DNA of 56,778 bases, counting the filler, from Bipalium vagum (lineage: Eukaryota), in assembly GCA_037834085.1 (NCBI GenBank). It is 3 parts of 3 records of this genome, joined end to end, with 100 filler letters (N's around TTAATTAATTAA, not from the genome) between each part and the next. Parts side by side here need not be neighbours in the genome. Positions count along the whole stretch, not along the records: positions 1 to 24,583 come from JBBMKC010199720.1; 2 more parts are not named here. One strand, given 5' to 3'. The notes beneath the pieces were generated by a model. It did not search any database. It had not been told where the DNA came from and saw only the letters and a list, made by a program, of their open reading frames with translations. Shown piece by piece: positions 1-56,778 of this stretch. How positions within the stretch are numbered: the stretch's first letter is position 1; every line of letters begins with the position of its first letter. Both the position numbers and the translations under genes were made by a program.

Positions 1-1199
1 TGTATCATGTTTGTAATTTAACCCACCTGGTTTTATCATGTTTGTAATTAGACCCAAATGGGTCTGAAAAAAAACATGATCCTAATTTTCCAACACAAAA
101 ATAATTAATATTCACTATAAAAAATTAAATAAAATATTAATTATTATAATTGGCAAACTTAAGATTTTAACTTTTAACCAATCACACCGACAGTTTTTAA
201 TCATTAAATCAAATATTTTTCTAGAAATCAATTGTGTATCAAATATTTATTAGGGCATTCTGATAAACTGGCGCCAATAACAAATAATATTTCATTAAAT
301 TAGTTTCTAATCAAACTAAAAAAGTATTATCTTATTAATAAGAACACAAAAAATTAAATTTCAAAGGAATTTTATATTTTATAATAATAAAAATAATAAA
401 TTAAATTAAATAAAAATTAAAAATAATAATTATATAATAAAAAAATTAATAATAATAAAATATATTGATAAACACGATAAAGTGATTTTTTTGTATGGCA
501 ATGGTCAACATCATGTGACTCAAGGAATCTAAGGAAATGATTGGATGGAACCTGTTACCTCATCCGCCATATTCTCCATCTGAAACTTGTGAAATATTTT
601 TTATTAACATGTAATACTATGTTTTCAAAATAAATTTGTTTCGATTTAAATAGAATTAACTCCTTCAACTCATATAAGCATTGATAATTATAAATAGGAA
701 TACAAAACACTCCAAAAATAGTGGACGTATATGCATAGATAATTGAATGCATTCATATAGTCAAGTAAACAGAGACATGAATAAAATATCGATTATTATA
801 ATATTCGGATAATATGATGAATTATCTAATTCTTGACACTTGGGTTTAATCTGAATCGAGACATCACTCTAGACTTAATATTCTTTTGTCTCTTATTATT
901 TATAATTATTTTCATTTGGGTTGGTAATTGTTATAACTAGGACAATTTTTTTTAGCCTAAAAAAAATTTTTTTTAAACTTTATTATTAAAAATTTTAACT
1001 TTTAGCGTACCTTAATGCCTACTAAGGCAAAATATTTTTAACTTAAAGAATTTTTTAAAACATTATTTAAATTTTTAACCTTAAATTACACAACAAAAGT
1101 TGTTTATTGTATTAAAATAGTCCGTTATACGTGGCAATCGCATAATAGCATACATTATGAGGATCAAAATTCCGATCTTTTCGAATGTTTAACAATAGA

Positions 1200-2300
1200 A
1201 AAGTTTATCTCCACAGAGCATGATGTTGGCTGACATGATTGAAGCAGAGCAAAAGTTGCAGGTGGTACGTCTTCTCTATTGCTGTTGATAATTGCACTAA
1301 GATCGTTGTTTGATAAGCACTTTTCAATGTATGTATATTACATGGATCATCCTGGAAAAAGAGTTTGGCTAGATCTTCTGCATCTTCACGAATTGTATAT
1401 TGAGTGCTCTCAGCTTTTACTAGTAGTTTGCTTAAACACTGGTATTTTGTTAGCTGAATAAGTTCTCCAGCCAAACTGCTGTTTGATACAGATTGCTTTG
1501 CGCGAGAAATAAGTACTCCATTGTCTTCAAAACTTTCCACAATATGCCGAACAGTAGGCAAATATTGAGCATACCAGATACCTGCATTTAGTCACGTACC
1601 CCAACGTGTTAATACTGGCTGTGGCGGCTGACCTATAGCAGCAACCTGCAAACGAAAGGTGCCCACGAAGGCGCATTGCACAGTTATGCAGAAGGTGACA
1701 GACACATGTTACATGAAACAGTTGGTTATACATGTTCTTTAATATAGATCCGGTAAGAATCATATATTTTGCTGCATCAGTTATTAAAAGAACAAAGTTC
1801 TGTCTGTGTGTGCCAAGAAACCGAATCACATCGTCAACGTACTGGCATACTCTTGCACTATTAACGTTATTGGGTAAAGGAACACACTTGGGAACGGCAT
1901 GAAGACTCAGATGGACAATCATTTCCAAGGACTTTAAATAGTTTGACAACTGCTGGATGATTCAGTTTATATAGCGGAATATCAGACGCCATAAATGCTT
2001 TAGCTACTTCTGTTGTAAAACTACATCTTGATATTTCCAAAAATGATTGAGTAGAGCATACTGCCTTCTTATCATTGTGCTTCCCAAATTGACGGTGGCC
2101 CTCTTCAAATGACGCTTTTCTCGTTTTACAATGGTGTCGCACAAATTGCAGTACAGTTGATTTGTAGGGGTAGCAATAAATTCTGTCGGGTAATCAATAA
2201 CGATCCTGTTGACTTTGCATGATTGACTCGCTGCTATCTTTGGTATTGATGGAAATGATTTTTGATAGACGATTTTCATCAAGTTTTTCACACCAACAAA
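1200..2300 (-). mobile_element. Degenerate hAT-superfamily (CGGBP1/DUF659-like) transposase, frameshifted across several ORFs
   Basis: Overlapping minus-strand ORFs give PTEFIATPTNQLYCNLCDTIV (zinc-finger-like), FMASDIPLYKLNHPAVVKLF, LLITDAAKYM and HVTCVCHLLHNCA (hAT D..CxxH motif). TIRs not identified. Confidence 0.8.
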
Positions 2301-2584
2301 AAGTATTGTGCTTTTTTAATTTATAATAATTTTATTATAAGATAATATTTAAAATAAAATACGATTCAAATATATTTTCTGGTAAAGGTTTTTCATCTAT
2401 TGGCAACGAAATTTGTACCCATTCAATGAATTGCGTTGTGGGAAGTTAGCGCATGAAGAATTCAAAGCATTTATGAGAAATTTTGGTGAACGATGAGTAA
2501 AAGATATGTGAATCAATTACGAGAGAACGGCATCTAACGATTAAAATTTATATAGGAGAGTAAAAATCAACGTATTTCCGTTGT

Positions 2585-2850
2585 GTTCTGAGTCCCATCT
2601 ATGTCTCATCTCCAGTTATGATTCTTCAAAAATCATTTTCTGCGTCCATCAGAATTCTATTCAAAGATGACATGGCCGCTTCAGTGCTTTGAACTACGTG
2701 CTCCTGGTGCAATTCCTTTGGCACCAACTGTGCTGAAATCTTTGATAGTACAAAATTATTATGCAACATGACACGAGCTGATCCATGATAGATCTCCAAA
2801 TTCCTAGTCACCTCATCAATAGTAATTCGCTGATCCTGGCCTAACACTGA
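2585..2850 (-). mobile_element. Mariner transposase fragment
   Basis: DQRITIDEV...KISAQLVPKEL (WVPxxL-like linker), followed after a stop by RIITGDET (first catalytic D motif). Confidence 0.8.
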
Positions 2851-3429
2851 TTGAAATTGGATTTCATTTCAATATTTGTCGATGTGAAGTGGTTATCATT
2901 AGGCCTTCTTAGAAATGTTAAACTTACTCATAAATGCAACTCAGATTTTGCCAATATAAAATTTTGCAAAGCAAGAAGATTAGTAATTCTTGTGAATCAT
3001 ATACAAATGGCAATTTCAAATTTCAATATGATAACGCTCCTTGCTATCTACCTGTTTAGTGCACTCAATATTTTACAAAAAAATTTACAACTTAACAGTC
3101 ATGGGATCATCAAAATAATAGAGATTACCGAAAATCTAAAAAAACTCACCGATCGATGATTCCAAATCAGGAAGCACTTGTCCGATTAATCTCAGACATT
3201 GCTGGTGATAATTAGCTTCGTTCTTCAAGAGGTTTAAAAATGCATTGGAAATATCGATTACAGAATTCTCAAATCTATAATGTTCACGNNNNNNNNNNNN
3301 NNNNNNNNNNNNNNNNNNNNNNNNNNNNNNNNNNNNNNNNNNNNNNNNNNNNNNNNNNNNNNNNNNNNNNNNNNNNNNNNNNNNNNNNNNNNNNNNNNNN
3401 NNNNNNNNNNNNNNNNNNNTTTAAACTAC

Positions 3430-3663
3430 TTTTAAATGATCAATTTGACTTTCCAGTTCATCCCTAGTGGCTTTGAGCTGGTATAGTTTGGAATTCTCGT
3501 ATGATGACCATTGACCATTCTGAGTATTTGAATTTGAAACGCAATTCAGAGATGAATTAAGAACACTGGTTGAGATCGGGGGTTCTGAAAATATTGGACT
3601 TTGGCATGAACTCTGATTGTTTTGCAAATGAGTATTATGAGACAACACGGGACTGTTAGGAAC
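3430..3663 (-). CDS. Exon of ARHGAP17/44/SH3BP1-like N-BAR gene (VPNSPV...KLYQLKATRDELESQIDHLK)
   Basis: TTCACAG acceptor at 3665-3664. Phase 0 matches the preceding exon. Coiled-coil end. Donor GTAGTT at 3429 is weak and lies next to a gap. Confidence 0.65.
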
Positions 3664-4379
3664 CTGTGAAACAATTTTTAAAAATGAAAGTAGTAAAATC
3701 GAAACATCTTAATTTAAAAATAATTTTATGTAAGAGATGTGTGTTTCATTCGTTATTTTATTATTTTAAAAATATAGATTTCGTTATATATAATCTCCAC
3801 CAGTAAGCAAGAAAAATTATTTCAAAATCTTTTAACTTAACCCTTTAGAAAACAAAATAAAAACTCAAAAACCAACAGTAAAAAAAATAATTTAGAAGAT
3901 ATAATATCAATTAATTATTAATAATAATAATAATATAATAATAATAAAATTTCTTATTTAGATTAATACAAAAATATTACAATAGGCTTAGACCACTAAA
4001 AAAATAAAATATCTATTTCACCGCATAGAACTAAATAAACTAGATAATATATATAAATAATATAAATAATGAATAAAAATATATATAAATAATATGATAA
4101 ATATTATAATTAAATATTAAATATATAAAATAAAATATTAAATATATATAATATAAATAAATAATATAGGAAAAATAGAATTATATAAATGATCCTTATT
4201 ATAAAGCCATTTTTGAATTTTCTTCTCTTGGAATCAGTGCATGCGAATGATTTTGGTAATTCAAACATGATAAAATTTAAATATATAAATAAATATAAAT
4301 AATAATATAAATATATATAAATATATATTTAAGCAAATAATTTTAATTTAAAAATAGTGAAGTGGAATAAAATTCGTAC

Positions 4380-4602
4380 CAGAATATTGGAACTACTCTC
4401 CATCGATTTTAATCTATCTTGAAGAGCTTTAAGATCAGAATTTTGCTTCCATAAATGCCTACGACTTTTAACCAATGATGGAACTAATTCTTCATAGCAT
4501 ATCCTAAGTTTTTCAAGTACTCCACTTTCAACATTGGCAGCCCATTGCAATCGTTCCAAAGCAAGTTTATTATTAGTGTCTCCTAACACAGATAATATCT
4601 TC
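4380..4602 (-). CDS. Exon of ARHGAP17/44/SH3BP1-like N-BAR gene (KILSVLGDTNNKLALERLQWAANVESGVLEKL...SLVKSRRHLWKQNSDL)
   Basis: TTTTAG acceptor, GTACGA donor, 223 nt (phase 2 to 0). Helical pattern typical of BAR helix 2. Confidence 0.8.
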
Positions 4603-5094
4603 CTAAAATACCAAAAAACTTGTTAATATTTACTATTAGTTATTATTTATTATTATTATTATTATTCATTTATTTTATTATTATTATCATTAGTTTTTAT
4701 AATTATTGAAATTCTTCTCGAAATAGTTTATTTTGGATCTGGTTGATATTACATTGAAAACCATTGTTACATACTTCATACATATTAAAAAAAATTTTTT
4801 GATAACTAAGCTGGTCCGAACCGTTCCAGGTATTTACAAAAAAATGTTAAATTTCACATTTAAATATAACCTTAAATTGATTTTTAGCCATATTTTCATT
4901 TTTCAGAAAGTGATACTGTTTTTTAATACAAGTATTACAAATATTTCAGTGCCAATTTAAAACCTCAATTTAAACTAACATCTTAAAGAAACATTGAAAA
5001 AAATGTATTATTATCAATTCATAATAATTAATATTTGATTGATCTATCTTTATAATTGAATAGCGAATTGTATAAATAAATTATCCATACTTAC

Positions 5095-5174
5095 GAAACA
5101 TGGGGGTTTAGTAACGATAGTCTTTCAGCAGAATAATAAAGCGACTGAGCTAAATTTTGTTCGGGTAATTTTTT
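5095..5174 (-). CDS. Exon of ARHGAP17/44/SH3BP1-like N-BAR gene (KKLPEQNLAQSLYYSAERLSLLNPHV)
   Basis: CTAG acceptor, GTAAGT donor, 80 nt (phase 0 to 2). KKLP..LAQ matches the RICH/SH3BP1 BAR motif as I recall it. Confidence 0.8.
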
Positions 5175-8100
5175 CTAGAAAATATAACTTGAATAAAAAT
5201 TAGAAAATCAATGAATACGAACGATAAAATTAATTATTGTTAGCATCATAAATCAATACAAGAAATAAGGATAAAACAAAAAAACAAACAGTAAATTATC
5301 GAAACATTGATTTTTATTTATTCTTCTTTCAATCAATTTGTTTGGGTATTTTAACTTTCTTTTTCTAGGAATTTTATTTAAAGATGGTAAAGTTATATCA
5401 TTTCTACTTTTGTTGCAACATTCATTTCACTTTTTATGTTCTTACGAGACCTATATCGTGTCACATATCTCTAACCGGACAACTATAACAGTTTTTTATC
5501 AAAAACAAGCCATGTGACAAATTTATAATTGTCATATTAAGCTGAGTAAATAAAAAATAAGTTTCAATCAAAAAACATACTGTACTTTTAATACGTTTTT
5601 GTGCAAGAAAACTATTCCTCTTTATTAATTGTATTAAGGAATTTTTAACCAGTTTTAATTTATTCAGAAATCCACAAAGCAATATTATTTAGTTTCGTTT
5701 TCATTTTAAAAACTTCTTTCAAATAATGATGATCCATACACACATTTCAATGCCACCCATTTGCATAAGACATAATTTGTTTGATAATTTATTGTACCAA
5801 AGGTATACACAGTGGCTTTATAAAGTATTCGTATATAGTATTCCACAGGTACCACATTAAAATTACCATCTTTTCTAAAACTATCCTTGATAGACATATA
5901 AACTTTTACATTACTAAAAAAAAGTATAATTTTACTAACAAAAAACTAAATTTATTAATGTTTATACTATACTCAAAATAAAGAAATATTTTACAATATT
6001 ATGAAGGAAAGGATTGATCAATATGATCAATACCTTGTTTCATATTCACTATTTTCAATAATATCTTGTATATTGGCATGGATTCAATCAAAATTTCGTA
6101 TATTGTGTTGATATATTACACTACTCTTTCTGAAAAGATCTACAAATCCATTTTAATTGGAATTTTGTTTTTTCAGCTTCTTATCGAATGGAAACCATAA
6201 ATTTTCAATTGAATTAAGGTCGGGCAATTGTAGAGGAATTGGAAACTTATTTTGTACATGATAAAGCATTCATTCCTTAACAATACTGGCAGTATCTTCG
6301 GATCGTTGTCTTGTTGAAATTTGAAGTCATTTTCAATATTCAATATTAAAGCATTTTTAAATAAATTATATGGTAAAATTCTTAAATAACATTTTGAATC
6401 CATAACCCTCTAATAAATAACAATTTCTTAATAATTTGTTATCTTTACTGCAGAACGAATACTTTATGGAGGCACGGTAAATAATTATATTGTATGATAG
6501 GCTATCAACAAAATTTTTTTAAAAAGGTGCAAAATTTAACATAAACTCAGTATCTAAAATCCTGATCTAAAATGATAGTATTAATTTTATCATAAAAACA
6601 TACATACAATAAAAATAATACCAACTTTAAAATGTAAATAATCTTATCGACCGGCATTTAAAATAATTGATTGATTTATTTAGAAATTATAACAGAAATA
6701 ACATAAAGAGATTAGTTTTTTGTCAATACTTTCTGAAGTGATGGATTTAAAAAACAGATAGAGAACTTTTACTAATTAACTTCTAAATAAAACATCACTT
6801 TTGAAGAATGGATATTATGATAATTCTCGTTGTTAAAAACCTTGTTATTCGATTATTATAAGAAAAGAAGTCTGTCAAACTAAACATTGACAGATTTCGT
6901 GAAAAGAAATTTCCAAAGACATCTGTACATATGAAATCTATCTCTAAATTTGGAAAATTTCTGCCACCGTCATTATCTAAATCAAGTAAGTTTTATTGTA
7001 TATTAAAAAATATTAATTTTAAACATAAAGATTTAAATATACTTTTTTAATATTTACTTAAACTGGACATAATTTTTCATAATAATCATTTAAATGATTC
7101 TCAATTATATTATACTGAAAACTATTTTTATTGTAATAGTGGATTGAAAAAATACCAAGTTTAATAATAATTATAAAGATTTTTAAATGAGCCAAAGAAA
7201 TTAACAAAATAAATATAATAAATAAAATTATCTATTTCCTGTTAAAATAACAAGGTTTATTACTATTAAATTTATTGGCTTTTATATTAAAAAATAAAGA
7301 TCCACAAATAACGTCTAGTCTAAGGTACCTAAGATATATCAGTTTATCTTATAACTATTACACAAATTATATTTCTATCAATTTTAATTAAAAATAATAT
7401 AAAATTGAAAATAATTACAGGAACATACTTTTAACTAATAAGAGAATACACTCTCTATTAATTTTCAAACATTAAGTGATCTTACTTATTCATATAAGGA
7501 ATTTAATGTATTTCCAAAAAGGGCATAAGTCAAAGAATGAAACAGAATAAGTGTTTATCCTTGAAATTTTATAAATTATGAATTTGCAAATGTACATTTT
7601 CATTTAATTCACAGACCAATGTATTTAACAAATCTGATTGAATTTACCAAAACTAAAGTCAAGTTAAGGAGATGTATTCTCACATAAGATCTTGAAACAA
7701 AAGATAGTTTTCAATAAAAAACGACAAGTTCGAAAGACAACATTTATTATTCTTTTCCAATTCGAATTTTATTTGGAAAAATGGAAATACAAATTGAAAA
7801 TAATATCCAATTTAATTTTTCGTGGAGGAAAAATATATTAAATAGAATACCAAAAAGAGTTCATTTTTATAGGACACTGAATGTTTATGACCACCAAGAA
7901 AAATGAAGCATGGATTGGTGCATACAAATATATCTGATGGAAGAAAATATTTTTCTTATTTCATAAAAATGGTAGCATAAAAGTATTTATTTAAATCAAA
8001 CATGTACTTTTACATCGATCATATTTTTCAGGTAAAGTTAAGTCTTCAATGAAATATTGAGATTTGTGTCCATACATTACTACATACATTTGCAAAACCT

Positions 8101-8379
8101 TCCCTGACAGCAACCATAATATAGTTCCAACATTAACATAAGTGACGAATTGTTATGTTGCCCCTGGCAAATTGTTTCAGAAATGGTTTATATTGATTTC
8201 TTAAGACAGTGAATCGAAGAATGAAAATCTTTCTATTCAACTTTTGATATAAAGTGGCTGAGATCAAAACATCTTTTTAACCCAGCATTTTTAAAATACG
8301 TTGAAATAGATTTGGCTTCTATGTTTAACATTTTAATAATTTGGTAATTGCTTATTTGTCCCTTAGTTTTATTTTTTTA

Positions 8380-8600
8380 AAGATATCATTAATATTTCAA
8401 TGACTTTTGATCAGACCAAAATGCGTCTTTGATATCGAATTTTCGGAAAATAACGTTAACCAATATTTTTTCAATTTTCACTGATAACGCATAATCTCCA
8501 TACACTTTTCAATTTTTCTTGCAGTTTGCGAACCATGTTTGTTCTCATTGTAATAAAAAATTCAAAGATATCGAATTTCATTGCACGTGGTCGATGCTCT
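8380..8600 (-). mobile_element. Degenerate mariner N-terminal (HTH) fragment
   Basis: Minus-strand translation NEIRYL*IFYYNENKHGSQTARKI resembles mariner N-termini; contains stops. Confidence 0.45.
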
Positions 8601-9115
8601 TGAGAAATGTATAAAATTAAAAAACAAATCCCGTTACAGGATATGCATAAGCGTTAATTCATAATAAAATAATATCTTCATTTCATATATAAACATAGAA
8701 CATTGATATTTTATTTAATTAAATATAATATTCTATTCCGATGTTTTTATAAAATACCTAAAATCTTCTAACTAATATTTCATAAATAACGTAATATCTT
8801 ACACCTGTACATATTTCCAGCAAATAAAACGTTGCCAAACCAATAATCAATAATTATCTTTTTAAAAAAATTAAATTTCATAATTTGTCTCCGAAAGAAT
8901 TTGTTTACATTAAATGCTCGTTTATTACAAAATTATATTTTTCTGCATCTTTGAACCTGATCTTCCTAACAGGTTTTCCAAATTTAAATTTAAAAATCTC
9001 TAATCATTTACCAGAAGACGAATATATACGAATTTTACCAATTAAAAACAACCTTCCTCAAAAATATCAAGAAATAAAATAAAAAATATGAAAATGATTG
9101 CAACAAAGTGTTCAC

Positions 9116-9338
9116 CGAAATTTTCTCAGAATCATTGGGTAGCTTTGACCAGTTCTGATTCCAAACGTTTCCAGTTGAACCGACTATTGAATTATTATGA
9201 TAGCATCCAGAAAAAATTGGACACAATAGTAGTCGTTTAGTAATGTCTTGACATATTTTTTTAAATTCAATGGCTTCCTGTTCTATCTGAATAATATTAT
9301 CAGGCCAGTTACAAGGTGCTTCCGTGTTCTTGTCATTT
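9116..9338 (-). CDS. Exon of ARHGAP17/44/SH3BP1-like N-BAR gene (NDKNTEAPCNWPDNIIQIEQEAIEFKKICQDITKRLLLC...)
   Basis: TTTGATAG acceptor, GTGAAC donor, 223 nt (phase 2 to 0), open frame. Aligns by eye to the RICH-family start 'RAEKTE...LLQIE...IC...KRL..C' and joins in frame to the KKLP exon. Confidence 0.8.
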
Positions 9339-9795
9339 CTATCAAATTTAAATAAGCAAAAATTTATTTGATCAAATGAAACAAATTTGTTATTAATTTA
9401 ATTAAAACTCTTAAAAATAAAAAAATAAACTTCAACAAGCTTAAAAAACTAAAACCTTAAAAATTTATTTAATATCATATGTTTCATCTCTTATTGAATA
9501 TATATCGGTTTAGAGTAAAAACCAAAACTAAAACTTAAATCGTAGCTTTTCAACATATAAACTAAATCAAATATTAAAACAATTAACATTGAACATAATA
9601 TTAATAAAACAATTTACAACTTTAATTAAAAAAGTCAAAAACATATATATTCAAAACACTAATAAATATTAAAATATTTCATAAACACTTAAATCCAATG
9701 TTCAATATTTTAAAAAATTTCATATAATTGCTTTCACCAGGACTTCGGAAAAAATAAAACAACAATTATTTATAAAAACAATTATTCAAAAAATT

Positions 9796-9801
9796 TTTAT
9801 T
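9796..9801 (-). terminator. Polyadenylation signal AATAAA of the 9823-10980 gene
   Basis: AATAAA about 22 nt after the stop codon on the minus strand. The AT-rich background lowers specificity. Confidence 0.45.
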
Positions 9802-9822
9802 AAAAGTACTCAATTCAAATTT

Positions 9823-10980
9823 TTAAAACACTTCAATATCCAAAGATCGTTTTCCCACTTTCTTTGCAGCTGTCGTTGGTTTCTTAGTTGTTGTACCCTT
9901 CTTCGCTGTTGTGGTTTTCTTTGTCGTCACACCTTTCAGTTCAAATTCATCTTCCAAATACAATTCATCACTCAATGANNNNNNNNNNNNNNNNNNNNNN
10001 NNNNNNNNNNNNNNNNNNNNNNNNNNNNNNNNNNNNNNNNNNNNNNNNNNNNNNNNNNNNNNNNNNNNNNNNNNNNNNTTCGCTGTTGTGGTTTTCTTTG
10101 TCGTCACACCTTTCAGTTCAAATTCATCTTCCAAATACAATTCATCACTCAATGATCGTTTTCCCACTTTCTTTGCAGGTGTACTTGATATTTTCGTTGA
10201 TACGAGTTTATTTGTTGTAGTTCCTTTCTTGGTCGTAAGAGCTTTTAGTTCTAATTCATTTTCGTAAAATAAATCTTCAAAATTTTTCCTGTTTACTCTT
10301 TTAGAATCGCTATTTATTTTCTTTTCATTTGCATATTTTTGTAAAACGTTTTCTACATAGTTTTTTACATTTTCTTCTTCATAAAAAGTTTTCGATGTTG
10401 CTAAATATTTCAAGCTTTCCGATTCAATTTTCTTTTCATTCACTTCAAATTCATTCTCATCAAATTTTTTGTCCCAATAGTTATTTTCAATTCCTGATTC
10501 GCAGAAGTCTTCATAGCGAGTGTATATTCGTTTACATTTGACATTAACTTTGTTATATTTCGTGGAACAATCTTTGTCCATCTTGCGATATTCTTTCGTA
10601 CAACCTCTGCTTAACGTTTTTGAGGATATTCGACAAACCTTATCTAATCTGTCAAGTTGTTTTCCACAATTTGCTGTGACATAACCATTGGTTTTTTCAC
10701 ACTCCTTTTTGATTTTCTTTCCTGCATCATTGCAACTTTCTTTTAGGGTCTTAAACATAGTACTGCATCGTTTGTCAATGTCTAGTGCAGTTTTGTCGCA
10801 GTATTCATCTATGGCTTGGTTGGCTTGGTCGCAGTTTTTTACTTGGGAAATTAGCTCGTTGCAGTGTAATCTTTGCTTTTTGTTCAGTAACAGAGTCTCC
10901 TCCTGTTTGACCACCAAGTCTCCAATTTCGCAATCAATTAATTGTAATCCTATATTAATGATTAAGAATATAATTATCAT
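9823..10980 (-). CDS. Secreted precursor: signal peptide + 12-Cys hendecad (CX10C) helical domain + repeated acidic / Lys-Thr-rich cassettes ending in GKR
   Basis: Longest ORF in the window. Hydrophobic N-terminus MIIIFLIINIGLQLIDC. Cys at residues 40,50,61,72...160. 44-aa C-terminal repeats spanning an assembly gap (9979-10078). TATA box upstream and polyA signal downstream. Confidence 0.85.
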   Translation of the reverse strand: MIIIFLIINIGLQLIDCEIGDLVVKQEETLLLNKKQRLHCNELISQVKNCDQANQAIDEYCDKTALDIDKRCSTMFKTLKESCNDAGKKIKKECEKTNGYVTANCGKQLDRLDKVCRISSKTLSRGCTKEYRKMDKDCSTKYNKVNVKCKRIYTRYEDFCESGIENNYWDKKFDENEFEVNEKKIESESLKYLATSKTFYEEENVKNYVENVLQKYANEKKINSDSKRVNRKNFEDLFYENELELKALTTKKGTTTNKLVSTKISSTPAKKVGKRSLSDELYLEDEFELKGVTTKKTTTAXXXXXXXXXXXXXXXXXXXXXXXXXXXXXXXXXXSLSDELYLEDEFELKGVTTKKTTTAKKGTTTKKPTTAAKKVGKRSLDIEVF

Positions 10981-11004
10981 TTTTTTGATTTTCTGGTTTT
11001 TGTT

Positions 11005-11035
11005 AAACTATCTTAGGTTCTGCTGATATTATATA
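11005..11035 (-). promoter_or_regulatory. Putative core promoter (TATATAA at 11035-11029 and Inr-like TAGTTT at 11010-11005) of the secreted gene
   Basis: TATA lies about 26 nt upstream of an Inr-like motif, itself about 25-30 nt upstream of the ATG at 10980, which has an AAAA context. Confidence 0.5.
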
Positions 11036-11979
11036 AATACAAATGTGTAGTATTGACCTTTTTACTACATCATTTTAATTTTAACAATAAATCAAAATTT
11101 TACTCTATTTGAGTCTTCAAAACGCCTCGTTTTCAATTTTAAAGCGTAGTTGATAAACTAATCGATTATTTTATTTTATATTTTATAATAATTTTATAAA
11201 TAATTAAATTTATGGTNNNNNNNNNNNNNNNNNNNNNNNNNNNNNNNNNNNNNNNNNNNNNNNNNNNNNNNNNNNNNNNNNNNNNNNNNNNNNNNNNNNN
11301 NNNNNNNNNNNNNNNNNNNNNNNNNNNNNNNNNNNNNNNNNNNNNNNNNNNNNNNNNNNNNNNNNGATATAACCAAGGTCTTAATCTTCATAATACCGTT
11401 GTTAATCATTAAAATAAATTTTCGATAAATAAAAACATTTAATTTTTAATAAAAAAATAAAAGTGAATACATTTTATGAGGCTTGCTTAAATTCTTATTT
11501 TAAGATCTAATTATTGAAATATTTTTGGTTCATTTTGTCAAAATTTTTAATAAATTAGGCAAAAATAAACCTTGGTTCTTATCATAAACTTGCACAAAAA
11601 ATATTACCACAAAGACAAATCAAATGTTTTATATTTTCATCAGCGTGAAATTAATTTTTTATATATTTTTATACATAGAAACTATTTAAAGGGAAATAAT
11701 AACTCAATTTTATTATTGGGTTGTTCAGAAAGTTTTGCACGTTTTCTGTATACTCATTTTAAAACAGCATAACTCAGCCGAATATATAAAGAATATTCTC
11801 AATTTACAAAACTTTGCGTTATAAAATATTGGTTATTTTAGGAATTCGGTTCCCCTCTTGTTTAAATTTGTCAAATTTATTTTAACTTATTAACCCTTAT
11901 TCATTTTTTTTTAATTTTACATATAAATGAAACCTATTCATTTATTCATATCATTCAAAATTGAAACTGATACAATCAC

Positions 11980-12035
11980 TTGGTGTCAAGAAAAAAGAAT
12001 AATAAATGTTGATCCTCCAAGAATTGATCCTTCAT
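11980..12035 (-). CDS. Candidate first coding exon of the N-BAR gene (MKDQFLEDQHLLFFFLDTK)
   Basis: MKxQF resembles the RICH-family start MKKQF. It ends in phase 2 at a GTGATT donor, matching the phase-2 start at 9338. Upstream acceptor near 12054. The rest of the peptide is atypical and two gaps intervene. Confidence 0.35.
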
Positions 12036-12199
12036 ATTTGAGAATTTTCTTTCCTAAAATAAATAAAGTTAAATCGTTTACTTTATATTGAGCAATCCCC
12101 GTTGGTTTTTTTTAATATCTTTACTTTTTATTAATTATTTATTATTTTCATACAATTTATTATTATTATTAAATAAAAATAATTTTTTCATCATATTAG

Positions 12200-12760
12200 G
12201 ACTTATAATTAGTTTTGCCCTGATTCGACCTGAAAAAGAAAAGAAAAATTCTCATTTTGGGAGCTAACGATCTGATTGGTCGATAGCAATTATAAAAGAG
12301 GCCTCCAAAATTGAGCACTTCACACTCAGTAAACTATTACTTGAGAATTGAAGAGAGAGGGACTTATTATTTACGATTTAATATTCGCTGTGACACTGAT
12401 TGATTATCATTACTAAATTGGTAATATACGATTTATGTATTGTCCATGATTGTGCTTGAGATCTGAGGAATTGAAGTACGTAACAATAAAAAGAGCTCGT
12501 GTAACTTACTAGACCCAAATGAAAATTCGGCTGAAGATTGTATACATTTTTAAGAAAAGAATCATCAATTTTATTTTACTTTTGCTATTGGTATCTTGGC
12601 AATTTTGAGGAACTGTGTGTTTGGTGAGATAAGTTTTGAATTTTGTGACGTACCTGGAGACATTATTGAGATAGATTTTTTGTAAATTTTGTTATGATCA
12701 AATAAAGGTTTATGACTTAGGCGTTATTGGTTTATAAAGAAATTAGATTATTAAAAATTG
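12200..12760 (+). mobile_element. Degenerate LTR-like copy
   Basis: GATTGG...TATAAAAGAG promoter core and a downstream GGTGAGA motif, shared with the LTR copies at 16538 and 18008. Ends not defined. Confidence 0.35.
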
Positions 12761-12769
12761 TTATGCGAT

Positions 12770-13480
12770 CCTTAGATCGGCTCGATCAAAAGAGAAACTT
12801 GAAAAATAAACGAAAATATTTAAGTCAACTAAAAGATTTAAAAACGAACACAAATAATTTATAAATTTATTAAACAAGTAATTGATTCGATATTCCTCGA
12901 TTGAATCTTTTGGCGCCACCGCTATTCATATAGATATGATTGCAAGAGATCACCATAGACGCCCTTCATTGACACGATCTTAGTTTTCAGTTTCCCCAAA
13001 ATCGATTCTAAATTTTCATCTTTAGACATTTCTGCATAGAAATTAATAACGACAGATTTTGGAATGACCGTGTCTTCAGTGACTGGCTTTTATGATCTAC
13101 CCAGGGCCCATAAATGTAGAAAATGAATACATCTATTTGGAGGTAGTTTAAATTTCTCAAAGAGTTTTTTCTAATAGAAAAATACCTATTGTAATTTATG
13201 CAATTTTCGTGTAGCAGTGCATTTATCTAAAAACATTAATATTAAAATTAGTATTATAAATTACCTGATAGAAATAACAGAACTAAAAACTTAAATCTCC
13301 TAAAAACATAATTACACCGGATGGAACACCCATCACTATGCTGTTTATTTATTTAATATCCATTTCTTTATTATAAACATGAAAAAGTTGAGTATTTATA
13401 AAAAAAATAATTAATGTAATCGATCGGTCAAAAAAGATACTTGTTAATAATTTTGGTCAAAAAAGATAATTGTTAATCCT
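12770..13480 (-). mobile_element. Merlin-like element remnant (inverted relative of the 51090-52190 copy)
   Basis: 13027-13110 is the near reverse complement of 51740-51823, and 12899-12958 matches 51983-52028. GGTCAAAAAAGA subterminal repeats at 13425-13467. Confidence 0.65.
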
Positions 13481-16400
13481 TTTAAATAAACAAATAATTA
13501 TTAATTTAATAATTATTAATTTAATTATAATTAATATTAACATTTTGTTAAATTTGTGATTTCTATAAAAAATTTGTGTATTTTTTTGAGAAATATTTTT
13601 TTCAACTTTTTTTCCTTTATGATATAATATTTAGAATTAATTGGATTTCAGGAAAATGACACAACTTTGATTATAGTATGTAAATTAACGGTAATTGAAA
13701 TTATCATATTAATTCAACTAAGAATGTCATGAATCATGATGGACAGTCTGACCTGAAAATAGACTCAACATTATTTATCAAAAAAATTGTTTACCAATTT
13801 AAAATTGAAGTCACAAAACAATGACATCATTATAATAAATGAAAAATATTAACAACACTAAATATAACTTGCAGAAATTATAAAGAATGTTTTAAAATCC
13901 GGGGTTAAGCTGAATTATTATAACAGAAATAATTATTTTTACAACATAATTATCAAATAAATTAAATGAACTAATAAATATTACATTACAAAAACGAGGA
14001 CCAAAGTGAACAGAGCTAAGAGTAAAATATGTCAGTTAACCCAAAGATTTCACTTAATTTTTTTTAAAACTTTTTGTCTATGAATTTATTTTTTACTCAT
14101 ATCATTACTCAAAATTACTGTTATCCTATTTTAAGGTTTCCTTTTTTTTCAGATTTATTTATGGTAATATTTTTTCCAAAATTTATCAACGTAATTTGGG
14201 GTAATAAATTTCAATTATTTTAAAGAAATAACAGAGGTGATAATTTTTTTAAAAAGACTAAATGTATTTGATGTTGATAAATGTACANNNNNNNNNNNNN
14301 NNNNNNNNNNNNNNNNNNNNNNNNNNNNNNNNNNNNNNNNNNNNNNNNNNNNNNNNNNNNNNNNNNNNNNNNNNNNNNNNNNNNNNNNNNNNNNNNNNNN
14401 NNNNNNNNNNNNNNNNNNNNNNNNNNNNNNNNNNNNNNNNNNNNNNNNNNNNNATTAAAAACTGCAAAAAATATAGTTTAGTTATTTTTAATACAGGACT
14501 AGTTGTCTACTCATCAAAACCAATTGTTGAAGATAAAGAATTTCAAAATATAAAACCTACCAGATTCAAAAAATTTAACAGAAAGAGAAATTTTAAGGAA
14601 TTGTTACTTTTTAAAGTTTGTAGATCTAGGTGTAGAATCCAGGAAACACAGCTAGATGCATATTCATAGAAAAATTAAATAATGTCTCCTGTTAAAATCA
14701 ATAAGCAGAAATGGTATAATAATCTTGAAAACGAACTCATAATTTTAATTTATAATTAAATTAAATCAATAATTGAATAATTGGTTATCAAAAAATTAAA
14801 CAAAGAATTATATCAAATAGATAATCAAATTTATTAAAAATTTATTAAAAATAAACTGTTAATATTAAACAGCAAACTAAAGATGAATAAAAAATTAATT
14901 TTGCAATTTGTCAAACTAATAATATCCACTAAAACAGATGTAAAATAATACAGGCCACCTTAATTATAGCATTTACATTTCAATATATTTAGTATAATAA
15001 TTATATTATCATAATTATATTTTTATATTAAATATATTATATTAAATCAAATTTGTTAATATTATCAATATTAAAGAATTTCACCTTTGAAATTTCTCAG
15101 CTTTTCATGTTAGTAAAACAAAGGATATTTTTTAAAAGTTGAACAGTAATATAGGCTTTCAATTTGATTAGAAAACTTATAGTGATATAATAATGATTTC
15201 TAAAATTTTGCTGATTTAATATTTCTTTCAAGAGTTCAAAATAAATTTGGAATATAAACATTTCTAATTAATTTGGATATAGCAGAATTGATAAAATTAT
15301 TCTTATTATATTAATTATGTAAAAAAGTTTAAATTTTTTAGATATTTAAAATACTTTTATAATTCAGAATTATTACTCAATCTCTTATTTTATTTAAATA
15401 CTCTTTTATAAATCCTTAATTAATTTATTTAGAATCATTTATTAAATAATTTAATTTTAAGGTAAAGTTTTACCTAACAAGAATTGTGTGGAAACACGAT
15501 ATCAGTGACCCACATTTGAGTTAAGCCAGTGACTTCATGCTTGGATGTGGGATCGAGATCATGGAGCTCAACTTCAGACCATATGGTTTCTCCAAAATAT
15601 TGTATTTGAGTTCTATTGACAAATTTTAAGTGAGTTACATTGTTCTTTCTGTTATTAGATAAAAAAACAAATATAAATATTGTAAATAGAAATATAACTA
15701 AGTATAACTAACTATCTCGTAATTATTTTGAAAAATACCAGAATTATATTAGATTAATTGAAGCGACGAAGTAGACATTTTTAAATATTAAAATGTATTG
15801 GTTACGACATTATGGTATTGTATGTCTTCGTGTGGTTTTTAGTCTGAATTTTTGTCAAAACTGACCAGATATATATATTTCCTCTGATGTACTTGATTCA
15901 TTAAAACATTCATTTGGAATTATGTGAGGTTTATATTAATGTTTTATTTAACTGCAAAATGTTTAAATAAATATTATAGATTTCTCACAACCTTTGAAAA
16001 TATTTCTTTGTCTCATTGCTTTATTTGTACTTGATCCCGCTATTTGTTTGGCCATTAGTTTACTCAAATCATTGAATATAAAAGGTAGATATAGACTACT
16101 CATTGTTTCAAAATTAAATATCTCATTTTACATATTTTTTTAACTTTCTTATTTTGCTTCCTTCTGATGCATTTTTCCGATTCATTTGCACATTAAGTTC
16201 TACCATAAAGTTTAGAATTCTGTTGGCTTCCAGAATAATCCTCGATTTTTATTATTCCTTCATTATTGTAATTTTTGAATTTAAGACTTGTATAATTGGT
16301 TTTGTAATCCTTTTTCTTGAATCTGCATTTTCTACATGATTCTGACTATTTTCTGCGATTTTGTGGTTGTTGTTATGTTTTCACCAGTTGTTATGTTTTT

Positions 16401-16537
16401 CAATAATGGATATGACTCCAATTAATGTGTGATAATAATAAGGTAGAATAATAATCACAAATAATAAATCAACTAAGAACATCCTTTTTTCAAATTATAT
16501 TTGCTTATTATATTTTTTAGAAAAGAAAATATAATTC

Positions 16538-17568
16538 TGTTGGGTTAGCCAAGGACACATCCCTGCCAACCCTTGTAAAAGTAGAAGTATGGTAGAGACC
16601 GCAATAAGATTTAGATTGATTATTATCAATTAATTATTAAGACCACAAGAGGGTCAGAAATAATATTAATAATAATAAAATAATAATTATTAATTAATTA
16701 AAAATTACAAAAATGGGCAATTAATTATTTCAAAAAAGGTCTAATCTTGACAATGGCGAACCTAATCTGTTAAGATTAGATCAGGGTCCGCAAGTAGGGA
16801 CCGATTTAAAATAATCAAGCTAAGAAGGAAATTGAAATTCCCCATTGATAAAGCTGTTCTACGATTGATTGATCGTCTGACTAGAATAGTATACAAAGAG
16901 TTGGAATCCGCAGTGGATTGCCACAGAATTGAGATCGAGAACTATTGCTATTCTTTTTGATCGTCGGAAGATTATTGCTAGAAGAAGAATTGTTGCTATT
17001 GCATCGGATGATTATAGTTAAAAGAATTATTGCTATTTTCGTCGGAAGATTATTGCAAGGAGGAGAACCATTGTCATTTGCTATTATCTGAAGACTTTTT
17101 ATTCGAAATTGTAATTCATATTGATGCCCTCTATGCGACAGGAGCACACGATGGGTCCTATGCGGTTAGCGGGTTTCTGAGCGGACCGGATTGGGCTCAG
17201 CTAACCACCCTTTGGACCTGTCGTCGAAAGTGGTGAGAGTCTCTAAATTTTTATTCATTTTCTTTTCTTTCTTTTTAATTAACCTTACGTATAGATATTT
17301 ATTTAATATTGACATTTAATTATTTAATTATTAACATTTGATTTTCAGTGCGTTAACATTTGATTTTTCTTTTTGTGTGAAAACACTTGATTACAAACAT
17401 TTGCTGATTATTTGAACCGTTTCGTTTGTATTGTTATTTTAGTAATAAATTGTTGTTCATAATTGTTTGATTCATTCATTTGTGTACACGTATAGGCTAA
17501 GTGAAGGGGTCACTAACTTTGGGAGCTGAGTGTTACTACAGCGTTCATAGTGAGTTAAAATCGTAACA
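16538..17568 (+). mobile_element. Solo LTR (Gypsy-type) with 4-bp target-site duplication
   Basis: Starts TGTTGGG and ends GTAACA. Flanked by ATTC on both sides (16534-16537, 17569-17572). Terminus shared with other copies in the window. Confidence 0.75.
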
Positions 17569-18007
17569 ATTCAATCAAAATGACAAAATCATTTAGAGGT
17601 TTGATCAAAATTACAATTATTGCTTAATTTTAAGATCTCAATCTATACTAGGAAGGGTGAAAAAAATTACGAATTGGGTGACAAATTCACCAAAGTGTAG
17701 ATGCTAGAAAATGAAAACAAAAGAAATAACTAATAATTTTAATTGAACCAAAGCATAAATAGAAAATTATTTTCATGTTCTGGGTAATTAGATTTTTTTG
17801 TGAATATATAGTAATAGTAATTCACTTACATTTTATTAATTTTTGCATAATTTACGAGTTTTAATAAACTCAATTCTTTTACTGAATACCTTCAAATTGT
17901 GTTATGATAATATTTTGAATGGTCAAAATATGATTTTTATTTGAAAAACTAATTATATTAAAATCCTTGTATTAATTTTAAAAGTTTTTGAATTGTCTGT
18001 ATCATTT

Positions 18008-18979
18008 TGTTACTATTATCCTTAAACTAAAATATGACTTTCGATCGAAATCAATAACCCCTCACTATTCAATGTTGTGTTCGTTTTACAGTAACATAAA
18101 CTCTACTGAATAAAAACTCACACAATAAAACTTTATTCGTACCCAAATTAAATCAAAACAATCGTCGTTAAACTTTATTAAAATTCAATCGTTATACAAA
18201 TCATAAATTGTAAATCAAATTTCCTGATCAATTGCCTAAAAAATCAAAGAATCAAATTCCTGAGAAATCACAGTAACAAAATCGATCAAATCTCTGCACA
18301 AATTAATACAAGAAAACGTCAAGTTAAACAAAATAAAATAATGTATAATTAAAAGCAAAATGCAATACAAATAAAATATAATTTAAATGAAATTTATACA
18401 AGGTAAAAGAAGGGAAAAAAACCGAAAATAGTCTCACCCGAAGCGACAATGGGTCCCCGGGTCGTCCTCTAGGTCCTTTTTAGGTCAACTAGGGACTCAA
18501 AAGCTCGCTGGACCACATAGTGAAATCCTTTTGCATATTTGACAAATCAAAAATCATTACTGAAATCTTCGGAAAAACTTCCTCAATCATCCTCAAAAAT
18601 ATTTTCCTTGGCAATTAAAAGTGAATCAACAAATAATTCTCTCAATTTTTATTTTGAGCGCTTTCTGAGAATAGCCGTCTCTTTATATAGCCGTAGAGAT
18701 TAGCTTACGATCTCCAATCCCTGCGCTTTGAGACAGCTTTTTCCTTCAATAACCCATTAATTTTAACTTTATCTCCACGCCAAGAAAAATTTAGTCAAAA
18801 AGTAATAATTTATTATCCCAACGATGGGATATTATTTATTTAAAATTTAACTAATCCAATATATCAAAATCTCGACGATGAGATTTTGATATATTACTTT
18901 TAGTAATTTTTTAAAATTTATTATTATTATTATTATCAACCCCAACCTTTTGCGGTTTGTGCCTTTGGCAAACCCAACA
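18008..18979 (-). mobile_element. Solo LTR of the same family, reverse orientation
   Basis: TGTTAC...GCCTTTGGCAAACCCAACA termini. Internal ATTGG/TATATAAAGAG promoter and TTGTCGCTTCGGGTGAGA motif on the minus strand. No clean TSD. Confidence 0.65.
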
Positions 18980-21856
18980 ACATGCTTATTTATTTACTTA
19001 TTTGTATTAACGAAAACAAATTGGATTCAAAGAAATATAGAAAACAAAATTTCTGACAAGTCATTTATTTCATTTAAAAATAAGATTATATGAATAAACT
19101 TTTTAAATAGATTTCATAAAAGAACTATCAGGAAAATAATTTATATTACCCTTCTGCTAATTTTTTTTACTATTATAGTGAATCTGATAATTCACTTACA
19201 ATTTACTTATTGAATAAAATATTGTGTTTTCATAAACACTTGATAATTTTCTTTTAATAAGATTTTTTACTAGTATTTTTATTTTAACTCCAAATTTTGT
19301 TTTTAACCTTTTTAAAATGTTTTTTTTATTTTACTCTAATTATAATAAACTAATAATATAATAAATAATATAATAAACAAATAAACTAAATTTTGTAATT
19401 TTGTAAGTACTGTATTATATATTATAATTATAAATTAAAAGTTATTAATTAAAAGTTTGTAAGTTAAATAAATTTAAAGGTTTTTAAAATGATTAATTAA
19501 TAATATCATAATTAACATTTTAATAAAATAATATTGTTTAAATATTAAACAAAGAACTATTATATGTCTTGACAGAACATAAAAATCTACCAATGGTTTT
19601 CAAATAAATATTTAGTTGCCAATTTCTTTCTACTGATGGTTGTTTCATATTAAGTATCCAATAACTTGAAAAAGAATCTTAGAATTGAGTAAATCCCTTA
19701 AGTGCCTCCAACCATTAATTTGAAAACAGTAATCTGAGTCCTGAATAGTTGTGAAGACATGAATGTGGCAAGATGACGATGGTTTACTATTGTAAATTGA
19801 CAGTCATCTTTTATGATTGAAGCATTGATTTTTATTAACACTCGATCTAAGAGCGAAATTACAAAGATTAACATGTATTATGGGAACATGCAAAATCCAA
19901 TATATTAAAAACCATTTTTATTTTAAGTTAATGAAGATGCATTTATGAATTAGGTTAATGTATATTTTTATCATGTATTAATTATTTATGTTATGGAGTA
20001 ACGAATGAGTAACTTCAAAGTGCCTATGTATCAAAAAATGGTTCATCACTGGAATGCGGTCCCTAGAAATAAAAGTGAACAAAATATAAATATCACTGAG
20101 ATTAAACTTCCAGATATATTTCCAGTGATCCTATCATAATGTTTACCAATGTTGATATATATATTTAAACCTAAAGATTATACTAGTATTATCTAATATT
20201 CATTTATTAAAAAATAATCTTACCTGGATCTCGATAATTATGCTTAATTAACAGATCCATAATAATGAAAACTAAAACTTATTTTCTGATATAATTTTAA
20301 ACCAATAGTTCAATTTAAGTTTTCTATTTATTATTATTGTTTCGAGTTCTGCTTATTTCATCTGTTACAGGTCCTTTTAATCTGTATAATAGAAGTAGAC
20401 ATTTTTAAAAAAATTAGTAAATCATATCACTTAACAAAATATATCTGGTTATCTATGGACAAAATCTTATTTGACATACAAAGAATTATTTCAGCAGCAG
20501 GAAACGACACAATAATATTGCCATGTATTGAATAATGAACTGCAACAATATTCATGAAGTAATTGTGACACCCAAATATTGGAGGATGAAGGTGATAATT
20601 CTACCAAGTTGGAGTTTGCATACCATAAGCTCATGAAATAACCATAATATAGAAAATAATTTAACGAGTAGGGTAATATAAAATAGCAAATATGGCCGGA
20701 AAAGAAATTGGATTTTTGTTGCAATTATGTTTATTAAATTGCTCAATATTGTAAAACTATGTACATTAAATAAATTAATTTTCTCATTAGTTGAACAAGG
20801 TTTTTCTGCAGTACTAAAATCTTGTGATATACTGAGTGCTAAGTCTTTTCTCAGATCCACAAGGTTAAAATGCTAGATATCTTCATCGTGTGTAGCATGT
20901 GAGATAATTATAAGTTAACAAATAATTACTGATATTTGATCACATCATAGTCGAAGTTGTTTAAATTTTCGAAAAGTTTAGTAGATTTTTTATTAAATAA
21001 ATGAGGGTTTGTCTTCAAACAAAGTTTATTTCTACTGAAGTTCACACAGACAGTCGAAAAAGCTATCATCTAGCTAGCTCTAAATCGTGCTCAGTATCGA
21101 GACAATCATGCCTGGTTTATTATTACATAAATGAAACAGTGGAACAACAGTTTATGTAAAGAAGCAGCCGGTCTTGATGTAACTATAAAATTAATGAATT
21201 GGAAACTGAACTTGAATTGTTAACATTTTACTGGTAACCAATGATAAAGTCTAATTTCTTCTGAGGACAAATTATTAATACCTTTGAAGCGAAGTGCATA
21301 ACCCTTGGTTTTCTTGTGAAGTCATCCTGATGGCATTTGGAAAGCACTAGATGTGAAGATATAAGGCATTTTCACAATCAAAAGATTTAAGAAATTCTTA
21401 ATGTTTCAACATCTCAATTTTATCTTATTTGAGTTTTTCTATATAGTTTTTTCGTGTTTGAATTGTATCAGTTCATTGAATAACATTTTCTTGGATTCTA
21501 GAAAAGATGTTGAATTTAGTATGCTACTTATAAAATTTCTTTAATTTTTCAACTTTTTCCTAAATTTATTTAGGCTAAAATCACCTGATTTTAATGTGGT
21601 GTGGGGAGTATTATTTATGTTACAGTGCTTTTTTCATAGAATCCCTTACTCGACTAATCAAATATATAGGACGAGTGCATATAAAAGATTCAATAAGTAC
21701 TTTAATTTTTATTACGATTGAAAAGCTTTGTTGATATATTGTAATTTAATAAAATTTTTACTATAATACAGGCAGCGAGATTATGATATTTTGCTTTTTA
21801 GTATTATTTTAATTTAATAAAAAAATTTTTTTTTATTATTGTTCAACACCTTCATA

Positions 21857-21879
21857 TTGTGCCTTTGGCAAACCCAACA
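21857..21879 (-). repeat. LTR terminus of the same family
   Basis: TTGTGCCTTTGGCAAACCCAACA, identical to the end of the 18008-18979 copy. Confidence 0.6.
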
Positions 21880-23907
21880 AAAATGTTATTTATAAAGCAA
21901 TATATTCAAAAACGTCAAATGAATACGACAGAAGAGTAACCACAATTACTGGGCTTTGGACAGGAGATACAGCAAAACAAATTTCTGAGTACAACATCCC
22001 ATTACCGGACCATTTTTAATCGAAAAAATGTATAATATTAGTCCTGATGTTGCCACATAAACAACGAAAATCACAAGATAAGCATCGATTACATAAGTCC
22101 GATGTCGTGTGAAGAATTCAGGAAATTATCAATGAAGATCAAGGAAATAGAAAGTGAAGTAGCGAAAGAAATAGGATATATAAGACTTCTGTGCTATATT
22201 GTTTCATTTGTTAAAATTTTTCAAACTTATCACGCCCACATTGTATTGTGCGAGTTTTTTGAAAACCTTGAAGGGGTTCTGAATACTCTGAACTCACAAA
22301 GTCTGATAAAATAATATTTTAGTTTTAATTAAAAAATCTGAGCCAAGATTGGGATTATTGATTTTGTTATCAGTTTAATAATTAACTGAGTTTATGTGGA
22401 CTAGTGACACTAAATGATAAAAATATCTTTTTGAAATTTTCAGAAAAATATTATTTTACACATTTTCTGATTATCATAAATTTTGTTTATTAATTAGTTC
22501 GAAATGTATTTGAAATTATCATTGAGGAAGTCATTACTGCTGATTGGGACTGAATTATTTTTCAACACAAATGAACATAGTAATAGGCTTAAAAATAATA
22601 GAACTTTTTATTATTTAAGGAAACTTTTTTTAGTTATTTTGAATTATAGACGAAATTATTTCAAATATCTTCCCTTTCAAAGACATTTGATTAAGAATTA
22701 GTAAAGGTATTAAAGTATTGTATACACCTGGAAACCTTTCGATCAGATATATTGGAGACTAATGTATGATAAGCAGTGAATATTATTTTGATCTGGATTT
22801 AATAAGTAAAGAATTCGAAGTATTTTAAATGTTTTTCTTATTCTTAAAAATTACTACACAGAAAATGTTTCTTTATATAAACTATATATTTCTTTAAAAT
22901 AACTAACAGTTTTTGGAATATTAAGTTTTATCCAATTACTAGAATGTATAAAGTAATAATTCGATTTGAAAATGTAATACCTTACAATATATTCAACAAC
23001 TCTACAAATTGTTAACACAGTAACATTTGTTTATCAAAATTTAATATTTTTCTACAAAATGACCATTAACTTTAATACAATTATGTAAGCGATTTTAAAA
23101 ATCATCCATAAAATTATGACACATTTCGGGTGAAATTTTAGGTACTCCGTTTGAGTGACATCTTTCAGGTCTTGATTATCTTTGGCTTTGTTCTATATAT
23201 ACCTGTCTTCATATATCTCAAGCCTAACTATTGTAATATATTTCACCATTTCCATTGGCAGTCTTCCAGACTTCGATAGATCACAAATACTCTCAGTCTA
23301 TTTAAACTTTGCAAATATCTTCCTTCGTATTCTCGTAATATATATCTTTTGCCATTTCAAGTGTTCTAAATGACCTCTGATTAATGTGGTTTATTCTATT
23401 TTAGCTATCATTGAAACTACTTGCACTCTTTCTTCAATGGATAACATTATTAAAATTGAATTTATTGAAATTAACTTCGATAAAATCGATTTATTAAAAC
23501 AATTAAATGGTTACATTACATTTCGGAAATTCTACTTCTTAGAAAAATATAATTTGAATATATTTAATTATGATATTCATATTTTGCTAATTTCAAAAAT
23601 CGGATAATGCCTTTATACACACCACATATCCATTAAAATGTTATTATATCACTAAAGTATTATAAGGTAATTTTTTTATTATAAGGTATATTATTATTAT
23701 AAGGTATATTATAAGGTAATCATTTGTGTACAATACCGTTCATATGTTTGGAGCCACCCCTGTAATTTACATAAAATGATGGAAATATATAATTATAATT
23801 ACTTTAATTTATTTTATATTTAAATATATGGAAAAATATGTTAAATCAAATGTTTCCTCAAAAAAAAATTAAAAAAATTTTTTTCAATAGTAGAAAAATT
23901 GAATTTT

Positions 23908-24583
23908 TCAAAAACATGAATTCATGCGATCCGGACACCTTATGAGAATTTCGGTGCCATCTTCTTTTATAGCGCCCCAAACCATTAAACTCTTGCCACT
24001 GAATTTTACAGTTTTTGTTATATATTTGGGACTATATCTGAATCCTTGTGGTCTGCGAACGTATTCTCTTCTTCTGGAACATAATTCTAGCCTACATTCG
24101 TCTGTAAAAATGACCTCATTCCAAAAAGAAGGAAGTAATTTGCCATACTCTCTGCACCACTTTAAGCGATTCTTGATGTGCCGCTCATTCAACAGCGGTT
24201 TCTTTGCTGCAATCCGTCCAAATAACCCATACTTCCTAAGAACACGTTTCACAGTACTTACTGAAGAAGTTTGACTTCCTTCCAATTCAAGCAATAGCTG
24301 ACGTGCTGTTTTCTTGGGATGTTCCTTTGACATACGAATTAGCCATCTTTCAGATCTTGCTGTATTTTTTGGCTTTTTATATATCTTCCAATGTTTTATG
24401 TTGTTGCAACTTAAGTTGGATACGTTGCACTGCATGCCGTGATAAATTAAGCATATTTAAAATTTTTCTTTGTGAACAACCGTCTTTCAATTTTTGAATT
24501 ACTAAGATTCTCAAATCCATCGACAACCGAGTCATATTTAACCAAAATATTTCTAAAAATATATTAGATAACAATGTGTAAAA
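23908..24583 (-). mobile_element. Tc1-like transposase, 5' two-thirds, frameshifted
   Basis: MTRLSMDLRILVIQKLKDGCSQRKI (HTH), GRIAAKKPLL, WNEVIFTDECR, SLMVWGAI motifs. Truncated before the catalytic E. Confidence 0.9.
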
Positions 24584-24683
24584 NNNNNNNNNNNNNNNNN
24601 NNNNNNNNNNNNNNNNNNNNNNNNNNNTTAATTAATTAANNNNNNNNNNNNNNNNNNNNNNNNNNNNNNNNNNNNNNNNNNNN
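24584..24683. other. Artificial scaffold spacer N44-TTAATTAATTAA-N44
   Basis: A palindromic 12-mer with stops in all six frames, centred in a 100-bp N block. Identical construct at 40342-40441. Confidence 0.9.
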
Positions 24684-26229
24684 AATTCACTTTTCAGATG
24701 TTTCATGTCCTCTGTTTGCAAATCTTTTTATTTCCTAAACTCGAGAAAAATGTCATGCGTTCTATCAATGTATGCCGACAGCTCTTTGCCAAAGGAATAT
24801 GAGATAGATCACAGTTGGTTCCGATTTCACTAACTCAGAATTTGTTATGTTACCGTTACTTGTAACAGTTATGTTAAATATATTTACAAGTCAATCATTT
24901 CATCTTTTCTTCTAATGGTTCCGAATTCAATAAATGAAACTTTGCTTGGTAATTATTATTTCCTAAATGAACAAAAAGATTAACATAAATTATTTAATGT
25001 CCTTTTTATTCTTTTCCTCATTCCTCTTACGTTTTATGTTACGATAATAAATTGATAAAAAGGAAGGCTTTTGTTGCCCTTATTTATTTGATCTCAACAT
25101 TATTTATGCAAACCCAAGAAGGAGGAAGTGTCGAAAAAGAATTTTCATTTTTAATTTTGTTCACATTAACGAAATCCCAAATTGATTGAAAGAACAATTG
25201 ATAGATAAAACGTTATTAGGGGATTCTGCAACAATATGAACAGTGACAAAGGAGGCAGATTATAATAAAAGCGTAATAATAATAATAAAAATAAGAATAT
25301 TTACAATAATAATAATACATTTGTCCCTCACGCTGTTATTATATTTCTATTGTTTCAATTTTCTTTCGAAACTCATTGATATAGTTTAAAAAACCTTTCA
25401 TGAATGTAGTTTTCATTTTATTCGAAAATTCCGATAAAGAATAAAATAATATAAATCTTTTTTTATTTTATTTTTTTATAAAAATATTATGGAACCATGG
25501 AAATTAATATTTATGTTTAATAAATTAAATTTATAGCAAGCTTGTTAAGCTATAAAACAAAGAATGTACTGAATAGGAACAATATTTACCTTCCATTGTC
25601 TTAATTTCTTTCGGTATTCAGTAAGGCTTTGATGAATTTCCCTTTGAAAATATCTTTCACGCTGCAAAATAAAATACAAAGAATGTGTATTCCACACGAG
25701 GAGAAATATTACTTTAATACATATTTTACATTTGCGGGTAATACTTGGATACGGACTTTACTGAATAAGATTCCATTGTCTGTTACACGTTATGCTTTAC
25801 CATTTGTCTTTTGATATCACGAGGTTTTATTCTATTTGATAAGCTTTTATTTTAAATTAAAACATTGAAGAAGAAAGAAAAATATTTATTGGTGGTACAA
25901 GGAAACCTTCTGATAATAAATAATATTACAAATAATAATACAATTACAAATTTCATTATATACCTGATTATGTGGTCTTATCACATTTTAACGCCCTTTT
26001 TGAAATTCTAACTAATTAAGTGAAAGCCAACAAGAAGAAAAAACAGTTTTCAATGAATAATTAAATGTCACCTAAGAAATGGGTGTTTATATTTCAAAAA
26101 AAATTTCGTGAATATTGGTATAAAGAAAAGAAAATTATTTTTAAACAAATTAAGTGTTAAAAGAAATGAATTACGAATTTAAAATTGTTGTTTAAAATAT
26201 TTTTTACAATTAAATTAGTATTTTTTATA

Positions 26230-40689: not shown

Positions 40690-41145
40690 AAATCCATGAA
40701 GGTGATTCAGCATGATTTTACAATGAGGCCTATCTAGTTTGGGAATCCCTAGACGACCGAACGTGACCTAGTGGGCGACCGGGGGACCGATTGTCGCTGA
40801 GGTTGAGAGAGTTTTCTTTTTGTTATTTCACATTTGATTTAATCGACATTTGATGTAATTGACATTCGATATTATTGACATTTGAGTATTATAGTTTTAG
40901 CATCTGTAGTACATTTTTGATGAACTTAAACATTTATTGTGATCTGTTTGAGTATTGATTGCTTTCATATTGAGAATTGTAAAAAAGTTTTTTGTGTATT
41001 TTGGTTCACACTAGTGCACACAGAGATAAAGTTTTATAGGGATTTTGTTGACTTGATAGATGATAGATTTTTGTGGTAATTTAAATTTAACGAACACGAT
41101 ATCAACAAAGTGAGGAGTTAGGGAAGTTTGAGATAAAAGTTACAT
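40690..41145 (+). mobile_element. 3' part of an LTR-family copy
   Basis: GCGACCGGGGGACCGATTGTCGCTGAGGTTGAGA resembles the reverse complement of 18430-18470. Ends AAGTGAGG...AAGTTACA like other copies. Confidence 0.5.
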
Positions 41146-41984
41146 ATATTTTATTTAAATATTACATATATTTTTCTGGTGCCCCTCTTATTAAAAGCAT
41201 TTTTTCTTAAATTACAAACGGTTAAAATTGAGATTTTCTTTAATGAGCAATTTATTTAAACAAATTTTTAAACATATTTTTTCAAGAATAAATTAACAAA
41301 AAAATATTTCCAAATATTATTGATAAATCCGGATAATTCGTATCAATAAAGTTTTTTTTCACTTTGTTGAGAATAATTTAATTGAATTTTATCCTTTCGA
41401 AAATTACCAACTATCTTGTTCCGAGACAGGAGACATTTTCAATCATACATTACCTAAAAGATCAGATCTTGGTTTTCGACTCCGCGATCAATCTATAGCG
41501 CCGTTCTAAAGGCTGGAATATCGGCACGATTTTCTTGATGATCGTCCAGGAAATTCCTGTGAACTCTGAGACATTGTCGTGAAGAGATTTGTTCAATTAT
41601 TTATGCCTTTTGCGAGCAATAACACGAAACGCTGTATATTGTAATAAATACCTCACCATTACCTCAAACTGTCAAGGTAATTAACAATAATCTCACTCGT
41701 GAAACAGATGAATTATTTATCGTAAAGGCAGACTGTCATTTACTTTATTATTTTTTTCTTTTATCCTTTGACTATATTTTTTTTATTGAACATTATTAAT
41801 TTAAACAGACTTTTTTATTTTTTAAAAATTATTTATTTCATCTTTAAAAAGTTACCAAAGTCCGCGAAACTGAGTTTTATATTTAATCAAAATTATTATT
41901 ATTTTGTTTATTTAAATTAAATTTTAATTAATTAAATTTCAAATTAATTTCTCTTTTTAAGTTTGTAAATAAAAAAATAATATA

Positions 41985-42639
41985 CGTTGGTGAATCAAAA
42001 AGTAAAGATACAAAGCATTTAATATTTTTCGTAGATAAGCAATAAAACCATAATACGTTATAACTTGTTTGCTACAATAAAATAAGAAATATTGATTAAA
42101 GGAATATTTTTATATCAATTTTAGATAAAAAACATGAAGCCTGTTTTAAAAAATTGCACCAAATAAGAACAAAAAGCTGTTATTCGTTTTTTGTATGCAG
42201 GTGTTTCTTCAGCTGATATTCACCGAAGAATGCTTGCCCAATACGGAGTAAATAGTTTTAACCGACAAAACGTAAATATGTTGGTAAACAAATTCATAAA
42301 TGGACGAACAAGCCTAAAGGATGAAGATCGGTCCGGAAGACCTGAAACATCGAAAACAGTTGATAACATTGCACAAGTTGAAGAAATAATCAAAAAAACA
42401 GGTGACTTACCTATTTGGACCCATGAAAGAGAAATTAGAAGGAAAAAATCGGTGAAAGATTTCTTGAAAGCAAAAGACAAAAACGTCTTTGCTAAAGGAA
42501 TGCAGAAGTTAGTTGACAGATGGACGAAGTGCATCGAAAAAAATGGTGATTATGTTGAAAAAAAATTGTCTGTATATGTTATAATTTTTGAAAATAAAAT
42601 AATATAAAGCTTGTATCTTTACTTTTTGAGTCACTCACA
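41985..42639 (+). mobile_element. Short non-autonomous mariner deletion derivative with TIRs
   Basis: TIRs GTGAATCAAAAAGTAAAGATACAAAGC / GCTTGTATCTTTACTTTTTGAGTCAC. The ORF fuses the HTH region (LKDEDRSGRP) directly to the C-terminal GMQKLVDRWTKCIEKNGDYVEK. Confidence 0.85.
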
Positions 42640-44916
42640 TAAATTCAAGTTGATTTTTAAGTTAGAGTTTTATGAAAATTTTCGATAATCTACTTTTTAA
42701 ATAGAAAATTTTTTTTTAATGATTTTTAATAAAAAAAGAAAAAATTGATAAAAATGTTTGCTCAGAAATAAAAAACTGTTATTATATTTTATAAAAAAAA
42801 TAATATAAAATTGATTGAAATTTTAAAAATTGAAAAAATTCAGCTAATTTAAACAAAAGAATAAAAAAATATTTATCAGATCATCTGCTTTTAGTGTGAA
42901 AAAAGCTCTTCAATTACAAATAAAATATTTAACAGGATAATGTTGTCTTACACGTCTCTTTTTATTTTTTCAATTTTATTTATCAAAATAATTCAGGAAA
43001 ATATTCATAATTGCAATAAAAAAATTTTTCAACGTAAATTTAAAATAATTAATTTTAAAAAATTTTTTCAAGGAAAATGATAAAAAGAGTGAATTAATTT
43101 ATACCATGAGAATCTTCAATCTTAAAATCAAATAAAAATGAATAAATAAAACCAATAAAATAATCATTATAAAATTGAGAATCTTCAATTTTACAACCTA
43201 ATAAAAATAAATCAATAATTTTTTAAAAAATATCGAATTAAAAATTCAATGGTTTGATAATTTAATTGGTTTGAAAATTCCTTTTTCCTGTGCAGAAAAA
43301 ATAACTATGGGCTTGTAACTTGTTGACGTTAGTATAGCGACCATGGTGAATTTTAATTTGCCCATACTAATCAACATACTAATCAGGGTTTGTCACGTCA
43401 TTTGTAGGTTTTATCATTACATTTTTAATTTTTTGCTTTATCTTTAATAAATGGATAGAGCCTTTTTCCATAAATATAAAAAATATAAACGTAATTTGTA
43501 TCGAAAACAAAACATAATCAAATATATTTTTTGTAACAAATCTTATCCAACGTCAACATTTATCTATAAAAAATCTTGGGTATTGATTTATGCTTCTTGG
43601 AAATCGTTTTCAAAAGGAATAGAATTCTTTGAGATGAAAGAGAGAAAGAGAGGTTAAGAGCTCTTAAGTTACACTATCAAAACTATAATTGTTGGCTGAG
43701 GAAGGAAGAAATCATAAAGTTAAAAGCTCAATACTTTAAAATAGAGACAAACAAATCACATTGATCCAGATTTATGAATAGTCTGATCCAGAGATAATGC
43801 AACAATCAGAAATATAAATCTTACAGATCATAATCAATGTTGTCACTTATATTATTTTAAAATTATTTTTTTCTCAGTGTCTGGCTTAAAATGCAAAAAA
43901 AATTCGTTGAAGTTTTCACAATTTTTTATATCATTACTTTTATCGATTGGTAGTTTTCAATGTTTTCTTTATGATTATCTTAACTTCCTATTGATCAAAC
44001 CTACCACAAGTAGATTTTTCTCTTGCTTCACAACTAAATATATTCGAATTATCTGGAGTAGTCCACTTGCAGAAAATTCCAGAGTTTAAGGTGTCTCCAT
44101 TGATGAAGGAGTCGAGTGGTTAGTAAATTCTCCCTGTTTTCATTTCCACTTCAAGCCAATGAAAATATTGAAAGATTTTACAAAAATTTCTAAAAATATA
44201 TTTCAGAAATGAGATCCGAAAATATTTATTTTTAAGGATCAATTTTAGAATTTGTTTAAATGTGTCAAATAATTTTTCAAGGTTGTTTTATTTTGAATTT
44301 AGATTGTATAAATTTTTGTTAAAAATAGTACCATTTTTTTATACCAATCCATTATACCAATCTACCTTTGTTTTAAGAATTTTTTTTCATATTCTCAATA
44401 TTTCATCAGTATACAAAATGTTTAATTAATGATAAATTTTTATGCTTGTACGATTTTTGGTACCGAATACTTAATGATCATTTAAACAAATTTCATTGAA
44501 TTTAAAAGGAATCTGGAAAGAAAAACTAAAATGATATAAAAGCTGTCCACTAATTATTGGCTTGTGCACATGAAATTTCGGATTGTGCAATCATTTTTGA
44601 ATGAAATATCACATTTAAATATAAAATAAGAACTCTAATACAATTATACAAGTCCAGATGTTTTTAAAAGTATTTTTGTGCTTTTGTTTATCAAATGGTA
44701 CCCGAAGACTGAAACAGATTAGTTGCTTTTCAAAAATCTGTATATTAACAACAAAGTAATTGAAAAATTAAGTTTGTTTAAATATTTTAATTTGTAAATT
44801 AAAACTGGCAATTTTATTTGAAAAGTACGTTTAAGTAATATTTTCAGTGATATAATAAAGTATGTAGAAGCTTGAATATAGTTATAATGATTGTAAGATA
44901 AATTGAAAATTAGTCG

Positions 44917-44947
44917 GGGGATGTAGCTCAGTGGTCCCGGTATCTCC
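44917..44947 (+). pseudogene. Internally deleted tRNA-Ala remnant
   Basis: GGGGATGTAGCTCAGTGGT (tRNA-Ala 5' end with A-box) joined to CCCGGTATCTCC (3' T-stem/acceptor strand). The anticodon arm and most of the T arm are missing. Confidence 0.7.
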
Positions 44948-47900
44948 GATTAATTTTCAACTAACAACGATTTTTCAACGATTGATTGCGTTGTCGAATA
45001 ATAACGACTAAAGTCAGAGATTTTAAATGAATGGGGTATGTTGCTCAAAGTCAAGAAATGGCGGATTGTGGATAAATAATTAAAACCGCGGTGAAAGTTG
45101 TTTATATTTCTACCATCGTATATTCGAAAAACAAAAAAAAATTTTAAAATTATTTTTTTCTGTTTTAGTCTTTTAGTACCATTGGGTAACCAAAACACAA
45201 AACTGTAAACAAAAGACAGTTATGTAAAGCGTAGTTTTGCCATAAATTCTTGTCCGCGGGAATTCGAATAATTAACCTAAATTTTAATTTGTTAATTACA
45301 CATTTGAATAATTTGTTTAACTGCTCTTCACTTTATTAAAAAGATAATAAATTAAGTAATTATTATGAAAATTAAATTTTTTAATTTGTTTAAGTAGTCC
45401 TGCCAAGAAATCATAATTATGGAAAAAGTAAATGTTACTAAACAAATTATTTATTGATTAATAAATAATGGAACTTTGGAATCAAAAATATTAAATTTTT
45501 TTTCTAAATGATTAATAAATAATGTGAAAAGTGTCAGTCATTTGTGTAATAAGACTTTGAAAAAGGAAAAGGATGTAAGCCAAGGAAGTAGGCAATAACC
45601 CCAGAAATATTATATTCTTATAAGTGTTAAAACAAAGTTTTACTGATGTTTAAAATGTATAAAAACAATAAAATTGAAAAGTATTTTAACACTCAGACGG
45701 CTGAAGAAATAAACTTACGCAATAAGCTGAATATATACACTTGTAACTATATTTGTCAAAAAACATATATCAATAATTATTTCAATCAATAATCAATTAT
45801 ATATACTAGGGTGAGTCAAAGTGTTAAAGGTCTTAATTAACAAAACATGAAAAGCCTGTAAAAAAAGAAATCAAATTCAATCTTAGAAAAAAAATCTATT
45901 GTGATCTATTTGATCCTTTTGGCCAAATTTTAAATTACGACGCGAAGAATTCGTTGATTTTGACCTTGGTGTATTGCAAACTGGCAAAGGTTCGCCGTGA
46001 AGGAAATAAGCAATCGACCTGAAAAGATAATAGCCAGTAGGCGATTATACAGGATACTCAACCAGCTCGATCACATCAAGATGTTGAAGTTTTCGCTGGG
46101 TTTGCGGACGGTGTTGATGGAGGCATTATCTTGCTACAGGAGAACTTGTAGATATGTCAAAAAAATCAGATTAATATGACTTTTCAAAAATATAAATTTT
46201 CAAATCAAAATGAATTTTTTGGAACTTTGCTCATTTTCCTGTAAGAAGGTATTTGGCTGACCAAAAGTTTCTTAGAGTCTCAAAATATAATTTATAAATT
46301 TTATTCTTATCTGTAACTTTCCAATTAAGAGACCAATTTATTATTAAATTTTCAATGGAAGTTAAAATGGAACTGTTGATGAATCTTCTGGTTGATGTTG
46401 TTTTGTCCAGTTTAATTTTCATAAGCAGGATTTGAAAGACAAGCCAAAGACCGGATGAACCCAAGTGTCTTTTTTCAATGTATCGATTCAATAACATTTG
46501 GAATGATATATATCAGTCTGGGTAAAAATAAATGTTTGGTAACTTTTTTAAAGAAAATATTTGAATTCTTTTTGTTGAAAATTATGTATTGATTAATAAT
46601 TGTATTTCGTTATTAGAGTAAAATATAAATTGATTGTAATTATTTCTAATTATATATATATATAGATAATATATAAATAGATAATAGAAATATTGGAGTT
46701 TAATGAGGCTGATCGAAAATATGTTTTGCGATTTGGGGGAGGAGATGAGAATCTGGCCATCGACCTTTGACTTTAAATTGTCACTTGTTGAAAAAAGGCA
46801 TTGAGTTAGATTCTCAGTAATCCACACGCGAATTTCCCTATAAGTCTGATTGTTCTCAGAAGAATATCTGTAACAAAATACAACAACAATTATTTTTGTG
46901 CAAGATTTACTGACAGCTTATCATACTGGTCCAGGAAAAAATTTGATTGAACTAAAACTATACTTTAATTTATTTAACTCAAAAAAAAATATAAATAAAA
47001 TATAAATAAATTTATGAAGAAAACGATCATTCGGAACAAAATTCCCCTTTTAGTTATTTTCTTTTTTGTTTAATACTTTCTCCAACCTTTTTAATGTCTA
47101 AAAATCAGAATATTCCCAAAAAATCTTTCAATATTTTTTAAAATAAAAAATCTAATTAAATTCACAACAGAATTAATTGGTCATTAAAATGACAGAATTA
47201 ATACAATTTACGATTTAATTAATTTCTAAATAAAAATAATTACAATTTTGATGATATTAATTAAATAATGAAACAAAAATTAAATATTATCAATTTTGAT
47301 GAGTGAATAATGGGAAAAAATCGATTTCATGTTGATTTAAATGTGAATTTTTCATTTTATTAATTTTAAATTGATTATTAAGTTTTAATTAAAAATCATT
47401 AAAAAAACAATGGGATTCAAGACTAAAATGTCATCAATCACGGAAATATTGATTACATAGAATTTAAATTCAAGTAATTACAGACTCCGTGAGTAATGGA
47501 CAAACATAATAAATCAACAGGTGTGTTGGCAGATTATGCGACGAGGTGTGTGCGTAGGTGTGTATACGTGTTTCTAAGTAGGTGTTGGTTAGTATTCATA
47601 TAATGATGCCTACCATCAGGTGATGTATACCACAAACAAGCATTAATAAATACACACACTCACAAACACACAAACACCCTCTTTTGAGCTTGTATATTCA
47701 ATGATTTTGATAAACAAAATCGAGCCAAGTTTTCGTGGAGATGATGCATATGTTTTGTGTTAAAGCGATTAATTTTTCGTGAAGATCTCTTTTTTTGTTA
47801 TGGATAATTTTTATTTTTATATATACAATTTCCTTTTAATCATTTCCATCATTTGCAACCGGTAAAGGGGACTTTTTGAAAACAAAGTCAACAACAACAA

Positions 47901-48287
47901 AAAAAAACAAATTGTTAATCGAAATTGGCCCCTTTGCATCAAATACTCTACAAATATTTTGCAGCGTTGACGACGCTTCCAATTTCACACCCGCGCATAC
48001 ATCCGCGCGCACACAACGCGCACACCGACGACCATTTGACAAAGTCATCAGCTCCAATCAATTTCTATTGGTCAACAGTAATTGACAGAGCTGATTTACA
48101 GTGATAGCCAACGCTGAATTGTGATTCTGCCTCAAGTTAAGAACTGTGGCCCAGAAGTTGATGCTAACGTCAATTTGTAAGTGTATATTTAGCTGATTTA
48201 AAGGCAAAATTAAAATTTGTCCAGCTCGTTCTCAGCGATCGAAGGTAATATATTTTTCATGGTAAAAAGTAATACTTCATAATTTTA

Positions 48288-48611
48288 TTAAACGAAAATT
48301 TTCATTTTTCCCCACCCGGGGTCCTTTTTCCATTCAGACTGTTTTCCCCAAATTGGTGGTACCTTTTCCCAACCAGGTTGTTTTCCCCAAATTGGTGGTA
48401 CTTTTTCCCACCCGGATCGTTTTCCCCACATTGTTGGCACCTTTTCCCATCCGGATCGTTTCCCCCACATTGCTGGCACCTTTTCCCACCCTCTCTTTTC
48501 TTTCTTTGGACATTTACCTGTAAAAACTGCAGATTTATCATTGCACCTCACTGGATCTTCATTTGAACAGGTCACAAATACGACCAGAAAACACAATGTT
48601 ACAATAATCAT
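48288..48611 (-). CDS. Wamide (MIP/allatostatin-B-like) neuropeptide precursor, 107 aa
   Basis: Signal peptide MIIVTLCFLVVFVTCS; KR-GWEKVPAMW-GKR, SGWEKVPTMW-GKR, SGWEKVPPIW-GK, QPGWEKVPPIW-GK, QSEWKKDPGW-GK. The ATG at 48611 directly follows a TTTATATTCAG acceptor. Confidence 0.85.
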   Translation of the reverse strand: MIIVTLCFLVVFVTCSNEDPVRCNDKSAVFTGKCPKKEKRGWEKVPAMWGKRSGWEKVPTMWGKRSGWEKVPPIWGKQPGWEKVPPIWGKQSEWKKDPGWGKMKIFV

Positions 48612-51089
48612 CTGAATATAAATATAACTGATAATAATAATCATTATGATAAAAGGAAAGTAATATAAAAATAAAATCTTTAGTAAAGAACAAAGCCTGA
48701 AAATTTTTTTTTAATCTTTTTTCTGCGGGTTCTTTTTAAAAAAAATTTTATTTCCATAGGAGAAAAGTCCCCACCCACATAAAAATATCAATTACTTTTA
48801 ACATGTGGAAAGGTATTTTGTTTTAATCGAGCGAAGAATCTGCCTTAAGTAGTGACCGATATGCTGTTTGTTCAACAAATTAACTTCCACTCCTTAATGC
48901 ATTTTTGTGTCAACATGGACATATTTTTTTATTTATTTTTCTTGGTAAACGTGATCCTAATTGAGACACTTTAGCTTTTGCTGTCAGATGGTGTACCAAA
49001 ACCGTTTACGTCTTGGTCCCCATCAACCAGCAATAATGAAGTGATTTGCATCGAAACTTGAAAAGAATAAATTCAATATTGAATTGTTTTATTTATATTT
49101 AAAAATGCTGTCCAACGTTCAGTGTTGATTAAAATTAGTCAATTTTTACCGTATCCTTTGAAGCCTCTACGGATTGGTTAAGGGTTGCATTTCCTCTGAT
49201 ACGGGAGTGATCCGTCAGATGATGGAGAAAAGTTGGTGAAAATTGTGAAAAGTTTTCTTTTTTCGGTGAGTAAATTACAATTTATCGATTTCATCAAGAT
49301 TTATACTTTATATTATATTTATATATAATTATTTATATTTACAGATTGTTTTTGGTGTATCATTTAAAATTATTATCGGAAAGTTTTTCTTTTATATATT
49401 TTATCACATCTAAAACGGATAAGCGTTAATGCTATTAATTGTAAAACGATTTTTGAAATAGTTCTAAATAAAATGAATATTTTGTTTGAATCAACTCGAA
49501 TAGAAGTTTATTAATTATTTTATATATTCCAATTTCCAATAATAAATTAATTTTTCCTAATTAAATAAATTGAATTAATCACTTCAAAACCTGCCTTTCT
49601 TTTTCGTTATAAAAATTGTTATATTTTTATTAATTTAGGCTTATTTCTTCGGACGAAGTCATTTCTTCAGAAAAAGTATTTAATTGTAGGAAGAACCGAT
49701 TTCGTCCGCTTTATGAATAATTATATATGAAAGAACTTTTCAAATAATCATTATAGTAATAGTCAATGAATGGCTGTCGTTTGGGCTGTAATGATTTCAG
49801 TCGACTCTATTATGTGTGTTCCTCATTAACATTGAAAATGGATACCGACTGCAGTTCTAATAAATGGTTCTTAACTCTGAAGAGTTTTAAATGGGGGGAG
49901 GGGGTGGTTAAATGGTCCTCCCTAAAGTTGGAATAAGGAGTAAATAGTTGACTGATGAACAGGTTTGAGACCGTACAACTGTTGAAGACGATTTGGTTAT
50001 TATGTATCGTAGCAATTGGAAAAATCGGTCATTATAATAATTTCCTAAACTGCCTTAACAATAAAAGATTAATGAAATCAATTCTAAATCACAAATTAAT
50101 CAATTTTATTGTTATTGGAAAATTCTGTTACTAATACCGAAACTGATATCCAGATATTATAATTTTCTGTGTACCATATTTTTCCATAATAATAACAAGT
50201 TAATCAATAATGCAGTCTCATCTTTATTTACATCTTTTTTTCCACCAAGCAGTAGATATCAATACACCAGAATTTACCAGGTAAGATCTCGCAGTTGTTG
50301 AGTCATTGTTGTCAAAGATGGTAATCGAACGGAACTAGATCACTCAAAATAGTATGAAAACACGAAGAGGTCTATAAGAATTGCGATAATCAATAATAAA
50401 AATAGTGTGGTAAAAGTCTTTTTTTCTAAGTCACATATTCTGGGATCATGGCTTCAAGTAAAGTAATAGTTAAATTTTCCTTTATATAATAGTTCTGGCG
50501 AGTTGTTATCGTCTAGTTGTAAACCCATATGTTACATGTCAAAAATTATTTCCTGATATTTGCAATTGGTCAGCAAAAAGCTGATACATAATTATTGATA
50601 TCAAAGTCCCCTTTGAATCAGATGTCTCTTTTTAATGTTAAGATAAAGTAAACAAGTAAATATCAGATTTAATTAGATGAAACTAGTCAAACTCGGGAAG
50701 AACATGGTGCTCTGACATCAGAAAATTTATAGTCGGAACTGGAAGCTTGTGAATTCCGTCAAACTAAAAAACTCGGGGCCTTGTGATTTATAAAAGTCAA
50801 AATTAACAGTATAATGGAAAAATGTGCTGTCACAGCAATCATCGAAATTCATAAAATTTGGAAAAATTCATAGCTAGAACAGAAACAAACATCTAAAAAT
50901 TTCCAATGTCTATCACAACCATATGCTTGATTTAAAGTATATCACGGTTTTTGTTTTTGTGCCATAAGAAGTTGTTAACTATCTTCCAATATTGATTTTC
51001 ATTAATGGTTTTCATTTTCATTTCCGAAAAAGTAATGATCAATCAATTTTATAGTCCAAAACTCAAATTTTGATTGGATAGAGTTTTGT

Positions 51090-52190
51090 GGTTTCTTGGA
51101 TCATGTTTTTTGACCGAAATGACTATCAAGTCTCTTTTTTGACCTATCTCAATTTTTCATGTTAATATTAAAGAAATAAATATTCCATCCTATGCAATTA
51201 TGTTTTAAGGGAAAACAGTTAGGAAAACTATAATTATTACTGATTGGTTTTTAAATTTAAAGAAATTCAAAGTACCTTAAATAAACGTGTCCATTAAAAA
51301 AAGCAATACTTTTGGACCATCTTTTTTTCTTATTTCTTTTTGATCTTTACTTAGTTTATTTCTCTTTTTTTCACCAATCTTGGGCAGCACAGAACACAAC
51401 AAATGTTCATCATTCACTCACATAAAAGGAAAACCAAGACTTATCTGAGTGTAGAATGGATAACTCACAACTCCCTTAACACACCAGTTCCTAATTATTC
51501 CGAAAATACCTTGATGTACAAAATAAATCCCATTGCTATATCACTTTCCAACCTCAAAGATATTGTCGTGTAGATGAGCGAATGAATCAGAATACAATTC
51601 CTTGATTCATTCATTGATGGTTACTTATTGACCCTTTATTGTTCTTACGATTTTATAAAAAATATAGATAAATAAATAAGGGATAAAAATAAAGATAACT
51701 TTTTAAGTTCTTGGTCATAGCTGTGAAGCTAGAAGCGATGGGTCCCGAGAAGATCATAAAAGTCAATTCCTGAAGACACTGGCGTTTCAAAATCTGTCGT
51801 TATTAATTTCTATGCAGAAATGAGGAAGAAATGTGAGATTTTTTCTTGAAAATTAAATAAAAATTGGAGAACCCATGTTCTAAACTGTTTAAAGATGAAA
51901 TTTATGTTCATCGAACTGTCAACCACAAGATGATAGGGAGACTGGTGCTCGCACGCAAAGATTTGAATCGATTTGGGGGAAAACTATGGTGATCTCTTAA
52001 AGGAATGTGGCGCTAAAATATTCAATCGAGAAACTGTAAACCAGTTTTTTATTTAATAAATTTACAAAAAGAAAATTATTTACTTTTGTTATTTTTACGA
52101 TTTGTTTCAAGTCTCTTTTTTGACCGGTCAATCGTTTCAAGTATGTTTTTTTGACCGGTCAATCGTATCAAGTCGGTCAAGAAAAACATT
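51090..52190 (+). mobile_element. Merlin (IS1016/ISXO2-like) transposon remnant
   Basis: TGVSKSVVINFYAEMRKKC, VHRTVNH and ETGARTQRFESIWG motifs at 51775-51980. TTTTTTGACC subterminal repeats at both ends. Confidence 0.7.
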
Positions 52191-52459
52191 ATCCGGTTTC
52201 TCAATTCATGATTGTCTTAAAAATTGTTTCAGAAGGATTTTCTTTACTATTAAATTGTCACATATGAAATGTCCGAATTTTGAAAACTTTTCTAACTAAT
52301 ACAAGTCAAGTATTAATTAATTATTATTATAAATAACTATCATATAAAATTTATTAATATATCAATTTGAAATTTGAAAAAGGAATAATCGTTAGATAAT
52401 CTTTGTTTTAATTTTAGAATTATTTATCAAAATTTCAGATGACAAGGAATTAAAAATAA

Positions 52460-52770
52460 AAAACACGGAATTGCGAACTATATTTTTATTTAAATGGAAA
52501 TTGAAGCATGATTGAACATAAGCTGCCCAAGACAATTTTTTCCGCATTGGAGACGGTTCAGTTAATGAACGAATAATTCGCGTTAGTTCGACAAATTTCA
52601 AAAAGGTTACCTAACCATGCTCAATGTTGGCAGATAGCACACCAGTGTTCTAATTAGTAACGACGATTTACGAATCGAGGTTGAATTAAATACTAACAAA
52701 ACCAATCGAGAACTTGGAAAAAAGTTGAAGGTTAGTCGTCACACTATTTCGAGACATTTGAAATAATAAT
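52460..52770 (+). mobile_element. Mariner N-terminal fragment
   Basis: KNTELRTIFLFKWKLKH...GDGSVNERIIR...TNRELGKKLKVSRHTISRHL, with stops. Confidence 0.65.
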
Positions 52771-53824
52771 GTTTAATTATAAAAGGTATTTTGTACTGAA
52801 TCAGGTAACTTGTTTATTTATTAAGTTTACAGTGGTTTTAGAACGGTCACAATGGCAAAAAGTAATAAAATATTTTCCAATAGTTTCCACAACATTAGAT
52901 ACAATTTTATAGTGAATTTTAAAAAAAAATTTGTACCTTGCTTAGTTTTTACTTTCCACAGTCAATTCTTAAGATTTACTGATAACAGTAATACAAATCA
53001 CTTTACTGAGAAAAATCGACATCCAATTTAAAACTTCATTCCATTTTTGAAAACTTTGACGGAAATTATTTTATTTTACACCATTAATAATTTCTTTTAT
53101 AAACTATTCTTATTCTTCATCTTGTATGATGGCGAATATTGGTCACTAGATATGGTTTTTTATTTAAGAAATGGGTTATATGAGTCATGTATAGTGCTGG
53201 ACAATTTTTTTTGACCATCAAATTTTTTCAGTTATTAAACTCAAATCTTTTTATTATAATAAGTTGTACATATAAAAATAATTAAATATTTATATTAAGA
53301 TTTAAGAATTAATTTAAAAAATCTAAAATATGATAATAAAGAAAAAATATTTTCACCATTTTATTTTGTTGTTAGATTTGTCAATAAATATGACCTTTAA
53401 TATTTGTTTGAATATTATAACTAATTTAAAATCGTTAATAATTAAATTCAATTATTCATATTTTTGACATGTATTCAGCTGATTTCATTAACAAAGTTCG
53501 GGGCCTATACGAGAATAATAAAAATTACAGTAACAATGCATATAAAAATGTATATATGATTTCAGTTATCGTGTTTAAATAAGATTATTTTGTATAATTA
53601 AAAACTGAATACATACATATGTTTTATAATTGTTTATTTAATAGTTTTTCAGGTTAGTTTACTTGATAACGAGGACTTGGAAAATTCTACTTTGCTAAGG
53701 AGCCAATCCAACCAAAGGCAAATGTTCTTTTGACAAAGGATTTACGTATCGTGCCATACGCATGTTTGTTTTAGTTTAAAGAGGACTATGTAATATATTA
53801 ATATTATTGTAGTTATTATTATTG

Positions 53825-54480
53825 CAGGTAGCGGAATACTTAATGTAGTTTTTTAAAATCAATTTTCAAATGGACAACATTTTATTCAATAATCAAACAA
53901 TATGTTCACCAAATTATTTAACAACTCTTTCCAATCTCGAATACATCAATATTCCACCACACGCAAAACGAAATCTTCCGGAATGAATTTCAGGCTTCAC
54001 GCGTGGACTTGTGGATTTAGAAAATTATATTTTTTGGACACATTCTTTTCTTTTTTTAATATAGATATATAAACACCATTTTTCATCGTCCGTGAAGATG
54101 AATCACAGAAATGGATGATGTTGTAGAGGTAAGCGATGTCGATCAAGTAGTGAAGTACACACCCTGATACAATTACCCTTGTTTGAGTCACCCAAATCAT
54201 ATGGTATCCATGCACCAAGTTTTTGCACCTTTCCCATAGTGTTGAGATGATTCATCGGAGTTTTAGGAGAACAATTCATAGTCTCAAAATTTGGTGTCCA
54301 TTTATATTGGATCATCATTAAGAAGTACTTCCAAACACCATTCAAAAAACAAAAATGGTATTCCTGTTCTTTGTTAATCATTCATGTTGGATTTTTGAAT
54401 TTTTAAAGCTTTTCTATTGCGATCTCTGTATTTCGAGCGATATATTTCATAAAAGTATAATAAAAAGTGGGAAATGTTCA
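53825..54480 (-). mobile_element. Degenerate mariner element
   Basis: HLNTMGKVQKLGAWIPYDL...CIRVCTSLL (WVPxxL linker). TIR-like CAGGTAGCGGAATAC at 53825. Confidence 0.75.
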
Positions 54481-55939
54481 ATATTATCTAGGCACGTTTT
54501 TAAAAAACTGTATAAAAGGTTTATTATGAAAATAAAATGTTTACTTTAGAAAGGACAATTATTATCCTTTAGAATAAGTCAATAAAAACTGGATCAATAT
54601 CTATTAAGTGTATAAAAATCTGGTTTTAATTACACGACATGAATTTATTGGACCGCCAAATATCTCTTGTAACAGAAAATAATTATCGTTAGTCAATAAA
54701 AAATGACATTAAATATTCCGGTATCTTATTTTTATTATCATCCTCATTTAATTAAAACTTTATTTTTATCTTTCACACACCGAAATCCATTTATTTCGCT
54801 TTCTGTATGGTGAAGTCATTCAAAAAACCGTTCTCATTTGATTATACCTGAAAGATGGATTACTGAAGACTTTGAGAACACTTAAACAATGTCGATTTTA
54901 TTAAGCATCGAAAAAGGCGCGATTTGGAATTTTTGAAAAAAAATAAAATCAATTTGTTAATTTTTTTTTATTTTCGTTTTCCAAAGATGAGATCACTCTT
55001 TGTAAATCAGTCTTTTTTGTTGAAAATGGAAATGAAATTTGTGACGAAAATATTTTTGAAACATGACACCCGATTTGAAATTTTATAATAAATATAATGA
55101 TAATAATATAATCTTCATAATTTCCATAATGCCCCAATTGAAAACGTATTGTTTCATAACCGATGGGCGAATTTTTCCTTGATTGGTTTGCTCTGATAAT
55201 TTACATATCTCATTGTTATCATTATTCTGACTTCTGTCTACATTCGTTTTCGTCCTTGATCACAATATTTCCCCGTGCTATCACTATTATCATTAAAGAA
55301 TCATTTTACTCGAGATTGTCAATAATAATTATTGTCATCATAATTATAATTCAGAAATTATTATAATTATTGATATGGGCCTGTATTTAAAACAAAAAGG
55401 AACATTGTGACATTTTTGTTTTAATTATAGTTATAATTCAGACGCAACTATTATGAATTTTGGCTTATTATGAATTTTTTTGCCCCTATTTTACTGGTTT
55501 ACTGTTCCCCGGTATTATCATATTTTATTCACCAAATGCCAATAAATAAATAGTTTGAGACAACTGATTATTTTTTGTATAAAAGATTTTAATCGAAAAT
55601 TTCGATGAAAAATGATTTCACTAACATCATTAATAACGTCAAGATAAGACAAAAAAGATAACCAGGCCCTAATCATGTGTGTGGTCAGCTCCATCGATAA
55701 AGAGTGTGTAAAAAGTGAGTATCGGATTTTAAACTGTAATATTGTTAAATATACTTAGGCTAATATTGAACGTTTTGCAAAATGAAATAAAATTATTAAG
55801 AATCAATATTTTTCAACAAAAAATCAATCAACACTAAAACAATACAAAAAGCAGTCATAGCATTTTAAAATATTTTTCGTGATACTCTACCGCCTTCTGT
55901 TTAATTGCATATCTCAGATCTCTTTGGCTTTTTGGTTTT

Positions 55940-56110
55940 CTTGTATCAACCTTTGTCTTTAGATATCCCCAAATAAAGAAATCCATTGGGGAAAGATTTG
56001 GAATAGTCACAGTCTGGCAATCCACTTTCTGTGGAATGGGGTCTGTAAGAAATTTCTGACTTCAAGTGAGTAATGAGCAGGTACATCTTGTTGGGAAAAA
56101 TTAAACTTGA
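55940..56110 (-). mobile_element. Tc1/mariner-superfamily catalytic-region remnant
   Basis: QQDVPAHYSLEVRNFL...KWIAR, followed by PMDFFIWGYLKDK-like sequence. Confidence 0.6.
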
Positions 56111-56304
56111 TCTTCTTCTCGTACTTGTTATGTACTGTATCACTAAAATCAACAAAATCTTTATAAAAGAGTATTGGTAGGTTGATAGAAGAAAAAATCA
56201 AAAGTAAAAACAAAGTTTTGAGTTATTTTAAACAAAATTATTTTTAAAAAGAAATAAAACTTATTTTGACTTATTTTATTTTAATGAGCAATTTTACAAC
56301 AAAA

Positions 56305-56600
56305 ATGGAGTCAAAACCACACATGCTTCGAGAGCGCGTTGTAAATTTTATGAAATCAACAAATCAAATGGAAAAGTTTTCTACTTTACAGTAGAGAGAG
56401 TAACAAGATCTACCATTTATTCGATTTTGACAGCATGTCAAAAAATCTAAAAATTCGCCAAAATAATGTCCAAAAAGGGCTTTTGACAATCGCGACAATC
56501 AAAGTCAGCAGCAACTAGCCAAGAAATTCAATTGCTCGAAAGGTTATATCTGAAAATTTCTTAAGAAGCTTCAAATTCAATGTCGTAAGAAGCAGAAATC
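56305..56600 (+). mobile_element. Tc1-like N-terminal remnant
   Basis: MESKPHMLRERVVNF...RSTIYSIL and SQQQLAKKFNCS HTH-like peptides, with frameshifts. Confidence 0.45.
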
Positions 56601-56778
56601 ACAAGATTACACAATTCAGAATACACCAGCCATAAAATTTAAGGCTTACACTACATACTGCAATGAATAATAGGCGCACGATTTCGAAACGAATAAGAAT
56701 TATAGGCTACAGAATCAAAACCGTAAATACATAGCTATATAGTAAACCTTTAAACATTCACATAGATAATTCAGTCAA

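Follow-up and report, generated by a model that had tools for sequence, protein, structure and literature searches.

The DNA analysed here, referred to as the window, is a stretch of 56,778 nucleotides from Bipalium vagum with a G+C content of about 26% and many Tc1/mariner remnants. A single reading frame is present on its minus strand at 10980-9823, with the stop codon at 9825-9823. As assembled, this frame (9823..10980) has 385 codons, 34 of which lie over a gap of 100 N, and its sequenced parts need no intron. It encodes, in order, a signal-like start, 12 cysteines, a linker, a diverged cassette, a partial cassette, the gap, a full cassette, the residues SLDIEVF, and the stop. The residues quoted in the original prediction (a 44-residue unit, a diverged unit, and SLDIEVF before the stop) were all found in this one frame. 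The 300 gap-free codons upstream of the gap far exceed chance expectation: when the window was shuffled 30 times, stop-free frames reached at most 140 codons. A TATA-like element is found 48-59 bases 5' of the start codon (11028..11039, minus strand) and an AATAAA about 20 bases 3' of the stop (9796..9801, minus strand). Both are weak evidence in such AT-rich DNA.

A secreted type of precursor had been proposed, and a signal-peptide-like start was indeed found at residues 1-17 (10930..10980, minus strand), where the best 9-mer has a mean hydropathy of 3.3. Behind this start, at residues 40-160 (10501..10863, minus strand), 12 cysteines form a ladder, with a spacing of 10 and then of 11 ten times. 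When residues 18-176 were modelled alone with AlphaFold2 (mean pLDDT 83.5), two helices, 19-96 and 102-161, were separated by a short turn. With four aligned sequences, the turn was placed at 99-102. Each helix bears six cysteines. When these are paired in nested fashion around Gly99 (expected pairs 40-160, 50-149, 61-138, 72-127, 83-116, and 94-105), the two positions of a pair add up to 199-200. The predicted fold of the ladder is that of an antiparallel helical hairpin with its turn near Gly99, in which the six nested cysteine pairs may form disulfides. The model agrees with the disulfide-zipped rod that had been suggested. Residues 161-232 (10285..10500, minus strand) make up a charged linker that ends in the multibasic sequence KRVNRK, a candidate cleavage site that could separate the array of cassettes from the hairpin.

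A search of 1.84 billion representative proteins returned four matches to the ladder, P0003 (E 2.7e-17), P0004 and P0005 (both about 1e-4), and P0006 (E 1.2e-4). P0004, the only named relative, is AFJ24740.1 (I1ZI86), which is hypothetical and uncharacterised and comes from Schmidtea mediterranea. P0006 is no more than an 11-residue repeat and yet equalled P0004 in score, and for this reason the sequences were shuffled in 11-residue blocks. The observed score was reached in none of 1000 shuffles for P0003, and in 0 of 1000 for P0004 and 7 of 1000 for P0005, the short turn block contributing to the result for these last two. The similarity of P0003-P0005 thus appears to exceed mere 11-residue periodicity. 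P0006 reached its score in 187 of 1000 shuffles and was dropped as a tandem-repeat mimic. All 12 ladder cysteines are invariant in the four aligned proteins. The spacing between the sixth and seventh cysteines is 11, 11, 7, and 9 across the four, and this is the sole length variation within the ladder. Since the relatives vary in length only where the turn is predicted, the hairpin is backed independently of the model.

The three relatives have hydrophobic, signal-like N-termini and the ladder in common with the precursor described here. Unlike it, they are 157-244 residues long with short tails, and cassettes are absent from all three. The array therefore looks like a lineage-specific addition. 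P0003 carries a strongly basic tail at residues 166-244 (net charge +11), and cationic sequence that extends beyond the hairpin may therefore be recurrent in the family. P0004 has a thirteenth, unpaired-looking cysteine at position 113 in the second arm, a possible site of inter-chain cross-linking. No ladder paralogue is present in the window.

Other searches were without matches. A word-indexed protein search with the 300-residue N-terminal part gave no hit among 881 candidates at E up to 0.01. A similar search among longer proteins gave none in 2451 at the same limit, which is weak evidence. No Pfam family reached its cut-off in the 300 sequenced N-terminal residues, and there was no match in Rfam. 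A PDB sequence search gave one insignificant match (E 0.88) and its profile version one more (E 0.078). Foldseek returned no hairpin match at E up to 0.001. A wide structure search found generic long helical hairpins with a best Z of 10.9, below the level that is meaningful for long helices, and neither of these two results amounts to a new fold. The protein atlas held no usable match for the ladder or for P0004, and relatives were found in 0 of 131 metagenome stretches and 0 of 5 viral contigs. The cassette had no homologue in any sequence search run, and a 39-base unit pattern had no exact match in metagenome contigs. In the open full-text literature, which takes in few subscription papers, neither the ladder family nor the cassette was found described, and neither AFJ24740 nor I1ZI86 was found mentioned. 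The available portions of bioRxiv 2025.01.09.632098, bioRxiv 179986, and PMC11430875 describe no such protein.

The cassettes follow the linker, all on the minus strand. The diverged first cassette (10156..10284) has an acidic block, a Lys/Thr/Ser block, and GKR. Behind it are the initial 77 bases (25 residues) of the first array unit (10079..10155), which are identical to 9902-9978. After the gap at 9979..10078 are the last complete 44-residue cassette (9847..9978, with its GKR at 9855-9847) and a shortened final spacer, SLDIEVF, with the stop (9823..9846). Of the units, just one full, one partial, and one diverged are read in the window itself, and the frame is unread where it crosses the gap. 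The two flanks of the gap share an exact 77-base suffix/prefix overlap. This is the only such case among the window's eight gaps, the other seven having overlaps of at most 2 bases. An exact overlap across a stretch of N is a typical trace of a short-read assembler at an unresolved repeat. The 100-N gap is an assembler join over such a repeat, here a collapsed tandem array of a 132-base unit.

By itself, the overlap might have pointed to an artefactual repeat, but public contigs speak against this. The collapsed array can be seen in the assembled contigs of a sequencing run, X1. One contig of 162 bases spans 9845-9976 and then returns to 9845, which makes a closed circle of 132 bases. At the junction of the circle, a full unit ends and a full unit begins. 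Such a junction is absent from the window and is therefore direct evidence of tandem copies beyond those in the window: unit follows unit in tandem. The only unit junction in the window, that from the diverged unit, matches 25 of the 30 bases of the circle's junction. The circle consists of 44 whole codons without a stop. It matches the last unit of the window at 130 of 132 bases, the differences being a silent change at 9898 and a change from Lys to Asn at 9901. The original prediction had the residues of the cassettes right, did not mention the 100-N gap at 9979-10078, and missed the array collapsed there, the most striking feature of all. What it described is real and larger than had been stated.

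The number of copies can be estimated from the depth of the contigs in run X1, which was 1427.7 for the circle, 17.3 for the contig bearing the ladder, and 21.2 for a 5,228-base contig downstream. The ratio of circle to flanks corresponds to 67-83 copies, or to 61 against another contig at depth 23.5, figures that are contig depths from a single run, perhaps the window's own source, and not copy numbers as such. The unit has a G+C content of 39% and the flanks 24-30%, and the estimate drops to 36 copies if the G+C-richer unit was over-sequenced twofold. Contigs also lose rare variants. Among six sequencing runs, X1 accounts for 96% of the matching words, and contigs of X1-X4 were compared with the window, the shares of X5 and X6 being small. 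None of the six is listed as an RNA run, which says nothing about expression. The circle and the two flank contigs account for the depth in all four bins checked, with a remainder of at most 0.31, which leaves no room for another contig of notable depth running into the unit among those listed. Among the contigs listed, the depths fit a single locus. The copy number is probably 35-80, that is, several tens. The frame presumably runs unbroken through the array, which would then be about 5-11 kb long and part of a precursor of about 2,000-4,000 residues. As the circle has about 67-83 times the depth of the flanks, the amplification fits a product that is needed in quantity.

In runs X2, X3, and X4, which are from three other organisms, the unit alone was seen at 9841-9978, with the same two variant bases and without flanks. 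Its depth there is 5-6, about 0.4% of that in X1. This is likely to be cross-contamination, visible only for a sequence of high copy number, and it was not counted as conservation.

Other features of the window include a second short precursor at 48611-48288 (minus strand). It has a signal-like start, two cysteines, KR, four Trp-X6-Trp-Gly-Lys(-Arg) units, and a shorter fifth, the Trp units being on a 39-base period. The Trp-X6-Trp spacing resembles that of myoinhibitory peptide (allatostatin B). No Pfam family was found for this precursor, and none of 394 candidates scored. Remnants of Tc1/mariner transposases and a DUF659 piece are located at 23908-24456, 38206-38568, 39334-40162, and 1527-1961, all on the minus strand. 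The transposase matches were to PF01498 (E 4.9e-18), PF17906 (E 2.3e-9), and PF13551 (E 4e-6), and the DUF659 piece was below the cut-off. A scan of the short frames of the window found transposase pieces in 2 of 143 frames and nothing else. Two odd 100-base stretches at 24584-24683 and 40342-40441, each made of 44 N, 12 bases, and 44 N, are probably products of gap handling.

The full cassette consists of a 15-residue acidic and hydrophobic block, a 26-residue Lys/Thr block, and GKR. The acidic block has a net charge of -5 and ends in ELK. Six of its 15 residues are large and hydrophobic, and several of these are kept in the diverged unit. The cationic block has 8 Lys and 10 Thr (38% Thr), a net charge of +8, and a pI of 10.8. 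Its hydrophobic fraction is 0.19 and its helical moment 0.14, which means that it is not amphipathic. The unit contains no His, and its only Arg is in the KR, which occurs once per unit, always with Gly before it and Ser after it (G-K-R-Ser-Leu). The cassette region is predicted by AlphaFold2 to be disordered (pLDDT below 50 at residues 237-300).

As had been predicted, GKR ends every sequenced unit. The two types of unit sequenced both have it, and the circle contig shows no change in it, the comparison being one between two paralogous units. The diverged and full units are identical at only 23 of 44 residues, which include the whole AKKVGKR end and E-ELK. AKKVGKR is identical although the two units differ by 21 non-synonymous codons in 44. 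By simple arithmetic, the chance of keeping three given residues at 52% identity is about 0.14, which is not rare.

In prohormone chemistry, the chain is cut after KR, the basic residues are trimmed, and an amide is formed from the Gly. Because GKR is the only KR in each unit, a cut there would yield an amide of 41 residues with both the acidic and the cationic block, not necessarily the 26-residue peptide. Judged from sequence, this product would have a mass of about 4.5 kDa unmodified. It has KR or RK on both sides, and the features of multi-copy convertase precursors are found for it, namely a hydrophobic start, flanking basic sites, and a Gly as amide donor. The 26-mer, with a calculated mass of about 2.7 kDa, has a single Lys upstream (ELK-G). 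Trimming at this Lys to free it is possible but not indicated. The release of peptides at GKR, as first proposed, is consistent with one GKR per unit; the proposed split into spacer and 26-mer depends on the single Lys, with no KR site. There are also three to four internal KK pairs, further possible cut sites that could be cleaved unless shielded by O-glycans.

The precursor may be one for convertase-processed bulk secretion, used in mucus, rhabdoids, or adhesive, a reading that is held tentatively at a probability of roughly 0.45. The secreted polyprotein would be cut by convertases at each Gly-Lys-Arg, which would give tens of near-identical 41-residue peptides, and trimming and amidation at Gly would follow. 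The hairpin could be freed by a cut at KRVNRK and may serve as a stiff scaffold or as a sorting domain. The acidic half of each peptide would mask the cationic half, so that many copies could be packed densely in a granule. The Thr residues of the released peptides would probably be O-glycosylated. Once released, the charge blocks may condense or cross-link with polyanionic mucus. A role as bulk material is suggested because one short, charge-blocked, Thr-rich unit has probably been multiplied tens of times, and the products would likely make up most of what a gland or the epidermis secretes. Planarians possess PC2 and amidated peptides, and their marginal adhesive and cement glands express some of the prohormones, according to the available text of PMC2953531. 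Planarian rhabdoids are described as granules that are glycosylated and form a mucous network when they swell, and lineage-specific secreted proteins are presumed to make them up (PMC12579931, in part). A more specific form of the proposal is that the undescribed, planarian-type disulfide-zipped hairpin carries about 70 self-neutralising diblock peptide amides, that convertases free each of these with its acidic half in place, and that the prohormone machinery in this way mass-produces charge-driven, self-assembling blocks for mucus or glue and not a hormone or a lytic peptide. In this full form, it is doubtful. To our knowledge, about 70 copies would exceed the numbers for peptide precursors. 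The copy number reaches about 20-36 in the RFamide precursors of cnidarians and molluscs and about 46 in the antifreeze glycopeptide polyproteins of fish.

The same sequence could also be read as that of a secreted giant block polyampholyte, in which acidic blocks alternate with Lys/Thr blocks, that is never cleaved, is anchored by the hairpin, and works in the manner of a mucin or of the cohesive or glue proteins of flatworms, with GKR a mere part of the repeat. The predicted disorder of the cassette region agrees with this, and the length inferred here resembles that of flatworm adhesives. These adhesives are giant, Lys-rich, repetitive, predicted to be O-glycosylated, and fragmented in assemblies, and in the available text of PMC9229212 the known ones with Lys-rich repeats are described as whole giant proteins. 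An uncut protein does not account for exactly one G-K-R per unit, placed at the boundary from cationic to acidic, followed by Ser-Leu, and holding the unit's only Arg. Processing is also favoured by the multibasic run immediately ahead of the array and by the truncated spacer with which the protein ends, and no vWD, C8, TIL, TSP, or C-lectin domain reached Pfam cut-offs in the sequenced part. Such a glue is regarded as rather unlikely. A role in defence is distinctly unlikely. Here the acidic pro-piece would be removed and the 26-residue cationic amide would act as an antimicrobial or deterrent by binding as a polycation, not by forming pores. The charge and pI of the 26-mer and its amide donor would suit this, as would the anionic linkers between cationic peptides and the truncated last linker, which match cupiennin precursors (PMC7889660, available part). 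Planarian mucus is cytotoxic, and peptides have been hypothesised as the agent (PMC11430875, available part). The border between spacer and peptide is a single Lys, unlike the linkers of cupiennins, which are bounded by Arg (PMC7889660). The hydrophobic spacer residues kept in the diverged unit exceed what a disposable linker needs, and the copies look near-identical, where spider precursors are diversified. The original analogy to antimicrobial and toxin precursors turned out to be weak, given the low hydrophobic fraction and helical moment of the block and Thr at 10 of its 26 residues.

Two further readings are less probable still. The circle of high depth could be a satellite or a decayed array, with most copies elsewhere or interrupted by stops, and the gene itself could have two or three cassettes or be unexpressed. 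The unread frame across the gap, the loss of rare variants from contigs, and the use of depth from one run leave some room for this. The circle, however, has 44 stop-free codons and is the last coding unit at all but two bases, and among the contigs listed, the depths bring just the two flank contigs into contact with it. The 300 upstream codons show no break, and the cysteines of the ladder do not vary among the aligned proteins. A satellite is thus very improbable. A precursor of a neuropeptide or pheromone, with an amidated product that would act through a receptor, is scarcely to be expected. GKR sites and multiple copies are hallmarks of prohormones, and another precursor of such build is present in the window at 48611-48288. 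The products here would be long and of low complexity and lack an aromatic C-terminal motif, and signalling would need neither a 120-residue cysteine hairpin nor tens of copies. The planarian peptides in Table 3 of PMC2953531 are short and rich in aromatic and aliphatic residues.

Comparison with known systems helps to place the precursor. Linear cytolytic peptides are amphipathic and have a hydrophobic face, which is absent from the 26-mer. Alternating anionic and cationic blocks of the cupiennin kind are present (net -5/+8), and Arg-bounded linkers are absent, the acidic block ending in ELK. As described in the available part of PMC7889660, the cupiennin precursors of spiders (complex linear-peptide precursors, transcript families A-D) share with the protein here the signal peptide, an anionic pro-region, the cationic peptides separated by anionic linkers, and the truncated last linker. 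Their linkers start and end in Arg (iPQM/PQM), and they yield diversified cytolytic peptides, somewhat more than 10 per precursor (PMC7889660). In the precursor here, by contrast, the sites are GKR and a single Lys, the cationic block is rich in Thr and not amphipathic, the copies, probably tens of them, look nearly identical, and a cysteine hairpin precedes the units. The flatworm adhesives ap1, ap2, and ap3 of Macrostomum, Minona, and Theama are likewise secreted, Lys-rich, repetitive, prone to O-glycosylation, and collapsed by short-read assembly, and their giant size would be shared if the length estimated here is right (PMC9229212, available part). Tmed-ap2 has 7,228 residues with 22.5% Lys, Tmed-ap3 has 3,700 residues, and Mile-ap3 has GRK repeats (PMC9229212). 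In contrast, the sequenced part of the precursor here has no vWD, C8, TIL, TSP, C-lectin, or EGF domain and no GRKHS low-complexity region. Alternating acidic blocks with one amidation and cleavage motif per repeat are not described for ap1, ap2, or ap3 in the available text of PMC9229212. By the features tested, the protein thus appears to be neither of the cupiennin type nor a member of ap1-3.

Multi-copy prohormones, which are processed by PC2, carboxypeptidase, and amidating enzymes, share the signal peptide and the repeated units ending in G-K-R (PMC2953531, available part). The precursor here differs from them in its low-complexity products of 26-41 residues, its very high inferred copy number, and its fused folded domain. 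The PROG family of planarians, compared by description only, also consists of lineage-specific secreted proteins. These have a coiled coil together with internal repeats and occur in epidermal granules, PROG-2-5 are about 15 kDa, and cysteine is not mentioned in the available PROG text (bioRxiv 10.1101/179986). The layout of a multi-copy convertase precursor is known. The fusion of this layout to an undescribed hairpin family and the hidden cassette array appear to be new.

Short-read assembly can conceal a coding array of perhaps 5-11 kb in a gap of 100 N, and because of this, genes of the array type are easily missed. Because one protein of the hairpin family is from S. mediterranea, the family is experimentally accessible in a model planarian, and the 41-residue diblock amide is a simple synthetic target for work on self-assembly. 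If the proposed reading is true, processing of the hormone type would be used for bulk structural secretion. The precursor would then be a candidate component of planarian mucus, rhabdoids, or adhesive, the composition of which is largely unknown.

What the first reader, a model, noticed from the sequence alone, without database searches (positions are those of the whole stretch)
10501..10863. Cysteine hendecad ladder: 12 Cys with near-strict 11-residue spacing in a secreted protein
Seen: Cys at residues 40,50,61,72,83,94,105,116,127,138,149,160 (one CX9C, then ten CX10C). In every CX10C unit, position C+7 is hydrophobic (I,I,L,I,V,L,L,M,V,Y), and there is no proline. The units are otherwise divergent, so spacing rather than sequence appears conserved. 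Known: 11 residues equal 3 helical turns (hendecad coiled coil), which puts all Cys on one helix face. Inference: a roughly 120-residue rod zipped by a disulfide ladder, either between chains or as a helical hairpin. It could be a structural, mucus, adhesive or capsule protein, or a carrier prodomain. I do not recognise it as a named domain.
Basis: partly seen in the sequence, partly recalled or inferred. Interest (0 to 1): 0.8.

Follow-up and report, generated by a model that had tools for sequence, protein, structure and literature searches.

The report
Disulfide-rung helical hairpin, planarian secreted family
The evenly spaced cysteines are real and mark a large flatworm (planarian) family of secreted proteins, most likely a long two-helix hairpin stapled by six disulfide "rungs" and probably related to the little-understood PROG proteins of the planarian skin.

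Summary
ORF 9823-10980 (minus strand, at least 385 aa, with an N gap in its tail) has Cys at 40, 50, 61 ... 160: one CX9C and ten CX10C. No proline lies between them and every C+7 is hydrophobic. None of 200,000 shuffles came near this pattern.

It is a real gene family. The same 440-Mb genome holds at least 40 intact paralogous loci. All start with a signal-peptide-like segment and evolve under purifying selection. The only named relatives among 1.8 billion proteins are two uncharacterised Schmidtea mediterranea proteins, so the genome is a planarian's.

Across the family the Cys spacing is palindromic about a short, variable central interval of 7-11 residues that often contains Gly or Pro. 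Members have 6+6, 5+5 or 4+4 cysteines, and mirrored cysteines are lost together. AlphaFold2 gives two long helices joined by a 4-5-residue loop exactly at that centre (pLDDT 86-88). The best reading is therefore an antiparallel hendecad helical hairpin with rung disulfides 94-105 ... 40-160, not one 120-residue rod.

Pfam and PDB give no family. The published descriptions of planarian PROG-1/PROG-2 proteins fit closely, but no PROG sequence was available to test this. No RNA data were found for this gene. The function, probably cargo of epidermal secretory granules or mucus, is inferred.

The parts
9823..10980 (-). Single-exon ORF of at least 385 aa, stop codon included. The N gap at 9979-10078 lies inside its C-terminal repeat region.
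   Evidence: Between paralogues pN is 0.22-0.29 and pS about 0.9.
11029..11035 (-). TATATAA box, 55 nt upstream of the ATG.
   Evidence: Read directly from the sequence. That it is a promoter is inferred.
10930..10980 (-). Residues 1-17: hydrophobic signal-peptide-like start. Cys17 is at the likely -1 position of the cleavage site.
   Evidence: Paralogues have C, S, A or G at this position. No signal-peptide predictor was available.
10864..10929 (-). Residues 18-39: N-terminal extension of helix 1, starting with the EIGDL motif shared by the close paralogues.
   Evidence: AF2 predicts a helix from residue 19, with pLDDT 56-77 here. Alignment A1.
10699..10863 (-). Residues 40-94: helix 1 of the ladder, with Cys 40, 50, 61, 72, 83 and 94.
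   Evidence: pLDDT 91-98.
10669..10698 (-). Residues 95-104: central interval holding the hairpin turn. The AF2 loop is G99-Y-V-T102.
   Evidence: In paralogues this interval is 7-11 residues long and often contains Gly or Pro.
10501..10668 (-). Residues 105-160: helix 2 of the ladder, with Cys 105, 116, 127, 138, 149 and 160. These are the proposed partners of Cys 94, 83, 72, 61, 50 and 40.
   Evidence: Residue numbers of every proposed pair sum to 199 or 200.
10195..10500 (-). Residues 161-262: acidic and aromatic linker region. AF2 confidence is low after residue 166.
9826..10194 (-). Residues 263-385: Thr/Lys-rich, mucin-like units alternating with acidic units, with two Gly-Lys-Arg sites. 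The tandem array is collapsed at the N gap.
   Evidence: The 162-nt contig at 9845-9976 has word depth about 1428, against about 20 for the flanks.
9796..9801 (-). AATAAA, 22 nt after the stop codon.
   Evidence: Read directly from the sequence. That it is a polyadenylation signal is inferred.

Best explanation
The window carries an intact, intronless gene of a planarian (a triclad flatworm, not Schmidtea mediterranea) for a secreted protein. After a cleaved signal peptide, residues 19-166 fold into one long antiparallel two-helix hairpin. Each helix carries six cysteines, one per 11 residues, which is three helical turns. All the cysteines therefore line the interface together with the C+4 aromatic and C+7 aliphatic residues (hendecad positions a, e and h). 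In the oxidising ER the two helices are stapled by six rung disulfides: 94-105, 83-116, 72-127, 61-138, 50-149 and 40-160. The result would be a rigid, very stable rod about 80 Angstrom long. This module is the defining domain of a family of at least 40 genes in this genome, with 4, 5 or 6 rungs, sometimes in tandem, and often arranged as opposed gene pairs. In this gene the rod is followed by an acidic linker and a Thr/Lys-rich, probably O-glycosylated repeat array of unknown true length. The family is most likely the same as, or a superfamily around, the PROG-1/PROG-2 proteins that planarian epidermal progenitors load into secretory granules ('Hyman vesicles') and release at the body surface. 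The probable role is structural or protective cargo of epidermal granules or mucus. Shown here: the Cys pattern, the family, purifying selection, the palindromic spacing and the predicted hairpin. Inferred: the disulfide pairing, secretion, PROG identity and function.
For: - Pattern and chance.
- Family: 31 matches with the single protein and 58 with the profile in the own genome. All the strong matches are open frames with hydrophobic N-termini.
- Selection: pN 0.22-0.29 against pS about 0.9 for the closest paralogues. dN/dS is 0.15-0.26 in the small tandem subfamily.
- Repeat-unit consensus from 271 distinct units: C-D-x-x-[YF]-x-x-[LIV]-D-x-x. Hydrophobic residues make up 78% at C+4, 84% at C+7 and 40% at C+3. 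Pro and Gly are near zero inside units.
- Palindromic Cys spacing: 10,11,11,11,11 | 7-11 | 11x5, and 11,11,11 | 8-9 | 11,11,11. The 5+5 form is also palindromic.
- Joint loss of mirrored Cys: 11,11,22 | 8 | 22,11,11, then 11,22,11 | 8 | 11,22,11, then 22,22 | 11 | 22,22.
- A relative, P0001, strings four 8-Cys modules on 16-residue intervals rich in Pro, Ala and Gly.
- AF2 on the window protein: pLDDT 87.8, pTM 0.70, helices 2-81 and 86-149 of the mature chain, with the loop at the centre of the palindrome.
- AF2 on a 4+4 paralogue: pLDDT 85.8, helices 7-42 and 48-84, with the loop again between the two central Cys.
- Fold searches return only long antiparallel coiled-coil hairpins.
- Planarian origin: P0003 is AFJ24740.1 and P0014 is AHD24757.1, both from S. 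mediterranea, at 53% identity or less to the paralogues here.
- PROG fit, from published descriptions. At least 24 divergent members averaging 179 aa, with only a signal sequence detected and no homologues in other flatworms (PMC4507787). Lys-rich at 10-19%, with conserved Cys and Asp positions (PMC5750089); here Lys is 7-17% in all, 9-17% in all but one member (15.3% in this protein), and the invariant columns are Cys plus one Asp. Signal peptide plus internal repeats plus coiled coil, with opposed gene pairs (10.1101/179986); here opposed pairs occur on L050 and L052.
Against: - No coordinates of the models could be read, so S-S distances were not measured. The pairing is inferred from symmetry, not observed.
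- Palindromic spacing alone would also fit an antiparallel homodimer of continuous helices.
- In this gene's own subfamily the central interval is 11 residues, so the period is not visibly broken.
- One paralogue (L002) has a shifted Cys. One relative (P0015) lacks a Cys on one side only. L007 and P0003 have an extra Cys.
- No PROG sequence was available, so PROG membership rests on matching descriptions.
- No RNA run was found for this gene. The only run holding it is the DNA source of the assembly.
- The window protein is longer than typical PROG proteins, and no orthologue of its own subfamily was found outside this genome.
Confidence: 0.7

Rival explanations
1. The domain is one continuous helix of about 120 residues that pairs with a second chain. 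The ladder disulfides are intermolecular and give a covalent rod-shaped dimer or polymer.
For: An antiparallel homodimer also needs palindromic Cys spacing. In the window's own subfamily the central interval keeps the 11-residue period. Intermolecular ladders would suit a structural or mucus polymer.
Against: In most subfamilies the central interval is 7-9 residues, off the helical period, and several contain Pro or Gly (for example CRSKPRSC and CGNPKPVC). AF2 breaks the helix there with high confidence in two different members. Relative P0001 has four self-contained 8-Cys modules in one chain.
Confidence: 0.1
2. The protein is a precursor. The Cys-ladder rod is a carrier or sorting prodomain, and the C-terminal repeats are cut at Gly-Lys-Arg sites into many copies of an amidated Thr/Lys-rich peptide of about 42 residues.
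For: Two ...KKVGKR|SL... sites flank the repeat unit in the tail. The unit is present about 70 times in the genome by contig depth. PROG-2-5 is reported to show precursor and mature forms (10.1101/179986), although there this was attributed to signal-peptide removal.
Against: The tails of the close paralogues are unrelated. L003 has basic pairs but no Gly-Lys-Arg, L002 and L004 have no such repeats, and most family members have no tail at all. With 15% Lys, K-R pairs are expected by chance. The part conserved under selection is the ladder, not the tail.
Confidence: 0.1
3. The family is a planarian secreted Cys-repeat family distinct from PROG, for example from rhabdite, adhesive-gland, pharynx or parenchymal gland cells. 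It resembles PROG only in general features.
For: No PROG sequence could be compared. The named S. mediterranea relatives are called 'hypothetical protein' and 'X1.D.D8.3', not PROG. The window protein is 385 aa or more, with a mucin-like tail unlike the 13-17 kDa PROG proteins.
Against: Every published descriptor of PROG proteins is matched: restriction to planarians, signal peptide, size, Lys content, conserved Cys and Asp, internal repeats with coiled coil, and opposed gene pairs.
Confidence: 0.25
4. It is not a gene: a chance ORF or the translation of an 11-codon tandem DNA repeat. Most of the weak database hits are of that kind.
For: About 55 of the 72 hits in the large search are translated perfect 33-nt repeats.
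Against: Tandem Repeats Finder finds no 33-nt repeat in 10501-10863. The units are divergent in sequence. Paralogues differ at about 90% of synonymous sites but only 22-29% of non-synonymous sites. A signal peptide, a TATA box and AATAAA are all in place.
Confidence: 0.01

Closest known systems
Planarian PROG-1/PROG-2 ('prog', 'pmp') family of epidermal-progenitor secreted proteins (Eisenhoffer 2008; Zhu 2015, PMC4507787; Almazan 2017, PMC5750089; Cheng 2017, bioRxiv 10.1101/179986)
   Same: Found only in planarians. It has many divergent paralogues, an N-terminal signal peptide and typical sizes of about 120-250 aa. Lys content is similar (7-17% here against 10-19% published). The nearly invariant positions are Cys and Asp. 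SMART reports internal repeats and a coiled coil. Genes lie in opposed pairs or arrays.
   Different: Sequence identity to a bona fide PROG protein could not be tested. The papers report no domain, no Cys periodicity and no fold. This gene is longer and has a mucin-like repeat tail. Its expression is unknown.
CHCH domain (twin CX9C helix-loop-helix; Mia40 substrates such as COX17, COX6B and CMC4)
   Same: An antiparallel helical hairpin whose two helices are stapled by disulfides between Cys that lie 10-11 residues apart on each helix. The outermost rung here is a CX9C opposite a CX10C, as in COX6B-type proteins.
   Different: CHCH has two rungs, no signal peptide, and is oxidised by Mia40 in the mitochondrial intermembrane space. 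This family has 4-6 rungs, a strict hendecad period and an ER signal peptide. Pfam hits are sub-threshold only: COX6B at E 0.6-2.9, and CMC4 at E 0.04 in 2 of 41 members. The resemblance is analogy, not demonstrated homology.
Other cystine-stabilised alpha-hairpins (plant alpha-hairpinins, scorpion kappa-hefutoxins; CX3C...CX3C); from my own knowledge, not tested here
   Same: A secreted two-helix hairpin cross-braced by interhelix disulfides.
   Different: Those are 30-40-residue peptides with two rungs at CX3C spacing. Here the hairpin spans 120-150 residues with six rungs at CX10C spacing.
Hendecad (11-residue, a-d-e-h core) coiled coils and long antiparallel coiled-coil hairpins (p85 iSH2, SMC arms, PLC-beta C-terminal domain, YscO)
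   Same: The period is 11 residues, with core positions a (Cys), d, e (Tyr/Phe) and h (Leu/Ile/Val). These are the best structural matches to the model (VIA Z 9-11; Foldseek E at best 0.25).
   Different: None of these has a disulfide ladder, sequence identity is 3-16%, and Z values are below the level that is informative for long helices. This is a shared arrangement only.

Membership tests
PROG-1/PROG-2 family (planarian) | Significant sequence similarity to S. mediterranea PROG-1 (NB.21.11e), PROG-2 (NB.32.1g) or their numbered paralogues | not testable with these tools
   No PROG protein sequence is given in the papers or supplements read. The word-index protein searches returned nothing.
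PROG-1/PROG-2 family (planarian) | Restricted to planarians, with no homologues in other animals | tested here: met
   A profile search of 1.84 billion representatives gave about 16 genuine hits. The only named ones are from S. mediterranea, and the rest of the 72 are translated tandem repeats.
PROG-1/PROG-2 family (planarian) | N-terminal signal peptide; small, Lys-rich protein (10-19% Lys, average about 179 aa) | tested here: met
   All members with a start codon have a hydrophobic N-terminus. Lys is 7-17% (15.3% here). Sizes are 116-250 aa for most members, but this gene is 385 aa or more. No signal-peptide predictor was available.
PROG-1/PROG-2 family (planarian) | Near-invariant Cys and Asp positions in otherwise divergent paralogues | tested here: met
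   In A2 three Cys columns are invariant. The nearly invariant columns are four more Cys and the Asp after the second ladder Cys. Asp makes up 34% at C+1 and 38% at C+8.
PROG-1/PROG-2 family (planarian) | Genes in opposed pairs or tandem arrays | tested here: met
   Paralogue pairs occur on L050 (-/+), L052 (-/+) and L053 (+/-). The window gene itself has no partner within its 24.5 kb.
PROG-1/PROG-2 family (planarian) | Expression in early or late epidermal progeny; protein in epidermal secretory vesicles | not testable with these tools
   No RNA run holds the gene. The only holder is the DNA source run.
CHCH / twin CX9C domain | Match to the Pfam CHCH-type models (CHCH, COX6B, CMC4, and others) above the gathering score | tested here: not met
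   COX6B scores 8.5-10.7 bits against a cutoff of 26. CMC4 reaches E 0.04 in 2 of 41 members.
CHCH / twin CX9C domain | No signal peptide; located in the mitochondrial intermembrane space | tested here: not met
   A hydrophobic, cleavable-looking N-terminus is present in all members.
CHCH / twin CX9C domain | Helix-loop-helix with Cys pairs mirrored across the loop | tested here: met
   Palindromic spacing and the AF2 hairpins. The arrangement has 4-6 rungs instead of 2.
Hendecad coiled coil | 11-residue period with apolar a, d, e and h positions and unbroken helix | tested here: met
   C (a) is 100%. Hydrophobic residues make up 40% at C+3 (d), 78% at C+4 (e) and 84% at C+7 (h). Pro and Gly are about 0-4% at most positions inside units. 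AF2 predicts all-helix.

The most novel reading that the evidence does not exclude
The family defines an undescribed extracellular fold class: a helical hairpin of modular length, closed by a disulfide at every third helical turn (4, 5 or 6 rungs, sometimes several hairpins in tandem). This fold would be the long-missing structural identity of the planarian PROG and related proteins, that is, the building block of the epidermal secretory granules and surface coat. It would give the first testable hypothesis for what these abundant marker proteins do, namely act as hyperstable rods for a protective or adhesive surface layer.
Probability: 0.45. Interest if true: 0.7.

Novelty: new variant of a known kind. 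Interest (0 to 1): 0.55.

Why it matters
The prog genes are among the most used markers in planarian stem-cell biology, yet the papers read here report no domain, fold or function for their products.

If this family is PROG or its kin, the cysteine ladder supplies a concrete structure and an obvious biochemistry: an oxidatively stapled, protease- and heat-resistant rod. That makes the proteins' role in epidermal granules and mucus testable.

For protein science, a natural six-rung disulfide ladder on a hendecad hairpin extends the two-rung CHCH and alpha-hairpinin principle to a rod about 80 Angstrom long. Evolution has varied its length by whole rungs, which makes it a possible scaffold for hyperstable designed rods.

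If the hairpin model is wrong and the ladder is intermolecular, the family would instead be a covalent polymer-forming system. That would also be of interest for mucus or adhesive biology.

Tried and rejected
- Pfam scans of the protein and of all 41 aligned members gave only sub-threshold matches. 'Colipase-like' matched 11 of 41 members, best E 1.8e-5, with the window protein at 12-15 bits against a cutoff of 27. EGF_TEN, COX6B and CMC4 also appeared. I judged these to be Cys-spacing noise.
- PDB sequence searches with the single protein and with the profile gave nothing below E 0.17. The influenza HA2 rows are coiled-coil noise.
- Three word-index protein searches (window protein, small paralogue, alignment A2) all returned no hit, even though relatives exist. 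This shows the limits of that tool for this family.
- The ESM Atlas had no usable hit and no model.
- Sequencing runs: the only full holder (X1) covers gene and flanks evenly at depth about 20, so it is DNA, probably the source of the assembly. Runs X2-X4 hold only the 162-nt tail repeat. There is therefore no evidence on expression.
- Literature searches for the GenBank and UniProt accessions, for 'X1.D.D8.3', and for structural work on PROG proteins found nothing.
- Contigs of the related species (SRR33002330; L049 and L054) have no poly-A, and L054 has a TATA-like box upstream. They cannot be counted as transcripts.
- The model coordinates are not exposed, so Cys-Cys distances could not be measured.
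- The exact species was not determined.

Full report
**1. The observation**

The longest ORF across the finding runs on the minus strand from 10980 to 9823. It is 385 aa as assembled, and a 100-N gap at 9979-10078 lies inside its tail.
- Cysteines lie at residues 17, 40, 50, 61, 72, 83, 94, 105, 116, 127, 138, 149 and 160. That is one CX9C followed by ten CX10C.
- The finding's coordinates, 10501-10863, are exactly residues 40-160.
- In 200,000 shuffles of residues 18-175, the largest number of CX10C pairs was 5, against 10 observed.
- Tandem Repeats Finder sees no 33-nt DNA repeat there. The periodicity is therefore in the protein, not in the DNA.

**2. It is a gene, and one of a large family**

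The window is 26% G+C and carries a Tc3-type transposase remnant (PF01498, E 4e-18). It is a eukaryotic, animal-type sequence.

The ORF has the signals of a compact gene:
- It starts with a hydrophobic, signal-peptide-like segment.
- A TATATAA box lies 55 nt upstream of the ATG.
- AATAAA lies 22 nt after the stop codon.

Searching the window's own 440-Mb assembly with residues 1-165 gave 31 matches. A 15-sequence profile gave 58 matches (E down to 2e-46). These correspond to at least 40 loci. Nearly all are uninterrupted frames with a hydrophobic N-terminus and the same Cys spacing, at only 16-65% identity to this protein.

Selection is purifying:
- Between this gene and its closest paralogues, about 90% of synonymous sites differ but only 22-29% of non-synonymous sites do.
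- In a young tandem subfamily dN/dS is 0.15-0.26.

**3. The repeat unit**

From 271 distinct CX10C units, the consensus is C-D-x-x-[Y/F]-x-x-[L/I/V]-D-x-x.
- Hydrophobic residues make up 78% at C+4, 84% at C+7 and 40% at C+3.
- Pro and Gly are almost absent inside units.

With Cys as position a, these are the a, d, e and h core positions of a hendecad, which is 11 residues in three turns.

**4. Hairpin, not a single rod**

Ignoring the signal peptide, the Cys spacings in every subfamily are mirror-symmetric about one short central interval:

| Pattern | Where seen |
|---|---|
| 10,11,11,11,11 \| 7-11 \| 11,11,11,11,11 | 6+6 form; this gene and about 12 others |
| 11,11,11,11 \| 8 \| 11,11,11,10 | 5+5 form |
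| 11,11,11 \| 8-9 \| 11,11,11 | 4+4 form; the small tandem subfamily |

The diverged members are more telling, because in them a cysteine and its mirror partner are missing together:
- 11,11,22 | 8 | 22,11,11
- 11,22,11 | 8 | 11,22,11
- 22,22 | 11 | 22,22

The exceptions are few. L002 has one shifted Cys, P0015 has a one-sided loss, and L007 and P0003 have an extra Cys.

The central interval is the only one whose length varies, and it often contains Gly, Pro or Thr. One relative, P0001, has four 8-Cys modules separated by 16-residue intervals rich in Pro, Ala and Gly.

AlphaFold2, run with the family alignment, agrees in two members:
- Mature window protein: mean pLDDT 87.8 and pTM 0.70, with two helices at protein residues 19-98 and 103-166 and a four-residue loop, G99-Y-V-T102, at the centre of the palindrome.
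- A 4+4 paralogue: pLDDT 85.8, helices 7-42 and 48-84, and the loop again between the two central Cys.

In an antiparallel hairpin centred there, the pairs are 94-105, 83-116, 72-127, 61-138, 50-149 and 40-160. Residue numbers in each pair sum to 199 or 200, so each pair sits at the same height. I could not read the model coordinates, so the disulfides themselves are inferred, not measured.

An antiparallel homodimer of unbroken helices would also give a palindrome. The central intervals that are off the helical period and contain Pro or Gly, the tandem modules and the AF2 loops argue against it. I leave it at about 10%.

**5. What is known that resembles it**

Sequence and structure libraries give no family:
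- Pfam gives nothing above threshold for any of 41 members.
- PDB sequence searches give nothing.
- Foldseek and VIA-align return only generic long antiparallel coiled-coil hairpins: p85 iSH2, SMC arms, the PLC-beta C-terminal domain and YscO. Z is 9-11, below the level that is informative for long helices.

A profile search of 1.84 billion representative proteins found 72 hits.
- Only about 16 are genuine: a signal peptide with divergent units.
- The others are translated perfect 33-nt repeats.
- The only named genuine hits are two S. mediterranea proteins, AFJ24740.1 ('hypothetical protein') and AHD24757.1 ('X1.D.D8.3').
- External relatives are 42-60% identical to their best paralogue here, so the genome is a planarian's but not S. 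mediterranea's.

**6. The PROG connection**

The planarian literature describes the PROG-1/PROG-2 family, and the family found here matches each published descriptor.

| Published for PROG | Source | Found here |
|---|---|---|
| At least 24 very divergent members, average 179 aa; only a signal sequence detected; no homologue in other flatworms | PMC4507787 | At least 40 divergent loci; most members 116-250 aa; signal-like N-termini |
| Lys-rich (10-19%) with near-complete conservation of a handful of Cys and Asp positions | PMC5750089 | Lys 7-17%; invariant or nearly invariant columns are Cys plus one Asp |
| PROG-2-5 resides in epidermal secretory 'Hyman vesicles' | bioRxiv 10.1101/179986 | Not testable here |

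None of these papers reports the 11-residue Cys period or a fold. I could not obtain a PROG sequence, so membership is a well-supported inference at about 60-70%, not a test.

**7. The rest of this protein**

After the hairpin comes an acidic and aromatic stretch. It is followed by Thr/Lys-rich, mucin-like units that alternate with acidic units.
- The units end in ...KKVGKR|SL..., twice in the assembled ORF.
- The 162-nt contig covering 9845-9976 has about 70 times the depth of the unique flanks.
- The array is therefore collapsed at the N gap, and the true protein may be much longer, or the unit may be shared with other genes.
- The Gly-Lys-Arg sites could mean processing into amidated peptides. 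However, paralogue tails are unrelated and most family members have no tail, so I rate this low.

**8. Mechanism and verdict**

The most likely reading has four steps:
- The signal peptide is cleaved. Cys17 is at the -1 position, where paralogues have S, A or G.
- The hendecad hairpin folds and is stapled in the ER by six rung disulfides into a rigid rod about 80 Angstrom long.
- The rod is packed into secretory granules of the epidermal lineage.
- It is released as structural or protective surface or mucus material.

The pattern, the family, the selection, the symmetry and the predicted fold are shown here. The pairing, secretion, PROG identity and function are inferred. No transcript evidence for this particular gene could be obtained.

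The finding is real and better than ordinary. It is a new, extended variant of the disulfide-stapled helical hairpin, and it probably gives a structural identity to a well-known but unexplained planarian gene family.

Noticed in passing
window 9845-9976 and N gap 9979-10078: The tail repeat unit (about 132 nt) sits on a 162-nt contig with word depth about 1428, against about 20 for the unique flanks in the source DNA run. The unit therefore occurs about 70 times in the genome, and the array is collapsed at the gap. The same 162-nt piece occurs at depth about 5 in three runs labelled as other organisms.
   Followed up: partly
window 9826-10194 (-): The tail units end in Gly-Lys-Arg (...KKVGKR|SL...), the classical dibasic cleavage and amidation signal. 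This occurs twice in the assembled ORF and is absent from the tails of paralogues L002-L004.
   Followed up: partly
window 23908-24435 (-): A 175-aa ORF with a Tc3-type transposase HTH domain (PF01498, E 4.4e-18). It is a Tc1/mariner remnant.
   Followed up: partly
window 1205-2291 (-): A run of overlapping ORFs in different frames, in a region richer in G+C (34-37%). One has a sub-threshold DUF659 (hAT-associated) match, E 1e-5. It looks like a decayed hAT-type transposon.
   Followed up: partly
L050 3726-4097(-)/6518-6892(+); L052 476-934(-)/2559-2918(+); L053 2521-3318(+)/8696-9844(-): Small family members lie as opposed gene pairs 1.6-5 kb apart. This is the arrangement reported for prog genes in S. 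mediterranea (10.1101/179986).
   Followed up: yes
L035 and L036 (G000:C65653), L038 (G000:C194233): Other paralogues carry quite different low-complexity tails after the hairpin: FDKDGKFKY/NFTNGDFWKY repeats, and Asn/Asp/His-rich stretches. The hairpin thus seems to act as a common N-terminal module for diverse repeat tails.
   Followed up: no
P0001 (locus L054, SRR33002330): A related flatworm with about 40% G+C encodes a 378-aa protein made of four tandem 8-Cys hairpin modules.
   Followed up: partly
P0041, P0057 (UniParc only): Distant members keep only every second rung (22,22 | 11 | 22,22). Their source organism is unknown, so the family may reach beyond the triclads sampled here.
   Followed up: no

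What the first reader, a model, noticed from the sequence alone, without database searches (positions are those of the whole stretch)
48288..48611. W(X6)W-amide neuropeptide precursor with unusual Pro-containing peptides
Seen: a signal peptide, then four GWEKVPx(M/I)W-G peptides and a W(X5)W variant, encoded by 36-bp tandem units. Known: W(X6)W-amide is the signature of myoinhibitory peptide/allatostatin-B, ligands of the sex-peptide/MIP receptor, which regulate feeding, gut motility and larval settlement in protostomes. Inference: a lineage-specific MIP-like prohormone, short enough to be missed by annotation. It would be notable if the host lineage has no described MIP ligand.
Basis: partly seen in the sequence, partly recalled or inferred. 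Interest (0 to 1): 0.7.

Follow-up and report, generated by a model that had tools for sequence, protein, structure and literature searches.

The report
Divergent tryptophan-amide neuropeptide precursor gene
A small gene in an unidentified, probably flatworm-like animal encodes a hormone precursor resembling the gut- and feeding-regulating MIP peptides, which many flatworms are thought to have lost, and it lies back-to-back inside what looks like a microRNA cluster.

Summary
The ORF is real: 107 aa on the minus strand (48611-48288), with a hydrophobic N-terminus, four W(X6)W-Gly units and one W(X5)W-Gly unit. Corrections: the repeat unit is 39 bp, not 36, and only two of five peptides have dibasic sites on both sides. 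Changes between units are mostly synonymous (7 of 12, P=0.005), so it is under coding constraint. Of 81 database hits, 64 are MIP/allatostatin-B-like precursors, but the inner residues fit that set poorly (bottom 2%), and unit 5 best matches planarian CPP-1 (APGWamide-like). No identical or close protein was found. New here: a mir-133-like hairpin lies 361 bp upstream on the opposite strand. It shows a bilaterian host and carries a base also seen in four parasitic flatworms. A second long hairpin lies downstream, and another contig of the same run joins the two hairpins while skipping the gene. Verdict: a divergent Wamide prohormone that most likely works like MIP. Host, expression and receptor are not shown.

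The parts
48288..48611 (-). Prohormone ORF, 107 aa plus stop
   Evidence: carried without differences by a 5354-base contig of run X1, probably the source sample
48564..48611 (-). Predicted signal peptide, about residues 1-16; cleavage site inferred by eye
   Evidence: hydropathy; no signal-peptide predictor was available
48495..48563 (-). Short pro-region with two cysteines (C-X10-C), ending in KK-E-KR
   Evidence: sequence
48465..48491 (-). Peptide 1, GWEKVPAMW-amide, KR on both sides (predicted MH+ 1102.55)
48426..48455 (-). Peptide 2, SGWEKVPTMW-amide, KR on both sides (predicted MH+ 1219.59)
48387..48416 (-). Peptide 3, SGWEKVPPIW, followed by G-K-Q (single basic residue)
48348..48377 (-). 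Peptide 4, PGWEKVPPIW, K-Q on both sides
48312..48338 (-). Unit 5, SEWKKDPGW; the internal KK could release DPGW-amide, as in planarian CPP-1
48341..48488 (.). Tandem array, period 39 bp, 3.8 copies, 88% matches
48972..49039 (+). mir-133-like hairpin; mature arm about 49013-49034
   Evidence: Rfam RF00446, 23.6 bits, E 0.034 on + (24.0 bits on -), below the gathering score of 55.5; fold z -5.07, 0 of 200 shuffles as stable; 18 of 19 bases match the consensus core, 9e-7 such sites expected
48057..48162 (+). Long unassigned hairpin, candidate second RNA of the cluster
   Evidence: -40.2 kcal/mol on + versus -21.7 on -; z -3.81 for 48050-48195; no Rfam match over it
48195..48975 (.). 781-bp stretch holding the whole ORF, skipped by one other contig of run X1; a 7-bp direct repeat lies at its two ends
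   Evidence: one contig, depth 23.2, 'between: not known'; 280 of 50000 random pairs have 7 or more bases of microhomology

Best explanation
A compact, lineage-specific Wamide prohormone that works like MIP/allatostatin-B. Shown: an intact coding frame under synonymous-biased constraint, a hydrophobic leader, and repeated W(X6)W-Gly units with basic flanks. Inferred from general prohormone biology: the precursor enters the secretory pathway, a PC2-type convertase cuts at KR, carboxypeptidase trims the basic residues, and the amidating enzymes turn the terminal Gly into an amide. This gives at least GWEKVPAMW-NH2 and SGWEKVPTMW-NH2. Units 3-5 are released only if single Lys sites are cut, which would expose Gln for pyroglutamate; otherwise they stay as one longer peptide. 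Inferred: the two-Trp peptides act on a sex-peptide/MIP-receptor-type GPCR to modulate muscle, gut or feeding. The host is a bilaterian, more likely than not a flatworm (about 60%).
For: 64 of 81 phmmer hits are multi-copy W...W-G-[KR] precursors, and 359 of their 389 motifs have X6 spacing like units 1-4. Named hits include spider, horseshoe crab, barnacle and insect MIP/AstB/PTSP. The atlas's first hit is prothoracicostatic peptide at 0.85, a lead only. One unnamed hit, P0010, has W-x-D-M-P-A-M-W-G repeats and aligns at 41% over 80 positions. 7 synonymous versus 5 non-synonymous changes between units against 21% expected, P=0.005; the five other frames give 1-3 synonymous of 8-9. Both tryptophans needed for MIP receptor activation (Williams 2020, PMC7270403, sections read) are kept in all five units. 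The short leader, Cys-bearing pro-region and lack of acidic spacers resemble planarian prohormones (Collins 2010 Table S5, parts 1-2 of 3).
Against: The inner six residues score -1.9 to -5.5 on a profile of 307 hit peptides (median 10.6); 4.7-12% of random hexamers score as well; Val at X3 occurs in 0 of 307. The hits may therefore reflect W-G-K-R periodicity rather than orthology. 3 of 5 units lack a second basic residue after W-G-K, against 7 of 379 in the hit set. Unit 5 fits CPP-1 better than any MIP-like peptide (36 versus 27). Atlas recognition of 1769 is below its 2300 threshold. No orthologue from a related species was found. One contig of the same run skips the gene.
Confidence: 0.58

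Rival explanations
1. It belongs to the CPP-1/APGWamide line. Units of the form W-x-K-K-xPGW-G drifted to W-E-K-VPxxW-G, so the W(X6)W spacing is incidental and the products are short xPxxW-amides acting on an RGWamide/APGWamide-type receptor in reproductive organs.
For: Planarian Smed-cpp-1 has Q-W-x-K-K-T-P-G-W-G units, which also show W(X6)W spacing, and its first peptide is VPGW-amide. Unit 5 (W-KK-DPGW-G) scores 36 against it, above all 322 MIP-like peptides. 3 of 81 hits are APGWamide precursors.
Against: Units 1-4 have E-K, not a dibasic site, before V-P, and score only 16-23 against the CPP-1 motif versus 38-49 for their best MIP-like match (that set was selected for similarity to the query). 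The two C-terminal cysteines typical of APGWamide/RGWamide precursors (Thiel 2021, PMC8557429, passages) are absent, though Smed-cpp-1 lacks them too.
Confidence: 0.17
2. A secreted Wamide peptide precursor of independent origin or non-neuronal use, for example a gland product or a mimic aimed at a host's or prey's MIP receptor.
For: Poor inner fit to known MIPs; no close relative in any collection searched; odd position antisense between two RNA hairpins; recent-looking tandem units (88% matches).
Against: Nothing in the window shows a parasitic lifestyle or gland expression. The dibasic and amidation pattern is ordinary for a neuropeptide.
Confidence: 0.12
3. A decaying or dispensable copy of a Wamide gene that no longer yields functional peptides.
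For: An R-to-Q change has removed dibasic sites in the 3' units and the tail is abrupt. Another contig of the same run at similar depth skips the whole gene at a 7-bp direct repeat.
Against: The frame is intact over 107 codons, differences are biased to synonymous sites, and all ten peptide tryptophans and five amide-donor glycines are kept. The skip rests on one contig whose middle is not known.
Confidence: 0.1
4. A chance open frame in a non-coding tandem repeat.
For: Short G+C-richer tandem repeats often stay open in several frames; three other overlapping frames are open here too.
Against: Only this frame shows synonymous bias. The leader, KR sites and W-G-K ends line up as a prohormone. 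0 motifs in 30 of 30 shuffles.
Confidence: 0.03

Closest known systems
MIP / allatostatin-B / prothoracicostatic peptide precursors (e.g. Limulus XP_013784813, Megabalanus ATQ64324)
   Same: Signal peptide, tandem W(X6)W-Gly peptides separated by KR, G-W start, M-W-G end; E-K after the first Trp occurs in 10 of 307 hit peptides.
   Different: Shorter (107 aa versus a median of 183); Val-Pro core (Val at X3 in 0 of 307, Pro at X4 in 6 of 307); three of five sites monobasic; two-Cys pro-region; no acidic spacers between peptides.
Unnamed precursor P0010 (ENA record, no organism given)
   Same: W-x-x-hydrophobic-P-A-M-W-G-K-R repeats; best single-peptide match to unit 1.
   Different: N-D-M or K-D-M instead of E-K-V; 11-residue units with regular KR sites; long Ser/Asp-rich pro-region.
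Flatworm NPP-5 / PW-amides (Smed-npp-5: SAWRDMPW-amide, PNWKDMPW-amide, confirmed by mass spectrometry; Collins 2010)
   Same: Short precursor; tandem peptides starting S-x-W or P-x-W with hydrophobic-Pro at X3-X4; last unit starts S-[DE]-W-K in both (by eye).
   Different: W(X4)W ending P-W-amide, versus W(X6)W ending P-x-x-W-amide here; alignment scores of 19-28 are no better than mid-range MIP-like peptides.
Planarian CPP-1 and molluscan APGWamide (Smed-cpp-1)
   Same: W-(x)-KK-xPGW-G layout of unit 5; V-P after Lys; similar length.
   Different: Only one of five units has the internal dibasic site and PGW end.

Membership tests
MIP / allatostatin-B (Wamide) | N-terminal signal peptide | tested here: met
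   Hydropathy only; no signal-peptide predictor; no charged n-region
MIP / allatostatin-B (Wamide) | Repeated peptides with N- and C-terminal tryptophans | tested here: met
   4 of 5 units W(X6)W, 1 of 5 W(X5)W; the hit set has 359 X6, 9 X5, 18 X7, 3 X8
MIP / allatostatin-B (Wamide) | C-terminal Gly plus basic cleavage sites giving an amide | tested here: inconclusive
   Gly-Lys in 5 of 5; dibasic on both sides in 2 of 5
MIP / allatostatin-B (Wamide) | Activation of a sex-peptide/MIP receptor (or MIP-gated channel) | not testable with these tools
   No host genome held; needs a receptor assay
MIP / allatostatin-B (Wamide) | Neuronal or neurosecretory expression and processed peptides | not testable with these tools
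   No RNA holder listed, which is no evidence either way
Arthropod/nematode-type MIP consensus (the hit set) | Inner residues fit W-[NQ]-[NKD]-[LFAM]-x-[GS]-x-W | tested here: not met
   Bottom 1.3-1.6% of 307 peptides. Not filed as this type. Annelid and mollusc MIPs in the Williams 2020 supplement also depart from it, so this does not exclude the wider family
APGWamide / RGWamide / CPP-1 | xPGW-amide or RGW-amide released after a dibasic site | tested here: inconclusive
   1 of 5 units
APGWamide / RGWamide / CPP-1 | Two cysteines C-terminal to the repeats (most members; Thiel 2021) | tested here: not met
   The cysteines lie before the repeats; feature
Flatworm NPP-5 (PW-amide) | D-[ML]-P-W-amide C-terminus, aromatic(X4)W spacing | tested here: not met
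   Two extra residues between Pro and Trp
mir-133 (neighbouring hairpin) | Mature sequence with intact seed on the 3' arm of a hairpin | tested here: met
   18 of 19 bases; fold z -5.07
mir-133 (neighbouring hairpin) | Rfam RF00446 gathering score | tested here: not met
   23.6-24.0 bits versus 55.5; called 'mir-133-like' for that reason
mir-133 (neighbouring hairpin) | Small-RNA reads with mature/star offsets | not testable with these tools
   No RNA run listed

The most novel reading that the evidence does not exclude
The host is a freshwater or parasitic flatworm, a group reported to lack MIP, and this gene is its MIP. Its peptides bridge canonical W(X6)W MIPs and the flatworm W(X4)W NPP-5 peptides, which would make NPP-5 a shortened MIP and supply ligands for orphan flatworm sex-peptide-receptor-like GPCRs. 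The gene also lies antisense inside a mir-133 cluster and is missing from a second copy or haplotype of that cluster.
Probability: 0.27. Interest if true: 0.72.

Novelty: new variant of a known kind. Interest (0 to 1): 0.54.

Why it matters
MIP/Wamide signalling controls gut muscle, feeding and life-cycle transitions across protostomes. Williams 2020 lists it as absent from flatworms and rotifers; it has since been reported in a marine polyclad (Piovani 2023, passages; review PMC13551398, which says many freshwater and parasitic flatworms lost such peptides). Liver fluke has sex-peptide-receptor-like GPCRs whose ligands were not reported in flatworms (McVeigh 2018, PMC6114109, passages). If the host is such a flatworm, this gene offers ready-made candidate ligands and a testable link between NPP-5 and MIP. 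If the host is another protostome, it is a divergent but ordinary MIP-like gene. The antisense position beside mir-133 is a separate, checkable oddity.

Tried and rejected
No whole genome is held, so no receptor, paralogue or marker-gene search was possible. Word-seeded protein searches found nothing for the peptide ORF (394 candidates), a BAR exon or the CX10C secreted ORF. Pfam has no family for the ORF and gave no relevant family for 5 of 5 hit precursors scanned. Metagenome scans found no confirmed relative. Sequencing runs: no RNA holder listed; the single run X1 is probably the source. Not in print by my searches: the core hexapeptide in full texts (0 papers), the peptide motifs in the supplements of PMC2953531, PMC6425005 (two files cut when stored) and PMC8557429 (no match to this precursor), and the exact miR-133-like arm (0 papers). 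The supplement of PMC10396302, which lists the polyclad MIP, could not be read and may bear on the flatworm claim; subscription papers on parasitic-flatworm neuropeptides were not searchable. A planarian miR-133 sequence was not found. I first read 48177-48987 on + as an intron of a coding gene; the joined pieces give no long frame, and the hairpins explain the conserved flanks better. A retrocopy insertion is unlikely: there is no poly(A) at the 3' end, and the basal stem of the mir-133-like hairpin uses bases inside the skipped stretch (-27.9 versus -21.9 kcal/mol without them). A cnidarian or myxozoan host was dropped because mir-133 is classed as bilaterian. Rfam on 1-40441, the tRNA scan and the bacterial promoter scan gave nothing useful. 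Earlier scan notes held no look-alike; one note on a different Trp-amide precursor in another genome did not affect my reading. Structure and complex prediction were not run, as 10-residue peptides are unsuited to them.

Full report
Observation. The minus strand holds an open frame from ATG 48611 to TAA 48288, 107 aa. Residues 1-16 are hydrophobic. A 24-residue pro-region with two cysteines leads to KR and then five units: GWEKVPAMW-G-KR, SGWEKVPTMW-G-KR, SGWEKVPPIW-G-KQ, PGWEKVPPIW-G-KQ and SEWKKDPGW-G-K, followed by a five-residue tail. Only two peptides have dibasic sites on both sides. In the precursors found by search, 7 of 379 W...W-G-basic sites lack a second basic residue; here 3 of 5 do.

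Is it coding? Among units 1-4, 7 of 12 inferred changes are synonymous against 21% expected (binomial P=0.005). Over 11 codons the ORF frame gives 5 synonymous of 8, and the five other frames give 1, 1, 1, 1 and 3 of 8-9. The five motifs are the only ones in six frames of the window; 30 of 30 shuffles gave none. One contig of run X1 carries 46500-51125 without a difference. X1 is probably the source sample, so this checks the assembly only.

Relatives. The exact protein, with either start, is not among 15 billion proteins. A full phmmer scan gave 81 hits at E<=0.001: 64 with two or more W(X4-8)W-G-[KR] units, 3 APGWamide precursors and 14 others. Of 28 hits looked up, 8 are named MIP, allatostatin-B or prothoracicostatic peptide, 6 have an organism but no informative name, 14 have no name, and none is named as a flatworm protein. 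The atlas's first hit is prothoracicostatic peptide at 0.85, below its threshold for confidence. Against this reading, the inner hexamers fit the hit set badly: scores of -1.9 to -5.5 against a leave-one-out median of 10.6, with 4.7-12% of random hexamers doing as well; Val at X3 in 0 of 307 peptides and Pro at X4 in 6 of 307. Much of the similarity is thus the W...W-G-K-R rhythm. The best single-peptide match is an unnamed precursor, P0010, with W-x-D-M-P-A-M-W repeats.

Host. The window is about 26% G+C, rich in Tc1/mariner, hAT-like and reverse-transcriptase remnants, with CpG observed/expected of 0.90. It holds spliced exons of a BAR-domain gene (atlas 0.91; Pfam E 0.069; the ARHGAP17/44 label is my recall). 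Two N-flanked linkers (24584-24683, 40342-40441) look like contig joins, so only 40442-56778 is safely contiguous with the gene. In that segment, 361 bp upstream of the ATG and on the + strand, lies a mir-133-like hairpin: Rfam E 0.03 but below gathering, fold z -5.07, 18 of 19 bases equal to the consensus core. mir-133 is classed as bilaterian (PMC8016320, table row). The one mismatch, A at position 10, is also in miR-133 of Schistosoma japonicum (PMC2817716, passages), Echinococcus multilocularis and Fasciola hepatica (PMC7878377, passages), and in a Taenia multiceps precursor that I recognise as mir-133 (PMC3849562, passages). Caveat: I chose those search terms from recalled flatworm variants (5 papers, 4 on flatworms, 1 unrelated human), saw no planarian sequence and could not test other phyla. 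The precursor's style also resembles planarian prohormones (PMC2953531 Table S5, parts 1-2 of 3). I put a flatworm host at about 60%.

Flatworm comparisons. Planarian NPP-5 yields SAWRDMPW-amide and PNWKDMPW-amide. It shares the S/P-x-W start, the hydrophobic-Pro core and an S-[DE]-W-K last unit, but is two residues shorter. By alignment score it is no closer than mid-range MIP-like peptides, so this link is by eye only. Planarian CPP-1 has W-x-KK-TPGW-G units; unit 5 scores 36 against it versus 27 for the best of 322 MIP-like peptides, whereas units 1-4 score 16-23 versus 38-49 (the MIP-like set was selected by similarity to the query). The gene fails the defining C-terminus of NPP-5 and the C-terminal cysteines of APGWamide/RGWamide, so I file it under neither.

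Surroundings. A second hairpin of about 106 nt lies at 48057-48162 on the + strand, 126 bp past the stop; Rfam does not know it. The ORF therefore sits antisense between two structured elements, as if inside a primary microRNA transcript (inference). One other contig of X1, at depth 23.2 against 22.7 for the main one, matches both elements and skips 48195-48975, the whole gene; what lies between in that contig is not known. A 7-bp direct repeat marks the two ends (280 of 50000 random pairs reach that). The basal stem of the mir-133-like hairpin is better with the skipped bases, which favours loss or divergence in the other copy over insertion here. This rests on one contig laid at 85% likeness and is a lead only.

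Mechanism. Shown: intact constrained frame, leader, repeats, Gly-basic ends. Inferred: secretion, cutting at KR, amidation to two 9-10-residue W(X6)W-amides, with uncertain release of units 3-5 (possibly pyroglutamyl forms or DPGW-amide). Inferred from established MIP pharmacology, in which both tryptophans matter for the receptor (PMC7270403, parts 1-2 of 5 plus passages and its supplement): action on an SPR/MIP-type GPCR affecting muscle, gut or feeding. Confidence 0.58; CPP-1/APGWamide line 0.17; independent or non-neuronal Wamide 0.12; decaying copy 0.10; artefact 0.03.

Novelty. It works like a known kind and meets the sequence-level marks of the wider MIP family, but not the arthropod/nematode inner consensus, and receptor activation could not be tested. 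I rate it a new variant of a known kind. It matters most if the host is a freshwater or parasitic flatworm: Williams 2020 lists Wamides as absent from platyhelminths, De Oliveira 2019 found them only in molluscs, annelids, brachiopods and nemerteans among the groups it examined (PMC6425005, one passage), a polyclad MIP has since been reported (PMC10396302, passages; supplement unreadable), and fluke SPR-like receptors lack known ligands (PMC6114109, passages). That flatworm PW-amides have been clustered with Wamides before is my recall and was not checked; Williams notes platyhelminth sequences in that cluster. Also consulted as passages without bearing on the verdict: PMC3840308, PMC9495596, PMC4862687.

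Noticed in passing
window 48972-49039 (+): mir-133-like hairpin with a flatworm-like A at position 10 of the mature arm; below Rfam's gathering score, so routine annotation would miss it.
   Followed up: yes
window 48057-48162 (+): Long, strand-specific hairpin with no Rfam match, upstream of the mir-133-like hairpin on the same strand; candidate lineage-specific microRNA.
   Followed up: partly
window 9826-10980 (-): Secreted-looking ORF of about 385 aa (with an N gap): hydrophobic leader, about 11 cysteines at 11-residue spacing, then repeats of a Lys/Thr-rich stretch ending V-G-K-R followed by an acidic spacer, like an amidated basic-peptide precursor. No homologue found.
   Followed up: partly
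window about 9131-9345, 5095-5174, 4379-4602, 3424-3663 (-): Spliced exons of a divergent BAR-domain gene with a Ser/Asn-rich insertion; the three 3' exons join in frame. ARHGAP17/44-like by recall; the first exon's membership is unverified.
   Followed up: partly
window 51106-52000: High-copy dispersed repeat: summed depth 5500-11000 against about 23 for single-copy DNA; fragments recur at 13027-13111 and 13422-13470.
   Followed up: no
window 24584-24683 and 40342-40441: Identical 100-base spacers (44 N, a 12-base all-frame-stop palindrome, 44 N) that look like artificial contig joins; neighbours across them may not be linked.
   Followed up: partly
window 1200-2300, 23911-24456, 28271-28789, 37769-40162, 42167-42604, 54000-54381, 55858-56061: Broken transposon remnants: DUF659 hAT-like, Tc3/Tc1, mariner HTH and reverse-transcriptase fragments (the last two by eye).
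   Followed up: no
window 35762-36265 (-) and 36423-36949: Ser/Asn/His-rich 168-codon frame and neighbouring short frames without a Pfam match; possibly exons of an unrecognised gene.
   Followed up: no
window 47510-47680 and 47960-48035: G+C-richer, CA/GT-rich patches just upstream of the two + strand hairpins; could be the promoter of a primary microRNA transcript (by eye).
   Followed up: no
proteins P0013, P0017, P0048, P0032: Hits with F-amide repeats and an EF-hand-like C-terminus (P0013 from Lottia, P0017 from Patella); a similar tail appears in Lottia and Priapulus Wamide precursors in the Williams supplement.
   Followed up: no
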